IMG/VR virus record: IMGVR_UViG_3300045988_180880
Location: 32,001 to 96,000 of that record
Reading direction: 5' to 3' (one strand)
Origin: a virus
Length of the DNA stretch: 64,000 bases
Below the pieces are notes generated by a model. That model worked only from the letters and a program-made list of their open reading frames with translations, ran no database searches and was not told the origin of the DNA. The position numbers and the translations under genes are program-made. Positions 1-64,000 of this stretch are shown piece after piece (positions within the stretch are counted from its first letter, which is position 1; every line of letters begins with the position of its first letter).

Positions 1-39
1 TTAGAATATAAAGAAAATTCCAAGTCACTTTGGTATTTT

Positions 40-330
40 ATGTTAGAATTTTCTAGTAAATCTTATAAATGTACAAGGTTAGTAAAACCCATCGAAGTCT
101 TAGTAACTAATTGGGATGAAAAAAGTGATTATTCTCTTATTTTAAAAAGTAAAAATAAAAATCTAGTTTTCAAAAATTATCACATAAGATTTTTTCTACC
201 ATATCTTTTTGAAACGAGAGAAGAGTGTGTAGAAGCTTATAATGCAGTTGTTCAGGATCAAAAAGACAAACTTCAACATGATTATGAAGAAAGATTGAGA
301 TATTTAAATTCTAAAATAGAAAAATTATGA
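40..330 (+). CDS. hypothetical protein (paralog of 327..707)
   Basis: ORF track; ATGA overlap with next ORF; C-terminal ~35 aa share E-E-x-x-E-x-(Y/W)N..Q.Q.D.L..DYE....YLN.KI pattern with 327..707. Confidence 0.5.
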   Translation: MLEFSSKSYKCTRLVKPIEVLVTNWDEKSDYSLILKSKNKNLVFKNYHIRFFLPYLFETREECVEAYNAVVQDQKDKLQHDYEERLRYLNSKIEKL

Positions 331-707
331 AACAGCCAGAAACATATGAAGAACTTGATAAACTTATAGGACAAATATTCTGGACTTTTGGATTTTATAT
401 TGGTCCATACAGTTATAAATTTGAAAATATAAACTCCCCACAAGAAGTAGTTTTAGGGAAAGAGGAAAGATCTGGATATAGAGGAAACACTACCTGGTAT
501 CCTTTAAGAAACAAAACTACTAATATGATAGTTGGTTACTTTCAATTAATTCCTAATAGATATAATCTAGATAATTATAAATTATATGAATCAGAAGAGG
601 AAGCCATTGAAAGTTGGAATTCTATTATTCAAAATCAACTAGATCGATTAGAATTTGATTATGAGAAGAAAAAGAAATATTTAAATAAAAAGATTATTAA
701 AAAATGA
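327..707 (+). CDS. hypothetical protein (paralog of 40..330)
   Basis: ORF track; translationally coupled on both sides; shared C-terminal pattern with 40..330. Confidence 0.5.
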   Translation: MKQPETYEELDKLIGQIFWTFGFYIGPYSYKFENINSPQEVVLGKEERSGYRGNTTWYPLRNKTTNMIVGYFQLIPNRYNLDNYKLYESEEEAIESWNSIIQNQLDRLEFDYEKKKKYLNKKIIKK

Positions 708-1240
708 ATAAGATAATAATTGATGGATATTATAAAGAAAAGGAACACTTAGGAAAAATTTCAGGTATTATTTTTAAAAACTGGGAAGATAGTGAACCTA
801 TAGATAAAATTTCAATTATTATTAACAATTTCGATTCTTATATTCCTGGAGAATTTTATAAAAGAGAACTTCCTGGGATTGTAAAATTATTAGAAAATAT
901 AGATCTTGATAAATTCGATACAATCATATTAGATTCTCATGTTTGGTTGTGGAATGATGAAGAATCTTTTGAAAAACCTAAACCAGGACTAGGAGCACAT
1001 CTATATGAAAAACTTGGAAGAAAGAATCTTAATATTATTGGAATTGCAAAAAGTTATTACTGTGATAATAATATGCATACTTTTTCATGTTTTCGAGGAA
1101 ATAGTAAAAATCCTTTATATGTAGATTCAATTAATCAAGATAAAGATTATTCTGAAGTTATTAAAAGTATGTATGGAAATTTTAGAATACCATACCTTAT
1201 AAAATTAGCAGATACAGAATCAAAAATAAATTTCAAATGA
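704..1240 (+). CDS. endonuclease V-like protein
   Basis: YIPGEFYKRELP and GLGAHL...NIIGIAKS resemble EndoV blocks YxPGxLxFRExP and GxAxHxG...IGVAK; recalled from memory, no search run. Confidence 0.5.
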   Translation: MNKIIIDGYYKEKEHLGKISGIIFKNWEDSEPIDKISIIINNFDSYIPGEFYKRELPGIVKLLENIDLDKFDTIILDSHVWLWNDEESFEKPKPGLGAHLYEKLGRKNLNIIGIAKSYYCDNNMHTFSCFRGNSKNPLYVDSINQDKDYSEVIKSMYGNFRIPYLIKLADTESKINFK

Positions 1241-2253
1241 AAATGATTTATGCAATAGAACAATTACCCAAGAAAGAAGATACTTGGGTATTTTTGGGAG
1301 GACCTATTCAAGGAGCTCCAGAGTGGCAAGAAACAGTTCCAGATATTCAGGGAGTAACTTGGATAAACCCTAGAAGAAAAGAGAAAATTTCTGGAGGTTT
1401 ATCTGATGCTGAATATAAAAAACAGGTAGATTGGGAAACAATTGGACTTAGAGTATCAGATTTTATATTATTTTGGATCCCTGAAGCTGTTGAAGATATA
1501 CCAGGAAGAGATTATGCACAAACTACTAAAATCGAACTTACCGAAAATTTAGTTAGAAAGAAAAATATAATCTTAGGAATTGCGCCGAAAATACACGGAA
1601 GAAGGTACTTGATCGAAAAAGCTAAAGCATATGGAATAAAAAATGTATATAGCTCTTTAGACGAATGTATATCTGAGTTAAAGAAAGAAATATCTAATAG
1701 AGAGTCCAGTTCAAGAGAGTTTTTTACTTCCGATACACATTTCGGCGCAGAAAGAACTTTGGAATTATCTAAACGTCCTTTCATGAATGTTGAAGATATG
1801 GATTGGACTATGGTAGAGAGATGGAATACTAAAGTTCCTCCTAAAGCTATCGTATGGCATCTTGGAGATTTTGGTGATAGAAGTTACTTGAAATATTTAA
1901 ATGGAGATATTCGATTAGTTTGTGGAAATTATGAGATTAAAGAAAAATCTGAAAGAAATCTAGATATACCTGATTTTATAGGAGAGCTTATAGATTCTGG
2001 TTTTTCAAAAGTATTCCTAACTGAAGCAGAAACAAAACTCCTAGGAAAAGAGATAGCACTTGTACATGAACCTATGAATTCTACAAAAAAGTATAATCTT
2101 TTTGGACATATTCATGGAAGACAAATGATTAAGAGATTTGGATTAGATGTAGGTGTTGATGTTCATGGTTTTGCTCCTATGTCTGCAGAAGAGGTTGAAT
2201 TTTTCTTAAATGCACTAGAAAAAGGCTATTACGACGCTGAAGTATTTTGCTAG
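1237..2253 (+). CDS. fusion protein: nucleoside 2-deoxyribosyltransferase-like N-domain + calcineurin-like metallophosphoesterase
   Basis: C-half has SDTHFG, HLGDFGD, GNYE, VHEP, GHIHG metallophosphoesterase blocks; N-half VFLGGPIQG...ILFWIPE resembles NDT-like fold. Confidence 0.6.
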   Translation: MKMIYAIEQLPKKEDTWVFLGGPIQGAPEWQETVPDIQGVTWINPRRKEKISGGLSDAEYKKQVDWETIGLRVSDFILFWIPEAVEDIPGRDYAQTTKIELTENLVRKKNIILGIAPKIHGRRYLIEKAKAYGIKNVYSSLDECISELKKEISNRESSSREFFTSDTHFGAERTLELSKRPFMNVEDMDWTMVERWNTKVPPKAIVWHLGDFGDRSYLKYLNGDIRLVCGNYEIKEKSERNLDIPDFIGELIDSGFSKVFLTEAETKLLGKEIALVHEPMNSTKKYNLFGHIHGRQMIKRFGLDVGVDVHGFAPMSAEEVEFFLNALEKGYYDAEVFC

Positions 2254-2260
2254 TCTGATA

Positions 2261-2282
2261 TTCCTTGAAAGCCTTATAAGTG
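2261..2282 (+). promoter_or_regulatory. phage promoter-like motif (CTTATWWRTG class)
   Basis: ttccttgaaagccttataagtg, 32 nt upstream of ATG 2314; same motif recurs >20 times in front of genes on both strands. Confidence 0.55.
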
Positions 2283-2313
2283 AGAATAAAAACAAACTTA
2301 AAAGAAAAGGAAT

Positions 2314-2709
2314 ATGATAGAAAAACTTAACACACTAATGACAATATTAAGTGCATTAGGATTATTAAGAGACGGAGTAAAAAATTACATAGATGTCTCA
2401 GTTGAAAATAGTTTATCCAATGGAATAGTAGATAAACTAAAAGATAGTTATGACAACTATACAGCTATCTTAAACAAGTATGCGATTGAAGGAAAGGATT
2501 TTGATGTTCCTTCGATTAATAGAGATTACGTAATAAGAAAACTGCGATTAATAAAAACAATAGTAAACAGATTAGTCGAATATTATATCAATGAGCCAGA
2601 AACATTGAGAGATTATAAACAATCCCTCTATTTGATTGGCGCTGACATAGATAGTATATATCGAAAGTCTGTTGTTGATTATAAAACGTTTTTGCTTGCA
2701 GTTAAGTAA
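2314..2709 (+). CDS. hypothetical protein
   Basis: ORF track; preceded by promoter motif, followed by terminator. Confidence 0.5.
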   Translation: MIEKLNTLMTILSALGLLRDGVKNYIDVSVENSLSNGIVDKLKDSYDNYTAILNKYAIEGKDFDVPSINRDYVIRKLRLIKTIVNRLVEYYINEPETLRDYKQSLYLIGADIDSIYRKSVVDYKTFLLAVK

Positions 2710-2711
2710 GA

Positions 2712-2741
2712 AAAGGGTGGAATTACCCACCCTTTATTTTT
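2712..2741 (+). terminator. rho-independent terminator
   Basis: aaagggtgg / ccacccttt 9-bp stem, 6-nt loop, then T-rich run. Confidence 0.7.
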
Positions 2742-2760
2742 CCACCGTCTAGAAAAGACT

Positions 2761-2776
2761 AAAAACCTTATATATG
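2761..2776 (+). promoter_or_regulatory. phage promoter-like motif, no ORF downstream
   Basis: aaaaaccttatatatg; first of two tandem copies opening an ORF-free 0.9-kb stretch. Confidence 0.45.
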
Positions 2777-2830
2777 AAAGGAAAATAGAGTTCCTAAGAG
2801 GTTAAAATAATACCGTCTAAGAAACCCTAT

Positions 2831-2844
2831 TAGCCTTATATATG
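2831..2844 (+). promoter_or_regulatory. phage promoter-like motif, no ORF downstream
   Basis: tagccttatatatg; both copies preceded by accgtcta(g/a)gaaa. Confidence 0.45.
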
Positions 2845-3700
2845 TAATAAAAGATAGAAATATCTGATATTACCTAAAGACATAGTATATCTAATTTAAA
2901 AGATATATTATGTCTTTTATACTTTAGCGTTATACATAGATATAACTAGAACTTATAATACATACGAAAGGTGTGATGACGGAGTATTATAAGGAGAGAC
3001 TAGGAGTTGCTAACCTAGAAGTCGTCAGAACGACTTTATAAAATTCATCACCTTGATCTAACTTATAATTATGAAATATAATATAAGGACAGGTGGAAGT
3101 TGTTATACCACTTGAGTAGATATTTAAATAGTATTAAAATATCTTTTACAAGGATAAGTTCTGAGCGTAATTAAATAAGTATATTAAGTTACTATATTGA
3201 ATTATACTATTTATCAAAATAGAGAAAATACTTAATATAACTTAATAATTGATAAAGGTTGGACACATAACTTGGCAAGCACTAACAAATTATAATGTGC
3301 ATTTAGCTGAGTTTAACAAAATAAATTAAAATTAAATAAATTCCTTGTAATAGATGATATTATAAGGCCACGATATATTGAGATAAACCTGATAAAGGAT
3401 TATCAAGAGAAATATATCAAAGACATGTAGCCAAATATATGTGGTGAACTATGAAAATAATAAAGGACCTGTATAGTCTAGAGTTATTAGTAATAGGATG
3501 TGAATTTAGAGGGATTTAATATACAGTTAAATTATTATATATAACCTATGATAAATACCGATGAGGAAATTATAAAGATTATATATAATTCTAAGTTAGA
3601 AATCTTTAAGAGAGAAGCTTAGAGTAAAAACAACCATTTCTAAGTAAATTACTTAGAAAATAGAGACAAAAGAATATTAACAACAAAAAATTATAGAATT

Positions 3701-3826
3701 ATGAAAGCAGTTGTAAAAAACGTTGGAATTTTTGTAGCAGGAATAGCAGCAAAAGTAGTATTTGATTATGGTTATAAGAAAACTAAAAAATGTTTAAATA
3801 ACCGGAAAAACAAAAAAGCTGAATAA
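3701..3826 (+). CDS. small membrane protein (41 aa)
   Basis: ATG 3701..TAA 3826, MKAVVKNVGIFVAGIAAKVVF...; below ORF-track cutoff; its last 13 nt begin the 79-bp repeat that is also the 3' end of 3917..4153. Confidence 0.4.
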   Translation: MKAVVKNVGIFVAGIAAKVVFDYGYKKTKKCLNNRKNKKAE

Positions 3827-3892
3827 GCTAAAACAACCAGCCCGAGTTATGGATTAACTTGGGTTTAGAGACAATAATTAACAAAATTAATA
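3814..3892 (+). repeat. 79-bp direct repeat copy 1 (gene 3' end + terminator hairpin + next-gene leader)
   Basis: aaaagctgaataagctaaaacaaccagcccgagttatggattaacttgggtttagagacaataattaacaaaattaata identical at 4141-4219; contains hairpin cccgagtt/aacttggg. Confidence 0.85.
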
Positions 3893-3916
3893 ACTTAAAT
3901 AATAGGAGGAAAAATT

Positions 3917-4153
3917 ATGAAACTAATTAACTCAGCAGTAACGAAATTTGGTGCAACAAAAGTTGTAGCAGTAGCAGCTGGAGCAGGAATGGCATTAGGA
4001 GTAGCAACTACCTTAGGATGTCAAAAAGCCTATAAAAAACTCAAACCGAAAGGTCTTAGAGATGAGGATTTGGAAAAATTGGTAGAAGAAACCGTCAACC
4101 TAAAACCGGATGCAGAAAAAGAAAAACCTGCTGAAGAAGTAAAAGCTGAATAA
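3917..4153 (+). CDS. small membrane protein
   Basis: ORF track; hydrophobic N-half (VVAVAAGAGMALGVATTLG), K/E-rich tail; strong aggagg RBS. Confidence 0.55.
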   Translation: MKLINSAVTKFGATKVVAVAAGAGMALGVATTLGCQKAYKKLKPKGLRDEDLEKLVEETVNLKPDAEKEKPAEEVKAE

Positions 4154-4219
4154 GCTAAAACAACCAGCCCGAGTTATGGATTAACTTGGGTTTAGAGACA
4201 ATAATTAACAAAATTAATA
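4141..4219 (+). repeat. 79-bp direct repeat copy 2
   Basis: identical to 3814-3892. Confidence 0.85.
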
Positions 4220-4223
4220 TATT

Positions 4224-4412
4224 ATGAAAAAGATAACAGAAGTCATTATTTTTATGACAATGATATTAGCAGGAATTGCTTGGATATTAGGATTTGATAT
4301 AATTTATTCAATATCAGCAATAATTATGGGAACTACCGGAATTTATTATTGGTTTAGATATATGATTCCGGAACTATTTAACAGCAATGAAGAAGAATTC
4401 ATTGATGACTAA
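4224..4412 (+). CDS. small membrane protein
   Basis: ORF track; two hydrophobic segments. Confidence 0.5.
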   Translation: MKKITEVIIFMTMILAGIAWILGFDIIYSISAIIMGTTGIYYWFRYMIPELFNSNEEEFIDD

Positions 4413-4414
4413 CC

Positions 4415-4450
4415 GGAGGGATAACAAAATTTCCCTCCATTTTCATTTTT
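4415..4450 (+). terminator. rho-independent terminator
   Basis: ggaggga / tccctcc stem then attttcattttt; the T tract doubles as hammerhead stem III 5' strand. Confidence 0.6.
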
Positions 4451-4515
4451 GTAGTTAGGTGAATTCCTAACCTGATGAGATCACGAGGTTAAACTCAAGA
4501 TCGAAACAGAAATGG
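4443..4515 (+). ncRNA. type III hammerhead ribozyme motif
   Basis: Stem III tcatttttgt(4443-4452)/acagaaatgg(4506-4515); cleavage triplet GUA, cut after A4453; stem I gttagg-tgaatt-cctaac; core CTGATGA 4472-4478; stem II gatc..(gag/ctc)..gatc; core GAA 4503-4505; A15.1-U16.1 and C15.2-G16.2 present. Confidence 0.7.
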
Positions 4516-4581
4516 AAACTAAAGATTTCCTTTTGATTTTATATATCAAGAGACTATAACTAAACAAAAGGAAATTTACAA

Positions 4582-4640
4582 AGAAAAAAAAGAGGTCTTG
4601 ACTTTAATTAGTCAAGTTGATCCTCTTTTTATTTTTTTCT
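4582..4640. terminator. bidirectional terminator between convergent blocks
   Basis: A-run, compound hairpin agagg..cttgact ttaatt agtcaag..cctct, T-run. Confidence 0.6.
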
Positions 4641-4648
4641 TCAGAATG

Positions 4649-5095
4649 CTAAGGAATTTGATTTTGTAGCATATAAAATTCATTTTTTAACATATCAATT
4701 CTACATTTGATATCAGCTATTTCACTTGCTATATCACGTAGTGGAGAATTACAGAAAAATTCTTGATTACTATTCCAATAAATATTATTTCCTGTAATAA
4801 CACTATTAATATTAGTTATAGCTGTTTCTATATTATGTAATCTTTGCATTAAATTAAAATCTCCAAAGATTCTTTTATCTATAGTAGATACTAATCTCTC
4901 TTCATTATTTACTATTATCTCAGGATTATCCATTATTTTCTCTAGATAACCTCGAAGATAATTAATAACTATATCTAAAATCTCATCCGATTGTGCAGAG
5001 GATAGAATTTTTTCAACTACAGCTTTTACTACAGAATCAGAAATTTTGATATCATTACTTAATTCAATATTTGTATTACTCGTTTTCATTGCCAT
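4649..5095 (-). CDS. hypothetical protein
   Basis: ORF track; first gene of - block by coordinate; no motif recognised. Confidence 0.5.
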   Translation of the reverse strand: MAMKTSNTNIELSNDIKISDSVVKAVVEKILSSAQSDEILDIVINYLRGYLEKIMDNPEIIVNNEERLVSTIDKRIFGDFNLMQRLHNIETAITNINSVITGNNIYWNSNQEFFCNSPLRDIASEIADIKCRIDMLKNEFYMLQNQIP

Positions 5096-5537
5096 TTTTC
5101 AGTTCTTTTAAACAAGTTTTCTTAGATTCTAATTGAGCTTCAAGTAACTCTATTTCTCTTTTTAATGAAGCGATTCTTGTACTCTTAAGGGATTTATCTA
5201 GCGCCTCTATAAAAGAATCTTCAAATTGAGAAAATTTTAATTCCATATAGCAATGACAACTACCACCATAACCCCAATGATCTGTATACTCTAAACAAAT
5301 ACTTTTATCATTAATAGCATCCTCATTGTAATCATCATCTAACCAAAGACTTCCTCGAGTAGGATCATATTCATCATACCATGAATTAGTTAATCCATAT
5401 TTTCTATAAACTTCATAGATCTTATCAAATCTTTCCTTACATATCTCAACAATCTTAGGTTTAACTTCTTCTGATTGTTTCTTTGAATCTCCTAGAAAAA
5501 TACCTAAGAGATTAATTAATTCTTCTTTTCTATCCAT
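5076..5537 (-). CDS. hypothetical protein
   Basis: ORF track; coiled-coil-like C-terminus; no motif recognised. Confidence 0.5.
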   Translation of the reverse strand: MDRKEELINLLGIFLGDSKKQSEEVKPKIVEICKERFDKIYEVYRKYGLTNSWYDEYDPTRGSLWLDDDYNEDAINDKSICLEYTDHWGYGGSCHCYMELKFSQFEDSFIEALDKSLKSTRIASLKREIELLEAQLESKKTCLKELKNGNENE

Positions 5538-5664
5538 AATTCATATATTTTATTTTACGGTAGCAGAACACAACTATCTACTACATCATTAAGAGTTTTA
5601 AGGGAAGAAAAATAAAAACTATACCTATTATTTTAAGTATAGTTTTATATAATAACTCTATTTA

Positions 5665-6120
5665 TTATTCTCTGTAACTATTATATCCATTTTCCCAAAG
5701 AATATCAGCTTCTTTAGGTATACCACAATCATCTGCAAATGAATAATATACTTTTCCAATAACCCCGTCTATTAATGGCCAAATAAAATCAATAATCTCT
5801 CTATCGGTTTTACCTGCATCGTTAAGTTCTTTCCATTTATCTCCTTTACCATATTCAGTATACATATCATACCACTCATAAACGAAATTAATAAGATTGA
5901 ATATCTCACTATTTCCGTATCCCCCACTATCCTCTTCTTTCTGATAAAATTCAACAGCACGAATTACATCTTCTTTAGAATTTATAATAATCACTTTATC
6001 AGTTATATTATTTTCATTTAGAAGATTTATTAATTTTTCTTCAATATCTAAGAAGAAAACTTGTGTACTCGAATTAGTAATTACATCTGAATAACTAGTG
6101 ATTAAACGTCTTTTGCTCAT
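5665..6120 (-). CDS. hypothetical protein, ITSxSDVITNSST family (paralog of 6552..7040)
   Basis: N-termini MSKRRLITSYSDVITNSSTQVFFL vs MGKKKRIITSFSDVITNSSTEVFLI. Confidence 0.55.
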   Translation of the reverse strand: MSKRRLITSYSDVITNSSTQVFFLDIEEKLINLLNENNITDKVIIINSKEDVIRAVEFYQKEEDSGGYGNSEIFNLINFVYEWYDMYTEYGKGDKWKELNDAGKTDREIIDFIWPLIDGVIGKVYYSFADDCGIPKEADILWENGYNSYRE

Positions 6121-6571
6121 AATTTTTTATAATATATAGTAATTCTTCTGATAATGTTACTTTTGTCCCTAAGTTACGAATGAAAGTTGCTTTATTAATA
6201 TATTCCTTCGTTGTAATTATCTGATTGAACGTTAGTAATCTCAGGCGCCGTGATATAGTTCCAGCATTACTCTTAAATTCTTCTGGAGTAAGTGCAACTA
6301 TATCAATTATACTTTTGCATACCTTAGATAATGTTAGTTGTTTTAGGATAGGTTGTTTTATTTCGAATCTTAAACAAATAATATGATCTACAGCATAAAT
6401 ATTTTCTTCAGGGTTACCTCCAAATAGGTTCAAAAGTTCATTAGGGAGAGATAGTTTTACCTGACTCCCAAGTCTAAAACAACAAATAGAATATCGAGGG
6501 TTTCTTTCATCTGTATATACATAGAATTTATTTGTTGTTATTCCCGAAGTATCAGTCAAGACTCCATCCAT
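6095..6571 (-). CDS. hypothetical protein
   Basis: ORF track; overlaps both flanking paralogs by ~20 nt (coupled). Confidence 0.5.
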   Translation of the reverse strand: MDGVLTDTSGITTNKFYVYTDERNPRYSICCFRLGSQVKLSLPNELLNLFGGNPEENIYAVDHIICLRFEIKQPILKQLTLSKVCKSIIDIVALTPEEFKSNAGTISRRLRLLTFNQIITTKEYINKATFIRNLGTKVTLSEELLYIIKNYEQKTFNH

Positions 6572-7040
6572 ATCTAAATCCTTTTGTTTCTAAGTTATCT
6601 AACTCATAAGAATAGTCTTTATCATCAGGATACAGTTCATAAAGTCTATTCATAATTTTTTGATTATGTTTAATATCAATATATACAATAGTTCCCTTTA
6701 ATCTCTCCATAATCTTTGGTTTAAACATTTCCCAAATATCATCTTCTTTATCAGGGAATTCATTGTTCATATCAAGGTATAAGTTAAATAGATTTCCTAG
6801 TAGAGGTTTTAAATCCCATATTGAATAATTATGATTAAATCCTTTCTTTCCTTGAAATCTAAAGAAATATTCAACATCTTCCTCAGTTTTTAGAACAAGG
6901 AAATCTTTTTGATATTTTTTATATATTCCAGTACCAATCATCTGTCTTAATGCATCTGGTCCTTGAATTAAAAATACTTCAGTGCTTGAATTTGTAATAA
7001 CATCTGAAAAACTAGTTATTATTCTTTTCTTTTTTCCCAT
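6552..7040 (-). CDS. hypothetical protein, ITSxSDVITNSST family
   Basis: see 5665..6120. Confidence 0.55.
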   Translation of the reverse strand: MGKKKRIITSFSDVITNSSTEVFLIQGPDALRQMIGTGIYKKYQKDFLVLKTEEDVEYFFRFQGKKGFNHNYSIWDLKPLLGNLFNLYLDMNNEFPDKEDDIWEMFKPKIMERLKGTIVYIDIKHNQKIMNRLYELYPDDKDYSYELDNLETKGFRYGWSLD

Positions 7041-7123
7041 AATTTACATAAATAAGAAAATGAGGGCAGCCATAATCTCACGACTTGCCACCCTCTGTCT
7101 TCAAATACTCTATATCTTTATTA

Positions 7124-8290
7124 TCAGAACATTAATCCACCTCGATATAAACTTGGATTACCTTTCTGTCTAATTATCTTAACTAATGTTTCGCCATCCC
7201 CATATATATCCTTAACTAGAATAAATCCGTCTTCATCAGGATCTTCAAGAATGGTTCCAATACTAAGTTCTTGATTTTTCCAGAGACTTGAGAATTGAGA
7301 TGTCATTCTAGTTTTCCAACCATCTAGGATATTACTACAATAATCCTCATTTGTCTTAGTATCTGAATCTTTATCTTCCATCTCACAATCTTTTCCAAGC
7401 CATTCTGGGAAATTAGCTCTTCCTGGACGAAGAATTTCCTTAATCCTTGTTACATCTTCCTCTGTTTCAACAGGGAATTTCATGATATCGAAAACATATT
7501 TAGCCAAAGGAATATTAAGGCAAGTATCTTCAGAAAGTTTTTCATGAATATTTACTTCATCAACAATCGAACCAAGAATATCAATAGTAGATATCTCAAG
7601 AAGATCGATTTTTTGAAGAATATTCTCTCTCTCTTCTGGAATTTTTAAATTATCGTCCAAATATTCGTTTATTGCTTTTTCTGACAAATTTCCGAATTGT
7701 TTGATATATCTAATTCTTCCAGGACGTCCAAGTAAATTCTCATTTACGTTAAGTGTATTTGTTGTTAGAATATATAATTTTCTTGATCTATTATATACCC
7801 CATCAATTAATTTTAGTAATACTTCATCACTCTCTCCTCGCTTAAATGTTTTCTCTGCTTCATCAATCAAAACAATACATTCAAAGTCGAGTTGTTGAAT
7901 AAAACTTACCATTCCCTCTATTTCATTATCAGGAATGATTATGACAGGAATGTCTAATCTATTACATAATAGTTTAGCACCAACACTTTTTCCTGTTCCT
8001 TTATATCCTGTGAAAATAACACCAAGATTCTTATTCCCTTCAACAAATTTATCTGATTCCCAAGTTTTTTGAATTATATCAAATAAATTATCACAACCTA
8101 CATCATATATTTTGTGATTAAATTCAAACTTTTCTGAGAGTTTTTTTAAACCGATTCTCTTATCTTGACCTTTTCCTTGATATAATTCAAAAATTCCTGA
8201 ACCTGGAGTTGGATAAAGTACTGTATTTCCATCAATCGGAAATAAAGTTCCACATTCATCAATCCATTTTTGTGCTACTAAATTTTTCAT
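7124..8290 (-). CDS. AAA+ family ATPase
   Basis: Walker A GYKGTGKSVGAKLL, Walker B CIVLIDEAEK, downstream TTN sensor-like block. Confidence 0.7.
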   Translation of the reverse strand: MKNLVAQKWIDECGTLFPIDGNTVLYPTPGSGIFELYQGKGQDKRIGLKKLSEKFEFNHKIYDVGCDNLFDIIQKTWESDKFVEGNKNLGVIFTGYKGTGKSVGAKLLCNRLDIPVIIIPDNEIEGMVSFIQQLDFECIVLIDEAEKTFKRGESDEVLLKLIDGVYNRSRKLYILTTNTLNVNENLLGRPGRIRYIKQFGNLSEKAINEYLDDNLKIPEERENILQKIDLLEISTIDILGSIVDEVNIHEKLSEDTCLNIPLAKYVFDIMKFPVETEEDVTRIKEILRPGRANFPEWLGKDCEMEDKDSDTKTNEDYCSNILDGWKTRMTSQFSSLWKNQELSIGTILEDPDEDGFILVKDIYGDGETLVKIIRQKGNPSLYRGGLMF

Positions 8291-8313
8291 TTTTCTATTT
8301 GTTATATTTTATA

Positions 8314-8333
8314 CATTTATAAGAATTTCAAGC
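8314..8333 (-). promoter_or_regulatory. phage promoter-like motif
   Basis: sense strand gcttgaaattcttataaatg, ~25 nt upstream of start 8290. Confidence 0.5.
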
Positions 8334-8751
8334 TTTCAGAAGAATTTAGAATATTTATTACAGTTTTTGAATCTCCTACAATTAAATATGTATCTTTCTT
8401 TTTAATTATATCGACTATCGTTTTTAAAGATATTTCTAATGAATTAATCTTTTTCCAATTTTTATCACAAATAATAGGATCATAAGAAGTATTCCCTCGA
8501 TGTTTATCTTCGAGGTTAATAATTCCTAAACTTTCCATACGCTTCATAAGACATTTTAACCCTGTTTTCTTAAAATAATATTCAGGCTCAACTCCTAATT
8601 CTATAACCAATTTATTTTTCTTTCCAGGAACTATACTTGGATTCCTAGTATATTTCTTCGGAGTTAATTCTATTGTAGCAGAATATATAAGAACATGGTC
8701 GATATCAAAGAAATATACGCCCCATTCTCCTTTCTGTTCTAGGTTAATCAT
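8317..8751 (-). CDS. hypothetical protein (possible HAD-like motif I FFDIDHVLI)
   Basis: ORF track; DxDxV-like motif only, weak. Confidence 0.45.
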   Translation of the reverse strand: MINLEQKGEWGVYFFDIDHVLIYSATIELTPKKYTRNPSIVPGKKNKLVIELGVEPEYYFKKTGLKCLMKRMESLGIINLEDKHRGNTSYDPIICDKNWKKINSLEISLKTIVDIIKKKDTYLIVGDSKTVINILNSSESLKFL

Positions 8752-9674
8752 TAGAAATATATGTTAAGAAGTTGTCCAAGATCTATATAATCAATTCCTA
8801 CTTTTTCTGCTGCTAATATATCTCTATTACTTTGACCATATAAACCAGATTCAAGTCCAATTTGTATGGCTGAATTCTTATCAAATCCACGAGTCTTAGA
8901 AATTACAGCATCCATCATTCTATCTTTAGATTGTCCAAAATCATTCTGTACTAAGATTTGACAATGATCATACGGAACTCTTAGATATTCTGATAAAGCA
9001 CAAACAATATATTCTAACATTATTTTCCAAGAATCTGAACCATTACTACTTAAGATTAGATTTCTTGGAACCATAGCATAAACTTTATTTGGGTTAAAAC
9101 ATAAAATCTTATCCCAAACTTCAAAACGGAGTCTAATATCATAAATTCCACGTGGAAGAAGACCTGGTTTTCCATTACTCTGAAAAGTTTCTACTAGACA
9201 ATCTAAGACATCACAAAATATTACTTGTTTCTGTCGATCAATTTCTTTTCTTCCATTATTTGTATTACTACTTCCCCAGGATCCTCCAGTATTACCACTA
9301 CTACCCCAGCCAGAAGATCCACTCCAAGATCCTCCTGAGTTTCCCCAAGAATTTCCTCCTGCCGGTTTTGTTTGCCATGGATACTGTTGATTATTACTTC
9401 CTCCCCACGAAGATCCTCCTCCGTTATTGTTCCAAGATGGAGTTGATGGTTGACCCCAATTACCTCCACCTACACTTTGTCCAAATGGTGTCTGTTGCAT
9501 AATTTTTTCATTCAATTCTTTTTGACCTTTAACTACTTTTTCTATTCTCTCATCCTCCTCTGCTTCATCGATTTCATTGATATCATCATCGTCATCATCT
9601 CCTGAATCATATGGAGGTTCTTCCGAAGAGTAGTCAGGCTTTAGATATTCTTTAAATTTATTATCTTCTTCCAT
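8751..9674 (-). CDS. protein with acidic N-terminus, G/S/N/W-rich low-complexity linker and PNKP/HAD-like C-domain (weak)
   Basis: DDDDDDINEIDEAEEDE; GGNWGQPSTPSWNNNGGGSSWGGS...; C-terminal IGLESGLYGQSNRDILAAEKVGIDYIDLGQLL resembles the end of HAD 3'-phosphatase domains, but motif I is degenerate (FCDVLDCLV). Confidence 0.45.
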   Translation of the reverse strand: MEEDNKFKEYLKPDYSSEEPPYDSGDDDDDDINEIDEAEEDERIEKVVKGQKELNEKIMQQTPFGQSVGGGNWGQPSTPSWNNNGGGSSWGGSNNQQYPWQTKPAGGNSWGNSGGSWSGSSGWGSSGNTGGSWGSSNTNNGRKEIDRQKQVIFCDVLDCLVETFQSNGKPGLLPRGIYDIRLRFEVWDKILCFNPNKVYAMVPRNLILSSNGSDSWKIMLEYIVCALSEYLRVPYDHCQILVQNDFGQSKDRMMDAVISKTRGFDKNSAIQIGLESGLYGQSNRDILAAEKVGIDYIDLGQLLNIYF

Positions 9675-9679
9675 AAGTT

Positions 9680-10054
9680 TTATAGTTTATGTTTATCACT
9701 TATAAGGATTTCCGGATTTAATAAAAGCTCATCAAGTTTAGCTAAATGAGACTTCTCCATATAAAGTCTCCATAATTCTGTTTTACGAGCTTCCTTAAAA
9801 CATTCTATAACTTTTTGAGCATCTAATTCTACGCTTCCGATAATCATATATCTATTATCATTTGTACATTTCGGTTCTATACCAAAACATCCTTCTCTAA
9901 TAAAAGCGTAGATAGTTTCATAAGATGGTCGTTTTAATATAACAGGAACAGTTATATTAATAGAAAGACCTGTACTTGTTGAAAGAATTAAAAATGTATC
10001 TCTAGTAGAATGTAATTTAAAATAATAATTCGATATAACAATATCTGCTATCAT
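9680..10054 (-). CDS. hypothetical protein, tandem paralog 3 of 3
   Basis: LKRPSYETIYAFI..GCFGIE and GSVELDAQKVIECFKEARK align with equivalents in 10051..10410 and 10407..10781. Confidence 0.5.
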   Translation of the reverse strand: MIADIVISNYYFKLHSTRDTFLILSTSTGLSINITVPVILKRPSYETIYAFIREGCFGIEPKCTNDNRYMIIGSVELDAQKVIECFKEARKTELWRLYMEKSHLAKLDELLLNPEILISDKHKL

Positions 10055-10410
10055 AGGAAATATTCTTTTGAATTATTTATCATATCTTTTAATATAGTCA
10101 ATTGAGTGTCATCACCACCCCAAAATTTATCATTAAAAGCTTTCTTCATACCCTGAATTATCTTTTTATAATCTATTCCTTCTACTGTCCCTAAAACTTT
10201 AACAATTGATCTATTTGACATTTTTTCCGGTAACTCAAAATAAAACCTACCAAAACCAATAGATTCATATATATCTTTTCGTCTAGGTCTTTTAAGATAA
10301 TTATAGTGTTGATCATCAATACATATGTAAATATCTAAATTTTTCATAGTTCGAATTATTACTTCTCTTAATTCAATCATATCGTTTGTATCAACTATTA
10401 TCCCTGTCAT
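10051..10410 (-). CDS. hypothetical protein, tandem paralog 2 of 3
   Basis: LKRPRRKDIYESIGFGRFYFELP; GTVEGIDYKKIIQGMKKAFN. Confidence 0.5.
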   Translation of the reverse strand: MTGIIVDTNDMIELREVIIRTMKNLDIYICIDDQHYNYLKRPRRKDIYESIGFGRFYFELPEKMSNRSIVKVLGTVEGIDYKKIIQGMKKAFNDKFWGGDDTQLTILKDMINNSKEYFL

Positions 10411-10781
10411 GTAAATTTTATATTATCTAAGTTTTTTACTAAATGTTTCAAATCATTCGCATAAGGACAATTTTTAGATCCTTGGATAAATGATTTTTTG
10501 AGTTCTTCTAGGTCAACACTAACTTCCTGAATGATTAAGCAATCGATCATATTTCTATATCGAAGATGTTCTAATAAAGAAGTATCATCACAAAATCGAA
10601 ATATACAAAATTTTCCAAGACAAGTTTTTACATAAATTTGTTTAGGAGTTATTCTCTTAGTCGCTAACCCATCTAAATTATATTCTAAAATAAAGTTCTC
10701 TCCAAGAATATTTCCACTAACAATTCCAATATCAGTTGATAATTCTTTTTGAAGTCTTCTGTAAAAACTAATCTTCACCAT
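10407..10781 (-). CDS. hypothetical protein, tandem paralog 1 of 3
   Basis: KRITPKQIYVKTCLGKFCIFRF; QEVSVDLEELKKSFIQGSK. Confidence 0.5.
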   Translation of the reverse strand: MVKISFYRRLQKELSTDIGIVSGNILGENFILEYNLDGLATKRITPKQIYVKTCLGKFCIFRFCDDTSLLEHLRYRNMIDCLIIQEVSVDLEELKKSFIQGSKNCPYANDLKHLVKNLDNIKFT

Positions 10782-11565
10782 CTCCAGTTCCTGCTTTAAT
10801 AGATAAAATAGGTTTAATAATTTCCAAAATTTTCACTGTATCTTGTATTCCAGTTATTATTTCAGAAGGATCTTTATATACCTCGGGCGCTTCATCAATA
10901 CAGGCGAGACATACAGAACTAGAATATACATTGCCCATACTTTCTTTAAATTCTTGGAGACTTAATCGTTCTCTTGCTTCTCGCCTAGACATTAAGCGCC
11001 CAGCACCATGAGGAGCACTATAATTTCTATCAGGATTACCAAGACCTTCACAAATTAAGGTTCCAAAAGCCATGTTCATAGGGATAATTACTTTCTGTCC
11101 GGCGTAAGCTTGAATAGATCCTTTTCTAATTATTCTATCTCTTGGATCTATATAATTATGAATAGACTCAATCCTCTCAAGCTCTTTTCCGAGTCCAAGA
11201 GCTTTTTTAATTCTCTCTGATATCACCATTCGATTATATTCTGCATAAGCTTGAGCAAAAAACATATCCCCGAGATAACCAGATATATCTTCATGTGTTA
11301 CTAAGAATCTACTAGGCGGAATTGTATATCGGCCGGAAGCATGAAGTTTTTCTATTTCTTCTTTGATTTTCTTCCCTTGACCTTTATACTTCTCCTTAAT
11401 TCCTCTCTCGGCCGCTTTCATATCCGCCTCAATTATCCTAGTTTTCCCAATTTGTTTTTTCCAATAAGCAAGTATTTTTATTCCTAAGTTTCTTGATCCT
11501 GTATGAATAGTAACCCAAACAGACTCTTTATCTTCTTCTACCTGTCCAAGTTCTATAAAATGATT
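10768..11565 (-). CDS. rtcB: RNA ligase RtcB, exon 2
   Basis: starts NHFIELGQ..; HTGSRNLG, APHGAGR blocks; the ORF-track Met at 11607 and its first 14 aa lie inside the intron. Confidence 0.85.
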   Translation of the reverse strand, partial: NHFIELGQVEEDKESVWVTIHTGSRNLGIKILAYWKKQIGKTRIIEADMKAAERGIKEKYKGQGKKIKEEIEKLHASGRYTIPPSRFLVTHEDISGYLGDMFFAQAYAEYNRMVISERIKKALGLGKELERIESIHNYIDPRDRIIRKGSIQAYAGQKVIIPMNMAFGTLICEGLGNPDRNYSAPHGAGRLMSRREARERLSLQEFKESMGNVYSSSVCLACIDEAPEVYKDPSEIITGIQDTVKILEIIKPILSIKAGTGDGED

Positions 11566-11815
11566 CAATTTTGTTACTAATACCTTTTCAAGTATTGGAT
11601 AGGTCATTTCTGCCTATCTCTAGTAGTTCTTTTTCCTACTAGTTCGGAGCACACCTTCTGACTTTTATGCCAGGCCAAGTCCCTCTGCTCTCTACGGGGG
11701 TATAAGTTTTAACACTATAACCTTCCCTCGGTGATTAGCATCTCAGCTTCTCCCGATATGGACGACTTTTACAACGAATGACTATTAATCATTCTGGAGG
11801 CAATCAATTTTTCTC
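11566..11815 (-). ncRNA. group I intron in rtcB (250 nt, ORF-less, GC-richer than surroundings)
   Basis: minus-strand P1 ggaggU / Gcctcc with U.G at the splice site; ends ..acaaaattG; splicing joins ..SLGTLGGG|NHFIEL, the RtcB GGGNHF block; exon lengths 1452 and 798 nt, both in frame. Confidence 0.8.
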
Positions 11816-13267
11816 ACCTCCACCAAGAGTTCCAAGAGATTTATAGAAAATTCCCTCAGACATACCAATTCTTTTAAGGGTTTTTGATATAAATTTCTCT
11901 ATCTCTCCAAGACCCTCATAACATACAAATTCAGGCCATAAACTTCTTGCTCTTTCAAGTTTTGTTTTAAAAAATTTCTTGAATTCTTTTTCTTGGATAA
12001 CAGTTTTCTCATTAATCTCCATACCCATTGGAATATCTCTACGAATTCTAGCATCCCAAAGAGCTAATTCTGGATCTCCCGAAGGCATTTTATATTTTAC
12101 ACTTAACATTCCACAATTACCAGTAATAAAAATTCTTCCATTTCTTCTACATACAAAATATCCAGTATCCGTGGTAAAACAATATTTAAATCCATCAATA
12201 GAAGGAACAATACTAGATTTTTTATTATAAGTAACTATTTTATTCCTAGCAGGACTCACATAATAAACTATATTCCATCTCTCTTTTCCTAAAATTTCTG
12301 AAATTCCTGCTCTAGTATTTGTAGCCGAAAATGCAAATTGAATTACATCTATATTATCTTTATTAGTATTTGAATAAGAACTTCTATATCCATTATGTCC
12401 ATCCCAAAGTAAACACTCTTCTTTTACTATTTCAAGTTGCTCTTTAGTAGCCAGATAATACTTTTTAAGATCTTTGTTTATTGAAAAATCTACATTAAAT
12501 CGTATAGAAGTAGATTTATCTTTTAATATTGAAATTTTATACTCAATATTAGCATCCTCTAATAATTTTTTTGCTCTTTCTATTTTTCTTTCTTTTCTAA
12601 AATGTAATTCTATTCTATTATGATCTTTAGCAGGTATTATCTTTCCATCCGCTTGTACCATAATATCTATTCTAATCATTTCATTGGACAAACTAACACC
12701 TGGGTTATTAGATATATTAAAACAAGTTTTAAATCCATAAAAACCTTTAGATAAATTGAGTTTATCTAATTCTATTGGAGTAATTTTTCTATGATTCAAT
12801 TTATGTCCCTTCCAATATCCAGAGTATACTAATAAATTATGTTCTGAACTAATCAATTGATCTAATCCACTTTTCTTATTATAATATTGATGAAATTCAG
12901 TACAAGGAGATTTTATATACTTTATAGGTTTTAAAAATTTTCCCTCATCCGTTTCCGGATCAAATTGCATAATCTCTTCATCAGCATAGTTAGATATTTT
13001 AATCCACCCAGTTGGTGTTAACACTTCTGTATCACAATCTAGACACGATATATCACAGCCAACTACATCAGGATCAAGAGGACCGCCAGAATAAGTTTGA
13101 GTATATCCTACTACGCAACCTTTCCCACAATGAACATCCTCCATAATCCTAACTGTTTCATTCTCAGTCATTTTAGTATTTAAAAGTTCGTAGACTTGAG
13201 AAACTGCTTCTGGTTCAATATTATCAGTAAAGACAATTGCTTTACCATATTTTCCTGTTATTTCCAT
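11816..13267 (-). CDS. rtcB: RNA ligase RtcB, exon 1 (contains intein)
   Basis: DVHCGKG, VGCDIS[intein]CGM, ends ..GTLGGG. Confidence 0.85.
12116..13045 (-). mobile_element. intein (310 aa) in the RtcB DI(G/S)-CGM active-site block
   Basis: starts CLDCDTEVLTPTGW (Cys1, block A), ends ..RIFITGN followed by extein Cys; large enough to hold an endonuclease domain. Confidence 0.75.
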
Positions 13268-13271
13268 ATCC

Positions 13272-13985
13272 CTATAATTTCTTTGATAAACTATAAATCC
13301 AATGACGTCCTTCTTCAGTCCACCTCTTTACATTTCTTGGTTTTCCTGCCTTGTCAAATATAGTAACTATTTTTGTATATCCAAATTTATCAAATGGTTC
13401 CTTTAAGTACCATTTCTTTTTATCATGAGATCTAAAAATTAAATTATTCTTCTCTAATAATCTTAATAATTCTATATTAGATATTCCAAGACCCAAATCT
13501 TTCACTATATCTCTTGTTGAATATAGATTTTCTGAAGTAGTTAGGACTCGATTACAATAATCTACTTGAGGCTGTTGATTTTGAATAGTAATCTGTAGGT
13601 TAGTAATTTCAGAGGTTAATCTTCCAATTTCAGCGTCTCTCAGAGCAAATCCATTATTTATAATTTCGTCTAATTTTCTTAGACACCATACTCCAAATTT
13701 AGGACTACACCACATAGCAAAATGAATAGCTATTAATCTATGCATCCAAGTACCTTGATTCTGAGGAATACCTCCTTTAATAACTACTATTAATTCCGAT
13801 ATCGGAATTCCGATATCGATCGAGACCTCATTGATTAATTCTTTTGTCTGTTGATTACTAAGATAATGACCTAACTGCTTCTTACAAACTTTTGCTATCT
13901 CAGTAGCATTAATCATGACATCATTACTTGTCAATGCAAATGGAATAATACATCCATTATACTCAAAATTTAATAATTCATTCAT
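13272..13985 (-). CDS. KilA-N / antirepressor (KilAC)-like DNA-binding protein
   Basis: N-half INATEIAKV...GTWMHRLIAIHFAMWCSPKF typical of KilA-N; C-half YSTRDIVKDLGLGISNIELLRLLEKNNLIF. Confidence 0.55.
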   Translation of the reverse strand: MNELLNFEYNGCIIPFALTSNDVMINATEIAKVCKKQLGHYLSNQQTKELINEVSIDIGIPISELIVVIKGGIPQNQGTWMHRLIAIHFAMWCSPKFGVWCLRKLDEIINNGFALRDAEIGRLTSEITNLQITIQNQQPQVDYCNRVLTTSENLYSTRDIVKDLGLGISNIELLRLLEKNNLIFRSHDKKKWYLKEPFDKFGYTKIVTIFDKAGKPRNVKRWTEEGRHWIYSLSKKL

Positions 13986-14030
13986 ACTTATATAAAATAA
14001 AGGGAGTAAATCATATTACTCCCCTAAAAC

Positions 14031-14537
14031 TTATTTCTTTTCTTCAACAGCTTCCTGTCCCTGCGTTTCTTCTTTAGAAGGTTTGTCTTCTTTAACTGGA
14101 CCTACAAACAATCCGCGAAGAATACACATCTTATTTTCTAAGGTACACTCTGAATGTTCCTTATTATAATATTCACAGATATCAGGGCAACATTTATCGA
14201 TTACTTTGTCGAGATAAACCAATTTTTTATTTCCGGCGATTTTTTGTAATATATCAGGCTGATCTTTGAAAATTTCCTCAAGAGTGCCTTCTTTTGGAAC
14301 CATTGAAGTTAAATCTGAATCTTCTCCTTCATTAGCTCCAAGATCATTACAAAAATCGATAAATGATAGTTCTTCATTTCCGGGATCTCTAGGATCAGGG
14401 ATAAAAGAACAACATTTTCCATAAGGACATTCTTTATCACAAATTAAATGTGATGTTGGAATTTCCTCAATGGGTCTAAAGACTACCACTTTTTCTCCGT
14501 TAGATGTGGGAACTTTTACTGTTTTTAACTTTTTCAT
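14031..14537 (-). CDS. cysteine-rich hypothetical protein
   Basis: ORF track; multiple CxxC-like pairs; 9-bp leader hairpin gaagcgga../..tccgcttc at 14583-14611. Confidence 0.5.
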   Translation of the reverse strand: MKKLKTVKVPTSNGEKVVVFRPIEEIPTSHLICDKECPYGKCCSFIPDPRDPGNEELSFIDFCNDLGANEGEDSDLTSMVPKEGTLEEIFKDQPDILQKIAGNKKLVYLDKVIDKCCPDICEYYNKEHSECTLENKMCILRGLFVGPVKEDKPSKEETQGQEAVEEKK

Positions 14538-14610
14538 AATTTAATTCATTAATGTTATTTAATTCTTTACGCATTTATTTTCGAAGCGGATTCTGTATTA
14601 ATTTCCGCTT

Positions 14611-14630
14611 CATATATAAGAATTTCAGGG
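14611..14630 (-). promoter_or_regulatory. phage promoter-like motif
   Basis: plus-strand 20-mer catatataagaatttcaggg identical to 55163-55182. Confidence 0.55.
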
Positions 14631-14633
14631 GAG

Positions 14634-14670
14634 AAGAAAATAAAAAGAAGGAAGTATTTCATTCCTTCTT
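14634..14670 (-). terminator. rho-independent terminator
   Basis: aagaaggaa / ttccttctt 9-bp stem; T-run on minus strand. Confidence 0.65.
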
Positions 14671-14685
14671 CTTAAATGTTCTAGT

Positions 14686-15381
14686 TTAGTTAGTTACTGC
14701 ATAAAGAATTGTGTTCCCTTCTCTTCTAAGAGTAAATAGTCTTTCAACCTCATTATCACTTATTATTTTATAGTCCTCTCGTTTTTTAGAAACTAGATAA
14801 TCTTTAATAAGTCCATAATTAAATGACTCTATCACAAGATGACAACCATTTGGAGTATTAATTTTTCCTAGAATATTAGTATATCCTGAGATAAATTTTT
14901 CTATATCATGTTGATAGAATTTATCTTCAGAATCAATATCTAAAATCCACCTAGGTTTATCTACAACTCCTTTTGATTGAACCGTTTCATTACTTAAGGC
15001 TACTTTCTTTGGAAGATTATGTATATTTGTATAATCATTGTTTGCTACTCTCTTAGAATATTCAAACATACATTGCTTTCCAAATTTTTCCAAAGATCTT
15101 GGTGTAATAGATATGTAAGCTCTTGCTTTATAATGTTCACACATCTCCGTTAATCGATTCCAGGATTTTTCAAGAACTCCTAAATCTGTCACCCACCAAG
15201 CATATCTCTGTATTTCTTGAAGAGGTAAATCAGGATTCTCTTTTCTTCTTTGTATAACTTGCACAAAATAATATATCTCCGGTTTACCTTTAGAAGATAT
15301 CTTAAATTTTAGAAGACTTTTTACTGTCTCTAAATTATTTATTACTCTCATGATTTTATAGTATTTAGTAAAAATTTCCAA
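14686..15381 (-). CDS. hypothetical protein
   Basis: ORF track. Confidence 0.5.
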   Translation of the reverse strand: MEIFTKYYKIMRVINNLETVKSLLKFKISSKGKPEIYYFVQVIQRRKENPDLPLQEIQRYAWWVTDLGVLEKSWNRLTEMCEHYKARAYISITPRSLEKFGKQCMFEYSKRVANNDYTNIHNLPKKVALSNETVQSKGVVDKPRWILDIDSEDKFYQHDIEKFISGYTNILGKINTPNGCHLVIESFNYGLIKDYLVSKKREDYKIISDNEVERLFTLRREGNTILYAVTN

Positions 15382-16904
15382 GAAACCGTTGCTGTATGAT
15401 CTGAAGAAAAGATATCAACCGTCTTACTAGTACTCTCAATCAATGGAAAATGTTTATCATTAAATCTCGTTGTTTTTGACATAATGATCTGAAACTTTCT
15501 TCTTCTAAGCTCTTCATTATATTTAGTGAGATTAGTTTTCCATTCTTTTCGAATCTCTTCGATTGGCCTTTTTCCAAAACCAATAGAGTCTAAGAATACT
15601 TTGATTACACTACTTTTTGGTAATGCTCCTCTTTGATATTCTTTATACATAAGTTGTCTTTTTTGTTTTTCTCCAGGGATACCAGAAATAAAACTAACCA
15701 ATTCCATTATCATTTCTGATTTTCTTGTAGCTTCTTTATCAGTTTCCTTCTTAGGGAAGTAATAATCTCCAACTATTCCAAGAGATTTAAGAAACTCTAT
15801 TTTTGGATCTAAAGTTACCTTCTCAGGATAGTACTCTTGAATATATTCATTAGCTATTGCTGCAAGTTTATACTTAACTTCTAATCGAGAAAGGTAATAA
15901 CTACTAATATCTCTAATTGCACACTTAGTTACTACTGGAAGAGATGAGATATCTATTAGATACTCTCCAGAAAACACTAATTCTGATTTTATTATCCCCA
16001 GTCGTTTAAATTTCCCGGCGAGTTTATTGGAAATCATAACTCCTATTAAAGACTGATTAAGAAGACCATCCTTTACTAAACATATAGATTGTCTTGTTTT
16101 ATATGTTTTTTCGCCGGGTTCTATTCCGACTGTATTTTCTGGGATATTAACTACCACATTAGTATCAAAGCAGATTCCTAAGTTAGCTCGTCTTTTATTT
16201 CCAATCGTTCCTGTCACTTTCGCCCATTTATCTTTTTGGTAAGTAACAGCAGTATTACTATCCACTTTTTTAGGAGAAAGTCTTTTATATTCTCCGATCA
16301 ACTCTGGATTAATAAGAATACTTGCATTATCCTCAATTAAATCAGTTATTAACCTACTAATTGAATATTTATTATAATCTGAATAAATTTTTGGATACTT
16401 AGTTTTTCTTTCAATAGGTTTGGGTGTATATTCGGAACGTTTAATAATATCATTAAGATCTTCAATATAATTAGTCATCCCTACACGACCGTACATCTCG
16501 TAAAAACCTTTGATAACTATTTCATCTTTTGTTGCTTGCGCTAAAAGTTCAGCAGTATCTAGGTATTCAAGTTTAATTGTACTTCCTAAAAAAGATAATA
16601 TAATTCTAAGATCCTGGGTTGAATAAGTTTCCCCAGAGTATCTTTCAACTCTTTTTTCTCTTACTATTCCCCATGCAGATGCGTAATTATGAACACTAGG
16701 ACTAACTCTTATTTTATTTTTTCCATAAGAATCCATTATTAACCAAGGATTACCAGAAGAACTAAGTTTATCTGCTAAAAGTACATATTGATACTTTAGA
16801 TTTTTCTTATTTCTCAGGATAATCTCAGTACTTTTCCCATACTCATAATCACAGTACTTTACTAATTTTAATCTTGAACCATTAATTTTAATTTCTTTTT
16901 CCAT
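15348..16904 (-). CDS. hypothetical protein (518 aa)
   Basis: ORF track; no motif recognised. Confidence 0.5.
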   Translation of the reverse strand: MEKEIKINGSRLKLVKYCDYEYGKSTEIILRNKKNLKYQYVLLADKLSSSGNPWLIMDSYGKNKIRVSPSVHNYASAWGIVREKRVERYSGETYSTQDLRIILSFLGSTIKLEYLDTAELLAQATKDEIVIKGFYEMYGRVGMTNYIEDLNDIIKRSEYTPKPIERKTKYPKIYSDYNKYSISRLITDLIEDNASILINPELIGEYKRLSPKKVDSNTAVTYQKDKWAKVTGTIGNKRRANLGICFDTNVVVNIPENTVGIEPGEKTYKTRQSICLVKDGLLNQSLIGVMISNKLAGKFKRLGIIKSELVFSGEYLIDISSLPVVTKCAIRDISSYYLSRLEVKYKLAAIANEYIQEYYPEKVTLDPKIEFLKSLGIVGDYYFPKKETDKEATRKSEMIMELVSFISGIPGEKQKRQLMYKEYQRGALPKSSVIKVFLDSIGFGKRPIEEIRKEWKTNLTKYNEELRRRKFQIIMSKTTRFNDKHFPLIESTSKTVDIFSSDHTATVSWKFLLNTIKS

Positions 16905-16928
16905 AATTCTTATGTTTATTGTTATTTA

Positions 16929-17459
16929 TTATTCATTAGTAAGAGTTTCAAGAGCTTCTAAAAAATCCAAGATATTCATTATAAAATTACGATAACTTTT
17001 ATCGGGTTTATCTGGAAGTCTAAGAGAATACTCAATAAAACCTCGTAATTCTATATCAGAAGGACAAATATTCATTATAATATCTTTGTAAAGATTATTA
17101 TGAACTGTTTCTGAGATTATAAGATTATTCTTAAGCTTTCTAAATAAACTTCGTTTTGTTAATTTTTTATAATTATCCTCAGAATGTAAATAAACAGGTA
17201 ATACCATTACTAAATCTCTAACTTCAGAAGGACTAATCCAGTTCCCTATTGGAGATCTAGCTGCATTTAATTCTTCATAGTTCTTTAGAATATGATAACT
17301 CAAAAGTTTATTTCGAAGAATAGATATATTTTTATCATAAATAAATTTTATAAATTCTTCTCTATTAAATAACTGATTAAATCTGATATAACCAACTATA
17401 ATATTTTTGTTATATCGTAATCTATAAAATTCAATACTTTCTATTTTTATTTTCTTCAT
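16929..17459 (-). CDS. hypothetical protein
   Basis: ORF track. Confidence 0.5.
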   Translation of the reverse strand: MKKIKIESIEFYRLRYNKNIIVGYIRFNQLFNREEFIKFIYDKNISILRNKLLSYHILKNYEELNAARSPIGNWISPSEVRDLVMVLPVYLHSEDNYKKLTKRSLFRKLKNNLIISETVHNNLYKDIIMNICPSDIELRGFIEYSLRLPDKPDKSYRNFIMNILDFLEALETLTNE

Positions 17460-17461
17460 AA

Positions 17462-17482
17462 CACATATAAGGAAAATAAACC
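17462..17482 (-). promoter_or_regulatory. phage promoter-like motif
   Basis: sense ggtttattttccttatatgtg directly upstream of start 17459. Confidence 0.4.
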
Positions 17483-17542
17483 CCGACCTATCACAGGCAG
17501 GGGCTCACACTATAATATGCAATTCAAAGGATTTTCTCTTTT

Positions 17543-17558
17543 CCATTTATAAGGATTT
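17543..17558 (-). promoter_or_regulatory. phage promoter-like motif (divergent pair)
   Basis: sense aaatccttataaatgg; back-to-back with + motif 17556-17573. Confidence 0.45.
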
Positions 17559-17573
17559 AAAGCCTTAAGATTG
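17556..17573 (+). promoter_or_regulatory. phage promoter-like motif (variant)
   Basis: tttaaagccttaagattg, 17 nt before ATG 17590. Confidence 0.4.
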
Positions 17574-17589
17574 ATAAACAATAAGAATT

Positions 17590-18417
17590 ATGAAAAATAT
17601 TAATGAAGAAAAAATTAAAAAATTTAAAAAGATTACAGAATTAATTTTGAATGGACTAAAAGAAATAGGAATAAATCCTATTCTATCCGAAGATGATACT
17701 TCCCCTAATGAAGAGTGGGGAAATAGTATGACAATGTCTTTCAGTTTTTCTAATGGAGGACTTAAATATTGGTATCTCGGAATTTGGGGATGTGGGAGAT
17801 GGTCTGAAACTTACGATTGTGATAATTCTGAGGACTATATATCAGTCTTTCTAATTCACAAATGGACGTATGATAAATTTAGACCTAGTAGTTCAGATAT
17901 AGAATACAGAATTACATTAAACGATAAACCTGTAGAAATATATCATGTAATTCAAGGGTTAGAAGAAATTCATAAAAATCCTATTCAAGAATATTATAAA
18001 ACTTTTTGGGAACATAAAAGTGATCATGATATGCCTTGTCTTGAATATTTTAGAGATTGGTGGTTTCATGAAGTTACTTATCCGATTCAAGAAAAATTGA
18101 GATATAAATGGAGTGTAAAAATATTATATAATTTTCTTAAAGTATTATCATGGATTGACCCTAGAGTCTCACGAAGGAAGTTATTTAAAGAAGAAGGGTG
18201 TATTCCAATCTATACTTCCGGATTTTTAGCGACGGAATGGGCATCAAGTCGTGATTGGGCTTTTAATAGCTTTGCATGGTTATATGAAAAATTTCCATGG
18301 TGGTTATGTAAAATCTGTAAACATAAATTATTTGATGCACACTGGAACGTCGCTGATTTTCCGGAAGAAGTAACAAATACTTTAGAAAAAAGAATGTGGA
18401 AAGGAGTAGTAATATGA
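17590..18417 (+). CDS. hypothetical protein (W/C-rich)
   Basis: ORF track. Confidence 0.5.
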   Translation: MKNINEEKIKKFKKITELILNGLKEIGINPILSEDDTSPNEEWGNSMTMSFSFSNGGLKYWYLGIWGCGRWSETYDCDNSEDYISVFLIHKWTYDKFRPSSSDIEYRITLNDKPVEIYHVIQGLEEIHKNPIQEYYKTFWEHKSDHDMPCLEYFRDWWFHEVTYPIQEKLRYKWSVKILYNFLKVLSWIDPRVSRRKLFKEEGCIPIYTSGFLATEWASSRDWAFNSFAWLYEKFPWWLCKICKHKLFDAHWNVADFPEEVTNTLEKRMWKGVVI

Positions 18418-18632
18418 AAAAGTTTAAATTTGAGGAATGGTTAGATGAGAAAGGTGGAGGTTGTGAACTCATTTTAATATGTCTTTTTTGGAAATTTATA
18501 TTTGATCCTATTATATACCTAACTACCAAAGATATGGATTGGGTAGTAGCATCACAAACTCCATTCATAATATTTATTCTAACTCCATACATATTATTTA
18601 GAACAAGAAAAAGATGGAAAAAGAAAGATTAG
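18396..18632 (+). CDS. small membrane protein
   Basis: ORF track; two hydrophobic segments. Confidence 0.45.
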   Translation: MERSSNMKKFKFEEWLDEKGGGCELILICLFWKFIFDPIIYLTTKDMDWVVASQTPFIIFILTPYILFRTRKRWKKKD

Positions 18633-19153
18633 ATTTATTATTAGTTTATGCAAATGATCTATATAGATATATTGCTAAGAAACTTGGAGAAGATTATGAG
18701 CCAAAAAATTTAATTGGTCTTTTAGGATGGTTAGACGAACATAACGTAATAATACATATCCAACCAGAATTTTATAGTCAAGGTATAAATTGGAATTGGC
18801 AAATTTCATTTTATAATCCAGAAACTTTTGATGATCCAGATCTTATGGATGGAACTGGATTATATGGAGATAATGGAGAATATCCTACTAGAGGAAAAGC
18901 TATGTGTTGTAGTATTGTTAGAGCACTAGAATTATATATCCTTGAGATGATAGATTCTGAAGAAATTCTAGGCGATTACAAACTTCCAATGCCTTCTGGA
19001 ACAACAGTACAAGATCTCTTAATTTACATGATAAGAAATCAATATTCTGTAACAGTAGATGAAAAATGGTCGGAAATGAAAAGAAAATCTATTAATGAAT
19101 ACTTTAATTACTTAAAAGAAAGGATAATAGAATGTTGGGAAAAAGTTGTCTAG
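18614..19153 (+). CDS. hypothetical protein
   Basis: ORF track. Confidence 0.5.
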   Translation: MEKERLDLLLVYANDLYRYIAKKLGEDYEPKNLIGLLGWLDEHNVIIHIQPEFYSQGINWNWQISFYNPETFDDPDLMDGTGLYGDNGEYPTRGKAMCCSIVRALELYILEMIDSEEILGDYKLPMPSGTTVQDLLIYMIRNQYSVTVDEKWSEMKRKSINEYFNYLKERIIECWEKVV

Positions 19154-19326
19154 GATGTTTTATGTTCTTGGTAATAATGTTCTTAGGATGTTTATTCCTA
19201 GGATTTATAACTAAGATTGTATTCGCGCTATCAGTAGGAGTATTTATTCTTACAGCATATATCATTGGAATAATTTTTATGGCTTTCGTGATTTATAATG
19301 CAATTAAATTTTTACTTACATCATGA
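19132..19326 (+). CDS. small membrane protein
   Basis: ORF track; almost entirely hydrophobic. Confidence 0.45.
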   Translation: MLGKSCLGCFMFLVIMFLGCLFLGFITKIVFALSVGVFILTAYIIGIIFMAFVIYNAIKFLLTS

Positions 19327-19490
19327 AATGGAGAAATTTTATACAAGATTTAGTTCTGATAATTATTGGAGTTATTCTTTCAATAATTCCAGAAAAATCA
19401 GAATTTACAGAGATGCTAACTACATTCTTCATAACAGGAGGAGTTATTAAATTAATTTGGGATTTTATAGTAAACAGTGATGAAGATTAA
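19323..19490 (+). CDS. small membrane protein (55 aa)
   Basis: ATG 19323 overlaps previous stop (ATGA); MKWRNFIQDLVLIIIGVILSII..; below ORF-track cutoff. Confidence 0.4.
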   Translation: MKWRNFIQDLVLIIIGVILSIIPEKSEFTEMLTTFFITGGVIKLIWDFIVNSDED

Positions 19491-19492
19491 TT

Positions 19493-19777
19493 ATGGAAAC
19501 TATAGAAATAAATTATAAATATAAACCTGGAACAAGATTATATCGAGTTACTTATGGAGAGCTTAAGTATTATGATGTTGAATGTGTAGATATAAAATTA
19601 TCATTAAATCGAGATGAACCGCTTATAACATATCAACTCAGAGTTAATAATTCATCTGGAAATAGAGATACATCTTGGGATTTTGAAATAGATAAATACT
19701 ATTCATTAACCCCAGAAGAAGCTTTAAAGAAACATTCAGCGGAGTTATTAGAAAAATTTAATTCTAAAGATAAATGA
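19493..19777 (+). CDS. hypothetical protein
   Basis: ORF track. Confidence 0.5.
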   Translation: METIEINYKYKPGTRLYRVTYGELKYYDVECVDIKLSLNRDEPLITYQLRVNNSSGNRDTSWDFEIDKYYSLTPEEALKKHSAELLEKFNSKDK

Positions 19778-20142
19778 CGATTATAGTAATTATATTCTCA
19801 ATAATAATATGTCTAATAGGAGTTTATTTTCTCTTAATTGAGACTAGAAGAATAAGAAAATGGCTAGGAATTGGACTAATTCTTATCACAGCGTGTATTG
19901 TATCTACTATTTATACTGAATGGGTAAATAATAGAGTATTTCAGTATTATACACTTAAGATTACTCTCAAAGATAATACCGAAAAAGTCATAGAGTACGT
20001 TAAAGCCTCTGAGTTATCTATACGATTTGCTGAGGATTCAACTATTATAGTTTGTGATACTATTCCTAGTGTAGTAAAAATAGAATTAATTGAAGTAAAA
20101 CAAAAACGTTATGGAGAAGTACATAAGAACGCTAATTTCTAA
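19774..20142 (+). CDS. membrane protein
   Basis: ORF track; two N-terminal TM segments. Confidence 0.5.
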   Translation: MTIIVIIFSIIICLIGVYFLLIETRRIRKWLGIGLILITACIVSTIYTEWVNNRVFQYYTLKITLKDNTEKVIEYVKASELSIRFAEDSTIIVCDTIPSVVKIELIEVKQKRYGEVHKNANF

Positions 20143-20557
20143 AGGAATGTCCAGAATAGAGGCTGAAATGTTTATAGACGGATTAACAAAAGTTATTCTA
20201 GAAAAAAGAGAACCAGAACCAATTAAAGCAATATTTCCTACATACTATAAAATTAAAACAATAGATTCAAATACTAATGAAGATCTTGGTTTCATAAAGT
20301 TTGATGTAGGATTTGATGCTAAATTTTTTGATTATGATACTGCCAAAAAAATTTGTACATATTTAAATGAACATGATATATACAGACAATTAGATTCAAT
20401 CGATGCTGTAAATTATAATAAAAAACCATGGTTAACTATAACTCGCGATTGGAGATCTTATGTGAAATATATTACAAATGAAGGTAATGTTTTTTATATA
20501 GAAGTGAATTGGAAGATAGGACAAGCAAGTTGGAAAATAGTACCATTTTATGATTAG
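20111..20557 (+). CDS. hypothetical protein (N-terminus paralogous to 20629..21078)
   Basis: MEKYIRTLISKGMSRIEAEMFIDGLTKVILEK vs MEKYLEKLKALGVKDEEAAKNLLREIINDIQEK. Confidence 0.5.
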   Translation: MEKYIRTLISKGMSRIEAEMFIDGLTKVILEKREPEPIKAIFPTYYKIKTIDSNTNEDLGFIKFDVGFDAKFFDYDTAKKICTYLNEHDIYRQLDSIDAVNYNKKPWLTITRDWRSYVKYITNEGNVFYIEVNWKIGQASWKIVPFYD

Positions 20558-20628
20558 AATATTACTCTGTGGGTTAGCAATCCTATTTGTAATTGGAATT
20601 TGGACTATAGAATTTATACAAAGATTAT

Positions 20629-21078
20629 ATGGAAAAATACTTGGAAAAATTAAAAGCGCTTGGAGTAAAAGATGAAGAAGCTGCCAAGAATCTACTTAGA
20701 GAAATAATCAATGATATTCAAGAAAAAGACATCATACATTTGATCATTTATTACCAAACAGGAAGTTCTTTTGAAACGCATAATGATGTAGATATTATTG
20801 ATTATCCTTGGAATAATATATCTATCGCAAAAGAAAATGAAGAAGCAATTCGACAGCATTATAAATTTGCAATGGATTTAGAATATATATGTACTTCTGA
20901 ATCAAGAGAAAAACTTAAAAAAGAAGCTGCTAAGAATTGGTGGTATGTAGAAGGACAATACAGTAGATATTCTCTGAAGTTAAAGAAAAATGATGGAACT
21001 TTCTTTACTTATAGTACTCCATGGATTGGCTACTTTGAACGTTTAAATGACATAGAAATAAAAATTTGTAACAGTTAA
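20629..21078 (+). CDS. hypothetical protein
   Basis: ORF track; see 20111..20557. Confidence 0.5.
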   Translation: MEKYLEKLKALGVKDEEAAKNLLREIINDIQEKDIIHLIIYYQTGSSFETHNDVDIIDYPWNNISIAKENEEAIRQHYKFAMDLEYICTSESREKLKKEAAKNWWYVEGQYSRYSLKLKKNDGTFFTYSTPWIGYFERLNDIEIKICNS

Positions 21079-21143
21079 TAATATTAACTACACTAGTCTA
21101 TTATGGATTGGTGTAGTTATTTATTTTGCTCCTTTAATAGGAT

Positions 21144-21159
21144 GAGAATCTTATATGTG
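21144..21159 (+). promoter_or_regulatory. phage promoter-like motif
   Basis: gagaatcttatatgtg, 37 nt before ATG 21196. Confidence 0.45.
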
Positions 21160-21195
21160 AAAGAAAATATTTTTATTAATTAAAACAATAAAATT

Positions 21196-21927
21196 ATGTT
21201 AGAATTTAAACCAGAAAAAGAATTAACAACATTAGACAAGTACAAAAAGTTATATGGTTTCTATGAGGGAAATCTAAATTATGTCCCTAGAGGGGGAGAT
21301 CTAACAAAACATATTGGATCTTCTTTAGCATTAATTGATTATTCTAGAGATGAAACTGGAAGATGGGACTATTCTCTTAAAGAAGTAAAAGTTGAGGATA
21401 TAACTGATTATGATCCTATGACTACAACTTCGATTATTAAATATAAAATAATTGGAGAAGAGGAAGTCAAAGAAGCTAGAATTATTCCGGAAGGTTTTAG
21501 TTTTGAAAGTCCAGAAGAAACGGGTAAATCATTAAGATTTCTTCCGTTATCAATGCATTTTAAAGTTCAGGAAGAGAAAGCTTTTTATGATAGACTTTTA
21601 GCGAAGTTTGATAATGCTAAAACACTATCCATTGAAGCTCTTGAAAATCTATCAAACTCTAAAGAACAACCAGAACTTCTAGGACGTAATTATAATATTG
21701 CAGCAGTAATTAAAACTGATGAAGAGACTCCAGAAATTCTATACTTTAGAATTGATAAACTAAAATTAAAACACAATAAACAAGATAATTATGCGATTAC
21801 TTTAACTAACGAAGATAAAGATAAAACATATACATTCTTGATTGATTCTAAAGCAGAGTCTTATGAATTCTCTTATGGAAAAGAAAAAATAGGAGATCTT
21901 AAAATCTTAGATCTCCAAAAATTATAA
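21196..21927 (+). CDS. hypothetical protein
   Basis: ORF track. Confidence 0.5.
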   Translation: MLEFKPEKELTTLDKYKKLYGFYEGNLNYVPRGGDLTKHIGSSLALIDYSRDETGRWDYSLKEVKVEDITDYDPMTTTSIIKYKIIGEEEVKEARIIPEGFSFESPEETGKSLRFLPLSMHFKVQEEKAFYDRLLAKFDNAKTLSIEALENLSNSKEQPELLGRNYNIAAVIKTDEETPEILYFRIDKLKLKHNKQDNYAITLTNEDKDKTYTFLIDSKAESYEFSYGKEKIGDLKILDLQKL

Positions 21928-21980
21928 AAAAAAAATAAACCCAGGCCCTATTATATAAAATAAGGCTTGGGATTTTTATT
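21927..21980. terminator. bidirectional terminator
   Basis: A-run, cccaggcc / ggcttggg stem, T-run; between convergent genes. Confidence 0.6.
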
Positions 21981-21981
21981 T

Positions 21982-22569
21982 CTACACAAATAATGCTGGT
22001 TTACATCTACTTCTCCAGTCTAGAAGATAACCAGGCTCAATCTCTTCTAAAAGTGTTGAAGTTTCTTTTAATTGAATAATACAATCTAGACATAAATTTA
22101 TACCAGAATTTTTGCTTCCAAAGGCAAGATATTCTTTTTTCTCTTTTTCTAGCTGATTATATTCAAATCTAGAGCATAAATCAGACCATGCTCCTTCTTC
22201 ATACATATTTTTTCCACAAATTGCACACTCACACTGTCCTAAACCAGCAATAGGAAAAAGTTGTTCAGGATCAGTAAAAGAATGAAATAAATGTCTCATA
22301 AATCTTCTATACTGTTCTGTACGATAAGCCTCCACAAGTAATCCAATCTCTCCAAGATCTGGTTGAAGAGATCCTTGTGGATTTTTATTTTTTCTATAAG
22401 CTATAATTCTCTCTGGAAGTTGTCGATCTAAGAGTGGTCTGGGGAAAAGGTATAAATAAATTAAATTTTTCTCTTCCACGCTTAGTGTCTGATTTACCCT
22501 TAAAGAATTAATAACTTCATGTGCATCACAATCTTTTAGTTTGTCAATGTAAAATTTTAAAGAATTCAT
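21982..22569 (-). CDS. zinc-finger-like hypothetical protein
   Basis: CECAICGK ... CLDCIIQL cysteine pairs. Confidence 0.5.
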   Translation of the reverse strand: MNSLKFYIDKLKDCDAHEVINSLRVNQTLSVEEKNLIYLYLFPRPLLDRQLPERIIAYRKNKNPQGSLQPDLGEIGLLVEAYRTEQYRRFMRHLFHSFTDPEQLFPIAGLGQCECAICGKNMYEEGAWSDLCSRFEYNQLEKEKKEYLAFGSKNSGINLCLDCIIQLKETSTLLEEIEPGYLLDWRSRCKPALFV

Positions 22570-22685
22570 GGTTTTATTGTTTAATGTTAATGATAATACA
22601 TTAATAAGAGTTTGTGGGGAACAAAAAAGAGAACTTAAGATCTTCTCCTAAGTTCTCCCAACAAAACCATTTTCTTTATATTAAA

Positions 22686-22889
22686 CTACCCAAGAAAGTA
22701 TTCAGATTTTTCATAATCCTCTTTTATTTTAGGCTGTGGTGTAGTTTCTTCCAAAATCGTACTCGTAAAGATGACTTTATCTCTCTTCTTTTCACGATAT
22801 TCATCTTTATGGTGTACGTGTTGTTCACTTACAATGTCTTCTCTAACAAAGTAGTTTTCATTCTTTTCCATGTCTTTTAAGTTTTTCAT
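22686..22889 (-). CDS. hypothetical protein (67 aa)
   Basis: ORF track; preferred over the overlapping + ORF 22614..22880 because of strand context and the promoter motif at 22909-22929. Confidence 0.45.
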   Translation of the reverse strand: MKNLKDMEKNENYFVREDIVSEQHVHHKDEYREKKRDKVIFTSTILEETTPQPKIKEDYEKSEYFLG

Positions 22890-22906
22890 TTTTGTTTAAT
22901 TTTATT

Positions 22907-23233
22907 TTACATATATAAGGAAATTGGGGATTCTGAAAATACCTTAATTTCTAGTATTCTTTTAAATCCACTCTTCGGACATGGAAGTCTTGATTCTAGA
23001 ATATCAAAACTTTCCCTAAATCTAGTTCCATAAAATTCTTCAGGACTTGGATCAGGATACACCAAGAAATCTCCGGTTGGATAATATCCTTGATTTTCTC
23101 TTATGTCTAAAAGAAGAGGATTTACTTGATTTAATTCATCTAAAGATATCTCAGTAATTGATATATTTTCCTCACCTTCATCACAATCTACTTCCACAAT
23201 AAATGTATAATTGTTATTCTTCTCCAAAATCAT
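22907..23233 (-). CDS. hypothetical protein
   Basis: ORF track; coupled to Tpt1 gene. Confidence 0.5.
   Translation of the reverse strand: MILEKNNNYTFIVEVDCDEGEENISITEISLDELNQVNPLLLDIRENQGYYPTGDFLVYPDPSPEEFYGTRFRESFDILESRLPCPKSGFKRILEIKVFSESPISLYM
22909..22929 (-). promoter_or_regulatory. phage promoter-like motif
   Basis: sense ccccaatttccttatatatgt, 20 nt upstream of start 22889. Confidence 0.5.
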
Positions 23234-23747
23234 AGTCTACTCTGATTATATGTTCTGGACTAACTTTTTTCACTAGAATAACTCCATTTCCAGATATAAA
23301 CACTTCATCTTCTAATCCTTCTAAGTCTACTCTAAGTATTGCTATCTCAGGACCTCTTCGAAGAGCTACATTTCTTGCTGTCAAAGGATCTGAACTTAGA
23401 TGTACATACTCTCTACTCCCTGGAATTAATCCATCTTTAAATATACTTTCCAGAAACTTTCTTTGTGTTCCGTGGTAGACAATATTGCACCCTGTGTACT
23501 TCTTAAAATCAGCATTAATCCCTTTAACACTGTGACCTTGAAGTGCACGAATCTTTCTTAAGTCGGCCGATAATTCATAGCGCTTTTTATTATCAGTATC
23601 TACTATTTCTTTTAGTTCAGACATAGTCCAGCCATGATCAATTAACTTCTTTGTTTCTAACCAACCTTCTGAATCAAGCGCTCCTTCTACTTCGGCCGGA
23701 TTATGTCTTAGAATATATGCTAACTCTTTTCCTCTATTCTTCTTCAT
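23214..23747 (-). CDS. kptA: RNA 2'-phosphotransferase Tpt1/KptA
   Basis: LAYILRHNP..LDSEGW, IRALQGHS, VYHGT, EYVHLS, NGVILV: full set of Tpt1 blocks. Confidence 0.85.
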   Translation of the reverse strand: MKKNRGKELAYILRHNPAEVEGALDSEGWLETKKLIDHGWTMSELKEIVDTDNKKRYELSADLRKIRALQGHSVKGINADFKKYTGCNIVYHGTQRKFLESIFKDGLIPGSREYVHLSSDPLTARNVALRRGPEIAILRVDLEGLEDEVFISGNGVILVKKVSPEHIIRVDYDFGEE

Positions 23748-24300
23748 ATAATCTTCCTATTTTTATAAATTCTCCTATTAAATTTACAGCTTCAGTTATA
23801 GAGTTTCCGTCATCATATGTTGATGTTGATATTAAAATCTGTTCAGTATACTCAAGATATCCAATATTATTTATCACTCTATTCCGAATAAACCGGAAAT
23901 TTATTTCACATTTATCTAGAATTGAATTTATGTAGTTACTTTCTGGATTAATTTTAATAAGATCTTCTAAAAACCTCATAAATCTACGTTGCGTTCTACT
24001 AGTAAATTTCATTATTTTATCCAAAGGTTCTAAGTAATCTCGAAAAAGTTTTTCTAAGAAGTAGAATGAAAGCTCATCTATCTTCAGAAAATTTCCATTA
24101 CCAGTATAATATTCTACTAAATAGTTAGAGCTATCACTGAGATCTAAGCAAACTTTGAAAGGTTCCATGAGATTTACAAAAGATTCATCCTCCTGAAGAA
24201 GTTTTCTGTGAAAATACGTATCTATATCTCTACATAAACTCAGATATTCTTTATATGTTTCTTTACATATTCTTCTTAGTCTATTCACATGATCTTCCAT
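23734..24300 (-). CDS. hypothetical protein
   Basis: ORF track. Confidence 0.5.
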   Translation of the reverse strand: MEDHVNRLRRICKETYKEYLSLCRDIDTYFHRKLLQEDESFVNLMEPFKVCLDLSDSSNYLVEYYTGNGNFLKIDELSFYFLEKLFRDYLEPLDKIMKFTSRTQRRFMRFLEDLIKINPESNYINSILDKCEINFRFIRNRVINNIGYLEYTEQILISTSTYDDGNSITEAVNLIGEFIKIGRLYEEE

Positions 24301-24820
24301 ACCACCAGATTAAAAATTTTCTTAACTTTTCATCTTTCCAATTAGGTGTAAAACAATTAACAATTCTCCTTCTTATTTCTGTTCCAGAATAAGTTACATG
24401 CACATCATCTTTTTGATCAGGATAAATTTTTATATTATAGAATCCTCCATTTTCTTTATATCTCTCAGCTACAGAATCTCTAGAACCACATATATAAATT
24501 TCAGAATCTTGTGGTATTTCCTCAAGACTTTTTAAATAATTAATTCTATGATCTAGCGTTTCAACCCATTTAGGATAATTACCTAGATCACTAATTTTAA
24601 ATATTTTCATCTTTGGATAGGACTCAAGTACCATTTCTTTCCTTGCTTCAAAAGGGAGAGGATCATGTGCAGTTCTTTCTGAGTTTTTTGTTTCTCCTAT
24701 AAAAATAACTACATTATTATTTCCAAAATCTCCTCTAACTTTATCTAATAAATAGTTATGTCCTCTTGTTAGATTATCTACTTGAAATCTACCAACAATT
24801 ACTCCAATCTTAGTGCTCAT
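24281..24820 (-). CDS. nicotinamide/nicotinate mononucleotide adenylyltransferase-like (NMNAT)
   Basis: GVIVGRFQ..TRGHNYLL matches the GRFQPxHxGH nucleotidyltransferase motif; C-terminal YSGTEIRRRI matches the ISxTxIR motif. Confidence 0.65.
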   Translation of the reverse strand: MSTKIGVIVGRFQVDNLTRGHNYLLDKVRGDFGNNNVVIFIGETKNSERTAHDPLPFEARKEMVLESYPKMKIFKISDLGNYPKWVETLDHRINYLKSLEEIPQDSEIYICGSRDSVAERYKENGGFYNIKIYPDQKDDVHVTYSGTEIRRRIVNCFTPNWKDEKLRKFLIWWYGRSCE

Positions 24821-25572
24821 TTCTTTTTTCTTTTATTATATGTTCTTTTTAATACATTTGTTTTAAGATATTCTTCACAACCTGTAAAAATTCTTCCTAA
24901 TTCTGCTTTATTATCATAAGGCATAACAAATTTCCTATTCACTAAAGCAGTCGGAACCTGGTGAAGAGTATACAGAGCAGTTCCTTTAAAGAATCTAGAT
25001 CTTTCAAGTTGATATCCTACGAACCCTTTAGCCTCTCCTGATGTAGTAATTGATAAGACAAATGATATCTCTCCAACTACTTTAAAAACAATACAATAGT
25101 GAAGTATAGGTCCAATAGGAAGAAATGCTACATCACCTCTTTCAATAGTTTCAGGTCTAAGTCTTTCTATATACATCGGAAGATATTTCTCCCTAAGATC
25201 GGCTGGAATTTTCTCTTCTAACTCCTTTGATCTAGTTACTATCTCTTCTTCCCTTTGTGATATAGATTTTTCTTCAGAGTCTCCAGCCGTAAGTGAGGGA
25301 GTTATAAACTTCCGCTTAATATCTAAAATTTTTTCAATGCAATCCCTATCTTCAGGCTTTTTATACCAAATTTTAATCAAATCCATAACTTTATTACATC
25401 TAGTTCTTGTTGCCTCTGGACTAACTACTCCTGGACCAACCATGAGAAATCTAATCATCTCATCCAAACCTTCAGTAATTGTCTTCTTAATACTATTTTT
25501 GATACTCTTATAGTTATTTATTGATTTTCTAATATCACCTAATTCTGTAACAGCTTCTTTAATAGTTTCCAT
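24817..25572 (-). CDS. hypothetical protein
   Basis: ORF track. Confidence 0.5.
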   Translation of the reverse strand: METIKEAVTELGDIRKSINNYKSIKNSIKKTITEGLDEMIRFLMVGPGVVSPEATRTRCNKVMDLIKIWYKKPEDRDCIEKILDIKRKFITPSLTAGDSEEKSISQREEEIVTRSKELEEKIPADLREKYLPMYIERLRPETIERGDVAFLPIGPILHYCIVFKVVGEISFVLSITTSGEAKGFVGYQLERSRFFKGTALYTLHQVPTALVNRKFVMPYDNKAELGRIFTGCEEYLKTNVLKRTYNKRKKK

Positions 25573-25576
25573 AGAG

Positions 25577-26917
25577 TTAATTTTTCATTACTTTATCTAT
25601 TACTAATTGTTTTATATCATCTTCAGTTAAACCAAAATAATTACTAAGATTTTTAAGAATAAATACTCCTTTATAATGCTGAGTAAGATTAAGAATACTA
25701 TCTAGAGAGGTATCACTATAAATACTTTTATATTGTAAGATTCGTTTATATTCAACATTATCCTTTTCAAGTAATTTCTCTATATAGAATTCTTTTAATT
25801 TCGGATAATTTCCTAAGAAAAATTTAAGATCAATCTCAAGAATACTAAGATAATACCCATCTGTTACGTTTAAATCAACTAATGGTTTACTAGATAATGC
25901 AGAGAAATCTATAGAATCTACATGAGAAAGAGATTCAATAACATCCACAATTACATCTCTTGGGTTATAAGTATCATCTACACCTACCAAAAGTTGCTCA
26001 ATCTCTGTTCCTTTCATAGCAGTTTTCTTAATATCTAAAACTCCTCCAGTTATACCATCCCTTATATTATCTACATTTTCAAGATTTTCGGAGAAATATC
26101 CTTGAATAAAATCCTTTATATTATTATTTTTTCCTGATAATTTTTCTAAAATATTATTTCTCTTATTTATCGGAATACATAAATGTATTTCTCGATCTGA
26201 TTCAATATCTAACCAATATGAATCAAAGAAATTTAAAAATATACTTGATACCTTTTCACGTCCTCCACTATAACTGAACTGTTTGAGCGAAAAAGGTTCA
26301 ATATAACTTCCTAGATAAAGAACTAATTCCATCGGAGATAATGCATATACATATCCAGGTTTCCATTTTGTCGTTTTAGGTTTTGTTGCAATCAATTTCC
26401 CAATCTCCGTAGAATATATAAATGATTTATTTGTTGAATCTTCCTTTACTAATTTTAAACTAGGAAAACATCCAATACCTAAAGAGAAAGTTCCATGTAG
26501 ATTTCCATCAGAAACATATCTAGTATCTTGAAGAATCTTAAAAAATCCTTCAATAGCTACATAAATATAAACGTTTCGCCCTGGGAGTTTTGAATCTAAT
26601 TCATCATTTTGAATCCTTACAGCTACTCTAGGTCCACCCTCTCCATATTTAACATTATACCTTTCATATGAAGAGAAAAGTGAATTCTCTGCTAAAGATA
26701 TATGAAATCCAGAGTTAAGTACAACAACCTCAGAAATATCTTTCTCTTCCACTGTTTTGTTACCATTCAAATTGAAATTAGCTGACTTAACACTATTATA
26801 TACTTTCTTACGTGATGGTTTTGTTAAGTCCTTTTTATTTACAACTTCTGGAAACAAATCTGTTCCATGGTCAAAATAAACTAATGTTATTTCATACGGA
26901 ATATTCAAATTTTTCAT
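25577..26917 (-). CDS. hypothetical protein (446 aa)
   Basis: ORF track. Confidence 0.5.
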   Translation of the reverse strand: MKNLNIPYEITLVYFDHGTDLFPEVVNKKDLTKPSRKKVYNSVKSANFNLNGNKTVEEKDISEVVVLNSGFHISLAENSLFSSYERYNVKYGEGGPRVAVRIQNDELDSKLPGRNVYIYVAIEGFFKILQDTRYVSDGNLHGTFSLGIGCFPSLKLVKEDSTNKSFIYSTEIGKLIATKPKTTKWKPGYVYALSPMELVLYLGSYIEPFSLKQFSYSGGREKVSSIFLNFFDSYWLDIESDREIHLCIPINKRNNILEKLSGKNNNIKDFIQGYFSENLENVDNIRDGITGGVLDIKKTAMKGTEIEQLLVGVDDTYNPRDVIVDVIESLSHVDSIDFSALSSKPLVDLNVTDGYYLSILEIDLKFFLGNYPKLKEFYIEKLLEKDNVEYKRILQYKSIYSDTSLDSILNLTQHYKGVFILKNLSNYFGLTEDDIKQLVIDKVMKN

Positions 26918-26935
26918 ATTTTTTTATTTTATTTT

Positions 26936-26950
26936 ACATTTATAAGGGAC
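26936..26950 (-). promoter_or_regulatory. phage promoter-like motif (divergent pair)
   Basis: sense gtcccttataaatgt. Confidence 0.45.
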
Positions 26951-26967
26951 TTAAAGCTTTATTTATG
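26951..26967 (+). promoter_or_regulatory. phage promoter-like motif (variant)
   Basis: ttaaagctttatttatg, 27 nt before ATG 26994. Confidence 0.35.
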
Positions 26968-26993
26968 TAATAAAATTTTAATAAAGAATAATA

Positions 26994-27380
26994 ATGAAAA
27001 AGAAAATTTATTTTATTTCAGGACATAGAGATATTACTGAAAAAGAATTTAAAGAATGGTATGTTCCTCGTCTTGTAGAAGCAGCGGCCGAAGATTCAGA
27101 ATTCGTAGTAGCTGAATGTATCGGAGTTGATAGATTAGCTCAAGATTGGTTAAGAGATAATCTTAAGAATCATTCAAGAGTTACAGTTTATCATATGCTT
27201 GAAAAACCTAGATATTTAGCTTCTATGTTATTTAAAACGGCCGGAGGTTATCAAGACGATGTTCAAAGAGATTCAGCAATGACAACTATATCAACAGAAG
27301 ATATCGCATTTATTCGAAAAGGTAGATGGACTTCTGGAACCGCACAAAATATATTAAGACGTTATGAAAAAACTAATTAA
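26994..27380 (+). CDS. SLOG/DUF2493-like protein (weak)
   Basis: IYFISGHRD...AECIGVDRLAQDWL loosely resembles GGAxGADxxAxxWA of the DUF2493/YpsA-like fold. Confidence 0.4.
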   Translation: MKKKIYFISGHRDITEKEFKEWYVPRLVEAAAEDSEFVVAECIGVDRLAQDWLRDNLKNHSRVTVYHMLEKPRYLASMLFKTAGGYQDDVQRDSAMTTISTEDIAFIRKGRWTSGTAQNILRRYEKTN

Positions 27381-27642
27381 TTGCTTCTTTAAGGGTATAT
27401 TTGCAACTGTTATGATTGCAATAACTGGGCAACTTTACTGGAATTTTTATATAGTAGAGAAGTTTGGAATAGGAAAAGTAGTAGAAGATAGTTCTGTATT
27501 TATAATTGGAGCAGCTGTATTATACTCTATCTTTGCTCTCTTAACAGGAAGAAAAGATGAAGAAGTATATGAAAAATTTGATTGGATAGAATTAATATGT
27601 CTATTTATAGGAAATATATTTTTAATATATCTATTCAAATAA
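27364..27642 (+). CDS. membrane protein
   Basis: ORF track; three hydrophobic segments. Confidence 0.5.
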   Translation: MKKLINCFFKGIFATVMIAITGQLYWNFYIVEKFGIGKVVEDSSVFIIGAAVLYSIFALLTGRKDEEVYEKFDWIELICLFIGNIFLIYLFK

Positions 27643-27650
27643 AATAATCA

Positions 27651-27680
27651 AAGAGGGAGGAGACAACTTCCTCTTTTTAT
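27651..27680 (+). terminator. rho-independent terminator
   Basis: aagaggga / ttcctctt stem + T-run, abutting the promoter motif. Confidence 0.6.
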
Positions 27681-27701
27681 TCCTTAAAAGCCTTATTAAT
27701 G
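27680..27701 (+). promoter_or_regulatory. phage promoter-like motif
   Basis: ttccttaaaagccttattaatg. Confidence 0.6.
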
Positions 27702-27745
27702 ATGAGATAATAAAATATTAATGAAAAACAATAAACAAAAGTATT

Positions 27746-28231
27746 ATGAATTCAAAACAATTTATAGCAATTACAACCGGAACGGCAATAGTATCTGGTA
27801 TAGTAGGAAAACTTATAGGTAATAAAACCTGTAAGGAAAAAATGAATTATTACAAAGAAACATCTATTAAGCTTTTTCACTCTTTAGAAATCAAAGAAGA
27901 GGAGCTTAATAGATTAAAACAAGCTAATAAAGATCAAACTGAGATTATCAGAGATCTCACAGCAAAAAATGAAGAATTAAAACAAACTTACGAGATCCAA
28001 ACTAAAACTATTAAGGATCTTGTAGAAGAAAACAAAAAACTCGAAAAGAAATTAAAGGTATCAATTTCAGTAAGAGGGAAATTATTGAATAAACTTAGTA
28101 GTCTTCACAGGTTAGTTAAAAACTTAGAACCTACAGGAGACTTAATGAAACAATATCAAGAATTTATCCTTACACTGAAAAGAGAACATGATGCCATAAA
28201 AGACGAGGAAATGATGAAGGAAGGAGTTTGA
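27746..28231 (+). CDS. membrane-anchored coiled-coil protein
   Basis: N-terminal TM, K/E-rich heptad-like remainder. Confidence 0.5.
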   Translation: MNSKQFIAITTGTAIVSGIVGKLIGNKTCKEKMNYYKETSIKLFHSLEIKEEELNRLKQANKDQTEIIRDLTAKNEELKQTYEIQTKTIKDLVEENKKLEKKLKVSISVRGKLLNKLSSLHRLVKNLEPTGDLMKQYQEFILTLKREHDAIKDEEMMKEGV

Positions 28232-28250
28232 TCTCCTTTCTTTTTTTCTT
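28218..28250 (+). terminator. rho-independent terminator
   Basis: aaggag tttgat ctcctt + T-run; overlaps stop codon. Confidence 0.6.
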
Positions 28251-28253
28251 CTC

Positions 28254-28276
28254 ATCCTTTAAAAGCCTTATTAATG
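28254..28276 (+). promoter_or_regulatory. phage promoter-like motif
   Basis: atcctttaaaagccttattaatg. Confidence 0.6.
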
Positions 28277-28302
28277 TAATTAAAACTTAAAAGAAAAGAA
28301 AA

Positions 28303-28620
28303 ATGGAAAAGAATTATGAAAAACAAATATTTCCAGAAGAAGGAAATATCTTAGGGACAGTAAAATTTAAATTCCCGGGAGAAGGAGAATACAGTCTTGC
28401 TTTTAATGGCAGGAGTAGTGTTAAAATTCAAGACATAGTAAATAAAGTATGTCTAGGAAAGAGAATAAAAATAAAATTACAAAAACTCATTAAGAATAAA
28501 TTGATGAGTAGAGTAATAACTATAAAAGATACTTACGAAATGACAAATAACCTATTCGTAAGAGTATTTAATAGTGAAAAGCAATTTATCGGATTTATTC
28601 ATATTAAAAAAGAATTATAA
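28303..28620 (+). CDS. hypothetical protein
   Basis: ORF track. Confidence 0.5.
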   Translation: MEKNYEKQIFPEEGNILGTVKFKFPGEGEYSLAFNGRSSVKIQDIVNKVCLGKRIKIKLQKLIKNKLMSRVITIKDTYEMTNNLFVRVFNSEKQFIGFIHIKKEL

Positions 28621-28622
28621 TC

Positions 28623-28787
28623 ATGAAAAAGAATGAAAAAGTTTTAATTAAAGTATCTCCCAAGAATATATTTAAAGCAGGAATAGGGTTACTAGCTATT
28701 AATGAATACCGCAAGGGTGGATTTCAGGCAGGTCTATCTGTTTTAATTGGAGGAGCAATTTTAGGATGGTTATTTTTCGATGAATAA
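28623..28787 (+). CDS. small membrane protein (54 aa)
   Basis: ATG 28623, 2 nt after previous stop; MKKNEKVLIKV...GLSVLIGGAILGWLFFDE; below ORF-track cutoff. Confidence 0.4.
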   Translation: MKKNEKVLIKVSPKNIFKAGIGLLAINEYRKGGFQAGLSVLIGGAILGWLFFDE

Positions 28788-28795
28788 AACCCATT

Positions 28796-28832
28796 AAGAA
28801 GGAGTGAGAAAGTTCATTCCTTCTTTCTTTAT
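28796..28832 (+). terminator. rho-independent terminator
   Basis: aagaagga / tccttctt stem + T-rich tail. Confidence 0.6.
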
Positions 28833-28845
28833 TTCCTTATAAGTG
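28832..28845 (+). promoter_or_regulatory. phage promoter-like motif
   Basis: tttccttataagtg. Confidence 0.5.
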
Positions 28846-28867
28846 TATAAATAAAAAATAAATAATT

Positions 28868-29281
28868 ATGCTAGAATACTTAAAGAAAACATATAAAGAA
28901 AATCATGAACTTGGATATGAAAAAATCTATATTGCAGTAGATATTCACGGTACCATTCTTGAACCTTCATGGAATAAAACTGAGAACTTTACATACTTAG
29001 GATCCTCAAAAGAAGCACTTCAGGAATTATCAGCTAGAGAAGATACTGTATTAATAATATGGTCATCCAGTTATCCTGAAAAATTAGAAATGTACCAAGA
29101 GAAATTCAGGGAAGATGGAATAAATTTTAAATACCTCAATCAAAATCCAGAAGTAAGATCAGGAAGAATTTCTTGTTTTGAAACTAAACCTTACTATGAT
29201 ATTCTTTTAGATGATAAAGCTGGATTTGAATGGACTGAATGGAAAGATATATTAAATTGGTTAGAAAATGAAAGAAGGTGA
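28868..29281 (+). CDS. HAD-like hydrolase (weak; motif I variant VDIHGTIL)
   Basis: IAVDIHGTILEP..., later LLDDKAG; resembles small phage HAD phosphatases. Confidence 0.4.
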   Translation: MLEYLKKTYKENHELGYEKIYIAVDIHGTILEPSWNKTENFTYLGSSKEALQELSAREDTVLIIWSSSYPEKLEMYQEKFREDGINFKYLNQNPEVRSGRISCFETKPYYDILLDDKAGFEWTEWKDILNWLENERR

Positions 29282-29627
29282 TATTGTAAAAATTAATCCA
29301 CAGAATAATGGATTTATAGATTGGGCTGAATTTCTAGAGATCATTAGAGATTTTGGAAAAAGAGACCCTGAAGAATATTACGTCGTCGATATTTTAGGGC
29401 CGATTTATTCAATTGTTCATTCTGCTCAAGATTCAGGATTTTCGGAGAAGACTATTAATACTTCTAGTCTTCGGCCCATCCCTATCGACGAAGAATTATT
29501 TATAAAATACTGTGCAGAAAGATGTACCATAAGAAAGAATTGTATAAAAGGATGTGCATTAATAAAATACTCACCTAAAAGCCTTATTAATGTAAACAAT
29601 AAAAATATAAACAATAATGAAGAGTGA
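29268..29627 (+). CDS. hypothetical protein
   Basis: ORF track. Confidence 0.5.
   Translation: MKEGDIVKINPQNNGFIDWAEFLEIIRDFGKRDPEEYYVVDILGPIYSIVHSAQDSGFSEKTINTSSLRPIPIDEELFIKYCAERCTIRKNCIKGCALIKYSPKSLINVNNKNINNNEE
29573..29592 (+). promoter_or_regulatory. phage promoter-like motif inside 3' end of 29268..29627
   Basis: acctaaaagccttattaatg, 25 nt before ATG 29617. Confidence 0.5.
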
Positions 29628-29931
29628 AACATTAATTACTGCTTTAATTACAGCAGGAACACTATTTCTAACAAAAATAATGTTAGATGATGTGATATTA
29701 AGAACTAAAAAAGATGAACTAGAAAGAAGACTCGAAGACGCTATGAGAAATTATGAAGGTGATTCGAGAAAGCTTACAGAAAAAGAAAAAGATGAGGTTA
29801 ATAAAGAGTACGATTCTTTATGTGCTAAACTAGTGAAGAGTTCATATAGTAGTCTCTTCTTAAATAAAAAACTAGAACAAGAAATCGATACTTTCTATTA
29901 TAAATCTCGTAAACTTAAAAGTAGGGTGTAA
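29617..29931 (+). CDS. membrane-anchored hypothetical protein
   Basis: ORF track; N-terminal TM. Confidence 0.5.
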   Translation: MKSETLITALITAGTLFLTKIMLDDVILRTKKDELERRLEDAMRNYEGDSRKLTEKEKDEVNKEYDSLCAKLVKSSYSSLFLNKKLEQEIDTFYYKSRKLKSRV

Positions 29932-29950
29932 AATCCCTACTTCTTTTTTT
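29921..29950 (+). terminator. rho-independent terminator
   Basis: gtaggg tgtaaaat ccctac + T9. Confidence 0.65.
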
Positions 29951-29972
29951 ATCCTTGAGAACCTTATTAATG
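29951..29972 (+). promoter_or_regulatory. phage promoter-like motif
   Basis: atccttgagaaccttattaatg. Confidence 0.6.
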
Positions 29973-29995
29973 TTAAATAATAAAAAAAATAAATT

Positions 29996-30724
29996 ATGAT
30001 AGTACTTGGAATGAGCTGTGCAGATATGATAAAAGAGCACAAAAAAGACGAAGAAATAATTGATGAAAAATTAATGGAGATCTTAAATAATAACAAATAT
30101 AAGATCAAGAAAATTTATGATAGAACAAAAAAGCCTGTACCTATAATAGATCGAAAATTGAAAATTAGAGGTACAAATTATAATATTGCAGTAAATGATA
30201 TAAGTTCCCCAAAAGAAAAAATAAAGAAATCATTAATACAATATCATCCATTTATAATAACTAATGATATTTGGTCTGGAAATAAAGTAGCAATGTTCTT
30301 TATAGAGTCATGTGCGAGATACGAATCAAAAACACTGGTAATGTTACTGGAGCCGCACCTTATAAAAAGATATCGTGAGAGATACTTAGAATCAGTGCAA
30401 CCAGAGAAAGTGACATTTGAAGACTTAGTTTCAACCTTTCTGAAAAGAAATCGAATATATTTCAACTTAGAGTATTTTCCCATTTTTGATAAGAAAGATC
30501 CAAAGAAGTTAATAGATATCAGAACAATAAGTAGAATGAAAGATGGAGTAGTGTTTGGAAGAGTTGAACCTACTGGAATTGTTAGATTTATTACATTTAT
30601 AAATAATAGTCAAGTTAGAAAATCAGATCAAGGAAAATATGTAGAGAATGGATATTATGACAAAATGGTAAAATTATTTCAAGATCCGGAACTTAGAAGA
30701 GAAGATATAATTAAATATTTTTAA
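29996..30724 (+). CDS. hypothetical protein
   Basis: ORF track. Confidence 0.5.
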   Translation: MIVLGMSCADMIKEHKKDEEIIDEKLMEILNNNKYKIKKIYDRTKKPVPIIDRKLKIRGTNYNIAVNDISSPKEKIKKSLIQYHPFIITNDIWSGNKVAMFFIESCARYESKTLVMLLEPHLIKRYRERYLESVQPEKVTFEDLVSTFLKRNRIYFNLEYFPIFDKKDPKKLIDIRTISRMKDGVVFGRVEPTGIVRFITFINNSQVRKSDQGKYVENGYYDKMVKLFQDPELRREDIIKYF

Positions 30725-30760
30725 AAGGGAGTGAATATAAAACTCCCTTCTTTTTTTTAT
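30725..30760 (+). terminator. rho-independent terminator
   Basis: aagggagt / actccctt stem + T8. Confidence 0.7.
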
Positions 30761-30784
30761 TTCCGGCCAGTAGATAAAGAAGCC

Positions 30785-30802
30785 CTGAAAACCTTATATG
30801 TG
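30785..30802 (+). promoter_or_regulatory. phage promoter-like motif with no ORF downstream
   Basis: ctgaaaaccttatatgtg; next ATG-ORF only after a second motif at 30894. Confidence 0.45.
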
Positions 30803-30893
30803 GCATATTAAAAAAAAATGTTATGATTTTGACTTATAAGCTCTTGGTTCGTGATGAATAGAGGGCTTTTTAATTTTGGCCGGATGATATAAC

Positions 30894-30911
30894 TTGAAGG
30901 CCTTATATATG
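30894..30911 (+). promoter_or_regulatory. phage promoter-like motif
   Basis: ttgaaggccttatatatg. Confidence 0.55.
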
Positions 30912-30985
30912 AGAAAAATAAGTAAATGATAATACACTCCTTAAGCAATAATAAAAAAGCTTAGGGAGTTTTAAATTTTTATAAT

Positions 30986-31513
30986 ATGAAACTAGAAAAA
31001 TTAATAGAAAAAATTGATCGGTGTTTAGGTACTGTATTAGTTATCGTAGGAATTATATTAGTAATTTCAATAGTAATATCACCTGCACCAAAGCCGAAAG
31101 AAATAATTTGGCAATCAGACGAGGAGTATGAATATGAACAATTCCTCGACTCAATAATGAAAGAGGAAGAAGAACTGAAAGACGAAAAGACAATAAAGGT
31201 AACTGCAACTGTCTATAATCCAGTCGAAAGTCAATGTGATTCTGATCCTCTAGTAACAGCAGATAATTCAAAAATTGACCTTGAAAAACTAAATCAAGGA
31301 AAACTTAAATGGATTGCTGTATCTAGAGATCTTAGAAAACAATTTAAATATGGATCAAAAGTAAGAATTAGATGTAAATCAGATCCAAGTATCGATGGAA
31401 TATATGAAGTTAGAGATACCATGAATAAAAGATATAAATTTTGTATAGATATCTTAAAACCCGTCGGAGAAAGTAAGGGGAAATGGCATGACGTCGAAGT
31501 AAGTTCAATATAA
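30986..31513 (+). CDS. membrane-anchored 3D-domain (MltA/RlpA-like barrel) cell-wall protein
   Basis: N-terminal TM; VTATVYNPVESQCDSDPLVTADNSKI...WIAVSRDL...IYEVRDTMNKRY typical of 3D-domain proteins. Confidence 0.55.
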   Translation: MKLEKLIEKIDRCLGTVLVIVGIILVISIVISPAPKPKEIIWQSDEEYEYEQFLDSIMKEEEELKDEKTIKVTATVYNPVESQCDSDPLVTADNSKIDLEKLNQGKLKWIAVSRDLRKQFKYGSKVRIRCKSDPSIDGIYEVRDTMNKRYKFCIDILKPVGESKGKWHDVEVSSI

Positions 31514-31545
31514 GAAAGGGATTAATTTTCCCTTTCTTTTTTTTA
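31514..31545 (+). terminator. rho-independent terminator
   Basis: gaaaggg attaatttt ccctttc + T8. Confidence 0.7.
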
Positions 31546-31567
31546 TTCCTTAAAAGCCTTATATATG
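31546..31567 (+). promoter_or_regulatory. phage promoter-like motif
   Basis: ttccttaaaagccttatatatg. Confidence 0.6.
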
Positions 31568-31708
31568 TAAAAAAAATAAATGAGCTAGCTCCTAAAGTAT
31601 ATGTGCGAAATATACAAAAGGAACTAGCATTAATTTTTAAGATTAAGAAAAATTCATAGAAAAATACTGGCATTAGAAAAATAACCCAAAATAAACTAGA
31701 CCAGTATT

Positions 31709-31885
31709 ATGAATAAAAATGAAATTATTCAATATGCTATCATTGCTATAATTATAATCGCAGTGATAGTATTTCTAGAGGATTCTGAATTAAAAGATAT
31801 CCTCATAGATATATTCAATGATTCTCTGGCACAAATGAATGTAGACAGAGAAAGACGGAGGTTTAGACGAATGTTTGACGACTGA
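31709..31885 (+). CDS. small membrane protein (58 aa)
   Basis: MNKNEIIQYAIIAIIIIAVIVFLED...RERRRFRRMFDD; below ORF-track cutoff; followed by terminator. Confidence 0.4.
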   Translation: MNKNEIIQYAIIAIIIIAVIVFLEDSELKDILIDIFNDSLAQMNVDRERRRFRRMFDD

Positions 31886-31902
31886 CTCTAAACCCACTAC
31901 AA

Positions 31903-31940
31903 CCCTGAGATAGAAAATATCTTGGGGTTTATTTTTTCTT
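31903..31940 (+). terminator. rho-independent terminator
   Basis: ccctgagata / tatcttgggg 10-bp stem (two G.U) + T-run. Confidence 0.6.
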
Positions 31941-32354
31941 AATCTTCATATATTAGAATCTAAAGGATCCTAAAGAGCAAAATGTAACTTATTTATGAGG
32001 ACAAAGGAGCTTCCCTTATATTACACCCCTTTTCGCTACCGCTAGGGGTGTCTAAGGAAGAAACTTTGAATAGATATATAGAAAATAAACCCAGAAAATG
32101 AAGATGTTATAAAGATTTTATATTATTGATTTTCGCCTCTCCAAGGAGGCGAATCTAATCTAAATATTACAACTTTTTTTTAGGATAACATATTCTTTCA
32201 TTATTTGTATTTTTACTCCAATCTAAGTTGTTATTTTGCTCTTCTAATAACTTTAAACTCTAATTAATGAAAAAGGGAGACTCCTATGTCTTCATTTTTA
32301 TGTAACTGGATTCTGTATTGAATTAAAAAATAACAATTAAAATATTAAATATTT

Positions 32355-34397
32355 ATGATCAATAAATTACCTGATATCATAGTACCTAGAGGTATTAGAT
32401 ATATTTCAGAAATGGATAGTTTATTTAGATTTTATAAACTACCTGTAAAGTGTATAATTAATAAACAATTACCTGGATGTGGATTTACAGAATATTGTTT
32501 AAGAGGACCTGAAAATGTAATACTTTGTTCTCCTAGAAAGATGTTACTTAAAAATAAAAAGGATCAACATGGTAGAGACGTTTATTTAGTTATAAACGAG
32601 TTGGAAAAAGAAGTACCAATTGATAAAGATCTTTCTAAAATTGATAAATCTATTAATAGAGGAGATCAATTTATGGAGAAATTAGATGAGATGGTTAATG
32701 GGAAAAATACTGTCTATAACCGATTAATGAATGAAATTAAAGATTACCTAAATGAGAGAAAATACTTAGGAGATAAACCGTGTAAAATTCTAGTTACTTA
32801 CGATTCATATAGAATAGTAAAAGATATATTAACATCTTTAGGTATATTTCAAAGTTTTTACACTATAATAGATGAATTTCAAACTATCTTACATGATGCT
32901 AAATTTAAATCAGATACTGAATTAGATTTCTTATATCACTTACATCAATCCCATTCAGCTCTATTTGTTAGTGCAACTCCAATGTTAGAGGAATATTTAA
33001 ACATGCTGGATGAATTTGATGGTTTACCTTATATAGATATGAATTGGGGGAAAGAGGACCCATCTAGAATTCTTAAACCTGCTTTAAAAGTGTTATCTAT
33101 GATGAGTGTAGGAACTAAATTACCAGAAATTATTCAATCCTATAAATCTGGTAACTTTGAAAGTGCTATAAGGATGATTAACGGTTATCCTACTAAAATA
33201 ATTAGCGATGAAGCTGTATTTTATGTAAACTCTGTTAATCATATAGTCAGTATTATAAAGAAATGTGATCTTCAATCAGAGGAGGTTAATATATTATGTA
33301 GTAATACACCAGATAATCTCAAAAAAATTCAAAAAAGATTAGGGAAGAAATTTGTGATAGGAGAGGTACCATTGAAAGGGGTTAAACCTAAGATGTTTAC
33401 ATTTTGTACTAGGACAGTTTACCTAGGGGCAGACTTTTATAGTTTATGCGCTAGATCGTTTATCTTTAGTGATAGTAATATAGACTCTTTAGCTGTTGAT
33501 ATTTCTGAAGATTTACCTCAAATTCTGGGAAGGCAAAGATTGTTTGAAAATCCATGGAAAAACGAAGCTACTTTTTATTATAGATCTACCTGTGATTATA
33601 GAAAGGTTAGTCAGGAGGAGTTTAATAAGGAAATAGAAAGAAAAAAGAAAGCTACTAGTGACTTATTATCTGCATTTAGTACAGCTTTAGATGATGTTAA
33701 GTATAATTTAGCTAAGAAGTATCAAAGTGATGTAAAAAGTAATAATTATAAGAATGATTATATAGCTGTAAACGAACATCAGGGTGGAACTTTAGTACCT
33801 GCTCTTAATAATTTAGTATTGGTTAACGAGATTAGAGCTTTTAAGATACAGCAAATAGATTATAAAGATAGATTTACTGTATTCTCAACAGTTCATAATA
33901 CTTTATCTCCGGATGATATAGTTAATAGAAAGATATCAGATTTTTTAAAGGAATATCAAGAATTAGGTACTTTTAAAGCCAAACTTAAACTTCTTTGTGA
34001 ATATAGTTTTAATGATCAAATTATAGGAGTAGTATTAGATCAGATTGGAGAACATGATAATATTAAGTCTTACTATTTAGCACTCGGACCTCAAAAACTC
34101 AGAGCTTTAGGATATGATAAATATAAGATTGAGAAAGAACTTGGAGTAGTAACATTTAGTCAAGAACTTTTAGTTAATACTATTTATTCAGAATTTAAAG
34201 TTGGAGATAAATTGACATTAGCTAATATAAAATCTAGACTAGAGTATCTTTATCCATCAATTTCCTATACAGCTACTCCTAAGGCAAAAGATTTAGAAAA
34301 TTATTTTGAAGTTAAATTGATATATGTTACAATTTTAGATGAAACTACAGGAAAGAAGAAACAAACAAAGGGTTATGAATTATTAAAAAGAAAATAA
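32355..34397 (+). CDS. SF2 (DEAD/DExH-like) helicase
   Basis: PGCGFTE (motif I-like), IIDEFQ (motif II), VSATP (motif III), QILGRQRL (motif VI). Confidence 0.55.
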   Translation: MINKLPDIIVPRGIRYISEMDSLFRFYKLPVKCIINKQLPGCGFTEYCLRGPENVILCSPRKMLLKNKKDQHGRDVYLVINELEKEVPIDKDLSKIDKSINRGDQFMEKLDEMVNGKNTVYNRLMNEIKDYLNERKYLGDKPCKILVTYDSYRIVKDILTSLGIFQSFYTIIDEFQTILHDAKFKSDTELDFLYHLHQSHSALFVSATPMLEEYLNMLDEFDGLPYIDMNWGKEDPSRILKPALKVLSMMSVGTKLPEIIQSYKSGNFESAIRMINGYPTKIISDEAVFYVNSVNHIVSIIKKCDLQSEEVNILCSNTPDNLKKIQKRLGKKFVIGEVPLKGVKPKMFTFCTRTVYLGADFYSLCARSFIFSDSNIDSLAVDISEDLPQILGRQRLFENPWKNEATFYYRSTCDYRKVSQEEFNKEIERKKKATSDLLSAFSTALDDVKYNLAKKYQSDVKSNNYKNDYIAVNEHQGGTLVPALNNLVLVNEIRAFKIQQIDYKDRFTVFSTVHNTLSPDDIVNRKISDFLKEYQELGTFKAKLKLLCEYSFNDQIIGVVLDQIGEHDNIKSYYLALGPQKLRALGYDKYKIEKELGVVTFSQELLVNTIYSEFKVGDKLTLANIKSRLEYLYPSISYTATPKAKDLENYFEVKLIYVTILDETTGKKKQTKGYELLKRK

Positions 34398-34406
34398 ATA
34401 TAGAAA

Positions 34407-34440
34407 AAGAGGGAAATAACAAATCCCTCTTTATTTTTCT
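34407..34440 (+). terminator. rho-independent terminator
   Basis: agaggga aataacaaa tccctct + T-run. Confidence 0.65.
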
Positions 34441-34556
34441 TCCTCTAAACCTCTAAAACACGTATCCCAGAAGGTGTTACCCTAATAATTGAGAGAAAAT
34501 TTCAGGTTCTCTCAAGGTTTATACTAATTAATTAAAAATAATAATGCTAATAAAGA

Positions 34557-35669
34557 ATGGAAGACGATTATTTGTTAGATGAAGAAGAAGAAGACCTAGA
34601 AAATCAAGGATATCTAGGTCCAGACGAAACAGGAGATGATTCTGACGACGATGACTCTGAAGGTTCTGATGAGAGTATTATTGGAGATGACGAGGATGAG
34701 AAGAAAATTAAAGTAGATGAGTCTCAGTATGAAGGTAAGATGACTAAGGACGAACTTTGGTTATCTACAGCATACGATGACATAATAGCAGCAGGAAAAT
34801 TGGATAAAGATAATGCAATTGAAGATGCTGTTACTACTATAGTTTGGGCTAATCCTAAACATACTTCAGTTAATACAGTCGGAAATATTATTAAAGATTT
34901 GTTTCATAAGCAAGGTCACTCTCGTATGGTTAATAGCCTCTATACACCTGATACTCCTTTACGCGGAGAAGATGTTGATATAGACTTTAAAGATGAGGAT
35001 GACTCTGGATTTAATAAGAGATATGCTGAAGAAGCGAGAAACCAAATAGCAAGATTCATAGAATTTTTGGCTACTCGTGATATTAGCAAAGACTCTATTA
35101 TATCAAAGCGAAGAAAACAAAGACAAATTCCAGCTTTTATTATTTTCTTATTCTCTTCTGGTATGTATGACTTAATTGTTGAATGTCCTACTATGCCCGA
35201 AGAATATGCAACTCAGATAAAAGAAGCAATGAGAAAAATCCTAAAAGCTAAGTATGATATCGTCGAAGAATTAGCAAAGAAGTACGAAGAAATGGGTAGA
35301 CAGGCTGTGGCAGATCGAGTTAGAAAGTTACAGTTATCATGGTTTAATAAAGAACCAGCCGAAATTAGATCATCAGCCGAATACTCTGATCTCGAACTTA
35401 CTTATGACGACGTATTGGTTTATCGTGAATATAGATCCAGATTTACTAATACATCAAGAGCTATTACTCAAGATATTATTTCAGATATGATTGAGGTAGT
35501 TATAGATAAAGAAGCAGGAGTTTATGAAAGATTAAAAGACAAGACCAGATCAGATGCAATATCAGATGTAAAACAAGTATATAAAGATTGGTCAAAAAAT
35601 AATCCTGACGATTCTGAACTAGCTACTAAGATAATTTGGAAAGATGTCGAAGGAATGGTTAAACAGTAA
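34557..35669 (+). CDS. hypothetical protein with hyper-acidic N-terminus, directly upstream of RNAP beta'
   Basis: ORF track; DDSDDDDSEGSDE; no motif recognised. Confidence 0.5.
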   Translation: MEDDYLLDEEEEDLENQGYLGPDETGDDSDDDDSEGSDESIIGDDEDEKKIKVDESQYEGKMTKDELWLSTAYDDIIAAGKLDKDNAIEDAVTTIVWANPKHTSVNTVGNIIKDLFHKQGHSRMVNSLYTPDTPLRGEDVDIDFKDEDDSGFNKRYAEEARNQIARFIEFLATRDISKDSIISKRRKQRQIPAFIIFLFSSGMYDLIVECPTMPEEYATQIKEAMRKILKAKYDIVEELAKKYEEMGRQAVADRVRKLQLSWFNKEPAEIRSSAEYSDLELTYDDVLVYREYRSRFTNTSRAITQDIISDMIEVVIDKEAGVYERLKDKTRSDAISDVKQVYKDWSKNNPDDSELATKIIWKDVEGMVKQ

Positions 35670-35685
35670 AAAATATTAAAATTTT

Positions 35686-36818
35686 ATGTCAGTATCTCTT
35701 GAGTTACTAACCGATGAAGCTATCATCGATTATACTAAAAGTGATGGAAAAGATCAAGTTCTATTTAATCATAGAGACTTGGACCTGAAGTACAATGGAA
35801 TACAACCTATCGCCGGTGGAGTCTATGATGTCGATATTTTTGGCTCACCCATGGAAGATAGATGTATTTGTGGAAAAATTCGACAACCCTCTGCTGAACC
35901 TTGTCCTCATTGCGGGGCGAGAGTATTTACAAGAGAAGAGGGATTGAGAAGATTTGCTAGAATTGAACTTCCTTTCTATTACTTGAATGATTTACGTTTT
36001 GATATCTTTAAAGAACTTTTCGAAGATATTTTTAAAGATAGTAAAATTGTATTAGATTTCTTTGGAGACGATCTTCGAAGAAATGGTTATAGTGCAAGAG
36101 GAGCGAAGAAATTAGGTATTAAAGTTTTTGATACCTGCCAGTTCGAATATAATCCAACAACAAAAGAACTAAAAATATCAGAATTTATTACTGATGAAGC
36201 TCTATGTTCTTACGAAGGATTAATTAAAATTATTGAAGAACATTTTCCCGCTCGTCTTACAGAATTTAAAAAATTAATTAATCGGTATTACCTAGTACAA
36301 CCTGCTATGATGAGACCTTTTACTCTCGGAATTAAAAACGGGAAAAAAGTAATGGGATCTCATAAACTTAGTATTTGGTACTCTATTATTATCAGACTTT
36401 GTTGCGTAGAAGATAAAAAATCTAATGACTTGAACTATGAGGAAGTTACATCTAAATTTAATACCCCTGGAGAAAGAGTTAGATATACAGCCCTTCTACG
36501 TGCTCTCCTAAATGCTGGAAAAAAAGAAGCTACAGCACTACTTAATACATCTAAAGAAAATCTAGCACGTGACTTGTATTCTGTCCGTACTAAAAATTCT
36601 GCTAGATGCCCAATTATACCTAGTACTACATTAGCTATCGATGAAATCTCTGTTCCAATACATATCGCTTATGAAATGTGTCGGGAAGGTTTCTTAGATT
36701 ACTTAATGAAAGAGCTGAATTTTACCAAAAACGAAGCACTCAAAGCAACAAAAGAAGAATATAATAATCCGGAAACTCTGAAAATGTTTAAAGAGTATGC
36801 GGAAAAACAAATCGTACT
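35686..36818 (+). CDS. rpoC: RNAP beta'-like subunit, exon 1
   Basis: zinc-ribbon CICGK..CPHCG near N-terminus; ends ..AEKQIVL(ct-); the ORF-track tail MVS* is intron. Confidence 0.8.
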
Positions 36819-36976
36819 AATGGTTTCCTAATTGGTACGTTAGGTGTGAATCCTAGAATATATAATGTGAATTATGTATTAAATTTTGTGTATTGCTGGG
36901 AGGATCTAAATATCTAATCAGCAGTTGAAGATAATTTATTTATACGAATTTATAATAATTAAAATACTAGAATATT

Positions 36977-37582
36977 ATGAAGGTACTTAGAATTAAACAC
37001 TTCTCTTCTCTAGTATCTACACAACCAATTTTTAATAGATCTGAACATATGAAGCAACTACATGCTCAAGGAAGATATCAAGGTACTTCTAAAATTGGTA
37101 TATGGAATTCTAGTGAAGAGAAGAGACAAAGAATGGCATTACTTGGAGCTAAAAATGCTTTAGATAAAAATTCTAAAGGTTATGGATCTGAGTATGCAAT
37201 GAGAGTAAATAATAGAATATTACTTGGAAATAAATTTCAAGGAGAAACTGGTTATTTATATTTTGTAAGATATCCGAAATCAATAAAAATTGGATTTTCA
37301 AAGAATTGGGAACGTAGAATTAATACCCAATTGATGAATCAATTTCAAATACTTGGTGGAAAAGTTGTAGCAATTATATCAGGACCTACCAATGAACTAG
37401 CTGATCTCGAGTTTGATACTTTTATTAAATTTCAAAAATATACTAAACTGTCTAAAGACGAAACAAGGTATACTGAATTTTTAGATGATAAAATTAGAAA
37501 AGACGTATATAACTTTTTGGATGATAAAGTAAAAAATAATAGTAATTTGAAATTTATTATACAAAATAAAATAAACCTTTGA
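36977..37582 (+). CDS. T5orf172/GIY-YIG-superfamily-like putative homing endonuclease (intron ORF 1)
   Basis: GYLYFVRYPKSIKIGFSKNWERRI core. Confidence 0.5.
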   Translation: MKVLRIKHFSSLVSTQPIFNRSEHMKQLHAQGRYQGTSKIGIWNSSEEKRQRMALLGAKNALDKNSKGYGSEYAMRVNNRILLGNKFQGETGYLYFVRYPKSIKIGFSKNWERRINTQLMNQFQILGGKVVAIISGPTNELADLEFDTFIKFQKYTKLSKDETRYTEFLDDKIRKDVYNFLDDKVKNNSNLKFIIQNKINL

Positions 37583-38364
37583 AATTTATGACACAAGAAG
37601 AAATTAAATACCATAATCAACTATGGTATTATAAAACATATAATCAACTTATAGATAAATGTATACAATTGGAGTCTGATGGTTATCCAGAAGATATGTA
37701 TACAGAGGTTCACCATATATTACCTAAATGTATGGGTGGAACAAATAAGGAAGATAATTTAGTAAGAATGCCTGTTAGATATCATATAATGGCTCATTTA
37801 TTACTTGTAAAAATATATCCAAATATAGGAAAAATAATATATGCAGCTAATATAATGATTGTCGGAAATAAAAATACAAGAGCTGAACGAAATCTAGCTT
37901 TAAATCAATTCTCTACAAAAACTATTAGTCAATTAAGGGAAACTATGGCAAATTATCAGAAAGGAAAACCTTTATCAGAAGAACATAAGCAGAAAATTTC
38001 TTTTGCATTAAAAGGAAAAGTACATTCTGAGGATCATAATAGAAAAGTTTCTGAATCTAAAAAAGGAAAACATTTATCAAAAGAAACGAAAGATAAGTTA
38101 AAGTTGTCCCATTTAGGTAAAAGTCTTTCTGAAAGTCATAAAAAAGCTATTGGAAACGCTCTTCGTGGAAGAAAAGGAAAACCTCTCTCTGAGGAAGTAA
38201 GAGAGAAAATTTCTAAAAATAATAAAATGTCAAAAGCTGTTCAGGATTATAATGGTGTAATTTATAATAGTATCTCTGATTGTTCTAGAAAATTAAATAT
38301 TCCAGATAGTACTATTAGTTATTGGATCAAAAAACATCCTGAAAAAGGTTTTAAATTCGTATAA
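37579..38364 (+). CDS. HNH homing endonuclease with NUMOD3-like repeats (intron ORF 2)
   Basis: EVHHILPKCMGGTN..N HNH motif; repeated S-E-E-H-K-x-K-I-S-x-x-x-K-G-K units; close paralog of 45778..46629. Confidence 0.75.
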   Translation: MKFMTQEEIKYHNQLWYYKTYNQLIDKCIQLESDGYPEDMYTEVHHILPKCMGGTNKEDNLVRMPVRYHIMAHLLLVKIYPNIGKIIYAANIMIVGNKNTRAERNLALNQFSTKTISQLRETMANYQKGKPLSEEHKQKISFALKGKVHSEDHNRKVSESKKGKHLSKETKDKLKLSHLGKSLSESHKKAIGNALRGRKGKPLSEEVREKISKNNKMSKAVQDYNGVIYNSISDCSRKLNIPDSTISYWIKKHPEKGFKFV

Positions 38365-38511
38365 ATAAATTAATCACAATTCAACGACTATGGACAAAAC
38401 CAGGCTAGTGTTGTGATAACCTAGTTTTAACCATGGAAAATATAGTCTTTGCAAGATAGAATTATATCTTGGGTAATCAATATAAGTTGGCTAAAGTATT
38501 GATTATCACAG

Positions 38512-39163
38512 AGTTAATCGCCAACCCTCTTTGCACGAGTACAGTATGTTTAGCATGAAGCTCAAGCTTAATGATTCATATGCAATTGAATTTCCCATCG
38601 CTGTTTGTGAGCCTTTAAATGCTGACTTCGATGGCGATACGTGCTCCATACAACTCGTCCCTCCAGAGGCAGCAGAAGAAACATATCTTAGGATGTCGCC
38701 AAGATATGTGAATGTTTATAAGAAAAATAATGAACCTATATTTAAATTTAACCACGAAACTTTGAATGGTCTTGCAGTTGCATCAGAATACGTATTTGAT
38801 GATCAGGATGAATTAGAAAATCCTAGACACTTTTATACGGATTATGTGCAACTTCTTAAAGATGTTGAAGTAGAGAAAAAAATTAAAGTAGGTACTCCAA
38901 TTACATTCACTGGAAAAATTGGAAATGTTGAATATACCGCTAAAACAACAAGTTATGGTAGACTTCGAATTTCTAAGATTCTAGACGCAGATATGGATGA
39001 AATTGGGATTTTATCTAATAAATATGAACGTATCAGTGCTAAAGCTGCTTCGAAATTATCTTTATATCTTAATCAATTTCCTGATGGAGTTGAGAAAAGA
39101 AAAGCATTACAGAAGCTTGCCCTCAGAATTGTTACATTAGCAGGAGTAGTTACGTTTGACTAT
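38512..39163 (+). CDS. rpoC: RNAP beta'-like subunit, exon 2 (catalytic NADFDGD)
   Basis: junction gives IVL|VNRQPSLH; NADFDGDT at ~38620-38643; ends ..VVTFDY. Confidence 0.8.
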
Positions 39164-39350
39164 AAAATTGTAGCTTAAGAAATAAATTATCTTGAGAAAA
39201 TTCTATTAAAATGCTAGAACTATTAGAATAAAGTAGAATTAGCATCTCTATCTCTTAGATAAAATAGAGTTCAACGACTAAATATAGAACTGTATGAAGT
39301 TATATACAGATGATATAGTCTATCTAAATTAAGAAGATTTAGAATTAATG
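39164..39350 (+). ncRNA. group I intron, family A (187 nt)
   Basis: P1 ctaU / Gtag (short); P aatgctagaac, Q aattagcatc, R gttcaacgactaaa, S gatgatatagtct; ends attaatG. Confidence 0.7.
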
Positions 39351-39464
39351 AAAACGTTATATGCTGATTGTGATACTGAGACGTATAAAAGAATATGTAA
39401 TGTTGCAGATTCAAAAGATCTTACTGATAAACAAAAACTTCTTATAATGACTGAAGAATTTCGT
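39351..39464 (+). CDS. rpoC: RNAP beta'-like subunit, exon 3 (114 nt)
   Basis: KTLYADCDTETYKRICNVADSKDLTDKQKLLIMTEEFR; in frame with exons 2 and 4. Confidence 0.7.
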
Positions 39465-39637
39465 TAATTATTTTTAGCGACTTAATAATTTTAATTATTA
39501 AGAAAAATAAGAGAATTGCTAGAACTATATATAAAATACTGAACTAGCATCAAGTAGTATTAACTATTTGTTCAACGACTATGTACTTATTATAAAATGA
39601 TATAGTCTACCTTTATTGATTGAATAAAGAGTTAGTG
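39465..39637 (+). ncRNA. group I intron, family A (173 nt)
   Basis: P1 tcgU|t / aGcga; P/Q/R/S present; ends agttagtG. Confidence 0.7.
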
Positions 39638-39742
39638 AAATATGAAAAAGAAGTTTCTGAAAGTTTTAGTACAGATCTTAAAAATGAATTAGCACGTGCA
39701 AATCGTGTAAAACTAAACTCGATTGTAGCAATGTCAATGCCT
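39638..39742 (+). CDS. rpoC: RNAP beta'-like subunit, exon 4 (105 nt)
   Basis: KYEKEVSESFSTDLKNELARANRVKLNSIVAMSMP. Confidence 0.7.
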
Positions 39743-39923
39743 AAAGAAAAAATTGGGCAATATAATGAAAATTAACTCATTATATTAAAATTATGTTAAT
39801 TGCTGGAACTGTAAGAATTATAGAATTAGCATCAAGTAAAAGCTTAAATTATTTGTTCAACGACTATATACATAATATTAAAGATATAGTCTAAACTTAT
39901 ATAAAGTAATATAAGTATCATTG
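39743..39923 (+). ncRNA. group I intron, family A (181 nt)
   Basis: P1 tgccU|aa / ttGggca; P/Q/R/S present; ends atcattG. Confidence 0.75.
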
Positions 39924-40042
39924 CAATTTATTGTTAGTGGAGTTGATGAAAAACCTGTTATTACACGAGGAACACTTTTGTCAGGATATACAGAAAAAGA
40001 CTATCAGCTTCATTCAATCGAGAATAGATCACTACAGTCAAT
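39924..40042 (+). CDS. rpoC: RNAP beta'-like subunit, exon 5 (119 nt)
   Basis: QFIVSGVDEKPVITRGTLLSGYTEKDYQLHSIENRSLQS(at-); DYQLHSIENRSL aligns with E. coli QYFISTHGARKGL. Confidence 0.7.
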
Positions 40043-41332
40043 TTTAGTTTACCTTTAGTTGACTATAAATTCTACTAAATGCTGGAATTCTGTGAAGAGA
40101 ATCAGCAGTTAATACAAAACTAAGTCATAAAGTTGTGAAATTATTATGGCAGGGAAATTGGAAAAATTTATATTAACAGATAAAGAAGAAATAGATTCTT
40201 TTAATAAATTAATTAGTTTAAATCCGCAACCTGGAAAATCTTTTGATAATTATTTAAAAGTTATCAATCGCGGTCATTATAAAATATGTTTATATAAATG
40301 GTTTACTGGATTAGATGAAGATATTTATGTAACTCAATCTCATTTATATAAACATTTGAATGATAATAGCAAATTTGTTAAAATAACACCTCAAATTTAT
40401 TATGATGTTATAGTATTAGGTTTGACTAATATTAATGATCGTCCTAAATGTGAAATATGTGGAAAAATATCTAGATGGGATGGATTTAAAAGAGGTTATT
40501 TAAAAACATGTTCAGAAAAGTGTTCTGAACTATTAAGAGATAGTAGAATGTCTGAACAAGGATTAAAAAATTTTCACAAATTACAGACAAAAGAGTCTAG
40601 AGAAAAGCAGAGGGAATCACATAAAGGATGGAGTCCTTCAGAAAAACAAAGAAAACAAATTTCTCAACGAATGAAAGATTTCTATAAGACACCAAAAGGA
40701 TTAGAAATGAGAAAGAATTCTAGTAGGTTATTATCTGAAAGAAATATTGAAATGATGAAAGATAAGTCTTATTATAACAAACGAACAGGAGGTAAATATA
40801 AAACAGGTATATATCATTCTAAAGTTTGGAATAAAGATTTTAATTATGATTCATCTTGGGAAATTAATTTTATAAAATTTTTTGAAAAGCAGAAATGGCA
40901 AAGTGAGATAAAAATATTTGATAGGTGTTTAGATTCTATTATTTATAAATGGGATGATGGAACTGAACATAGATATCTACCTGATTTTTACATCAAATTT
41001 AAATCAGGTCTTCAAGTTGTTATTGAGTTAAAACCAGCAAATCTAATAGAAAAAGATCCGGTGATTTTAGCCAAAAGAATAGCAGCGAAGAAATACTTTG
41101 CAAAAAGAAATATAAAATATATTATATTATCTGAAAATGAACTATTCACAACTAGATATATAAAGTATACTAAATTATCTGAAAGTTTAGGAATAGTTAA
41201 TTCATTTAATATTTATGATTACATAGTTTAATTAAGATTTAGTTTTGTATTAATTCAACGACTATATGTAGAAACTTATGTGAATAAGAAAGGTATAGTC
41301 TAAGTCTTTATGAATAAATAAAGATATCACTG
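40043..41332 (+). mobile_element. group I intron, family A, with endonuclease ORF
   Basis: P1 agtcaaU|t / aGttgact; P aaatgctggaattc, Q gaatcagcagt, R attcaacgactat, S aaggtatagtct; ends tatcactG. Confidence 0.75.
40146..41231 (+). CDS. putative homing endonuclease (NUMOD3-like repeats + PD-(D/E)XK-like C-domain)
   Basis: SEKQRKQISQRMK repeats; YLPDFYIKFKSGLQVVIELKP resembles a PD..(E/D)xK nuclease core. Confidence 0.5.
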   Translation: MAGKLEKFILTDKEEIDSFNKLISLNPQPGKSFDNYLKVINRGHYKICLYKWFTGLDEDIYVTQSHLYKHLNDNSKFVKITPQIYYDVIVLGLTNINDRPKCEICGKISRWDGFKRGYLKTCSEKCSELLRDSRMSEQGLKNFHKLQTKESREKQRESHKGWSPSEKQRKQISQRMKDFYKTPKGLEMRKNSSRLLSERNIEMMKDKSYYNKRTGGKYKTGIYHSKVWNKDFNYDSSWEINFIKFFEKQKWQSEIKIFDRCLDSIIYKWDDGTEHRYLPDFYIKFKSGLQVVIELKPANLIEKDPVILAKRIAAKKYFAKRNIKYIILSENELFTTRYIKYTKLSESLGIVNSFNIYDYIV

Positions 41333-41347
41333 AAAAGTTAGTGGAGT
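41333..41347 (+). CDS. rpoC: RNAP beta'-like subunit, exon 6 (15-nt micro-exon)
   Basis: aaaagttagtggagt; supplies (I)KVSG(V). Downstream P1 agtgg(a)gU|t / aGcccact is homologous to the intron-5 P1. Restores E. coli-like spacing before SGYLTR. Confidence 0.55.
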
Positions 41348-41816
41348 TAGAAATAAAACCTGAACTTTATGGTAGCCCACTATAAATAACAAAGAAATGC
41401 TGGAAATAATAATAGACAGACGAAGTCAAAGTTTTTTAAAATCAGCAACTTATCAACGAGAAAAAGATGAATTATTAGTACTTTTTAAAACTTAATGTGT
41501 AGATTTGAAAAATTCTTAGAAACTCTAAGGCTTGTTGGAAGTATAGCAAGAACTATACTCTCTGGAATTGAAGAATATAGAAAAATTCAAGAAACAAAAG
41601 CTTATCGAGAGAATAAGAAAAATAATGTAAAATATCTACCAAGACCAAAAAGGTATAATAGTAGAAGAAAACAAAGATAAGATCAACGACTATGTATTGT
41701 TAGATTAAGGAAACTCTTTAATCATGATATAGTCTAATCTTACGTGAATAAGCGTAAGCAGGATAAGAGATTAGAAGACGTCTTTTAAAAATTATAATAT
41801 CTAATCTCTTTGAATG
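41348..41816 (+). mobile_element. group I intron, family A, with 61-aa basic ORF remnant
   Basis: P aaatgctggaaat, Q aaatcagcaac, R gatcaacgactat, S atgatatagtct, P9 cttacg../..cgtaag, extra 9-bp hairpin agagattag/ctaatctct; ends ttgaatG. Confidence 0.6.
41495..41680 (+). CDS. small basic intron ORF (61 aa), function unknown
   Basis: ORF track; sits in the loop position used by endonuclease ORFs in sibling introns. Confidence 0.35.
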   Translation: MCRFEKFLETLRLVGSIARTILSGIEEYRKIQETKAYRENKKNNVKYLPRPKRYNSRRKQR

Positions 41817-42106
41817 GCCTAGTTCAGGATATTTAACACGACAAATTTCATTCCTTTTAAATAGTTTTATATATCATGAAGGAGAAGATCCAGAAAACAC
41901 AGGATTACTCATTCCACGATATAAAGCATTAGGAAGAACAGCACCGAACGGAAAGGTATACCCAGACAAACCAATAGTAAATGGTTCTGAGGATGATCTT
42001 GTTCCAGTACGTTCGATTGTTACAAAAAGAACTGGAGATTTAAGCACAATTACACCAGACCTGATTGGAAAGAAATTTAGTTTTACTGATGGAGCAGCAA
42101 TAGGAT
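41817..42106 (+). CDS. rpoC: RNAP beta'-like subunit, exon 7
   Basis: (V)PSSGYLTRQISFLLN...VRSIVT...GAAIG(t--); SGYLTR is a universal beta' block. Confidence 0.7.
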
Positions 42107-42344
42107 AAGTTTAGAATTGTCCATAAAAGTTTGTTATAGACTTTTATTAAACTTCAAGAATTGCTGGGAGTATTATCGCTATTTATTCTTCGCCTTGTAA
42201 AATAAAAAACTTAAGGCGAAAATTATATAGCGAGAGATAATCAGCAAAAGATATAGAAAATATATCTTCTTAACGACTATGTGTGAAGGAGAGATTAAAA
42301 CACTCTTAAGATATAGTCTAGTAATCTATATAAAGTTTGTATAG
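42107..42344 (+). ncRNA. group I intron, family A (238 nt)
   Basis: P1 ggaU|aa / ttGtcc; P aattgctgggag, Q taatcagcaaa, R cttaacgactat, S aagatatagtct; ends gtatagG. Confidence 0.7.
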
Positions 42345-42392
42345 GTTTAATCGTATCATTTGCTACATCATTAACTGAAGGTACTACTCAAT
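42345..42392 (+). CDS. rpoC: RNAP beta'-like subunit, exon 8 (48 nt)
   Basis: (C)[15 protein letters not shown](t--), equivalent of the trigger-loop block IAAQSIGEPGTQLT. Confidence 0.7.
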
Positions 42393-42573
42393 TAAAATTG
42401 GTTGCTATATAAAATAGTATTATATAGAAAATCTTTGTAAAATGCTGGAAATTAAAAAAAAATAATCAGCATCAAGGAATATATTAATAACTTGTTCAAC
42501 GACTATAAAAAAAGATCTTATTAATTTAAGAATGGTATAGTCTAAATTCATTCTAAAAGGATGAATAATCTTG
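42393..42573 (+). ncRNA. group I intron, family A (181 nt)
   Basis: P1 caaU|t / gGttg; P/Q/R/S present; ends aatcttG. Confidence 0.65.
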
Positions 42574-42602
42574 CAGCATTAGGTCTGAAACATGGTGGCC
42601 AT
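42574..42602 (+). CDS. rpoC: RNAP beta'-like subunit, exon 9 (29 nt)
   Basis: (S)ALGLKHGGH, equivalent of E. coli MRTFHIGG. Confidence 0.7.
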
Positions 42603-42762
42603 AGATTATATTTGTGGCGTATAATTTCAATAATTGCTGGAAATATTTGTAATAAAATAAATCAGCAGGGGAAAATAAAATCCCTTCAACGACTATAAAT
42701 GAAACTAGATGAATTTCTGGATGATATAGTCTAACTTATAAATTATATTATAAGAGTAATTG
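42603..42762 (+). ncRNA. group I intron, family A (160 nt)
   Basis: P1 gccaU|a / tGtggc; P aattgctggaaat, Q aaatcagcagg, R cttcaacgactat, S gatgatatagtct; ends agtaattG. Confidence 0.75.
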
Positions 42763-43002
42763 GAACGTGTGCTTAATACAGAAGGAAATCTTAAAGCACC
42801 AAAACAATGTGAGTTTAGAGAGGAAGGCAGATGGATTTACCTAAAAGTTAGAGGAGGAGAATTAAAATATCCGAGACCTAATAATTGGGTAGGAGTAGGT
42901 AAGACAAAATTTGAGAAAGGTGACTTAATAGGGTCAGCTTATAATACTACCTCGCCTATTTACAAGTTGAACGCTCTCATAAAACTTATGCGTGCCAAAG
43001 GT
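42763..43002 (+). CDS. rpoC: RNAP beta'-like subunit, exon 10
   Basis: ERVLNTEGNLKAP...LIKLMRAKG; the ORF-track tail EYKIAV* is intron. Confidence 0.7.
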
Positions 43003-43195
43003 GAATATAAAATTGCCGTCTAAGGAAGTAATTCTCTAGATAATTAGTAAGTAAATTTGGTGAAGCTAGTAACTAGTAATACCAAGCCTTGGATTAATAA
43101 TTAGAATCTTAAGGTATAACGAATAAAGACTTACCAACTTTTTTATAAGTTGAATTTATATTCTAAACTATAATAAGAAAATTATAGATAAATTG
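43003..43195 (+). ncRNA. group I intron, family B copy 1 (193 nt)
   Basis: P1 ggU|ga / ttGcc; P3 agtaagt/acttacc, P4 tttggt/accaag, P7 gaata/tattc; ends ataaattG. Confidence 0.75.
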
Positions 43196-43804
43196 AGTGA
43201 TGGCACAAGATATTTTGAGAAGGATAATGTTATTGTATCTGATTGTTATGCTTTGAATGATGGGGTTATTCATTACAAAGAGACCAAGGAAGGTGATACT
43301 GAAGTTTGGATTGGTGATACTCAGTATGACTATAATCCAGAGTGTATGTATTATTTTCCTGATGGTACAGAGATTAAGAAATTTCAAAGAATTTCCAGCG
43401 GAGTTTGCAATATGAATCATGTTATTGCAGAGTTGGGTTCTAATATTAATGATATTTACTTAATCTTTAGAAAACAATTTTATACTTTAACAGATGGAGG
43501 ATTTGTATCAACTGGTTTATCAGATCTTCATGCTACACAGGAAGAACTTATTGAACTTTTATTCACAGGTTTAACTGATGTAGGTGTAGATCCAGAAACA
43601 CAGAAGATTGAAGACATCCAATATCTAGGTACTCAAAGTGGTGTTTTAAATAAGAAGTCATTCTATACTGTTTTGTCTTACGGTTATAGCTCTAGAGTTG
43701 TGTCTAAAGCTCTCAAAGGGGAATTAAATCTTTCTGGTGACGTAATGACAGAAACTATATTAGGATTACTTTTAAATAATAAACTTGACGAAAAACAAAA
43801 GTAA
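43196..43804 (+). CDS. rpoC: RNAP beta'-like subunit, exon 11 (C-terminus)
   Basis: SDGTRYFEKDN...; total spliced frame 3351 nt + stop. Confidence 0.75.
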   Translation, partial: SDGTRYFEKDNVIVSDCYALNDGVIHYKETKEGDTEVWIGDTQYDYNPECMYYFPDGTEIKKFQRISSGVCNMNHVIAELGSNINDIYLIFRKQFYTLTDGGFVSTGLSDLHATQEELIELLFTGLTDVGVDPETQKIEDIQYLGTQSGVLNKKSFYTVLSYGYSSRVVSKALKGELNLSGDVMTETILGLLLNNKLDEKQK

Positions 43805-43813
43805 AAACAAATT

Positions 43814-44092
43814 ATGGGAACTATTAAATTTGAAATAGATCTTCCAGAATTTGAAAAAGAGTTGAGTATTAATGTAACTATTCATAGAGACGGTGAGGTG
43901 GTTTATACTACTACTACCTCATCTTCCTCTGTGGATAAATCTAATAATACTAATCTTTTATCGAGCCTTGGAAGTAAACCCGAGCAAGAAAAATGTATCT
44001 CTGTGGATGGAGATAAACAAAAAGAAGAAAAACCCAAGAAAGCATCAACTACATCTCGAAGGGGAGGAAATTTGATGAACTTGGATATATGA
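43814..44092 (+). CDS. hypothetical protein between beta' and beta genes
   Basis: ORF track; S/T/K-rich C-half. Confidence 0.45.
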   Translation: MGTIKFEIDLPEFEKELSINVTIHRDGEVVYTTTTSSSSVDKSNNTNLLSSLGSKPEQEKCISVDGDKQKEEKPKKASTTSRRGGNLMNLDI

Positions 44093-44123
44093 TGATTAAA
44101 ACCAGAGAAGAGAATTTTTTGTT

Positions 44124-44474
44124 ATGAACGATAATTATTATAAAATTATACTATCATATGAAATTCCATATAACATTTTAGACAGTCAAGATCCGAATAT
44201 TATACAGGCGAGAGAAATATTATATGAAAAACTTAGAGATGATATTTTTCCGAAGTATGAAAGATTTTCGGTAAAGCTTACATTACATCAACTTAAAGAT
44301 AACTTCAATTATCTTGTTACTTATGAAGCTTTTTTTAGATCTCTTGATGGTAAACCTATGGGAGAATATGTAGAGGCTCGTAGCTTAAAAGATAGTATTA
44401 AATCAGAATTAGAAACATTTTTTAATTCAGTAGATTGCGAATATAAGCAATTAAATATAAAACCATTAGTATAA
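44124..44474 (+). CDS. hypothetical protein between beta' and beta genes
   Basis: ORF track; stop overlaps the beta start (TAATG). Confidence 0.5.
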   Translation: MNDNYYKIILSYEIPYNILDSQDPNIIQAREILYEKLRDDIFPKYERFSVKLTLHQLKDNFNYLVTYEAFFRSLDGKPMGEYVEARSLKDSIKSELETFFNSVDCEYKQLNIKPLV

Positions 44475-45336
44475 TGAGTAATTTTAATCAATATTTCAGA
44501 AACACTGGAGCAAAAATTATAGTAGATCGATTTTTTAATAAAGTTGATGCATATAATCCTAAAGTAAAAGTTGGAAAAATTGGATATTCATTTATAGAAG
44601 AACCTCCTCAACCAGCTTCTTACTATATTGAAAATGGATTAACTGCTACACATAAAGTAAGAATTGAATATACAACTATAACGGATGGGAAAGAAGATCC
44701 TGAAATGAAGTATGCAGAGTTCGAAGTTCCTAAAGAAATTGATGGTGCATTTATTATAGAAGGCGCTTATCGTATTTCAACTAATCGAATGGGATCTGAT
44801 TATGACTGTCGTATTAAAATGTCTGGTACAGGAGATTATAAAGTTAATTTCGACTATGATAGAGTTTACGATATTCAAAAACAGATTCTGAAGATAAAAA
44901 GAATTAATCCGGAACTTGGAATTGCAGATAAACCAATTGATATAAAGTTTGAAGACATTGATAAATACTTGGAAACTGATAAAAAGGAGATCTTGAAGTT
45001 AACTGAAAGACAAACCAAGAAATTAATGATCAAACTTGACTTGGATTATAAACCTGAATATATTACACAAAAACTAATACAGGAATGTTTGGCCTTTGGA
45101 GATGATAGACTAAAAGACTTAATCATTGATAAAACATTAGAATCAGTTCCTAACAGTTTTATGCAATATATTTTTAGGAATAATAATGGACGTAACTATT
45201 TTGCAGCTAGACGAAGAATTACATCATATTTTACAAAGTATGGTAAAATTCAAGATCAAGTTACTGCAATTAGTACTTTGTGTTTTAGATTTTTTAAAGG
45301 AAGTAGCGATAACAAAGGAGATTCAGGAGTACAGGT
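44474..45336 (+). CDS. rpoB: RNAP beta-like subunit, exon 1
   Basis: ends ..GDSGVQ(gt-); the ORF-track tail is intron. Confidence 0.75.
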
Positions 45337-45544
45337 ACAAAATATAAAGGTGCCGTTTTATGGAGAAATCTATAAAATTATTAGTAAGTAAATTCGGTGA
45401 AGGGTAAAACCTAATACCGAACTAAGGATAATGAAAATTTTTAGTGTAACGAATAAAGACTTACTAACTTATAATTAAAATATAAGTTAAATTTATATTC
45501 TGTTCTATATAAGTAGAACTTTATTTATATAGTTAACAATAAAG
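45337..45544 (+). ncRNA. group I intron, family B copy 2 (208 nt)
   Basis: P1 ggU|ac / gtGcc; P3 agtaagt/acttact, P4 ttcggt/accgaa, P7 gaata/tattc; ends caataaaG. Confidence 0.75.
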
Positions 45545-45635
45545 CCCCCCTGGAGTAAATTCCATTAACTTAGAGGCAATCTCCCAAAAAATTGTTATTC
45601 CTGCGAGTGTAGCCTTTAATTCGACTTTTACAGAT
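45545..45635 (+). CDS. rpoB: RNAP beta-like subunit, exon 2 (91 nt)
   Basis: (V)PPGVNSINLEAISQKIVIPASVAFNSTFTD. Confidence 0.7.
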
Positions 45636-46763
45636 TTAGATTAAGTCTGATTATAGAATATTTTTTATAATAAAAACTTTGAGAATTGCTAGAAAACTAG
45701 TGATAGTTAATTAGCAGTATAAAATAAGTATAATTATTTATGCGTTGAGAGGAAAAATTTTTGAAAGGAATTTAAGAATGACGCATGTAAAAGAAATTAA
45801 ATACCACAATCAATTATGGTATTATAAAACGTACAATCAGTTAATAGATAAGTGTATACAGATGGAGTCTGAAGGTTATCCTGAAGATATGTATACAGAG
45901 GTTCACCACATACTACCTAAATGTATGGGTGGGACAAATGATGAGTCTAACTTAGTAAGAATGCCAGTTAGGTATCATATAATGGCACATTTATTGTTAG
46001 CACAAGTATATCCAGAAATAAATGGATTAGTTTATGCAGCACATGTTCTAGTCTCAGTGAATAATTCAGTTGTATCTACGAATACAGCTGCATTAATTAG
46101 AGAAGATTTTAAAAAGTCTAGAATAGGATCTCATCATTCAGAAGAGACAAGGAGAAAAATTTCTGAATCTAACAAAGGAAAAGTTATCCCTAGAGAACTA
46201 GTAGAGAAGTTAAGATCTATTAATTTAGGGAAGAAACATTCACTTGAAACGAGAAAGAAGATGTCAGAAGCTAGAAAAAGAGAGAATTTATCCGAGGAAA
46301 CACTAAGAAAAAGATCTCTAGCGTCCTCTGGAAGAAAACATTCTGAAGAAGTCAAGAAGAAGATTTCTATAGCTAATACTGGAAAAATTTTTAGCGAAGA
46401 ACACAGACAAAACATATCTAAAAGTAAGATGGGAAAAGGACATCCACATACTGAAAAAACAAAGAAAATGATGTCTGATACTAGCGTTAAGAGAAAAAGA
46501 GTTCAAGGCCCTGATGGAATAATTTACGAATCTATGAAACTTTGTTGTGAGAAATTTAATATTCATAGAGATACCCTTCGAAGCTGGATTAAAAATCACC
46601 CAGAAAAAGGCTTTAAATTTATTGATTAAAAAATTTATCATTACTATAAATTCCTTTCAATGTAATGAAATTTAATACTTATTTTATATTCAACGACTAT
46701 GTACAAAGAGGGAAATTCCTTAAGATATAGTCTAGTGATAAAGTAAAAAACTTTATCTATTCG
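45636..46763 (+). mobile_element. group I intron, family A, with HNH endonuclease ORF
   Basis: P1 cagaU|tta / taaGtctg; P aattgctagaaa, Q aattagcagt, R attcaacgactat, S aagatatagtct; ends ctattcG. Confidence 0.8.
45778..46629 (+). CDS. HNH homing endonuclease with NUMOD3-like repeats
   Basis: start moved to ATG 45778 (the track starts at an upstream TTG); first ~80 aa are near-identical to 37579..38364. Confidence 0.75.
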   Translation: MTHVKEIKYHNQLWYYKTYNQLIDKCIQMESEGYPEDMYTEVHHILPKCMGGTNDESNLVRMPVRYHIMAHLLLAQVYPEINGLVYAAHVLVSVNNSVVSTNTAALIREDFKKSRIGSHHSEETRRKISESNKGKVIPRELVEKLRSINLGKKHSLETRKKMSEARKRENLSEETLRKRSLASSGRKHSEEVKKKISIANTGKIFSEEHRQNISKSKMGKGHPHTEKTKKMMSDTSVKRKRVQGPDGIIYESMKLCCEKFNIHRDTLRSWIKNHPEKGFKFID

Positions 46764-47132
46764 TTAGTCGATATTGCCGACACTCCTATAAATAATAATA
46801 CTAACCTCCAGAACTCACTTACAGTTTCATGTCATATTACAGACGATGATGTACTATTTGATGTATATGATACAAATTTCGTAAAAATAACAATAAAATA
46901 TATAGACTATCTTAATAAAAAAGTAGCTGCCAGTGAGTATGTAGATTATGAAACTAACACTTTAAAGCCAGATAAAGATGGTCAAGTGGAGGTTAAGTAT
47001 AGGATGAAAAGAAAGATGGTTCCAGTCGAAGAAGTGGAATTGATCGATTTACATCCTGATTACAGATTGTCTAGCACAACTCGAAGAATCCCATTTGTGA
47101 ATTATACAGATAGTGTCAGAATAAGCATGGGT
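46764..47132 (+). CDS. rpoB: RNAP beta-like subunit, exon 3
   Basis: LVDIADTPINNNTNLQNSL (E. coli CPIETPEGPNIGLINSL) ... RRIPFVNYTDSVRISMG. Confidence 0.8.
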
Positions 47133-47326
47133 ACTAATTTATGTGCCGCTTAAAGTAGTAATATTTTAAGTAACCAGTAAGTAAATTCGGTGAAAGAGTG
47201 ACTGAGCTTTAATACCGAGCTAAAGATAATAGATTTCTTTAGTGTAACGAATAAAGACTTACTAACCAAAATAAAGGTTAAATTTATATTCTAAACTATA
47301 ATTAAAAGTATATTATAGAAGATTTG
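47133..47326 (+). ncRNA. group I intron, family B copy 3 (194 nt)
   Basis: P1 ggU|ac / gtGcc; core as in other B copies; ends aagatttG. Confidence 0.8.
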
Positions 47327-48266
47327 ACATCAATGCTTAAACAGAGTATACCTCTGATTAATGCGGAGCGTGCACTTGTTGACACTGGAAGGAATGAAGA
47401 GTTGAAAGATAATATATTAAATGAAAAGTTCAGTTATCCAGAGGGTAAGGTAAAGGATATAACAGAGGATGAAGTTATAATTGAATTGCCTGATGGAACT
47501 GAGACAAATATTTTACGAAGAACAGCGATTCAGAGTATAAATGACGTGGCGGTATTTACAGAGCCTAAAGTAAAAATCGGCCAAAAAGTAAAACAGGGAG
47601 ATATTATAACTGGTGCAGTTGGACATACTCCTGAAACATATAAGGCCGGCGTTAATGCTCTGGTACTTTTCCACGCCTATTATGGTTTAGTAAATGAGGA
47701 TGCTTTGGTGATATCAGAATCATTTGCAAATCGTATAGCATCTTATAGTATAATTGACTTAATGATTAATGTTAAGAGTACTAGTGCTATTAAGTGGATC
47801 GCCCCTATTGGAACAAAGGTTAAATCAAAAGATGCAGTAGTGACATTATATAAAGCTGTTCGTCTTGATGCTATAAATCAGGCACTACAAGAAAAACTCG
47901 GAGGACTTTTCGGAGAAGGACATGATCTCTCCGAATATACTATCGAGGATCATTTAGTTGTGCCTAATAATATAGACGAGGCAATAGTTTCTGATGTAAT
48001 GATACAGGAAATGAAGAAACCTAAAATTCCTAAATCAGTAAAATCACCTGACTATTCATTTACACATACCTCTCAGGATGTTATAGATGAATATGAAAAA
48101 ACAAAATCTCGAAAAATTATCTACGAGAAATACCCAGAGTATATTGCAGCTGATACATTAGATCCTATTAATATGGATCCAGAAGCGTATAAGATTGTGT
48201 ATACTGTTCGCGTGAGACTCATCAAAAGAACTGTGGGAATGATCGGAAGTAAAATTACCTCTAGAT
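47327..48266 (+). CDS. rpoB: RNAP beta-like subunit, exon 4
   Basis: junction SMG|TSMLKQSIPL aligns residue-for-residue with E. coli LMGANMQRQAVPT; ends ..GSKITSR(t--). Confidence 0.8.
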
Positions 48267-49666
48267 TTAATATAAGTCTAGTTAATTTTCAATAAAAGTT
48301 AACTAAATTTTGTGAATTGCTGGAAAAATCTAAATAAAATAGATGGATAGATAAATCAGCAGTATATTTATGTTTAATTATGAGTAAAATATGAGCGATA
48401 TTAATTTTTAATAATAAATTGAACAATGAGCGAAGAAGAAATATTAATACATAATCAAAATTGGTATCGCAAAGTATATTTCCAAATAATTGATCGCGCT
48501 AGATTAAGAGGTTTGGATAAAAATAAAATTGATTTTTATGTAGAAATTCATCATATACTACCTAAATGCCTAGGAGGAACTGATGAAAATGATAACTTAG
48601 TTGCATTAACTTATAGAGAACATATAGTTTGTCATAAATTATTGTGTAAATTATACCCAGATAATTACTACTTACATTCTTCTATATATTTAATGCTACA
48701 TATTAAAATAGAAAATGGGAAGAAGGTAAAAACATTTTCTAATTCTAAAGAGGCAGAAGAATATAAGCTTTTCTTGAAAACTCATAAAAAGCCTCTTTCT
48801 GAGGAATCTAGAAAAAAGATGTCAGAATCGCATAAAGGTTGGAGTCCATCTGAGGAACATAGAAGAAGAGTTTCAGAAGTACATACTGGAAAAATCGTTT
48901 CAAAAGAAACCAGAGAAAAATTAAGAAAGGTTAATCTGGGAAGACATCATACAGAAGAATCCAAAAGAAAGATATCAGAGTCACGTAGAGGAAAGAAATT
49001 ATCTTCAGAACAAAAAGAAAAAATTTCAAAATCACTAAAAGGAAAAAGATTAGGAATCTCTCCAACTAAGGAACAAGTAGAAAAAGCAAAACAAACTCGG
49101 ATACTCCATGGAGGGTGGGTACATACAGATGAAAGTAAAAGAAAAATTTCAGAATCTTTAAAGAAGACGAATTCTGTCTCTGAACATATATCAGAAGATA
49201 TAAGAAATTCTTTAAGGAAAAAGTTTGGGTTCGCTGTAAGATATACTGATATTAATACTGGTGAAATTTACGAATTTGATTCAATTACAAAAGCTGTTAG
49301 TGAACTTAAAGAGTTAAGTATTATGAATAAAAGCTTTCATTTTATAAAGCGTTCTTGTACATTAAATATTAATGGATTTGAATTTATCAATGAAACAAAT
49401 GAAATGATTCAAAAGAAAGTTCAGGGGCCTGATGGAATTATTTACAATAGTATATCTGAATGTGCTAGACAATTGAATACAGTTAGATCTGTAATTATTG
49501 ATTGGATTACTAATCATCCAGAAAAAGGATTTAAATACATTTAAAAAATCAATCGCTCATTGATATAAAAATAATTAAATAAAATATATTCAACGACTAT
49601 GTACAAAGAAGGAGTATTTCCTTAAGATATAGTCTAGACTTTACTTAATTAAGTAAAGTATTATCG
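48267..49666 (+). mobile_element. group I intron, family A, with HNH endonuclease ORF
   Basis: P1 ctagaU / Gtctag; P aattgctggaaaa, Q aaatcagcagt, R attcaacgactat, S aagatatagtct; ends tattatcG. Confidence 0.8.
48426..49544 (+). CDS. HNH homing endonuclease with NUMOD3-like repeats
   Basis: EIHHILPKCLGGTDENDN; many SEExRxKxSExxKG repeats; C-terminal WITNHPEKGFKYI as in the two paralogs. Confidence 0.75.
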   Translation: MSEEEILIHNQNWYRKVYFQIIDRARLRGLDKNKIDFYVEIHHILPKCLGGTDENDNLVALTYREHIVCHKLLCKLYPDNYYLHSSIYLMLHIKIENGKKVKTFSNSKEAEEYKLFLKTHKKPLSEESRKKMSESHKGWSPSEEHRRRVSEVHTGKIVSKETREKLRKVNLGRHHTEESKRKISESRRGKKLSSEQKEKISKSLKGKRLGISPTKEQVEKAKQTRILHGGWVHTDESKRKISESLKKTNSVSEHISEDIRNSLRKKFGFAVRYTDINTGEIYEFDSITKAVSELKELSIMNKSFHFIKRSCTLNINGFEFINETNEMIQKKVQGPDGIIYNSISECARQLNTVRSVIIDWITNHPEKGFKYI

Positions 49667-49680
49667 ATGGAGGCAAAGGT
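49667..49680 (+). CDS. rpoB: RNAP beta-like subunit, exon 5 (14-nt micro-exon)
   Basis: atggaggcaaaggt gives (Y)GGKG; the join ITSR-YGGKG-VVSAVKPDDMMP matches E. coli GRHGNKGVISKINPIEDMP. Confidence 0.75.
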
Positions 49681-49871
49681 CAAATTACAAGGCCGTTTAA
49701 GGTAGTAATATCTTAAATAATCAGTAAGTAAATTTGGTGAAGGAAGTAAAATTCTAATACCAAGCTAATAAAATATAATAATTTATTAGTATAACGAATA
49801 AAGACTTACTAGGTTGAAATAATACCTAAATTTATATTCTAATTTACTAGGATAATCTAGTAATAGTAATG
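49681..49871 (+). ncRNA. group I intron, family B copy 4 (191 nt)
   Basis: P1 ggU|c / gGcc; P3 agtaagt/acttact, P4 tttggt/accaag, P7 gaata/tattc; ends agtaatG. Confidence 0.75.
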
Positions 49872-50645
49872 GTTGTAAGTGCTGTGAAACCCGACGATAT
49901 GATGCCAATAATGGTAGATAAGGATGGGAAACAAAGACGTTGCGAAGTAGTGATGAATCCATACAGCACAATAAATCGTAAAATTCCGAGTGTCCTTATG
50001 GAATTACAACTCGGAAATATCGCTCACAAATTACACGATCTTGTAGATAATTATAAGAAAACAAAAACAGGGCAAAAGAAGATTAAGCCCCTTCTTGAAA
50101 CATATTACCCCGGACGTTTTACTAGTATGGATGTAGAAGAAATTATAGAACGTCATAATACTAGTAAAATCGAGGATATGTATTATTTCAATGTTGGCTG
50201 CTTCTCTACTAAATTTACTCCAGAACTTGTAAATCAATGGGCTGAAGATTTAGGTGTAGAAAGTCAGAGTAAAATTCTTATGCCTGAGACTGAATTAACA
50301 GATCTCGATGAATTAAAAGAAAATCTAGAACCAGAAGAATATGATAAATTAGTTTCTGGAATGTCTGGTAAGTTTAGAGAAGTAGATAAACCTTTGCAGG
50401 CGGGATTCATGACCCTTGAAGAGTTATACCATATACCATCATATAGTAATAAGGTTACATCAAGTCTATATGGCGTAGATATTAATGCTAAACGAGATGA
50501 ACCTATACTTGGAAAGGGACGCTATAGACAGACAGGACAGAAAATTGGTGAGATGGAATTGGCCGTATTACTTTCTAGAAATGCGGATCAATTTATCAGC
50601 GGTGCTAGAAAAGACACTGCGAAGGAAGATAATCAAATGTTCCTT
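49872..50645 (+). CDS. rpoB: RNAP beta-like subunit, exon 6
   Basis: VVSAVKPDDMMP..VVMNPYS...GQKIGEMELAVLL (E. coli GGQRFGEMEVWALE)...NQMFL. Confidence 0.8.
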
Positions 50646-50833
50646 AAATTATTGAGGCTAGTATCAATACAAACTGATACTAGAAAATATCTTAAATTGC
50701 TGGAACAAAGTAGAAAATCAGCATCAAGCTGTTGTTTTATAATTAACAGCTTGTTCAACGACTATAGTAGATACTAAAGAATACTTATTTTAGATAATAT
50801 AGTCTTACTTTAAATAAAATTAAAGATGAATAG
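50646..50833 (+). ncRNA. group I intron, family A (188 nt)
   Basis: P1 cctU|a / tGagg; P aaattgctggaac, Q aaatcagcatc, R gttcaacgactat, S gataatatagtct; ends atgaataG. Confidence 0.7.
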
Positions 50834-50862
50834 AATAACTTATTAGGTCTAGGATTAACCGT
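50834..50862 (+). CDS. rpoB: RNAP beta-like subunit, exon 7 (29 nt)
   Basis: NNLLGLGLT(gt-), equivalent of E. coli NVLLKEIRSLGI. Confidence 0.65.
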
Positions 50863-51067
50863 AAACTATTTGCGGTTTTAAATTATATTAAAATGCTAGA
50901 ATATTTATAATAAATATATTAGCAAAATATCTTACCTTAGATTATATCTAAGAAAAAGATATTCTCAACGACTAAATATATAACTAAGTTTGAAATATAA
51001 TTTAGATGATATAGTCTGAACATAGATTAATAATAATCTAGTAACGTAATTGAGTAGATGATAAAGG
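50863..51067 (+). ncRNA. group I intron, family A (205 nt)
   Basis: P1 aaccgU / Gcggtt; P aaaatgctagaat, Q atattagcaaa, R ctcaacgactaaa, S gatgatatagtct. 3' end placed at the only G (51067) that keeps the frame open. Confidence 0.6.
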
Positions 51068-51164
51068 ATTTAACCAAGGTGGATCAAGTCTGAAAAAGGA
51101 ATTGAATGACTTAAAGATTAAATTCCGTCGTAAAAATAACCTATTAAACATGGGAGGTAATTGA
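51068..51164 (+). CDS. rpoB: RNAP beta-like subunit, exon 8 (C-terminus)
   Basis: (V)FNQGGSSLKKELNDLKIKFRRKNNLLNMGGN*; total spliced frame 3177 nt including stop. Confidence 0.6.
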
Positions 51165-51165
51165 T

Positions 51166-51795
51166 ATGGAAAATAATAGCTGTTTAATGCTAAATTGCTC
51201 GCTTTATCTTCCAGTATCCTTATCTGCTATATTTAGTAGAGAAGATCTTAAAGATACTGGAATTGAAAATGAATCGCATATAACATTATTATATGCTCAA
51301 GGAAAAGAAATCCCTAAGATGAATATTCTTGGAGATATTGAAACTATTTTAGGGGAATCTGAATTTGATGATTTTATTGAATATATAAAATCTGAGAATA
51401 CTGAAAGAATCTTAGATAATTTTGAGATCGGATCTTTTGAGAATGATAGTGACTATATAGTGTTGAAAATGAAACAAACCAGTGAATTATACAAAACACT
51501 TGGATTAATTAATAAAGGATTAAGAACAAAATATGAAGTTGTTTCTGAGTATTCCTATACGCCTCATATATCCCTCGCTGAACTTCAACCAGGAACAGCA
51601 AGGAAATATCTCGAGGATCCTAAGATTAAATTAATTCTAGAAGAAAGTTTTGTATCATTCGAAGATCTTGTTATTTCCTATGGACCTAGTAATACGCCTG
51701 TAGATAGATTGAGATATAATCTAACTACATTTAATGCAATTGATTACTTCTTTCATACAGAAAATATGAGAAAAGAAAATTCAGAATTAGATTAA
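51166..51795 (+). CDS. 2H phosphoesterase (LigT / 2',3'-cyclic phosphodiesterase-like)
   Basis: two HxT/Sx motifs: ESHITLLY and TPHISLAE, at the spacing typical of the 2H superfamily. Confidence 0.65.
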   Translation: MENNSCLMLNCSLYLPVSLSAIFSREDLKDTGIENESHITLLYAQGKEIPKMNILGDIETILGESEFDDFIEYIKSENTERILDNFEIGSFENDSDYIVLKMKQTSELYKTLGLINKGLRTKYEVVSEYSYTPHISLAELQPGTARKYLEDPKIKLILEESFVSFEDLVISYGPSNTPVDRLRYNLTTFNAIDYFFHTENMRKENSELD

Positions 51796-51800
51796 ATTAA

Positions 51801-51865
51801 AATTCCTCAGTAAATAAATATTTTCTTCTACTTGGAGAATAATTTTGCTGAGGAATTGTTTTTAT
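51801..51865 (+). terminator. long-loop hairpin / possible terminator
   Basis: aattcctcag ... ctgaggaatt 10-bp stem, 37-nt loop, then gttttt. Confidence 0.4.
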
Positions 51866-51875
51866 AAAATTAACT

Positions 51876-52883
51876 ATGTCAAAAAAGTCAAAATGGTCAG
51901 AGTATAGTAGTATTGAAAAAGTTCAAGAATTCATAAATTCCAATAATATTAGCAGTAAAATAGATTTTAAAAATAAATATCAATCTTTATATACTAGAGC
52001 TAGACTAAATAATTGGTTAGATAATTTAAAATTTAAGATAATAAAAAGAAATGATCTATCTAAATTTGATAATATAGATTCAATAAGAGTATTTATAAAT
52101 AATAATATAAAAAGTAGAACAGAGTTTAAGAAAAAATATAATGGATTATATTGGAAATCTGTAAGAAGTGGTTGGATACATGATATAAAATTTGAAAAAG
52201 ATATGAAAGATTGGAGTTACTATGATAGTATAGTTAAGGTTCAAAATTTTATCTATTCAAATAATATTTTAAATCATGATCAATTTTCAAAAGAATATCC
52301 AGGATTATTAAGTAAATGTGATAGAAATAGATGGAGTATTTACTTAAATTATATAAATGGTAAGATTAATAACTGGAATAATATTAATTCTATTATAGAT
52401 GCACAAAATTTTATAAATATTAATAATATAAATAATAGAGAATTATTTACAAAAAACTTTAGTGGTTTATCTGATAAATGTTATAGAAATAATTGGATGA
52501 AGGATTTAATTTTCAAAGAAGATGGAATTAAATCTTGTTGGGAAATTAATCTTAAGATATTTCTAAAAAAGAATAATTATACTATAGAATCTGAAATAGT
52601 ATCATATTCAAATTATTCTAAGATTGATATTTTTATACCAGATCTAAACATAGCTATTGAAATTCAGGGTCCATACCATTTCCCAGTAATGGGAAAATTA
52701 GAGCAATATCTATTTCAAAGAAAATCTGATATAAAGAAAAATAGATGGTGTAGAGAGCAAGGAATTACTTTGTTATACTTTAGCTATGATAAACTATTAG
52801 TAGAAAAATATGGATATCCCTGGTATATTTACACATCAGAGAAAGAATTGTTGGCAGAAATAGAACGAATCAAATCCTTATAA
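51876..52883 (+). CDS. free-standing nuclease: four ~55-aa tandem repeats + Vsr/DUF559-like PD-(D/E)XK C-domain
   Basis: repeat unit W-x-x-(Y/F)-(S/D/N)-(S/N)-I-x-x-(V/A)-(Q/R)-x-F-I-N-x-N-N-I ... W four times; C-terminal KIDIFIPDLNIAIEIQGPYHF. Confidence 0.5.
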   Translation: MSKKSKWSEYSSIEKVQEFINSNNISSKIDFKNKYQSLYTRARLNNWLDNLKFKIIKRNDLSKFDNIDSIRVFINNNIKSRTEFKKKYNGLYWKSVRSGWIHDIKFEKDMKDWSYYDSIVKVQNFIYSNNILNHDQFSKEYPGLLSKCDRNRWSIYLNYINGKINNWNNINSIIDAQNFININNINNRELFTKNFSGLSDKCYRNNWMKDLIFKEDGIKSCWEINLKIFLKKNNYTIESEIVSYSNYSKIDIFIPDLNIAIEIQGPYHFPVMGKLEQYLFQRKSDIKKNRWCREQGITLLYFSYDKLLVEKYGYPWYIYTSEKELLAEIERIKSL

Positions 52884-52885
52884 GT
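52872..52885 (+). promoter_or_regulatory. phage promoter-like motif
   Basis: aaatccttataagtg overlapping the stop of 51876..52883, 27 nt before ATG 52912. Confidence 0.45.
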
Positions 52886-52911
52886 GTAGTAATAAACAAA
52901 ATATTAATATT

Positions 52912-53205
52912 ATGGAATCAGAAATTAAATTACCAAAGAAAGGAATTGTTGTTGGAGTTGAGTTAGAAAATCTTAATGAGTTTTTTAACCGAACTCAGCA
53001 TTCGATAGGAACTACAGGAAAGTTTGAGATTTTGAGTGAACTTGAAAAGAAAGTAAAGGGAGAAAAAATACGACACTTAACTGAATATGTTCTTATGAAA
53101 TATAAACCATTAGAAAGTATTGTATTTAGAATTTCTCGCTATATAAAAGGAGAAAATCAAGAGGAATACATAGTTTATTACAAATTCGAGGGATTTATTT
53201 CTTGA
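52912..53205 (+). CDS. hypothetical protein
   Basis: ORF track. Confidence 0.5.
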   Translation: MESEIKLPKKGIVVGVELENLNEFFNRTQHSIGTTGKFEILSELEKKVKGEKIRHLTEYVLMKYKPLESIVFRISRYIKGENQEEYIVYYKFEGFIS

Positions 53206-53216
53206 AAATAAAATTA

Positions 53217-53252
53217 GAAGAAGGGATAATAATTAAATCCCTTCTTTTTTCA
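53217..53252 (+). terminator. rho-independent terminator
   Basis: gaagaaggga / tcccttcttt stem + T-run. Confidence 0.65.
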
Positions 53253-53253
53253 T

Positions 53254-53271
53254 GTCAAAGCCTTATATGTG
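53254..53271 (+). promoter_or_regulatory. phage promoter-like motif
   Basis: gtcaaagccttatatgtg. Confidence 0.55.
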
Positions 53272-53298
53272 AATAAAAAACTTAAATATAGAAAATTT

Positions 53299-53616
53299 AT
53301 GAAAGCAGGAGGAGTAATAGCAACTATGATTGCTAGTTATTTAGCTGGAAAAGTTCTTTATGGAACAGGAAAAGCTATAAGTAGAGCTTTAGGTGGTTAT
53401 CCTAGTAAAGAAGTAGAAAAGAAAATTGATGCTCTTCAACCAAAACTAAATGTAATGTTTAAATTCTATGAATCAAAAAATAATACTTCTAAAGTATCAG
53501 ATCTTGAGAATCTTAATAAAAGACTCTCTAATGTTATTACTGAAGAGGATTATTTAGAAGTAGAGATTGAAGTGGAAAAGTTTTGGAATATTTATAAAAA
53601 AGAGCAGAAAAATTAA
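53299..53616 (+). CDS. membrane-anchored hypothetical protein
   Basis: ORF track 53269..53616, but its GTG start lies inside the promoter motif; ATG 53299 (MKAGGVIATMIAS..) preferred. Confidence 0.5.
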   Translation: MKAGGVIATMIASYLAGKVLYGTGKAISRALGGYPSKEVEKKIDALQPKLNVMFKFYESKNNTSKVSDLENLNKRLSNVITEEDYLEVEIEVEKFWNIYKKEQKN

Positions 53617-53652
53617 AAAAGAGAGGATTAATTTCCTCTCTTAATTTTTTAT
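53615..53652. terminator. bidirectional terminator
   Basis: A-run, gagagga ttaatt tcctctc, T-run; between convergent genes. Confidence 0.65.
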
Positions 53653-54776
53653 TTGTTTTCTATTAATTCTTTTGTTGCCTTTCTATGATAACCTTTCTTC
53701 TCAAATGCTTCAATAAAAATTCTTTTATGTATTGGATTTCCGGCCGCATCTTTTCCGTAGTATTGATTTCTCCAATGACCTCTTACACCAAAGGGACAAT
53801 CTATATTTATTTCAGTATCGTATAGTTTATCTACTATAATTACTCCTTGATTTCTTCGGCCAGTATTAGGATCTTCAAATTGTGTAGGTGGATTTTTTAC
53901 TTTTCCAGATAACACAGATTCAAATGTTTCAGTTTTTATTTCAGAAGTCATCAAAAATATAAAACTTTTAAATGATTCATAGATAAATCTGTATTTTATG
54001 CTAAATGATTCCTTAGCTTCAACCGAATATAAAGTTTGATTATAATTATTTTTAAAATATTTAATAAGATCATCTATAGTTTTATTATTTGATAATAAAT
54101 CTTCTTGACTATCTATTACCTCTTTATAGTAATCTTCTAATGTATCTGACCATCCTAATGAAGTAAACTCATTCATCATTTTTGAAGGAATACTTTTAAA
54201 AAATTTATCCAAACAATTAAACTGTTTACAAAGTTTGTATGAGTTAACAAATTCATCCATGCTATATAAACAACCTTCTAAGTTTAATTCAGAAAAATTT
54301 AATAAATCACTCTTTTTTATTACTACACTTCCTAATGAATTAAATGTTTTTTTATCATTGCCCATAATACACTTTCCAATAAATGCATATAGTATAATAT
54401 ATTCATTTGTTATACAAAAAATAGAGTGGGCATTATAGTCTGTTTCCTGTTTATCTTTCGTACTAGAATTATATATCAATCCAAATTTAGCTTTCTTTTC
54501 TGAATTTCTAAATAAGTCTTCTAAGTTCTTTTTACTGACTATATCTCTTAATTTGCTAGAAAATAGCCGTTCTTTATTAAGTGAATAAAATCGAATATAG
54601 TTTTGTATATTACTTGAAATTTTATATTTTCTTATAGGTCTGGGTTCTTTACTTACAACTTCAAAAAATACATTTTCAAATTCAGTAATATGTTTACGGT
54701 TCCTTCTAAAATTTTCTAAGCCTTCTTTTTGTAAAACATATTTTACTGCAAATAATTTCTCGTAATCTTTTTCCAT
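53649..54776 (-). CDS. hypothetical protein (375 aa)
   Basis: ORF track; C-terminal GVRGHWRNQYYGK..KRIFIEAFEKKGY block not assigned. Confidence 0.5.
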   Translation of the reverse strand: MEKDYEKLFAVKYVLQKEGLENFRRNRKHITEFENVFFEVVSKEPRPIRKYKISSNIQNYIRFYSLNKERLFSSKLRDIVSKKNLEDLFRNSEKKAKFGLIYNSSTKDKQETDYNAHSIFCITNEYIILYAFIGKCIMGNDKKTFNSLGSVVIKKSDLLNFSELNLEGCLYSMDEFVNSYKLCKQFNCLDKFFKSIPSKMMNEFTSLGWSDTLEDYYKEVIDSQEDLLSNNKTIDDLIKYFKNNYNQTLYSVEAKESFSIKYRFIYESFKSFIFLMTSEIKTETFESVLSGKVKNPPTQFEDPNTGRRNQGVIIVDKLYDTEINIDCPFGVRGHWRNQYYGKDAAGNPIHKRIFIEAFEKKGYHRKATKELIENK

Positions 54777-54803
54777 AATTTTTCTTTCTTTTAGTTTTTA
54801 TTA

Positions 54804-54823
54804 CATTAATAAGGATTTTGGGG
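54804..54823 (-). promoter_or_regulatory. phage promoter-like motif
   Basis: sense ccccaaaatccttattaatg, 28 nt upstream of start 54776. Confidence 0.55.
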
Positions 54824-54860
54824 AAATAAAAAAAGAATATCCAAATTAATGAATATTCTT
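54824..54860 (-). terminator. terminator after tRNA pair
   Basis: aagaatat / atattctt stem; T-run on minus strand. Confidence 0.55.
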
Positions 54861-54867
54861 TAAATAG

Positions 54868-54941
54868 TGGGCCCAGCCAGGCTTGAACTGACGACCTTCT
54901 GATTATGAGTCAGCTTCTCTAACCAACTGAGATATGGGCCC
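54868..54941 (-). tRNA. tRNA with CAU anticodon (Met, or Ile if lysidine-modified)
   Basis: minus strand gggcccatatctcagttggttagagaagctgactCATaatcagaaggtcgtcagttcaagcctggctgggccca; 7-bp acceptor, GTTCAAG T-loop. Confidence 0.85.
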
Positions 54942-54959
54942 TGTTATAATTATGTCTAG

Positions 54960-55050
54960 TATCGGGAGGGGAGCTCGAATCCCCACGGGTCTTATTTTTC
55001 TGCCCAAAACATTTTAAGTGTTTCTTGTCTACCTATTCCAACATCCCGAC
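54960..55050 (-). tRNA. class II tRNA-Leu (UAA anticodon) with long variable arm
   Basis: minus strand gtcgggatgttggaataggtagac..aaacaCTTAAAAtgttt..long variable region..ggggattcgagctcccctcccgata; Leu-type D-loop GGAAUAGGUAGAC. Confidence 0.75.
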
Positions 55051-55162
55051 ATCCTTTTTAGTTGTTATTGTGTCTTGATAGATTTTTTATTTTATTTCAG
55101 AATTTCTTCCTCCATAAAATTGATTTCCAGATTCTATAAATAATATCTTTCAATCTTTTCTA

Positions 55163-55182
55163 TCATATATAAGAATTTCAGG
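55163..55182 (-). promoter_or_regulatory. phage promoter-like motif upstream of tRNAs
   Basis: 20-mer catatataagaatttcaggg identical to 14611-14630; overlaps the 3' end of the HNH gene. Confidence 0.55.
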
Positions 55183-56566
55183 GTTTCTGAGATTCCTCTT
55201 TTTCCTCAAGTTTAAAATTTCCTGCAGTACCATGTCCTAACGATAGTACTAACTTTACTGCCTCAGGACCTCTCATGTAGTAATATCCGTCTGGCGCAGG
55301 TTTTTCAGAATTTAAATTTTTACTAATACTTTTAGTAGAAATAACTGATTCCTTCTTTGCAGATGTAATTGAATTATATGCTCCAAGAACTCTTAATTTA
55401 TCTTTAGAAAATTTATATATTATATTCTCCATCTTTTTATGTAATTTCTCTTTGTCTCCAAGTTTAATACAAATATATTTTGTAGAAATTACATTACTAC
55501 TTAATAACCTATCTACTCTGGATCTTTTAATATTGTCTTTTCCAACTAGTTTCTGGATATCTCTCGAAAAACCAAAATTTAAAAAGTCTCCATATAGATC
55601 TGCTAATACTATTTTTTCTGATAATTTTTCCAGAGTATTTACATTATTCATATTTCCTTTTTGATCAGTAACTCTAAGATTAGAAAAACTATTATCTGTT
55701 TTTATTGTATTAATGTGATCAATTATTTCTCCCTTTTTTAAATTTCTTCTTAAGAGATATTCCATAATAACTGTATGCGCTTTAGTACTATTACTATCAA
55801 CTATAATATATCCTTTATTATTAAGTGTTCCTATTAATTTATTAAATCTATTTGATTTAATAAATCCTTCACTACACACAGACCATTGAGGATATTTCCA
55901 GTGTTCATACCAAGTATAGTCATCTAAGTTTCCAGAAAATCCTATAAGATCAAAAAACTTTTGATTATTTAATGATTCTTGTCGTTTCCAATAATATCCT
56001 TTATAGCTATATTGACTTTTTTTAGCAATCGAAGAAATGTAACGTATATCATATCCTTTACTATCTAAAGAATCTATTGTAAATAATTCATTTCCCTTTT
56101 TATCCATTGCAGTATATTTAATTCGTTTATCTTTATGAACTGGTAAGCGTCTATCTGGACTATTATTTTCACTTTTAGTAACCCATTCTAAGTTAGATAG
56201 GTTATTATTTCTTGGATTATGATCTATATGATTAACTATATTATATATTTTTGGTTCTGAATTATTATAGAAAATGGTAGCCATTATTATATGAATAGAT
56301 TTTGCTTTTCTTTTATGCTTTTCTATATATTGTGGAGAGATTGTAGTATATCCAAATTCATCTTGTTGTTGTTTTAATAGTTGTTTAGTGTATTTATTTC
56401 TAACTTCAGATTTTTTATTAATCTCATATATATCCTTAATACCTGGATATACTAATGGAATAAATTCATAGTCAGGGAGATCTGGATATTTTTGATCTTG
56501 GCGATTAAATGGTTTTTCTTTACACATAACAAAAATAGTTTCTAAATTAAACATCTTTTTCATCAC
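55178..56566 (-). CDS. free-standing HNH endonuclease (two HNH_3-like modules)
   Basis: NHIDHNPRNNNLSNLEWVTKSEN and IDHINTIKTDNSFSNLRVTDQKGN. Confidence 0.6.
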   Translation of the reverse strand: MMKKMFNLETIFVMCKEKPFNRQDQKYPDLPDYEFIPLVYPGIKDIYEINKKSEVRNKYTKQLLKQQQDEFGYTTISPQYIEKHKRKAKSIHIIMATIFYNNSEPKIYNIVNHIDHNPRNNNLSNLEWVTKSENNSPDRRLPVHKDKRIKYTAMDKKGNELFTIDSLDSKGYDIRYISSIAKKSQYSYKGYYWKRQESLNNQKFFDLIGFSGNLDDYTWYEHWKYPQWSVCSEGFIKSNRFNKLIGTLNNKGYIIVDSNSTKAHTVIMEYLLRRNLKKGEIIDHINTIKTDNSFSNLRVTDQKGNMNNVNTLEKLSEKIVLADLYGDFLNFGFSRDIQKLVGKDNIKRSRVDRLLSSNVISTKYICIKLGDKEKLHKKMENIIYKFSKDKLRVLGAYNSITSAKKESVISTKSISKNLNSEKPAPDGYYYMRGPEAVKLVLSLGHGTAGNFKLEEKEESQKP

Positions 56567-56639
56567 ACATATAAGAGAAAAAACTTAAATTTTACGTGTT
56601 TTGTAAGTTTCAAGTTTTAATAATATAAAATTCAAGTAT

Positions 56640-56678
56640 ATAAAAATAAGAGAGGTAGAAAATGTATCTAACCTCTCT
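56640..56678 (-). terminator. rho-independent terminator
   Basis: agagaggt / acctctct 8-bp stem; T-run on minus strand. Confidence 0.6.
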
Positions 56679-56686
56679 ATGTTATT

Positions 56687-56866
56687 TTACATAAAAATAT
56701 CTTGACCATTGATCTGTATTCTTATGTTTCCGAAGGGATTGCCTCCGATTATGCCGCTAGTTCCAGGGATTTCTTCAGGGATCACCTCTTCTATGACATT
56801 TTCATCATTAGTAATGATAGTTGGTAATTTTTCTTCGTCGACTGATTCTATTATTTCCTCTTCCAT
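56687..56866 (-). CDS. acidic hypothetical protein (59 aa)
   Basis: MEEEIIESVDEEKLPTIITNDENVIEEV...; co-oriented with neighbours; preferred over + ORF 56709..56897. Confidence 0.45.
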   Translation of the reverse strand: MEEEIIESVDEEKLPTIITNDENVIEEVIPEEIPGTSGIIGGNPFGNIRIQINGQDIFM

Positions 56867-56879
56867 AATTTATTCTCTA

Positions 56880-57383
56880 TTAAAACAATCCAAGTAAGTT
56901 AGTAATATCTCCTATATCTGTATTACTAATTTTTGTTCCTTCTACTTCTACTACTTCACCTTCTTGATTTACATATCTAGTGCCAGGGAAGACTATTTCT
57001 TTTTTCTGAATAGCTGCCTTGTACTCATAATTTTCAGTAGATTCTTTAAGTTTTTTTACCCAGTATTTAGCATAATCACCTTCTACTGCATCAGGATCAT
57101 ATGGTTCTTCAAATAATCCTTCTTTTGGTTGAGGGCATTCCATTTTTACTTTAATAACTGAGTCTTCATTTTCAGTATCAGTCATTTCATATTCCCAATA
57201 AAAGTAGTTTTTCTTTTTATTACTTTTATATGTACCTTCTGTCTTAAGGTCATCCCATATATTTTTAATAAGCTCCACAATATTAGTAGTACTTGCTTGT
57301 CCTGGAGTTAATAAAATCTGTTCTTGAACTAAAGCATTTTCAATAATAAATGCTTGTCCTTTAATTATTTTTGATTTACTCAT
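56880..57383 (-). CDS. hypothetical protein
   Basis: ORF track. Confidence 0.5.
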   Translation of the reverse strand: MSKSKIIKGQAFIIENALVQEQILLTPGQASTTNIVELIKNIWDDLKTEGTYKSNKKKNYFYWEYEMTDTENEDSVIKVKMECPQPKEGLFEEPYDPDAVEGDYAKYWVKKLKESTENYEYKAAIQKKEIVFPGTRYVNQEGEVVEVEGTKISNTDIGDITNLLGLF

Positions 57384-57401
57384 TGTTTATCAATTTTTTA
57401 T

Positions 57402-57506
57402 TTATTTATTTTCAGGTTCAAATTCCCAAGCTCTTCCATGACCTTGAGATAATATTAATTCAACTGCTTTATCTCCCCTATAACTTTTATGAAACAATAA
57501 AAGAAC
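57402..57506 (-). pseudogene. remnant of an HNH-endonuclease C-terminus
   Basis: stop-bounded frame VLLLFHKSYRGDKAVELILSQGHGRAWEFEPENK* aligns with YYYMRGPEAVKLVLSLGHGTAGNFKLEEK at the end of 55178..56566 (~13/24 identical); no start codon. Confidence 0.5.
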
Positions 57507-57595
57507 ACTAGATCGATCTATAAATATTTCTTTTATAAATTTTTCTAATGTTCTTTCATATATTAGGTTTTAACCTTTCTCTAAGTGCATTTTTA

Positions 57596-58633
57596 TCATT
57601 TCATATTATCACTAGCTACTTTTTCAGCTAATCTTAAGTATGATATGCAATTATAGTATTCCGAGTCTTCCTCTGGATATACTATTTCAGATACACTAAA
57701 TATTTTATCTACTTCTTTTTCTACTTCAGGATCATGGAGATATTTTTTCATAAAATAACTTAATCCTCCTAAAACAATAATACCATCATCTAAAGCATCA
57801 AGTACCTCTCCATAATTTTTATCTAAATATTGAAAAACTTCGATAATATATTTTTTTGAAAACTCTTCAACTTGTCTAGATAAATCTATTGTTTTTCCTC
57901 TGCGTTTTAAAACTCCAGTATCTAAAATTACTTGGCCTTCTTTAATTGAAATTGATATCGAATAATTTTTATATAGATAATCAACGAGATCGTAAACTAT
58001 TCTAATTACGCCAGAATCTTTTACTCCTACAGCAGCACCTGCTGAAGAAGTACCGTTGATAATACTACAGAAATCTAAAGTTTCAAATCCTCCATCAAGT
58101 ATTAATGCATTTCTTAACTTAACATCATTACGTCTAGAAGCTTCACGAACATTTAACCCATATTCATTATAGGTATATTTACATGATAAGCCTTGGCAAA
58201 AACAATATATATAATCTTCTTTATTTATATTTAATGTTTCATATAAATAATCTAATAATTCATCTACGTTATCATTGGTATTAAAAGCCATTGATAAACC
58301 AATAGCTAATTTATCAAATGCATTTATTCCTTCATCTCCGCCATATTTTTTTATTAAATATGACAACCATGGGGCATAAACTGCTTTTAAATCTTCAAAA
58401 GTTTCGAGTTTAAGTAAATAAGATCTAGGTACTTTTAATGCTGCAGGTCCTAATACATAATAATCCCCTCCTAATGGAAATACCATATCATCATCACTTT
58501 CAAGTGGTTTTTCAGGGAGTTTTGCTGTTGCACTAATAAACTTTTCAAATTTTATTAAACCGTTGGAATCCTTAAAAGAACACTTAATAGCAGAGAAACC
58601 AACATCAACACTTAAAATTCTCAAATTGCTCAT
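57596..58633 (-). CDS. actin-like (ParM/Alp family) ATPase
   Basis: LSVDVGFSAIK (phosphate-1) and LILDGGFETLDF (phosphate-2) at ASKHA-fold spacing; VLGG near the C-terminus. Confidence 0.55.
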   Translation of the reverse strand: MSNLRILSVDVGFSAIKCSFKDSNGLIKFEKFISATAKLPEKPLESDDDMVFPLGGDYYVLGPAALKVPRSYLLKLETFEDLKAVYAPWLSYLIKKYGGDEGINAFDKLAIGLSMAFNTNDNVDELLDYLYETLNINKEDYIYCFCQGLSCKYTYNEYGLNVREASRRNDVKLRNALILDGGFETLDFCSIINGTSSAGAAVGVKDSGVIRIVYDLVDYLYKNYSISISIKEGQVILDTGVLKRRGKTIDLSRQVEEFSKKYIIEVFQYLDKNYGEVLDALDDGIIVLGGLSYFMKKYLHDPEVEKEVDKIFSVSEIVYPEEDSEYYNCISYLRLAEKVASDNMK

Positions 58634-59037
58634 CTTTTATAATTTTCTAAAATTTGTTCGTAAGCCTTTATTATATTCTTATCAACTTTATACTTTTTAA
58701 GATCTCCTAGAACAGTATTAGTTAGGTAATCAAATGGTACATGTGGGAGAAGTGCAGTATATCCAGATGTAACCATACCAACTGAAAAGTGTTCTGTTGG
58801 TTGATTAAGTGCTACTATAACAATCTGAGTTAATCCTGACTCTCCCGTAGTATCTTTATAAGCAAATACTAAATCTCCAGCGAGTAATGAACTATGAATA
58901 CTAGCCCATAAATCATTTGCTACAGACATTGCATTATCCCATCCCCATACTCTTCTTTTCTCTAGAAATTCATAATCTTTTTCCGACATTTTTTCACTCT
59001 CCATCGGATTCGAGTTTTTCTTTGTCTTTTCCATCAC
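58630..59037 (-). CDS. hypothetical protein
   Basis: ORF track; coupled to the actin-like gene. Confidence 0.5.
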   Translation of the reverse strand: MMEKTKKNSNPMESEKMSEKDYEFLEKRRVWGWDNAMSVANDLWASIHSSLLAGDLVFAYKDTTGESGLTQIVIVALNQPTEHFSVGMVTSGYTALLPHVPFDYLTNTVLGDLKKYKVDKNIIKAYEQILENYKR

Positions 59038-59437
59038 TTAAAATATAAATTAGTATATAATAATAATCTGCTTCTTCACAATCAACTTCTTGAATTCCAA
59101 CTACATCAATATTAGAATAATCTCCCCAGATCTTTACTACTTTTGACAATGACCCTAGAATATGTGCTAAATATTCAGGAGTATCTTGATATTTTCTGGC
59201 TTCGAATAGAATATTATAATAAATCCATTCACCAGCTTCTCGATTTCTTTTCTTTGTTTCTAAAAATCTCAATCCTATTCCTGGAGTTTTATCTATATAA
59301 TCATATTCTAAGATTCGTTGGGTTAATTGATTTTGAATTTCTAATCTAGTATTTCCTTTTAATCCAAGAAGTCGTTTTATATCGTTATTGTATTCCGGAA
59401 CTGCCATAACCTGATCCTCCTCGTTCTGTTTCATCAA
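58994..59437 (-). CDS. hypothetical protein
   Basis: ORF track; true start may be the internal Met (MAVPEY). Confidence 0.45.
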   Translation of the reverse strand: MMKQNEEDQVMAVPEYNNDIKRLLGLKGNTRLEIQNQLTQRILEYDYIDKTPGIGLRFLETKKRNREAGEWIYYNILFEARKYQDTPEYLAHILGSLSKVVKIWGDYSNIDVVGIQEVDCEEADYYYILIYILSDGKDKEKLESDGE

Positions 59438-59816
59438 GTTTACTAACTTCCTCTAATTCCATATGAGTTACTTCTGCACAAACCATCTGAGCAATTCTTT
59501 CTCCATGTTCTACAGTTACCTCTACAGGACTAAGATTAACTAAAATTACTCCAATTTCTCCTCTATAGTTTGAATCTATAGTGGCTGGTCCATTTAAAAC
59601 TCCTAATCCTTTTTTTAAGGCTTCTCCAGATCTAGCTCTAACTTGGATTTCAGTTCTAGGGGGAAGTTGAACATATATGCCTGTAGGAACTAATTTTCTT
59701 TCTAACGGTTTTAATGTAAATTCTTCACCGATATTTCTAAGGTCCATTCCAGAATCTCCAGGCTTTGCATAACTTGGAAGTGGAAATTTTGATTTATTAA
59801 TAATTTTTACAACCAT
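59385..59816 (-). CDS. dut: dUTP diphosphatase
   Basis: GDSGMDLR, ARSGEALK, GPATIDSNYRGEIGVILVN, GERIAQMV, ERGGSGYGSSG: all five dUTPase motifs. Confidence 0.9.
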   Translation of the reverse strand: MVVKIINKSKFPLPSYAKPGDSGMDLRNIGEEFTLKPLERKLVPTGIYVQLPPRTEIQVRARSGEALKKGLGVLNGPATIDSNYRGEIGVILVNLSPVEVTVEHGERIAQMVCAEVTHMELEEVSKLDETERGGSGYGSSGIQ

Positions 59817-60337
59817 GATACTGTATTACTATAAAATGTTTTATTACCTATACCTAAAAAATGTTTTTGTTCACGAGAATCAGTATATACATTTACATCC
59901 CCAATAAAGTCTTTAATAATTGTATAACACCAATCTCCATGTTCTACTAAAAAATCTGGCTTATATTTTAAAACTTCGTCAAGATAAAATACTCCAAAAG
60001 TCCCAGAATCTACACAATATCTTCCAATAGTTTCCCTCTGATTAACTAATTTTTCAAGATTAATCTGATTTTCAATTGAAGGATTATCGTAAAGATTATA
60101 GTAAGCTTCTTCAATATCATCTATGAATTTTTCAAGCTCAAGTAAGCCAAGAATATTTTTTAGTTTTGATACTTTCCATCTTCCATCTCCAACTCCAGTA
60201 TCTTCCCAAATATAATTATCAGAGAATCCTACTTCTTCCGAGATAGTCATATTATTATAATTAAATCCGTTTCCCCAATCCTTATTTTCTGCAATATAGC
60301 AGGGATCTGTGATAATAATCGTTCCGTTAAAATTCAT
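59807..60337 (-). CDS. hypothetical protein
   Basis: ORF track. Confidence 0.5.
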   Translation of the reverse strand: MNFNGTIIITDPCYIAENKDWGNGFNYNNMTISEEVGFSDNYIWEDTGVGDGRWKVSKLKNILGLLELEKFIDDIEEAYYNLYDNPSIENQINLEKLVNQRETIGRYCVDSGTFGVFYLDEVLKYKPDFLVEHGDWCYTIIKDFIGDVNVYTDSREQKHFLGIGNKTFYSNTVSWL

Positions 60338-60777
60338 AATTTATACTTTTTTCTTGTTCTAAACTTAAATAACCAAGATGTTCCAGAAATAAACTTTACT
60401 TGTCCAATTACATCAGGTCCTTTATACATTTCATTAATATTAGTTGAATAAACATTAAATCCATAGTTTTCAGGGCCAAGACAAGTTCTAGGTTTTATCA
60501 ATTCTCCAGATGCTATTAAAGATTGAAGAGTTGACATTAGATAATCATAATCTTCTGGTAATAGATAAGTCGGTTTTTCTAAGTCCTCCAGTGCTAAACA
60601 ATAATAAACTGGGAGACCTAGATATACCGTTTTTCCTTTCTGTTCAAATATAAGTAATCTAGTTTCTTTTTCATATCTTACTTTAATTGGAATCGGAAAG
60701 TTTGTTTTTACTGTATTATCAGAAAACTCTACTAAGGAATTATATATTTCTAGAATATCATTTTGTAGAGTAGTCAT
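60334..60777 (-). CDS. hypothetical protein
   Basis: ORF track. Confidence 0.5.
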   Translation of the reverse strand: MTTLQNDILEIYNSLVEFSDNTVKTNFPIPIKVRYEKETRLLIFEQKGKTVYLGLPVYYCLALEDLEKPTYLLPEDYDYLMSTLQSLIASGELIKPRTCLGPENYGFNVYSTNINEMYKGPDVIGQVKFISGTSWLFKFRTRKKYKL

Positions 60778-60782
60778 TGTAA

Positions 60783-61406
60783 TTAATCTTCAGAAGTTGC
60801 ACAAAATACTTTAATACCCATCTGATCTAAAAGATTATAGATCTGAGTAGTAATAGCTGGTGATACAGATCCAGTAGTATTCTTAATTTTATCCATATTA
60901 TTTAACAATAATGTAAATGGATTTTTAACACCACTTAATTTATTAGGATCAAACAAACCAGACTGTTCTACAATCTGCCTAAGGATAGCTGGAATTTCAA
61001 GACCTTCACCAGGAATAATTTTAGTTGCAGTTGGGTAATCATATTGCATAAAGTTGTAATCGATTACATTCCACTCTACTACATCACCTGTCGGGATACC
61101 GGTTGCATTTTCTTCATCATCAGCTACATTTTGAATCTGAACAAGATAACCAACTTGAGCTAACCAATAATTAATGCAAGAAAAATCCTTAGTACTCATT
61201 GTAGTTTCTGAATTAATAAAGCTTACTAATTCAGCGTTACCAATACTATTTTCGAAATTTGCTAAATTATTCTTTAAAAAACCCTTAACAAATTCCATAA
61301 CACTTACGCCCATACCTTCTTTATCAAAACGGCTACGAGCAACACAACGGCCTACCATAGAATTCATTTCTTGGGCCGGAATAGAATACAAATTTACTTC
61401 AATCAT
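60783..61406 (-). CDS. hypothetical protein
   Basis: ORF track. Confidence 0.5.
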   Translation of the reverse strand: MIEVNLYSIPAQEMNSMVGRCVARSRFDKEGMGVSVMEFVKGFLKNNLANFENSIGNAELVSFINSETTMSTKDFSCINYWLAQVGYLVQIQNVADDEENATGIPTGDVVEWNVIDYNFMQYDYPTATKIIPGEGLEIPAILRQIVEQSGLFDPNKLSGVKNPFTLLLNNMDKIKNTTGSVSPAITTQIYNLLDQMGIKVFCATSED

Positions 61407-61418
61407 TTTAATGTTATT

Positions 61419-61820
61419 TTATATAATATTTAATTCGGGGCTATCAACTAATAAGAAAATAGCCCATAAACGCTCTTCAATCAGACCTGACTCAAACAAT
61501 TCTTTTTCAGATGTAGTAAAATCTCCAACAGTTAAGATAGCTTTATATATTTCTATAAAATCTATCTCCTTACCATTTTTCCAAGATATATACTGATCAA
61601 CTAACCAAGATTCGAAGGGTGCATTATTCATTTGCTGATAATCAAGAATAATAAATTCATTAATTCCAAATGCATCCTTAAGGAGTTGAAAAATATCTGA
61701 AATTCTTGCTCGGTAGGAATATTTAGATACTAAGATTTTATATACTGCTTTCACTGTATCAGTATAATCTGTATCATTTCTTGTTTTTATATAATTTTTT
61801 CTTTGCTCTAAATCAAACAT
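61419..61820 (-). CDS. hypothetical protein
   Basis: ORF track. Confidence 0.5.
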   Translation of the reverse strand: MFDLEQRKNYIKTRNDTDYTDTVKAVYKILVSKYSYRARISDIFQLLKDAFGINEFIILDYQQMNNAPFESWLVDQYISWKNGKEIDFIEIYKAILTVGDFTTSEKELFESGLIEERLWAIFLLVDSPELNII

Positions 61821-62310
61821 TTTCTATCTCTACTTCTAATGGAAATAATCTCTTAATTTCAAACAGTTTTAAATATTTATCATTATATTGATCCATAAAA
61901 TCTTTCACTTCTTTATAATGATCAAATACCCAATTTCCATTAAGACTATTTAATACCTTTGATTTATCTTCAAGTTGAAATAGGTAAGTTTCAATAGTAA
62001 TATCATTTCCTGAACCGTGATAGGATTTAGGAGTACTACTTATCCTTTCAATATCAAATATATCTCCCCAAATTGGATCTCTCCAATCTATATCGAGTAC
62101 GTAAAATATTAATTCTCGAAGAAAAGATAATTCGAATAATTTATTAAATGAGTTTCCTGATCCTTTCCATTCATACTTAAAAGAGTTAACTTTATCTTCC
62201 AAGCCCCAAGATTTTATTAAGTCTAAGAGTTCAAGATAAAGTCTATTCCATTCTTCTTTTGGTTTTTCTACAATTATTGCTTCTTGTTTAAATTCCAATA
62301 GACTTTTCAT
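61813..62310 (-). CDS. hypothetical protein
   Basis: ORF track. Confidence 0.5.
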   Translation of the reverse strand: MKSLLEFKQEAIIVEKPKEEWNRLYLELLDLIKSWGLEDKVNSFKYEWKGSGNSFNKLFELSFLRELIFYVLDIDWRDPIWGDIFDIERISSTPKSYHGSGNDITIETYLFQLEDKSKVLNSLNGNWVFDHYKEVKDFMDQYNDKYLKLFEIKRLFPLEVEIENV

Positions 62311-63811
62311 AATAACTTCTTAAGATTGTATAACTTGCTTTCCAAACTAAATCTAAATTTCTCACTTGTAAATCTGTTTTAAGGTAAGATCTTAATTGAT
62401 TATAGTAACTATTAGGATCATTTCTTTCAACACTTCCCAACAATTGATCTATATTAATCCCAGTACTTTCCCACTTAAATCGATCTATAACAAGTAATTT
62501 ATTAAGATCTAGTTGTTGTTTAATATTACTAAGAGATCCTATATAATTATTCATTCGATCTAGTCTTTCAGTACACATAGGATTTCCACATTTCAAAAGA
62601 CTTCCATAAACATCTTTTTCTGACAAATTATAACCACAGCTACAAGTTGGCCACATAAAATCTCCATTACCTTCAGTAAAAGAATCCCCTACCATTGGAA
62701 TAGTTGAATTAGCCATAATAATACTTACTATTGCTCCAGGGGTAATTTTCTTTTTTACCATTTTTCCCACACTTCCAGCACTTGGTTTTCTTACTGTACA
62801 TCCTTTTACTTGAATTGGATCGATTAGAATATTAGCTGACCAAGAATCTTTTCCTTTAGCTACTTGAGAATTCCATTGTATACCTCTTACTGTAGTTTTT
62901 AAAGCTTCAGTTCCTGATCCAGCACCAGCAAATTTTAAGGCGCCGAGACATATTCCAAATTCATCATATACTACCCAACCATCATTTAAGAAGTAACCAG
63001 TTGAAGTAACTGTTTTATCTGTTTCTGTATATTCTTTATTTCCGGCGCTCATAAGTTCTTCTATAGTCCATACATCGGCAGGGGAAAATAAGATATGTCC
63101 ATCAGTTTTTGAACATACAGTTTCAAACATTTTTAAAACTTCACGATAGTCTGTTTTTCTTAGTATTTGTCCTTCTATTGAATCATCAGTATAATATCTA
63201 TAAGCTCTAAGAGTTAATAAATTATTTACCTCAGATTCACAATACTTAGAATTTATTAGTCCATTGGCTCTTTGTCTAGCAGTTTCAGGATCAGTATCAG
63301 AAAGTCGATTAATGTCAACTAATGCCTCTGCCTGAATTGCTACTATACCTTTCGGAAATCTTTTTGGAAGGAAGTTTATTAATTTCCAAGTTTGATCTAC
63401 CCCATAGTTATCCAAATTTAAATTTCCGACTGTAACTATTCTTTTTGGAATACCAGTTGAAGAATCTAAATAAATTGCTATACTAGATCCATCATACTTT
63501 AGATCACAGTATTTTCCAGAGTTTTCATTCATAAACTCTGAAAGAGCACTTAACATAGTTTTTTCTTCAACTTTTTTCTTTTTAATTTTTTCTATATAAG
63601 AATTTTTTGTCTTAGTTCCTTTTAAGTATGTTTGATAAACATAATCTCTGACAAAAAATCCATCTTCTTGCGCTGCTCTAGCTTCTAACATATCATATAC
63701 AGCATCATCCATTCCGGTAGGTACTGAATCAATATAATAGTTTTTACATGCAAGAATAAGGTCTTTCCATTTTTCTAATGATTTTTCTGTAATATTATTT
63801 GTAACGCACAT
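62288..63811 (-). CDS. ligA: NAD+-dependent-type DNA ligase (compact)
   Basis: LigA-like N-terminus (YY.D.P..DD.YD.L), adenylation KxDG as DLKYDGSS, C-terminal Cys4 cluster CSCG...CGNPMC. Confidence 0.6.
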   Translation of the reverse strand: MCVTNNITEKSLEKWKDLILACKNYYIDSVPTGMDDAVYDMLEARAAQEDGFFVRDYVYQTYLKGTKTKNSYIEKIKKKKVEEKTMLSALSEFMNENSGKYCDLKYDGSSIAIYLDSSTGIPKRIVTVGNLNLDNYGVDQTWKLINFLPKRFPKGIVAIQAEALVDINRLSDTDPETARQRANGLINSKYCESEVNNLLTLRAYRYYTDDSIEGQILRKTDYREVLKMFETVCSKTDGHILFSPADVWTIEELMSAGNKEYTETDKTVTSTGYFLNDGWVVYDEFGICLGALKFAGAGSGTEALKTTVRGIQWNSQVAKGKDSWSANILIDPIQVKGCTVRKPSAGSVGKMVKKKITPGAIVSIIMANSTIPMVGDSFTEGNGDFMWPTCSCGYNLSEKDVYGSLLKCGNPMCTERLDRMNNYIGSLSNIKQQLDLNKLLVIDRFKWESTGINIDQLLGSVERNDPNSYYNQLRSYLKTDLQVRNLDLVWKASYTILRSYYEKSIGI

Positions 63812-63815
63812 AAGT

Positions 63816-64000
63816 TTATTTATTTTTTAATAGCCATCCAATCATTATATCTTGGACTTCTGAGTCAAACATTTCTTTAATATTACTAAAGTCATCTTCT
63901 GGTATAAAAGATGAATTAGGTTTTATTGCAACTTCATATTCAACTTCTCGACGATCAGAATATCTAGTAATTATCTTATATCCAAGTTTTACTAAAAATT
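63816..64000 (-). CDS. hypothetical protein, C-terminal part (5' end beyond window)
   Basis: open minus frame ..YEVAIKPNSSFIPEDDFSNIKEMFDSEVQDIMIGWLLKNK*, stop 63816-63818, 4 nt before the ligase start. Confidence 0.4.
   Translation of the reverse strand, partial: FLVKLGYKIITRYSDRREVEYEVAIKPNSSFIPEDDFSNIKEMFDSEVQDIMIGWLLKNK

Follow-up and report, generated by a model that had tools for sequence, protein, structure and literature searches.

A conserved type III hammerhead ribozyme directly behind a terminator-like hairpin in a large human-gut phage

In the genome of an uncultured human-gut phage of ~370 kb, a short unit of small open reading frames (ORFs) is followed by a sequence that resembles a self-cleaving RNA. 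This raises two questions: whether the sequence is a genuine hammerhead ribozyme, and which RNA would gain a defined end if it cleaves. Hammerheads are known from intergenic regions of phages and prophages, and their cleavage has been demonstrated (Perreault et al. 2011, PMC3088659). Their role in phages, possibly in mRNA processing or through effects on the 3′-UTR, was still undefined according to a review from 2019 (PMC6765202). The locus was analyzed within a window of 64,000 nucleotides, that is, the whole stretch of phage DNA that was available here, and all coordinates refer to this window.

Sequence and predicted structure of the hammerhead

The type III hammerhead was located on the plus strand at positions 4440-4518 by reading the sequence and by folding it. 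The 5′ strand of stem III is the U-rich tract UUUUCAUUUUUGU (4440-4452; positions 16.13-16.1 in hammerhead numbering), and the 3′ strand, which runs from A15.1 onward, covers 4506-4518 and contains an AUG at 4512-4514. Together, t4440-t4452 and a4506-a4518 form 13 bp, two of them G-U, which corrects the 10 bp originally proposed for this stem. Stem-loop I (4454-4471) consists of 6 bp (4454-4459 with 4466-4471) and the loop UGAAUU. It is followed by the core strand C3 U4 G5 A6 U7 G8 A9 (CUGAUGA) at 4472-4478. Stem-loop II (4479-4502) has a total span of 24 nt and comprises a proximal helix GAUC/GAUC (4479-4482 with 4499-4502), in which the canonical G10.1-C11.1 pair comes first, a 2x2 internal loop, a distal helix GAG/CUC (4485-4487 with 4494-4496) and the loop GUUAAA. 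The second core strand, G12 A13 A14 (GAA), is found at 4503-4505.

The A15.1-U16.1 pair is present (a4506-t4452), position 17 is a non-G base (a4453), and the cleavage triplet was determined to be GUA (4451-4453; G16.2, U16.1, A17). Every one of the core nucleotides is canonical. The original prediction of a canonical type III hammerhead, including a 6-bp stem I and a GAUC/GAUC stem II extended by GAG/CUC, agrees with these observations, the extension lying across the internal loop. The position of the predicted cleavage, 3′ of A17 (4453/4454), was derived by numbering the fold according to the hammerhead convention and agrees with the original proposal.

The minimum free energy (MFE) structure of positions 4438-4520 corresponds exactly to the hammerhead junction, with −24.1 kcal/mol and z = −4.0, and none of 200 shuffled sequences was as stable. 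In both the MFE and the centroid structure, stems I and II are capped by loops and stem III is open, as required for the three-way junction. The MFE and centroid structures of four sequence variants show the hammerhead junction as well. Cleavage by a hammerhead leaves a 2′,3′-cyclic phosphate on the upstream piece and a 5′-hydroxyl on the downstream piece. According to this established chemistry, transcripts that extend beyond ~4518 should be able to cut themselves after A4453. Since stem III is long (the duplex of its 3′ strand with 4439-4453 amounts to −12.3 kcal/mol), the products may remain annealed; their release may be slow and they could re-ligate.

For the evaluation of chance occurrence, a type III descriptor was written by us that requires CUGANGA, GAAA, U16.1, H17 and three helices. 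On both strands of the 64 kb window, it matched the site at 4440-4518 only. In 300 dinucleotide-preserving shuffles of the window, 22 matches were found in 20 shuffles when stems of at least 3 bp were allowed and none when at least 4 bp were required, the stems of the real site being 6, 4 and 13 bp long. In addition, a covariance model (R1) was built from an alignment (A3) of 11 type III hammerheads from unrelated viral contigs and used to search the window with filters switched off. The site was aligned over its full length with 46.3 bits (E 2.6e-9), a score of which a few bits are circular, as the seeds of the model were found with a pattern that fixes the GAUC stem II common to the target. 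The runner-up in the window reached 13.7 bits. Descriptor, R1 model and Rfam scan thus agree with the earlier observation of a single copy in the window.

With the Rfam model RF00008, the site stays below the threshold that had been set beforehand as a refuting test. In a scan of 87 nt, RF00008 was aligned in the correct register (4450-4508) with 16.8 bits, compared to a gathering score of 48.5. At the gathering threshold, the hammerhead is therefore missed by standard annotation with Rfam, and in a scan of 271 nt at E<=10 it was absent from the matches. In our view, the shortfall reflects the model rather than the RNA, since the phage-hammerhead model R1 scores the same site with 46.3 bits; in our reading, helices rich in A/U, the length of stem II and the loop sizes are what RF00008 penalizes.

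Compared to the hammerheads of RF00008 (clan CL00010), the catalytic core, the A15.1-U16.1 pair, the non-G at position 17 and the type III topology are identical. The differences concern stem II, which is long (24 nt, with the internal loop and a second helix), the A/U-rich 13-bp stem III and the triplet GUA, where GUC is commoner elsewhere. Moreover, the host is a dsDNA jumbo phage, whereas RF00008 hosts include viroids, satellite RNAs and eukaryotic repeats. With the exception of the Rfam threshold, every testable sequence and structure criterion of a hammerhead could be confirmed for the element, and catalysis is predicted.

Distribution and conservation in two phage lineages

A pattern scan of IMG/VR resulted in 75 loci. 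The same ribozyme was identified in 14 of these, on contigs of 166-378 kb, one of which (L070) carries the change C4484U, and a variant of the ribozyme in two more (L003 and L008). With a second IMG/VR pattern, in which stem II was freed, the same 16 loci were recovered together with L090, a pattern match without stem I. A metagenome scan added six contigs of the window type and one of the L003 type, the longest with 371,686 bp and several labelled as human gut. In total, the hammerhead was found on about 25 contigs of jumbo phages from the human gut (up to 378 kb), which fall into two lineages.

No copy of the hammerhead was detected in prokaryote assemblies with one genome per species (GTDB, 596 Gb). 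The 14 pattern matches obtained there include one with a 4-bp stem II, and stem I comprises at most 3 bp in all of them. As none of these matches has more than one adequate helix, they provide no clue to a prophage or a host. GenBank phages gave no match, near or distant. When related loci were searched with the 62-aa ORF that precedes the ribozyme, near-identical contigs only were found, and a neighbouring phosphoesterase has remote relatives only, the best with 34% identity in an uncultured 462 kb phage.

Around the site, the identity to the window is 92.5-99.7% for the contigs of the window type and ~78% for the L003 lineage. The 62-aa ORF differs throughout its length between the lineages, with ~78% nucleotide identity to its homologue in L003/L008. 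The stretch from its stop codon to ~4576 is nearly unchanged between the lineages. The contig L087 differs from the window in the flanking genes, in most cases at 4-12 positions per 150 nt and at up to 26, whereas 4396-4574 is free of differences.

Within the hammerhead, the stem I pair G4458-C4467 is replaced by A-U in L003, L008 and L118, which is a compensatory exchange. The distal stem II helix GAG/CUC is changed to UGAUA/UAUCA (5 bp) in the L003 lineage with the pairing retained, and at the outer end of stem III a deletion of 2 nt was found in this lineage. The core strands CUGAUGA and GAA are invariant across the relatives. Each of the two other changes is limited to a single contig: C4484U lies in the internal loop of stem II, where it adds one pair, and U4489C lies in loop II (L102). 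A tertiary contact between stem-loops I and II is needed for fast hammerhead cleavage at physiological Mg2+. Loop I (UGAAUU) and the GUU that opens loop II are the same in both lineages, and three pairs between them would be possible as judged by inspection alone. The exchange in L102 would break this possible contact.

The compensatory changes support stem I and distal stem II of the hammerhead, although this covariation is thin, being drawn from two lineages in which the pairing of stem III and proximal stem II does not vary and is hence uninformative. The pattern of changes also indicates that the hammerhead is selectively maintained, under strong purifying selection.

A hammerhead-like sequence could arise by chance in a region that is conserved for another reason, for instance as a terminator or as a site acting at the DNA level. 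The score below the Rfam gathering threshold would be expected in this case, and the module is mostly invariant, so that conservation alone cannot separate constraint on RNA from constraint on DNA. On the other hand, not one of the 300 shuffles contained even a much weaker motif, the E-value of the R1 model is far from chance (2.6e-9), the 14 pattern matches in 596 Gb of prokaryote genomes lack a second adequate helix, and the changes between the lineages are exactly those that preserve the hammerhead helices. A chance origin is therefore considered highly improbable, and 4440-4518 is a genuine hammerhead that stands above the level of chance.

Genetic context on both sides of the ribozyme

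The operon preceding the unit is closed by a terminator at 2712-2735, identified in the terminator scan. Next, a promoter-like motif (ACCGTCTnAGAAA ... CTTATATATG) occurs twice, at 2744-2784 and 2812-2852 as located by motif search, and is followed by an ORF-free stretch (leader) of ~850 nt. Rfam scans of this leader and of the RtcB gap gave no match. According to the ORF list, three small hydrophobic ORFs follow on the plus strand at 3701-3826, 3917-4153 and 4224-4412. The last ORF of the unit encodes a small hydrophobic protein of 62 aa, for which no Pfam or PHROG match was found. The small-ORF unit contains an internal direct repeat of 79-84 nt, and the relative L001 is without the segment between the two copies. 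The promoter-like CTTATATATG motif was found in seven copies. As none of these lies between hairpin T1, described next, and the ribozyme, no independent promoter for a ribozyme RNA is evident.

The stop codon of the 62-aa ORF sits 2 nt 5′ of hairpin T1 (4415-4438, plus strand), which has a 7-bp stem (GGAGGGA/UCCCUCC), a loop of 10 nt and a predicted folding energy of −13.2 kcal/mol. In sequence and predicted fold, T1 is terminator-like, with a GC-rich stem followed at once by AUUUUCAUUUUU, and its stem is invariant across all relatives. It was not called in the terminator scan, in which the loop was limited to 8 nt compared to the 10 nt of T1. The 3′ end of T1 lies 15 nt upstream of the predicted cut. 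Its U-rich tail is identical to the 5′ strand of stem III, an overlap that is kept in both lineages. The position of the ribozyme directly behind a terminator-like hairpin, with the tail shared in this way, had been recognized correctly in the original prediction.

From this overlap it had been proposed that termination at T1 and folding of the ribozyme would be mutually exclusive RNA folds, which could form a switch for processing of the 3′ end. The U-rich tail of T1 is indeed physically the 5′ strand of stem III in both lineages, but the U-tract is single-stranded in a terminator, so that the two structures do not compete for any base. None of the paired bases of T1 (4415-4438) is used by the hammerhead (4440-4518), and both elements coexist in the folds. 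In a context of 236 nt (4405-4640), T1, the complete hammerhead and two downstream hairpins (hairpin 2 and T2, see below) stand side by side in the MFE and centroid structures. The L003 homologue (context of 251 nt) likewise contains T1 together with the hammerhead in its MFE and centroid structures. No conserved alternative pairing was found, and no ligand- or protein-binding element is evident. A pairing of the T1 loop (ACAAAA) with the U-tract was considered as the basis of a switch as well; it is weakened by an A-to-C exchange in L003. What remains of the exclusivity is trivial, as a transcript that ends in the U-tract simply lacks the ribozyme. A regulated switch is thus regarded as very improbable.

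Downstream of the ribozyme, hairpin 2 was identified on the plus strand at 4523-4577 by folding and conservation. It consists of a 13-bp A/U-rich stem and a loop of 29 nt and is conserved along with the hammerhead, the conservation running ~58 nt past the ribozyme and ending there. Each lineage keeps this stem with end pairs of its own, in that the stem ends slide. The loop and the 3′ half of hairpin 2 repeat the leader motif AGAGACWATAA that precedes small ORFs. Only three exact copies of this motif are present in the 64 kb, namely in hairpin 2 and, ahead of small ORFs, at 3867 and 4194. A sigma-70-like match within hairpin 2 (minus strand) does not exceed the level expected by chance.

Terminator T2 (4590-4638; scan and fold) has a hairpin with an A-run on one side and a T-run on the other, and is usable on both strands. 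It ends the plus-strand unit as well as the convergent minus-strand genes, which begin at 4649. Its sequence is not conserved in L003, where a different hairpin occupies this position. The genes 3′ of the module are co-directional in L003 and have two copies of the promoter-like motif ahead of them. The location at a boundary of convergent gene blocks, as described originally, therefore holds for the window but not as a feature of the element; since the downstream genes of L003 are co-directional, the convergent arrangement is a property of this genome.

The synteny between the window and L003 extends over ~200-4576 and ends immediately past hairpin 2. This abrupt end would be compatible with a hammerhead that marks the end of a mobile or exchangeable small-ORF cassette, as a relic of cassette transfer that plays no working role in the expression of the unit. 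The internal direct repeat and the absence of the segment between its copies in L001 point in the same direction, and hammerheads flanking accessory genes are known from prophages, including arrangements with multiple ribozymes (PMC3088659). In the present case, a single ribozyme does not permit excision at the RNA level, and neither an integrase or transposase nor terminal repeats were found next to the unit. The strong purifying selection on the ribozyme also argues for a current function, and such a cassette origin is considered improbable.

An ORF of 15-17 codons begins with the AUG at 4512 in stem III. Two indels were found in it between the lineages, both of 3 nt and in frame, and the region of the AUG is unpaired in the predicted fold of the cleaved 3′ product. 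No Shine-Dalgarno sequence precedes this AUG. All substitutions in the mini-ORF are non-synonymous, with a last residue that varies between L, P and Q. With no Shine-Dalgarno sequence and zero synonymous variation, the mini-ORF is unlikely to be a real gene.

Proposed function and comparison with other viral hammerheads

For a comparison with other viral type III hammerheads, loci from two pattern scans were surveyed, in which the descriptor recovers at least 39 type III clusters including the family described here. The sample is shaped by the search patterns, and the counts given below apply among the matches listed. Hairpins were counted if their stem had at least 5 bp, three or more of them G-C, and if they ended 5′ of stem III at a distance of no more than 25 nt from the cut. 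Such a hairpin was found 5′ of the cut in 21 of the 38 other clusters (matches listed), compared to 286 of 1560 random positions (18%; Fisher p 6e-7), a control that is lenient because it was taken from random positions of the same loci and not from hammerhead-free intergenic regions. A hairpin with a T-rich tail was found in 3 of the 38 clusters (matches listed) compared to 11 of 1560 random positions (p 0.004). The combination of hairpin and T-run as in the present element was flagged in the survey for L022, L153 and L228 and was seen by eye for L060.

An ORF of at least 50 aa starts no more than 60 nt after stem III, typically at a distance of 14-31 nt, in 28 of the 33 clusters with enough flanking sequence (matches listed), and in 23 of 33 (matches listed) an upstream ORF ends no more than 150 nt away. 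As far as the lenient control allows, this suggests gene, hairpin, ribozyme, ribosome-binding site and gene as the usual layout of viral type III hammerheads. At the present locus, no ORF of at least 50 aa starts on the same strand within 60 nt downstream; hairpin 2, T2 and genes on the opposite strand are found instead. The element has the first half of the usual layout, not the second. Since no such ORF follows within 60 nt, a role in cutting just ahead of the next gene is not obviously applicable here.

With the sampled hammerheads (for example L135, L140, L143, L151, L022, L060 and L153), the present one shares an upstream ORF that stops tens of nucleotides before the ribozyme, and a GC-containing hairpin 0-25 nt upstream of the cut as in the 21 of 38 clusters (matches listed). 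In contrast, stem III of the sampled hammerheads is usually 4-7 bp long, compared to 13 bp here. Published phage hammerheads are likewise intergenic, in sense orientation to a gene cluster and presumed to act in mRNA processing (PMC3088659; PMC6765202). In PMC3088659, the tested examples lie next to or ahead of genes; in the phage studied here, the ribozyme is followed by a conserved non-coding hairpin and a terminator instead. Neither publication mentions a terminator, the word being absent from PMC3088659, and a full-text literature search gave nothing on hammerheads coupled to intrinsic terminators or on hammerheads in jumbo phages. The element extends an established class of phage elements by one member; it does not represent a novel mechanism. 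Two features set it modestly apart: the fused terminator-like hairpin, and the conserved non-coding hairpin that replaces the downstream gene.

With a probability of roughly 0.7, the best explanation of the locus is that a short transcription unit carries a genuine type III hammerhead in its 3′ untranslated region, where the ribozyme would provide maturation or insulation of the 3′ end. The unit would start from the promoter-like motifs near 2767 and 2835 and comprise the ORF-free leader and the three small ORFs, putatively for membrane proteins, that end at 4412. When RNA polymerase passes T1 and its U-rich tail, the ribozyme would fold with this tail as a strand of stem III and would cut after A4453. 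The upstream product would be an mRNA that ends with the T1 hairpin, a tail of 15 nt and a 2′,3′-cyclic phosphate. The downstream product would be a 5′-hydroxyl RNA of ~175-185 nt composed of the ribozyme body, hairpin 2 and T2. The hairpin-capped 3′ end would make the small-ORF mRNA a poor substrate for 3′ exonucleases and polyadenylation, and the mRNA would be physically separated from the sequence downstream. This reading of the cut as 3′-end maturation fits the survey, because a hairpin 5′ of stem III recurs in unrelated viral hammerheads. If termination at T1 is efficient, little ribozyme-containing RNA would be made.

The proposed effect is comparable to that of engineered RiboJ-type insulators and of twister reporters in 3′-UTRs (cited in PMC6765202), by which the transcript end is made independent of the flanking sequence. 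These constructs are synthetic, whereas such a function is proposed here for a natural element.

Alternatively, the ribozyme could serve its downstream product and not the upstream mRNA. This product would be a conserved small RNA with a 5′-hydroxyl that would act as a phage regulatory RNA, as a protein decoy or as the mRNA of the mini-ORF. Its predicted parts are the ribozyme body, an A-rich stretch that stays single-stranded, hairpin 2 and T2. The conservation that continues for ~58 nt through hairpin 2 and stops there, the stem of hairpin 2 held by different end pairs in each lineage and the AGAGACWATAA motif shared with the leaders of small ORFs would all be explained. Most of the surveyed hammerheads, with 28 of 33 other clusters (matches listed) lying within 60 nt ahead of a start codon, form the 5′ end of a message. 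The in-frame indels of 3 nt and the unpaired region around AUG 4512 in the cleaved 3′ product are also in line with a message. However, this AUG is without a Shine-Dalgarno sequence, the changes in the mini-ORF, all of them non-synonymous or indels, look like constraint on an RNA and not on a peptide, and 15 codons without a stop are nothing unusual in DNA with 29% GC. No target or partner of a small RNA was identified. Furthermore, a downstream function is compatible with maturation of the upstream 3′ end, as one cut makes both products. Because hairpin 2 is conserved, the leader motif is repeated and most of the surveyed hammerheads lie 5′ of a message, a function of the downstream RNA is a serious alternative or an addition, even if we consider it clearly the less probable account of why the ribozyme is kept.

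A broader and more speculative proposal, to which we assign a rather low probability, is that the pair of hairpin and hammerhead is a general phage device. Usually cutting just ahead of the next gene, the device would here have been adapted to produce an independent RNA. Transcripts reading through T1 would then be split into a hairpin-capped mRNA and a conserved 5′-hydroxyl small RNA. The latter carries the leader motif AGAGACWAUAA and could influence the expression of the small ORFs as a decoy or as a regulator.

A gene for RtcB was observed nearby in the phage, whose product could in principle reverse the cut. RtcB ligase seals exactly the ends left by a hammerhead, a 2′,3′-cyclic phosphate and a 5′-hydroxyl. 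A link between RtcB and the ribozyme was considered and set aside, being chemically apt but without supporting evidence.

The 3′-end maturation of the small-ORF mRNA remains the preferred reading. As this hammerhead is missed by Rfam, A/U-rich phage hammerheads with long stems are under-annotated. The element adds a cleanly conserved example from a lineage of large human-gut phages to a group of ribozymes whose purpose in phages is undefined (PMC6765202). Its position makes the proposed function testable, in that the ribozyme would define the 3′ end of the upstream message, free a small RNA, or both.

Layout of viral type III hammerheads

The layout of type III hammerheads was surveyed in loci from viral contigs (L134-L236 and L010-L069), among the matches listed. 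Within this set, 21 of the 38 clusters had a GC-containing hairpin whose end lay no more than 25 nt upstream of the cut, compared to 18% at random positions. An ORF start was located 14-31 nt past stem III in most clusters and within 60 nt in 28 of 33, again among the matches listed. A hairpin before the cut and an ORF start after stem III form a recurrent layout among the sampled viral type III hammerheads. One locus (L153) contains two type III hammerheads approximately 400 nt apart, the stem III strands of which are T-rich.

In the window, a mini-ORF of 15 aa (4512-4559, + strand; product METKDFLLILYIKRL) starts inside stem III of the predicted hammerhead. Its counterpart in the second-lineage relative L003 is METKDFLLMILYIKMRQ, and the two lineages are separated by two indels of 3 nt each, by which the frame is kept. 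No Shine-Dalgarno sequence was found for the mini-ORF, and synonymous variation was absent between the compared sequences.

Region upstream of the hammerhead and a candidate promoter motif

The hammerhead is preceded by three hydrophobic small ORFs on the + strand (3701-3826, 3917-4153 and 4224-4412). Since all three share the internal motif TAGCAGGAATNGC, their sequences look like those of tandem paralogues. A direct repeat of 79-84 nt (3814-3897 and 4141-4224; 98-100% identical) was identified, each copy comprising the final codons of a small ORF (...KAE and stop), the hairpin CCCGAGTT/AACTTGGG and the leader of the small ORF that follows. The related contig L001 is missing the stretch that separates these copies.

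An ORF-free stretch of approximately 850 nt (2860-3700, + strand) separates promoter-like motifs from the first small ORF and is conserved at the nucleotide level in L003 (tblastx matches in every frame). The related contig L087 differs from the window at 0-3 positions per 150 nt across 2874-3620 and at 5-10 upstream, the stretch being less variable there than the genes on its flanks. It may form a structured leader, or else encode a non-coding RNA; no Rfam match was obtained for it at E<=1.

The decamer CTTATATATG is a candidate phage promoter. It occurs seven times in the window, at 2767, 2835, 30902 and 31558 (+ strand) and at 14611, 22910 and 55164 (- strand), several copies being close to switches of the coding strand (GC skew). 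ACCGTCTnAGAAA was found at 2744 and 2812, each time ahead of a decamer copy, and the same motif pair is located downstream of the hammerhead module in L003. One decamer lies directly upstream of a single tRNA gene (54868-54941, - strand; 62.9 bits; anticodon loop CUCAUAA, anticodon CAU), the sole Rfam match at the gathering threshold within the window.

A split RtcB gene

An RNA ligase gene, rtcB, is distributed over two ORFs on the - strand (10768-13267), which match positions 13-53 (ORF 11804-13267) and 154-425 (ORF 10768-11607) of the Pfam RtcB profile. NHFIEL is encoded approximately 14 aa past the ATG of the latter ORF. The former ends in ...GTLGGGEKN and stop and, as judged by eye, carries an intein-like insert. 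The interruption is approximately 250 nt long and was without an Rfam match. As the break, by our reading, falls inside the conserved GGGNHF motif, the sequence suggests an intron-like insertion. RtcB joins 2',3'-cyclic phosphate and 5'-OH ends, the same end types that hammerhead cleavage leaves.

Follow-up and report, generated by a model that had tools for sequence, protein, structure and literature searches.

The rtcB gene described here, which is from an uncultured human-gut jumbo phage, is very probably host to two selfish elements independent of each other, one an intein and the other a group I intron, and an active RNA ligase would be obtained only once both are gone. The gene lies on the minus strand of the DNA analysed (the window, 64,000 nucleotides), from 13267 to 10768, and a check of open reading frames and junctions confirmed all the coordinates previously given for it. 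Two inserts interrupt it, one of 930 nt and in frame (12116..13045), the other of 250 nt and out of frame (11566..11815). A first-pass annotation had read the former as an intein and the latter as a group I intron, and this reading is supported.

When both inserts were taken out, a single continuous RtcB of 439 amino acids was obtained. The joined product matched the Pfam RtcB model (PF01139) in one stretch over positions 13-425 of 426 with 189 bits, compared to 32.5 and 121.4 bits for the raw open reading frames taken singly. It aligned to PDB 2epg with no break at either junction, and contained the motifs EDVH, CDISCGM, GGGNHF and APHGAGR. The N-extein part of exon 1 (aa 1-74; 13046..13267, minus strand), supported by the Pfam match and by intein-less alleles, includes the metal motif EDVHCGKG and ends in ...VVGCDIS. 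The C-extein part (extein aa 75-174; 11816..12115, minus strand), assigned from its translation and the 2epg alignment, reads CGMLSV...SLGTLGGG, and its last six nucleotides (11821..11816, GGAGGU) provide the exon side of P1. Exon 2 (extein aa 175-439; 10768..11565, minus strand) covers Pfam model positions 154-425, starts with NHFIELGQ and ends at the stop codon 10770..10768; its first four nucleotides, AAUC, pair with the P10 guide of the intron. With the intron removed, the exon junction would read GGTGGAGGT-AATCATTTT. Both inserts had been said to hit metal/GTP-site motifs, which agrees with Asp95/Cys98 and Asn202/His203 of Pyrococcus horikoshii RtcB; the roles of these motif residues have been described (PMC9745838). 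The spacing given earlier, about 550 nt, needs correction, as the intron lies 300 nt past the end of the intein and 522 nt from the start of the coding sequence after splicing. The mass predicted for the intein (~36 kDa) was close to the computed 36.0 kDa, but that for spliced RtcB (~48 kDa) was too low, the computed value being 49.4 kDa.

Rfam, Pfam and NCBIfam are blind to both elements, and two truncated 'RtcB' open reading frames are called in place of one gene. On the minus strand, 11804..13267 encodes 487 aa ending in ...GGG-EKN*, and 10768..11607 encodes 279 aa beginning with MTYPILEKVLVTKL-NHF; the EKN* and MTYPILEKVLVTKL ends are intron sequence, as had been noted before. The called start of the second frame, at 11607, is an AUG inside the P9.1 loop of the intron. 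In many contigs the halves are annotated by gene callers as separate genes, and their clusters, P0007 and P0030, comprise 365 and 114 sequences, respectively. The exon proteins are 100% identical to those of many independent contigs, and both exons are open. Among GenBank phages the 2.5-kb region gave no match in blastn ('distant'), and the closest phage RtcB found by tblastn was 41% identical.

Related phage contigs at 83-96% nucleotide identity occur in three allele states, which fix the boundaries of both inserts: neither insert is present in L008-11, L015-17 and L046, the intron alone in L001, L004 and L012, and both in L002, L003, L006 and L007. Exactly 930 nt are missing from L001, L004, L012 and L015-17, in which the exteins are contiguous; around the insertion point the L001 allele reads GATATATCG/TGTGGT. 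Removal of the intein restores the DIS/CGM motif of the intein-less alleles. At the intron site, rtcB sequences read GGTGGAGGT/AATCAT and GGCGGCGGG/AATCAC, and intron-less alleles have GGCGGG in place of GGAGGU.

Judged by its sequence and predicted fold, the protein insert is an intein. Its 310 residues (12116..13045, minus strand; residues 75-384 of the exon-1 reading frame) run from CLDCDTE to FITGN, are followed by Cys and lie between DIS and CGM, as originally described. The element thus extends from Cys1 to a terminal Thr-Gly-Asn, and Cys+1 is the metal-bridging cysteine of the CGM motif. The block A Cys1, the block-B His, the C-terminal Asn and a Cys/Ser/Thr at +1 are all present. The block-B Thr (TxxH) and the penultimate His (HN) are absent, the intein having SSEH and T-G-N at these places. 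Both are helpers of the splicing reaction and are not what makes an element an intein; in some inteins the penultimate His is known to be replaced by a different residue (PMC2807308).

The curated intein models (Pfam Intein_splicing/Hint, TIGR01445/01443) all stayed below threshold, TIGR01445 being best with an E-value of 0.13, and a sequence search of the PDB gave a sub-threshold hint to 6zgq (E 0.028). With sequence models sub-threshold, structure prediction was needed. The AF2 model has a pLDDT of 95.2 and a pTM of 0.92, and its top Foldseek matches are the inteins 7qsu, 1vde, 1dq3 and 7qst; the best is the TliVMA intein (E 2e-12), followed by PI-SceI, PI-PfuI and PhoVMA, with TM-scores of 0.64-0.68. 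In the predicted model the N- and C-terminal splicing regions form a HINT fold, and the middle domain matches I-DmoI. This domain (about aa 118-245; 12311..12694, minus strand, limits approximate) is a predicted LAGLIDADG homing endonuclease with the motifs IDIMVQADG and ECLLWDG, in which Asp133 and Asp215 are invariant in the family; the helix pattern of the model and a weak match to Pfam LAGLIDADG_3 (E 0.087) point the same way. The two-motif endonuclease is probably still active.

The identification as an intein also draws on the distribution of the element over unrelated hosts and on its invariant splice residues. Homologues that span 100% of the intein at 24-38% identity were found in at least eight unrelated host protein families (RtcB, DnaC/IstB-like, guanylate kinase, terminase, helicase, ABC, AAA_25 and amidase proteins), and the family is widespread in gut phages. 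The flanks are always C1...FITGN/C, S or T, the +1 residue being C, S or T across all hosts, and the Walker A motif is often split. In 27 members C1, T6, E7, H69, D133, D215, C289, T308, G309 and N310 are invariant; the Gly-Asn C-terminus is thus family-wide and no private mutation of the rtcB intein. The rtcB genes of relatives have two further intein sites, MED/CH and VG/CDIGC.

In a manual alignment, Cys289 falls at block F:4 and Thr308 is G:5. Class 3 inteins are defined by the lack of an N-terminal nucleophile together with a Trp(B:12)-Cys(F:4)-Thr(G:5) triplet (PMC2807308), and membership of this class is ruled out by the invariant Cys1 and by L/M/I/V/F instead of Trp at B:12. The invariant Cys1 together with a block-F Cys and the G:5 Thr (two of the three WCT residues), and Gly for the penultimate His, could mean, though this is rather unlikely, that the family uses a mixed or class 3-like route via the internal Cys, which would place its mechanism between class 1 and class 3 inteins.

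The 250-nt RNA insert (11566..11815, minus strand) is, on the evidence of its alignment and pairing, a group I intron, here without an open reading frame. It is absent in some alleles, it aligns with homologues, its pairing is conserved and its fold energy is low compared to shuffled sequences (z = -3.2). Its length, from 11815 to 11566, is as first proposed, and so is its higher GC content (40.4% vs 29.1% for the window). In intron numbering n, where the window coordinate is 11816 - n, the minus-strand element begins with G after the exonic U, and reaches an in-frame stop, UGA (n10-12), after three codons. The putative P10 guide GAUU (n11-14), which pairs with the exon-2 AAUC, stands directly 5' of the internal guide sequence GCCUCC (n15-20), the P1 partner of GGAGGU; this ggaggU/GCCUCC pairing had been proposed and was found. 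P2 (n22-40), a putative P3 (GUCC/GGAC, n53-56/134-137) that would form the pseudoknot with P7, P4 (n61-65/82-87), P5 (n68-70/77-79) and P6 (n89-120) follow, then J6/7 (GUA), P7 (n124-130/165-170, with bulged A125), P8 (n144-157) and J8/7 (GAAGGUG). At the 3' side P9 (n174-196) with a conserved GAA...GAA loop, P9.1 (n198-218) with the conserved loop CAGAAAUGA and P9.2 (n220-237) with a GAAA loop precede the omega-G (n250), the last base of the intron. P7 encloses P3' and P8 in the predicted catalytic centre (11646..11692, minus strand; P7 strands 11692..11686 at the 5' and 11651..11646 at the 3' side). The pair predicted to bind guanosine is G126-C169, beside the bulged A125 and flanked by G124-C170 and A127-U168, all invariant in the family; we take this geometry to correspond to P7 of Tetrahymena (G264-C311). 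The intron has P2, P9.1 and P9.2 and no P7.1/P7.2 or P5abc. The P3 helix of only 4 bp and the 3 nt between P7 and P3' (J7/3) are atypical. A longer P3 register of 5-7 bp (AAGUC/GACUU) was rejected, since nine relatives have C instead of G50 with no compensating change. No second copy of the intron core was found in the window with nhmmer.

Eighteen distinct homologues of the intron were found, all at GGG/NHF of rtcB. Most of the 84 exact 15-mer matches in IMG/VR were due to chance, and nhmmer kept only the true introns; 7 of 22 metagenome matches to an intron-core pattern were likewise chance, as were the only two in GTDB species genomes, both in GC-rich coding DNA. A MAFFT alignment of the whole introns (A2) was set aside because the 3' tails were misaligned, and the pair counts come from an alignment restricted to the core (A3), with the tails handled by script. 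Standard pairs make up 99.6% of the 773 pair cells, compared to 32-55% in slid-partner controls. Compensatory changes were found in 20 of the 43 pairs (P2 6/6, P5 2/3, P6 4/6, P7 2/6, P9 6/7). Those in P7 are G-C to A-U and C-G to U-A, both in L047/L053, in which P9.0 also switches from AA/UU to AUG/CAU; the other P7 pairs are invariant. There was no covariation in P1, P3 or P4 among the 18 homologues: P1 (GGAGGU/GCCUCC) is invariant in all of them and hence cannot covary, and P3 is invariant save for one G-C to G.U change. The P6 interior and P8 are hairpins of fixed position and unrelated sequence, and every homologue ends in G before AAUCA. The A3 pair counts support a core in canonical order, P3-P9, with P4-P6 and P3-P7-P8 stacks. 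Covariation in P2, P5, P6, P7, P9 and P9.0, the variable P6/P8 hairpins, the canonical P7 with its bulged A, the U.G splice site, the omega-G, P10 and the LAGLIDADG reading frames of relatives together bear out the group I assignment of the first-pass annotation.

Rfam gave no group I match on the whole window (gathering threshold and E <= 1) or on the loci of eight relatives (E <= 1), and none to the intron on 11400-12000 with RF00028 included (E <= 10). RF00028 was the model suggested for checking the intron; as a control it scored the T4 td intron at 40.3 bits, below its cut-off of 50, and missed the T4 nrdB intron, so it is weak on phage introns and its negative result was treated as uninformative. 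The covariance model R1 gave nothing significant against the T4 td and nrdB introns (E >= 0.07), and there is thus no sequence-level link to the IA2 introns. The 4-bp P3, the 3-nt J7/3, the GAA...GAA loop of P9 and the CAGAAAUGA loop of P9.1 could mean that the family is a structural subgroup beyond current group I models and specialised for GGG/NHF of rtcB. This reading, like that of class 3-like or mixed splicing in the intein family, is rather unlikely. The intron alignment and covariance model could seed new models.

We infer from these features that rtcB undergoes splicing first as RNA and then as protein. The intron would fold P1-P10, take up exogenous guanosine in P7, cleave after the U of ggaggU and, via its 3'-terminal G, allow GGU to be joined to AAU. 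Before this, ribosomes would halt at the UGA, four codons into the intron. The spliced mRNA would give a 749-aa precursor, from which the intein would excise itself by formation of a thioester at Cys1, transfer to Cys+1 and cyclisation of Asn310. The expected products are the 49.4-kDa RtcB, with Cys+1 now the metal-bridging active-site cysteine, and the free 36-kDa intein.

It is improbable that the elements descend from an intein and from a group I intron but that one or both have ceased to splice, leaving rtcB a pseudogene or a source of truncated or inactive product. The intron has lost its homing-endonuclease reading frame, the intein has no penultimate His and neither element is recognised by standard models, all of which fit such decay. 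However, none of the 43 modelled pairs is broken in the window's intron, the near-complete pairing of the family with its compensatory changes indicates selection on the fold, every family-invariant splice residue is present in the intein and Gly-Asn is the C-terminus of the whole family. The open exons and their identity to proteins of many independent contigs also argue against loss of function.

A split gene, in which the two halves are translated separately, exon 2 from the AUG at 11607, and assemble non-covalently around an RNA that is only a structured spacer, is less probable still. An AUG-initiated frame does exist at 10768..11607, and the separate annotation of the halves in many contigs would suit it. 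This AUG, however, sits in the conserved P9.1 loop (CAGAAAUGA), and relatives such as L047, L053 and L143 lack P9.1 and that start, yet have the gene split alike. The break also separates Gly from Asn-His within a single catalytic motif, covariation, omega-G and P10 complete the group I architecture of the supposed spacer, and relatives have an uninterrupted gene. The smallest probability of all is given to removal of the RNA by a route that is not canonical group I self-splicing, such as a new ribozyme class or protein-dependent excision. The complete silence of Rfam, the R1 result with the T4 introns and the unusual P3 and J7/3 could be taken that way, but all defining group I elements occur in canonical order from the U.G 5' splice site to the omega-G, including a P3/P7 pseudoknot topology and a P7 whose bulged A adjoins a G-C/A-U step, RF00028 also fails on bona fide T4 introns, and peripheral-loop LAGLIDADG reading frames are typical of mobile group I introns. 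Read-through of the RNA as an in-frame insertion was rejected on account of its length, which is not a multiple of 3, and its in-frame stops; a group II intron on account of its small size; and translational bypass was also considered and rejected.

With two spliced elements as the favoured reading, both are mobile selfish elements of known kinds, and homing of both is inferred. The introns of relatives have LAGLIDADG reading frames in the P9.1/P9.2 region (99 aa in L055/56, about 210 aa in L077/L141 and L092), all above the Pfam LAGLIDADG_3 cut-off, and a SNP mosaic around the intron site fits co-conversion tracts. The window intron would have lost the frame that these relatives keep, and is not autonomously mobile without it. 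Both elements would pass from phage to phage during co-infection, empty alleles being cut and then converted in the course of repair.

Inteins have been found in RtcB repeatedly, 27 times in bacteria and 10 times in archaea (PMC4760082), and are also listed for the RtcB of actinobacteriophages (bioRxiv 10.1101/2025.01.02.630785). In P. horikoshii RtcB (PH1602) the intein is in the same protein at the same site, directly before the metal-bridging Cys of DIGCGM, Cys98 being the splice junction (PMC4150793). Compared to the known RtcB inteins, the present one belongs to a metagenomic family ending in FITGN, with a gut jumbo phage as host, and the NCBIfam 'intein-containing RtcB' models gave only weak matches to it. 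With PI-SceI (1vde), TliVMA (7qsu) and PI-PfuI (1dq3) it shares the predicted fold, HINT with an inserted two-motif LAGLIDADG domain (E 2e-12 to 1e-9), as well as Cys1, the block-B His, the C-terminal Asn and Cys+1; it is, however, only ~10% identical to them, smaller, and has Gly for the penultimate His and Ser for the block-B Thr. Class 1 inteins usually have Asp at F:4, where the rtcB intein has Cys in the manual alignment. It shares this apparent F:4 Cys and the G:5 Thr with class 3 inteins (prototype, DnaB of mycobacteriophage Bethlehem), and its family relatives likewise prefer P-loop sites in phage proteins, but it keeps Cys1, a hydrophobic B:12 and Cys at +1.

Like the IA2 introns of T4 td, nrdB and nrdD, the rtcB intron interrupts a phage enzyme gene within a conserved catalytic motif and has an early in-frame stop, with peripheral-loop endonuclease frames (here in relatives), presence/absence polymorphism and co-conversion tracts; unlike them, it has no P7.1/P7.2 and no sequence-level similarity to them. 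Phage introns mostly carry GIY-YIG, HNH, PD-(D/E)xK or EDxHD enzymes (PMC3984707), whereas those of the rtcB-intron relatives are LAGLIDADG. No report of a group I intron in rtcB was found in the literature, and the present gene adds rtcB to those known to host one. One gene with a group I intron as well as an intein has been described, nrdE of Bacillus phage SPbeta (PMC3653736), likewise a phage enzyme gene broken at the RNA and protein levels; the gene (ribonucleotide reductase) and phage type are different and the elements unrelated. The present gene would be the second clear case of a phage gene needing both RNA and protein splicing. Empty, intron-only and doubly occupied alleles, together with at least two further intein sites, exist in natural contigs, and this diversity makes the clade a setting ready-made by nature in which to study homing, co-conversion and the way neighbouring selfish elements interfere with each other. 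The 310-aa intein, which tolerates a Gly-Asn C-terminus, and the 215-250-nt ribozymes may also serve as tools.

The rtcB gene, on the minus strand of the window (13267..10768), is read as two ORFs. The N-terminal ORF (11804..13267, minus strand, 487 aa) contains the start of RtcB, a long unrelated stretch and resumed RtcB sequence ending in ...SLGTLGGG-EKN*. The C-terminal ORF (10768..11607, minus strand, 279 aa) starts with MTYPILEKVLVTKL and proceeds from NHFIELGQ... through the RtcB C-terminus. Cuts at GGU|G (11816|11815) and G|AAU (11566|11565) take out exactly 250 nt, and excision of residues 75-384 (CLDCDTE...FITGN; 12116..13045) takes out 310 aa. The joined product of 439 aa matched Pfam RtcB in a single stretch (positions 13-425/426) with 189 bits, compared to 32.5 and 121.4 bits for the raw ORFs taken separately, and aligned to T. 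thermophilus RtcB (2epg) without gaps through VGCDIS-CGM and GTLGGG-NHFIEL. The 250-nt piece has a GC content of 40 %, compared to 29 % in the window, and its predicted fold is more stable than those of shuffled sequences (z = -3.2). It cannot be translated through: 250 nt is not divisible by three, and a UGA occurs in the exon-1 frame after three codons.

The first-pass annotation had proposed an intein and a group I intron here, and the ORFs, cut points and insert boundaries bore out its coordinates, P1 and end residues. Its placing of the intron about 550 nt further into the gene was imprecise: the intron follows the intein by 300 nt, which corresponds to 522 nt from the start of the coding sequence after splicing. 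As it had also claimed, both inserts are located at catalytic residues, Asp95/Cys98 and Asn202/His203 in the numbering of P. horikoshii RtcB (PMC9745838), and thus any splicing failure would inactivate the ligase.

With the spliced protein as query, uninterrupted RtcBs of 88 % identity (protein P0001) were found, together with many exon-1-only or exon-2-only ORFs. In IMG/VR, 17 close loci were obtained on viral contigs of 166-378 kb. Based on tblastn with the spliced protein, four allele classes were distinguished: without either insert (L008-11, L015-17, also L046), with the intron alone (L001, L004, L012), with intein and intron as in the window (L002, L003, L006, L007), and with the intron and a different in-frame insert near residue 44 (L005, L013, L014). 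The coding sequences are 83-96 % identical to that of the window. These natural alleles fix the insert boundaries: empty alleles read ...ggcggcggg|aatcac... and occupied ones ...ggtggaggt|intron|aatcat.... In this clade the P1-forming GGUGGAGGU always accompanies the intron, whereas empty alleles carry GGCGGCGGG. Around the intron site the insert-free allele L015 is identical to the window save for a tract from -16 to +26, and in L012, which bears the intron, the converted tract is shorter. The resulting mosaic of exon SNPs relative to L015 and L012 (window 11790-11842 and 11540-11565, minus strand) is the pattern expected of co-conversion during homing. In 44 further viral contigs the intron-less rtcB contained the exact uninterrupted 17-mer GGTGGAGGT|AATCAYTT, and unoccupied target sites are therefore common. 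Identical introns were present in contigs labelled human gut metagenome.

Homologues of the intron were collected via exon-2-only proteins, from IMG/VR (15-mer matches, filtered by nhmmer) and from metagenomes searched with a gapped pattern; in GTDB genomes only chance matches were obtained. The 18 distinct introns obtained (215-946 nt) are all inserted at GGG|NHF, in host RtcBs down to about 40 % identical. A structure was derived by hand and tested on A3, a core-only alignment of these homologues. It consists of P1 (GGAGGU/GCCUCC, with U.G at the splice site), P2 (a 6-bp hairpin), P3 (GUCC/GGAC) followed by J3/4 AUAU, P4 (CGGGA/UC[A]CCG), P5, P6 with inner extensions, J6/7 GUA, P7 (G-C, bulged A, G-C, A-U, G-C, C-G, A-U), P3', P8, J8/7 GAAGGUG, P7', P9 (loop GAA...GAA), P9.1 (loop CAGAAAUGA), P9.2 (GAAA loop) and the tail AACAAAAUUG. 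Two features are atypical, a P3 of 4 bp and a spacing of three nucleotides from P7 to P3'.

In A3, 99.6 % of 773 pair cells held standard pairs, compared to 32-55 % when the partners were slid, and none of 500 shuffles matched the observed covariation. Both sides had changed in 20 of 43 pairs (P2 6/6, P5 2/3, P6 4/6, P7 2/6, P9 6/7). P1, P3 and P4 are invariant, with the exception of a single G.U in place of G-C in P3, and apart from that change covariation thus speaks neither for nor against these helices. The P6 interior and all of P8 are hairpins of unrelated sequence at a fixed position in every homologue. All introns end in G, preceded by two bases that are paired to J7/9 (P9.0); this pairing switches from AA/UU to AUG/CAU in two homologues (L047/L053). 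A P10 is possible between AAUC of the 3' exon and GAUU directly 5' of the guide sequence. Judged by helix covariation, the U.G splice site, the terminal G, P9.0 and P10, the RNA insert belongs to the group I introns, as had been proposed. LAGLIDADG_3 ORFs above the Pfam threshold occur in the P9.1/P9.2 region of some homologues (L055/56, L077/L141, L092); the window's copy contains no endonuclease ORF. LAGLIDADG is not the usual type of phage-intron endonuclease (PMC3984707). A weak second nhmmer match to the core (P3-P6) was seen about 3.7 kb downstream of rtcB in a relative (L050:6733-6805, L051:4219-4294), where another gene may contain a related intron; nhmmer of the core found no counterpart in the window.

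The cmsearch with RF00028 suggested in the first-pass annotation did not recognise the intron: neither RF00028 nor any other Rfam family gave a match on the window or on eight relatives' loci. In a phage T4 control (100000-149999), RF00028 of Rfam 15 scored the td intron at 40.3 bits, below the gathering score of 50, and did not report the nrdB intron at E <= 1, so Rfam's silence is weak evidence. R1, a covariance model of the rtcB intron built here, did not recognise the T4 introns, indicating that the family is not close in sequence to these IA2 introns.

The protein insert scored below threshold with curated intein models (TIGR01445, E 0.13), and matches to Pfam LAGLIDADG_3 (E 0.087) and the AceL NrdHF intein in PDB (E 0.028) were weak. 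A search with the insert only gave 34 proteins, with non-RtcB hosts (DnaC/IstB-like, guanylate kinase, terminase, AAA_19 helicase, ABC, AAA_25, amidase_2) containing the whole 310 aa at 24-38 % identity. In every host the insert has Cys at the start and FITGN at the end, followed by Cys, Ser or Thr. The other members mostly interrupt the Walker A motif (GxxG|...|xGK[ST]) of phage ATPases. Invariant columns are C1, T6, E7, H69 (block B), D133, D215, C289, R300, F306, T308, G309 and N310. Of these, D133 and D215 provide the acidic positions in two LAGLIDADG motifs (IDIMVQADG and LLWDG). An AlphaFold2 model from the family alignment (pLDDT 95.2, pTM 0.92) matched endonuclease-bearing inteins first when compared with PDB by Foldseek, TliVMA (7qsu) being best (E 2e-12), followed by PI-SceI, PI-PfuI and PhoVMA (TM 0.64-0.68); its central domain matched I-DmoI. 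Recurrence in unrelated hosts, the invariant splice residues and the modelled fold agree with the earlier proposal, and on these grounds the insert is an intein.

The family departs from textbook inteins in that Ser replaces the block-B Thr and Gly the penultimate His. Manual alignment places the invariant Cys289 at block F:4, which in class 1 inteins is usually Asp. With Cys at F:4 by this alignment and Thr at G:5, the family has two residues of the class 3 'WCT' triplet (PMC2807308). Unlike class 3 inteins, the family keeps an invariant Cys1 and B:12 is not Trp, and from these residues we filed the window's intein as class 1-like.

Boundaries, homology, fold and selection on pairing have been demonstrated, and on this basis a route of expression may be suggested. 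The transcript would self-splice with guanosine, and a 749-aa precursor would then yield RtcB of 49.4 kDa and an intein of 36.0 kDa by protein splicing. The intein endonuclease, with both catalytic Asp conserved, could drive homing into empty alleles, and the window's intron would either rely on endonucleases of relatives or be fixed by descent. The elements might instead be relics that no longer splice, the RtcB halves might be translated separately, or the intervening RNA might be removed by a mechanism other than that of group I introns; all three are unlikely, being contradicted by the conservation and covariation.

Inteins at this site of RtcB are already known, as are group I introns in genes for phage enzymes. 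Among the listed intein hosts, RtcB appears for bacteria, archaea and also actinobacteriophages (PMC4760082; bioRxiv 10.1101/2025.01.02.630785). The P. horikoshii RtcB intein occupies the same position, immediately ahead of the Cys in DI(G/S)CGM; this residue, Cys98, is the splice junction (PMC4150793) and with Asp95 bridges two Mn ions (PMC9745838). Both types of element also occur together in SPbeta nrdE (PMC3653736), as in the window's rtcB. In the literature we found no rtcB described as containing a group I intron, and no GenBank phage contained the window's rtcB at >= 60 % identity, the nearest RtcBs (41 %) being those of Phocaeicola and Bacteroides phages. The present data add a series of alleles, multiple sites of intein insertion and a blind spot of the databases.

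In the same RtcB clade, related FITGN inteins occupy two further sites. One, with an intein of about 330 aa, lies within the first metal motif (IMED|C...N|CHAGKG), and the other precedes the window's site by four residues (HVG|C...N|CDIGC). The carriers are L005/L013/L014 (about 2376-3347) and L022, and proteins P0123 and P0130. With the window's site this makes at least three intein sites and one intron site in one gene.

Directly upstream of rtcB lies a KilA-N/ANT (antirepressor-type) ORF (13272-13985, minus strand), which varies in placement or is missing in relatives and is therefore probably another mobile cassette. Downstream, a 307-aa ORF (8751-9674, minus strand) without Pfam match has an acidic N-terminus and a G/S/N/W-rich low-complexity stretch. 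The window has one tRNA gene (54868-54941, minus strand, 62.9 bits); a sub-threshold 'Plastid-ycf2' match on its antisense was spurious.

An RNA-polymerase beta-like gene (43000-51000, plus strand) is apparently also in pieces (44474-45391, 47324-48295 with Pfam Rpb2_6, and 49869-50777, all plus strand), with HNH+NUMOD (I-HmuI-like) endonuclease ORFs in the spacers (45745-46629 and 48426-49544, plus strand). Weak matches to the rtcB-intron model just upstream of exon restarts (47125-47318, E 0.013; 49792-49863; 43117-43187; 45329-45516) have in common a P7-like CGAAUA...UAUUCU. These matches, none of which was detected by Rfam, probably are further group I introns, those named families A and B in the first-pass annotation. 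Finally, a GenBank phage record from human faeces (MT835481.1, 59232-61394; H10) matched RtcB in two pieces that extend over 2163 nt for about 431 aa, and this unannotated gut phage record may thus contain a further interrupted rtcB.

Follow-up and report, generated by a model that had tools for sequence, protein, structure and literature searches.

The analysed window, a 64-kb stretch of viral DNA with a GC content of 29%, very probably contains at 35686–43804 (+ strand) one single beta' gene of a multisubunit RNA polymerase encoded by a giant gut-type phage, a gene into which group I introns have inserted at ten sites, dividing it into 11 exons. The introns belong to two sequence families, called type A (introns 1–9) and type B (intron 10). 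The features of this gene and of the neighbouring beta gene are collected in Table 1.

Joining the 11 segments listed in the first-pass annotation indeed gives an uninterrupted frame, with 3354 nt including the stop codon, 1117 aa and no internal stops. The exon and intron lengths add up to the 8119-nt locus as claimed, with an intron share of 58.8% (given previously as 59%), and every exon is closed by T and every intron by G, in line with the proposed U.G and terminal-G splice sites. The assignment of the product as a beta'-type subunit is borne out by Pfam PF00623 (Rpb1 domain 2; E=2.5e-18, residues 301–427) and by PDB beta' chains with E-values down to 4.9e-13, this best value being for Thermus aquaticus beta' (1hqm_D, residues 283–466). 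Both matches run across junction 1, and the alignment to the PDB chains covers NRxPxLH...NADFDGD, such that the active-site motif and Rpb1 domain 2 are both present. The NADFDGD motif lies in exon 2, and the previously proposed IVL|VNRQPSLH junction is rebuilt without gaps relative to the homologues. In the ENRSLQS-IKVSG-VPSSGYLTR block, inclusion of micro-exon 6 gives SIKVSGVPSSGYLTR, identical to P0001; the ends of P0039 and similar proteins coincide exactly with the exon 6 site. Uninterrupted homologues of 1113–1126 aa align end to end with the spliced product at 71–73% identity.

While nine of the ten proposed junctions are gapless against these homologues, the 3' end of intron 7 had been placed 9 nt too early. 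With the intron ending at 42344, the product acquires a three-residue insertion (GAAIG-CLI-VSF) that is absent from all seven aligned homologues, and this version of the junction matches none of the loci. Shifting the splice site downstream yields GAAIG|LSFATS, and the resulting junction is identical at 48 of 48 positions to an intron-free DNA allele in the related contig L002, with 1–3 mismatches in nine other loci and 8 mismatches in one more. The corrected exons therefore total 3345 nt and encode 1114 aa, without any stop or frameshift.

Table 1. Features of the beta' and beta genes (positions in the window; helices are given as 5' strand/3' strand).
Feature	Position	Strand	Details
beta' exon 1	35686..36818	+	1133 nt; ATG start, final T; KQIVL|VNRQPSLH gapless at junction
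beta' intron 1, type A group I	36819..38511	+	1693 nt; two ORFs in P6 loop; P1 CGTACT/GGTACG, P3 TTTTGT/ACAAAA, P4, P6, P7, P8, P9, terminal G
intron 1 ORF 1, possible GIY-YIG-superfamily (T5orf172)	36977..37582	+	201 aa; weak: Pfam T5orf172 only E=0.036, under curated cut-off
intron 1 ORF 2, HNH/NUMOD3 homing-endonuclease-like	37579..38364	+	261 aa; NUMOD3 E=4.1e-10, I-TevI DNA-binding domain 2.9e-4, HNH 0.011
beta' exon 2	38512..39163	+	652 nt; contains NADFDGD
beta' intron 2, type A	39164..39350	+	187 nt; helix table; nhmmer E=2e-19
beta' exon 3	39351..39464	+	114 nt; homologue alignment
beta' intron 3, type A, without P8	39465..39637	+	173 nt; helix table; AACGACTA through ATAGTCT only 35 nt, no P8 hairpin
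beta' exon 4	39638..39742	+	105 nt; homologue alignment
beta' intron 4, type A, without P8	39743..39923	+	181 nt; helix table
beta' exon 5	39924..40042	+	119 nt; homologue alignment
beta' intron 5, type A	40043..41332	+	1290 nt; ORF in P6 loop; full core; P1 AGTCAAT/GTTGACT, 7 bp
intron 5 ORF, TnsA-like (PD-(D/E)XK) endonuclease	40146..41231	+	361 aa; Pfam Tn7_TnsA-like_N E=2.7e-9, over curated cut-off
beta' exon 6, micro-exon (..I KVSG V..)	41333..41347	+	15 nt; gives SIKVSGVPSSGYLTR as in P0001
beta' intron 6, type A	41348..41816	+	469 nt; core helices; P1 requires a bulged A, GTGG(A)GT/GCCCAC, as read from the sequence
beta' exon 7	41817..42106	+	290 nt; homologue alignment
beta' intron 7, type A, extended P5	42107..42353	+	247 nt; 3' end corrected by +9 nt; L002 empty site 48/48; P9 AATCTATA/TATAGGTT, then tail TAATCG
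beta' exon 8	42354..42392	+	39 nt (first-pass annotation: 48 nt from 42345); L002 allele
beta' intron 8, type A	42393..42573	+	181 nt; helix table; L002 empty-site allele, 0 mismatches in 40
beta' exon 9	42574..42602	+	29 nt; homologue alignment
beta' intron 9, type A, most compact complete core	42603..42762	+	160 nt; P1–P9 complete but for P2
beta' exon 10	42763..43002	+	240 nt; homologue alignment
beta' intron 10, type B group I	43003..43195	+	193 nt; type A motifs absent; P1 GGT/GCC, P2, P3 GTAAGT/ACTTAC, P4 TTTGGTG/TACCAAG, P5, P6, P7 GAATA/TATTC, P8, P9, terminal G
beta' exon 11	43196..43804	+	609 nt including stop; homologue alignment
RNA polymerase beta gene	44474..51164	+	8 exons, 7 introns, 1063 aa; downstream of beta'
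beta introns, type A	45636-46763, 48267-49666, 50646-50833, 50863-51052	+	helix table
beta introns, type B	45337-45544, 47133-47326, 49681-49871	+	helix table
HNH ORFs in beta introns	45745-46629 (in 45636-46763), 48426-49544 (in 48267-49666)	+	
beta micro-exons	49667-49680, 50834-50862	+	14 nt, 29 nt

The adjacent beta gene has the same organisation. Its spliced product aligns to the beta subunit of the related contig L001 without gaps at every junction, with 698 identical residues, and exon-final T and intron-final G are found at all seven splice sites. Together with the ten introns of beta', this amounts to 17 introns in 15.5 kb.

The classification of the intervening sequences as group I introns is supported by their architecture and by covariation. 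In each of the 17 introns in beta' and beta, the exon-end U, the terminal G (omega G; for intron 7 after the correction), the guide sequence and helices P3, P4, P6, P7 and P9 occur in the group I order, and P5 is present in all but one. Each exon-final T (10 of 10 in beta', 17 of 17 with beta) has a downstream guide that begins with G to form P1 with its U.G pair, and for 10 of the 17 introns the own guide is the top-ranked of the 17 candidates. P8 is found in eight of the ten beta' introns, introns 3 and 4 being the two that lack it. The AACGACTA motif occurs 13 times in the 64 kb, always on the + strand and always within the two polymerase genes, a distribution that is not due to chance.

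The P4–P6 and P3–P9 domains and the P3/P7 pseudoknot are present and covary. Among 66 distinct type A sequences, 95.1% of the cells are paired, compared to 65.9% in shuffles and 33–45% with slid partners, and both sides change at 37 of 40 pairs, although these pair counts are inflated because the alignment was fitted to the structure of the model (R1, with intron 9 as template). The exception is P3, which lies outside the model that made the alignment and still shows 81.7% pairing, each of its five pairs having compensatory changes. For type B, RNAalifold recovered P1–P6 from four copies, with 11 compensatory pairs. All model and profile matches lie on the gene strand.

The Rfam group I intron model (RF00028), proposed earlier as a check on these assignments, gives no match at its gathering score (50), and a 15-kb slice searched with E ≤ 10 likewise has none. 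Sub-threshold matches do appear on a 1.1-kb slice, namely to intron 9 (29.3 bits, E=2.8e-5), intron 8 (14 bits) and intron 10 (10.8 bits). We read the misses as low sensitivity of the model for AT-rich mini-introns.

Comparison with related loci shows that the introns are gained and lost. Alleles with an empty site exactly at the predicted junction were found for introns 7 and 8 with no mismatches in 40, for intron 9 with 3 mismatches in 40, and for introns 2, 3, 4 and 10 with 5–8 in 40; for intron 2, intron-free alleles occur in 15 related loci, the best having 5 mismatches. On the other hand, all ten beta' introns are shared by L005, L012, L013 and L023, which come from three metagenomes; in L005, nine are evidenced by both junction probes and intron 4 by one junction and the exon map. 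Close relatives (IMG/VR contigs of 232–378 kb) carry 7–15 intron cores in beta', in differing sets, and ten is therefore typical of this clade and not a record. With these relatives and the seven introns in beta, the ten introns can no longer be regarded as an isolated curiosity of one gene.

Four P6-loop ORFs are spread over three of the beta' introns, and good matches to endonuclease families are seen only in introns 1 (HNH/NUMOD3) and 5 (TnsA-like). Intron 1 exists in relatives in a 903-nt version, while the ORFs of intron 6 have just 32 and 61 aa, the latter without a Pfam match. The two characteristics of mobile (homing) introns are thus both found here, that is, an intron-encoded endonuclease, in this case predicted, and presence or absence at the same site.

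While the order and exact boundaries of the exons, the architecture and covariation of the RNA, and intron gain and loss among relatives are shown here, we infer from the sequence that the introns are spliced out and need no helper to do so. It is possible, although in our judgement rather doubtful, that they are real group I derivatives of which some are unable to self-splice and need the help of a phage or host protein or of neighbouring introns in the transcript; the foremost candidates are introns 3 and 4, which have no P8, and the introns whose P1 is 3 bp long. The lack of P8 makes unaided catalysis doubtful for introns 3 and 4, and P1, which is 3–7 bp long, has just 3–4 bp in several introns and 3 bp in every type B intron. 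In addition, about half of the introns have a weak P10 or none, and cores of 31–35 nt recur in 19 of 98 distinct cores, which suggests a stable reduced form. However, no maturase was identified within the 64-kb window, and the reduced class retains P3, P4, P6, P7 and P9 and resides in essential genes with intact exons. These exons show that removal works, but do not indicate its manner. A very improbable scenario is that of a decaying beta' copy, no longer needed, in which introns have piled up and the exons are never joined into a working protein. The extreme intron load and the core helix missing from two introns would fit with such decay, but not the 3345 nt of exon without stop or frameshift, nor the full-length 71–73% identity to uninterrupted homologues. 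Moreover, each related contig has only one beta' match, and the ten-intron allele recurs in three metagenomes with exons that are 97–100% identical.

Two further readings concern the gene structure itself. Several exons are preceded by an ATG, TTG or GTG made with the terminal G, and ORF callers therefore report fragments, as would be expected of genuinely split subunits that are translated separately and then assembled, like the split beta/beta' of phiKZ-like and AR9-like phages. Yet exons of 15, 29 and 39 nt are too small for subunits, five junctions fall within a codon (phase 1 or 2), the intervening DNA has a conserved group I core, and the same protein is uninterrupted in relatives, which makes this option exceedingly unlikely. 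Equally remote is an assembly artefact, in which similar repeats from the metagenome were stitched into a non-existent gene. The introns are indeed repeat families inside one locus, but their mutual identity is just 52–76%, the exons are complete and in order, and independent assemblies from several samples arrive at this same structure.

On the favoured reading, with one functional beta' gene carrying ten group I introns, a single pre-mRNA of at least 8.1 kb would be produced, in which each intron folds independently and uses its internal guide sequence to bind the final 3–7 bases of the exon, so that a U.G pair marks the 5' splice site. This site would be attacked by guanosine, and the freed exon end would then attack after the terminal G. 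Ten such events would give the 3345-nt frame and the 1114-aa protein. A ribosome entering an unspliced intron would encounter an in-frame stop within 2–33 nt in nine of the ten introns, the exception being intron 9, where the first one ends 96 nt in. The ORF-less introns presumably spread or persist through recombination between co-infecting relatives or through endonucleases acting in trans, and for type B reverse splicing may be a further route.

One can speculate, quite tentatively, that the miniaturised group I introns of the clade form a diversifying swarm which has moved past classical homing. It would comprise a recurrent P8-less class of ~140–180 nt that still splices and an ORF-less type B whose 3-nt guide (GCC) is fixed, colonising any exon that ends in GGU by reverse splicing, with the polymerase genes as a battleground of intron-based interference between co-infecting relatives. 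If this is true, such interference would be the reason why exon blocks travel with their introns.

It is important to point out that all of these introns escape standard pipelines, Rfam with its curated threshold among them, and that the polymerase is annotated as a series of small ORFs; published per-genome intron counts for phages of this kind may therefore be underestimates. For a phage polymerase, 10–15 ribozymes must fold and splice correctly per transcript, with exons down to 14–15 nt, which offers a natural test case for splicing fidelity, exon skipping and the minimal size of the group I core. The presence/absence pattern among near-identical relatives constitutes a data set on viral intron gain, loss and co-conversion, and ties in with the idea of intron endonucleases as weapons between co-infecting phages.

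Finally, we compare the locus to known systems. The view of the first-pass annotation that nothing near ten introns in one gene is known is only half right. The literature searched indeed holds no report of such a group I intron density, or a comparable count, within one gene. Intron-dense huge gut and crAss-like phages, however, have already been described (PMC12880540, PMC7886860), and the locus, though extreme, does not stand alone beside the intron infestation that was recently found in related huge phages. The Jug (jumbo gut) phages of Bacteroides/Phocaeicola (360–402 kb, 27–30% GC) have numerous short group I introns of about 206 nt and HNH, PD-(D/E)XK and GIY-YIG endonucleases that split essential genes. 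The introns average 18.5 per genome, terL is in 2–3 pieces and nrdD in 4, and metatranscriptome reads confirm splicing of 37 of 76 predicted introns (Sci Adv 2026, PMC12880540). In the searched passages of that paper, RpoC appears as a marker protein only, with no mention of splitting. The points of agreement with the phage studied here are the contig size (up to 378 kb in relatives), the GC content (29% in the window) and the intron richness, while Jug membership is defined by a genome identity of 90% or more to one of the described groups or by placement with it in TerL/MCP grouping. As judged from the same passages, a difference is that here 17 introns reside in two adjacent genes. The abundant uninterrupted beta' homologues of 1113 aa are only 71% identical to the present product.

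The Zeta and Delta groups of crAss-like phages have up to 14 introns per genome and a capsid gene in five fragments (Nat Commun 2021, PMC7886860), compared to ten introns in one gene here; no inteins were seen here. In PhiPA3, the gp210 intron is a single group I intron that carries an HNH endonuclease of I-HmuI-like type and lies in a conserved motif of a virion RNA polymerase gene; it is experimentally characterised and acting against an intron-lacking co-infecting relative (Science 2024, PMC11620839). Both cases are group I introns in a jumbo-phage RNA polymerase gene, but the present one is a swarm, mostly ORF-less, and known from sequence alone. Staphylococcus phage Twort orf142 and Bastillevirinae genes have two or three group I introns each (PMC11878797 and its reference 34), and share with this locus several introns in one phage gene and small internal exons, for which exon skipping is a known risk (PMC11878797); there are ten introns here and up to 15 cores in relatives. 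Fungal mitochondrial cox1 genes can be rich in group I introns and homing endonucleases (PMC8393795). There too, introns crowd the best-conserved regions of a single essential gene and are polymorphic for presence or absence. In Agaricus bisporus, cox1 reportedly has 19 introns. The fungal introns are organellar, large and mostly ORF-carrying, whereas those described here are viral and mostly ORF-less mini-introns of 160–250 nt.

The first-pass annotation had placed a beta' gene of RNA polymerase, interrupted by ten group I introns, at positions 35686-43804. Spliced together, its 11 segments form a frame of 3354 nt, stop codon counted, that encodes 1117 aa and is free of internal stops. All exons have T as their last base and all intervening sequences have G; introns account for 58.8% of the 8119-nt locus. 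The assignment to the beta' subunit is borne out by a Pfam RNA_pol_Rpb1_2 match (E=2.5e-18) at residues 301-427, across junction 1, and by matches to structurally determined bacterial beta' chains such as 1hqm_D (E=4.9e-13, residues 283-466), whose alignment includes both NRxPxLH and NADFDGD.

A protein search returned numerous uninterrupted beta' homologues (1113-1126 aa, 71-73% identity, 100% coverage), whose contigs reach ~294 kb; one homologue, P0002, is encoded by a single uninterrupted gene on a 293.7-kb contig. In an alignment with seven such proteins, no gap falls at nine of the ten proposed junctions, but junction 7 as originally set leaves three surplus residues (GAAIG-CLI-VSF). A shift of the 3' splice site in intron 7, from 42344/42345 to 42353/42354, yields GAAIG/LSFATS and places the site after the P9 hairpin and a short G-ended tail, like in the other introns. 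The corrected junction is identical (48/48) to an intron-free DNA allele in the related locus L002 and is matched by ten more loci, nine at 1-3 mismatches and one at 8, while the earlier version has no match among the related loci. With this correction, the product is 3345 nt and 1114 aa. The original observation is real and its interpretation right, with one boundary amended.

The next large gene, encoding the beta subunit, is interrupted likewise. Using the beta of L001, a 293.7-kb relative with uninterrupted beta', as a guide, we obtain 8 exons and 7 introns, four of type A and three of type B, the two intron sequence families. All junctions of the spliced 1063-aa product are gapless against L001 beta, with 698 identical residues. 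The L001 beta gene itself has one type A-like intron, ~9 nt downstream of a site held by a type B intron in the window, which means that these are different introns at neighbouring sites. Together the two polymerase genes hold 17 introns within 15.5 kb, and profile searches of the rest of the window detected no further ones. One intron-model match near its start (28 bits) was rejected as a false positive; it lacks any conserved core elements and overlaps an ORF end and terminator-like hairpins. A hammerhead-like CUGAUGAG..CGAAAC in the same region was also dropped, as it has no Rfam match at E<=1 and is probably due to chance.

Judged against Escherichia coli beta' motifs, the beta' introns lie in what we take to be the best-conserved regions of the enzyme. 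Intron 1 is beside NRxPxLH, upstream of NADFDGD, introns 5 and 6 are around the presumed bridge-helix motif ..SGYLTR, and introns 7-9 occupy three sites in what we assume to be the trigger-loop segment (GAAIG...E).

We now turn to the group I character of the insertions. Introns 1-9 of beta' share the classical elements TGCTRGRA, its partner ..AGCA, AACGACTA and ATAGTCT; all 13 copies of AACGACTA in the 64-kb window are on the + strand and within the two polymerase genes. Helices were assigned by an anchored helix search in all introns of both genes. In every intron this search finds P1, formed by a G-initial guide sequence pairing with the exon end over 3-7 bp, and the canonical order P3, P4, P5, P6, P7, P9, with P5 missing only from beta intron 6. 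It locates P8 everywhere except in beta' introns 3 and 4, and confines long insertions to the P6 loop. Beta' intron 10 has no type A motifs and belongs to type B, for whose four copies RNAalifold recovers P1 (including the U.G pair), P2, P3, P4, P5 and P6 with 11 compensatory pairs. Its P7 is GAATA/TATTC, whereas type A has GACTAT/ATAGTC.

A covariance model of intron 9 matched 138 times across the window plus 20 other loci, always on the gene strand. For the 66 distinct sequences, pairing is seen in 95.1% of cells, compared to 65.9% after shuffling and 33-45% with slid partners, and both sides change in 37 of 40 pairs, in an alignment that is fitted to the intron 9 model and hence biased toward that structure. 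P3 formed no part of the model and so was not fitted; it is nevertheless 81.7% paired with compensatory changes in all five pairs, which supports the P3/P7 pseudoknot, the defining feature of the group I fold. P1 is unreliable in the model-made alignment (the last pair is U.G in just 20 of 66 rows) and was therefore judged by the anchored helix search alone. MAFFT alignments of type A introns (A1, A2, A4) were structurally unreliable beyond P4, P7 and P9, and were replaced by the anchored helix search and the single-intron covariance model.

The ordered core helices, the terminal G, the P3/P7 pairing and the covariation support the identification of the intervening sequences as group I introns. 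With Rfam RF00028, no group I match was found in the whole window at the gathering score, or in 35-50 kb at E<=10, but a 1.1-kb slice gave sub-threshold matches to intron 9 (29.3 bits), intron 8 (14) and intron 10 (10.8), with a gathering score of 50. We read the misses as low sensitivity of the model to AT-rich mini-introns. We dismiss inteins, translational bypassing and group II introns as other origins of the interruptions, because the inserts have in-frame stops, lengths that are not multiples of three, and group I cores. An assembly artefact is likewise ruled out, since pairwise identity among the introns of the window is just 52-76% and the structure was assembled independently.

These independent assemblies come from IMG/VR, where 25 related loci were found on contigs of 30-378 kb (232-378 kb for 15 of them); in 22, the best exon match to the window is 93-100% identical. 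Megablast against GenBank phages gave no match and tblastn only relatives at 22-34% identity, so there is no annotated close relative among them. Intron sets vary between the related loci. All ten beta' introns occur in L005, L012, L013 and L023, from three metagenomes, with intron 4 of L005 based on one junction probe and the exon map. Exact empty sites are present in relatives for introns 7-9 (0-3 mismatches per 40) and for introns 2, 3, 4 and 10 (5-8); none was found among the related loci for introns 1, 5 and 6, on which only more distant uninterrupted proteins bear. Some relatives have extra intron sites, near CDS positions 1262, 1353, 1382-1408, 2041, 2100, 2490, 2693 and 2727. The 20 close relatives with complete beta' have 7-15 core motifs in this gene (15 in L009, L012 and L021), and the ten introns of the window are thus typical for the clade; the more distant beta' genes of L020 and L001 have 2 and 0. 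When L002-L026 are compared with window 35686-43804, exon identity is a mosaic, 98-100% beside shared introns and ~80% in blocks without them, a pattern that may reflect co-conversion or modular recombination.

As for the mechanism, the polymerase gene would be transcribed as one long pre-mRNA, each intron would be removed by guanosine-initiated self-splicing, and the ligated message would then be translated. Of the ten beta' introns, nine have an in-frame stop at 2-33 nt (intron 9 at 96 nt), and such early stops would keep ribosomes away from the catalytic cores. A P10 pairing can be recognised in roughly half of the introns; the mean number of pairs is 1.9 vs 0.95 in the control.

In the P8-less introns 3 and 4, the stretch from AACGACTA through ATAGTCT is just 31-35 nt. 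This class makes up 19 of the 98 distinct cores across loci, including L022, the remaining cores being 40-98 nt. Seven of the 19 occur in one relative at only 70% identity, which indicates that the short-core form is stable. A lexical literature search for group I introns without P8 returned nothing relevant. Type B introns are inserted after an exon end GGT at all six sites, and all copies have the 3-nt guide GCC and no ORF; spread via reverse splicing would fit as a hypothesis.

No ORF of at least 30 aa is present in 12 of the 17 introns, according to the ORF listing for beta' and reading of the sequence for beta. Beta' intron 6 has two short ORFs only, the longer without a family match; the other intron ORFs are given in the table. 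Outside the introns, two ORFs follow beta directly, and the product of the second might be a free-standing endonuclease, judging from its sub-threshold match.

Features of the window and of related loci
Feature	Position	Strand	Remarks
~1 kb without ORF >=30 aa	2710-3690		On + strand side of gene cluster; no Rfam match at E<=1
Small ORF	3701-3826		Membrane-protein-like; followed by first repeat copy
Direct repeat, ~70 nt, gctaaaacaaccagcccgagttatggattaacttgggtttagagacaataattaacaaaattaata	~3818-3890; ~4146-4220		
Small ORF	3917-4153		Membrane-protein-like; followed by second repeat copy
Intron-model match	4334-4509		Rejected
Hammerhead-like motif	~4471-4507		Rejected
Beta' intron 3	39465-39637		No P8
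Beta' intron 4	39743-39923		No P8
Beta gene	44474-51164	+	
Type B sites	43003-43195; 45337-45544; 47133-47326; 49681-49871		
Type B site, L006	~22153		
Type B site, L014	~13370		
Type A-like intron, L001 beta	15365-15614		
Beta exon, 14 nt	49667-49680	+	Encodes conserved ..Y GGKG
Beta exon, 29 nt	50834-50862	+	
Beta' intron 1 ORF, 261 aa			NUMOD3 4.1e-10; I-TevI DNA-binding 2.9e-4; HNH 0.011
Beta' intron 1 ORF, 201 aa			T5orf172 0.036, under cut-off
Beta' intron 5 ORF, 361 aa			TnsA-like endonuclease N-terminal domain, 2.7e-9
Beta intron 2 ORF, 294 aa			NUMOD3 1.3e-17; HNH sub-threshold, 0.003
Beta intron 4 ORF, 372 aa			NUMOD3 2.4e-15; HNH sub-threshold, 0.008
ORF directly after beta	51166-51795	+	2H phosphoesterase / 2'-5' RNA ligase, sub-threshold, E=0.036
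ORF	51876-52883	+	PvuRts1I-like endonuclease, sub-threshold, E=0.012
tRNA-Met (CAT) and tRNA-Leu (TAA), adjoining	54867-55050	-	

Finally, we compare the locus with known systems. Cultured phages, as in Twort and the Bastillevirinae, have two or three introns per gene at most (PMC11878797), and crAss-like Zeta phages have up to 14 per genome, with a capsid gene divided into five fragments (PMC7886860). A jumbo-phage polymerase gene harbours a group I intron carrying an HNH endonuclease that acts in inter-phage competition (PMC11620839). The Jug gut phages (genomes of 360-402 kb, GC 27-30%) have 18.5 group I introns per genome of ~206 nt each, terL in 2-3 pieces and nrdD in 4, and RNA reads verified splicing for 37 of 76 introns (PMC12880540). 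The present virus resembles them in size class, GC (29% here) and endonuclease types. Full-text literature searches found no report of at least 10 introns in one viral or bacterial gene, and the closest parallel in intron density is fungal mitochondrial cox1. The locus is an extreme further example of an already known phenomenon rather than a new class, and its interest lies in the intron density, the micro-exons, the reduced introns and the population-level polymorphism.
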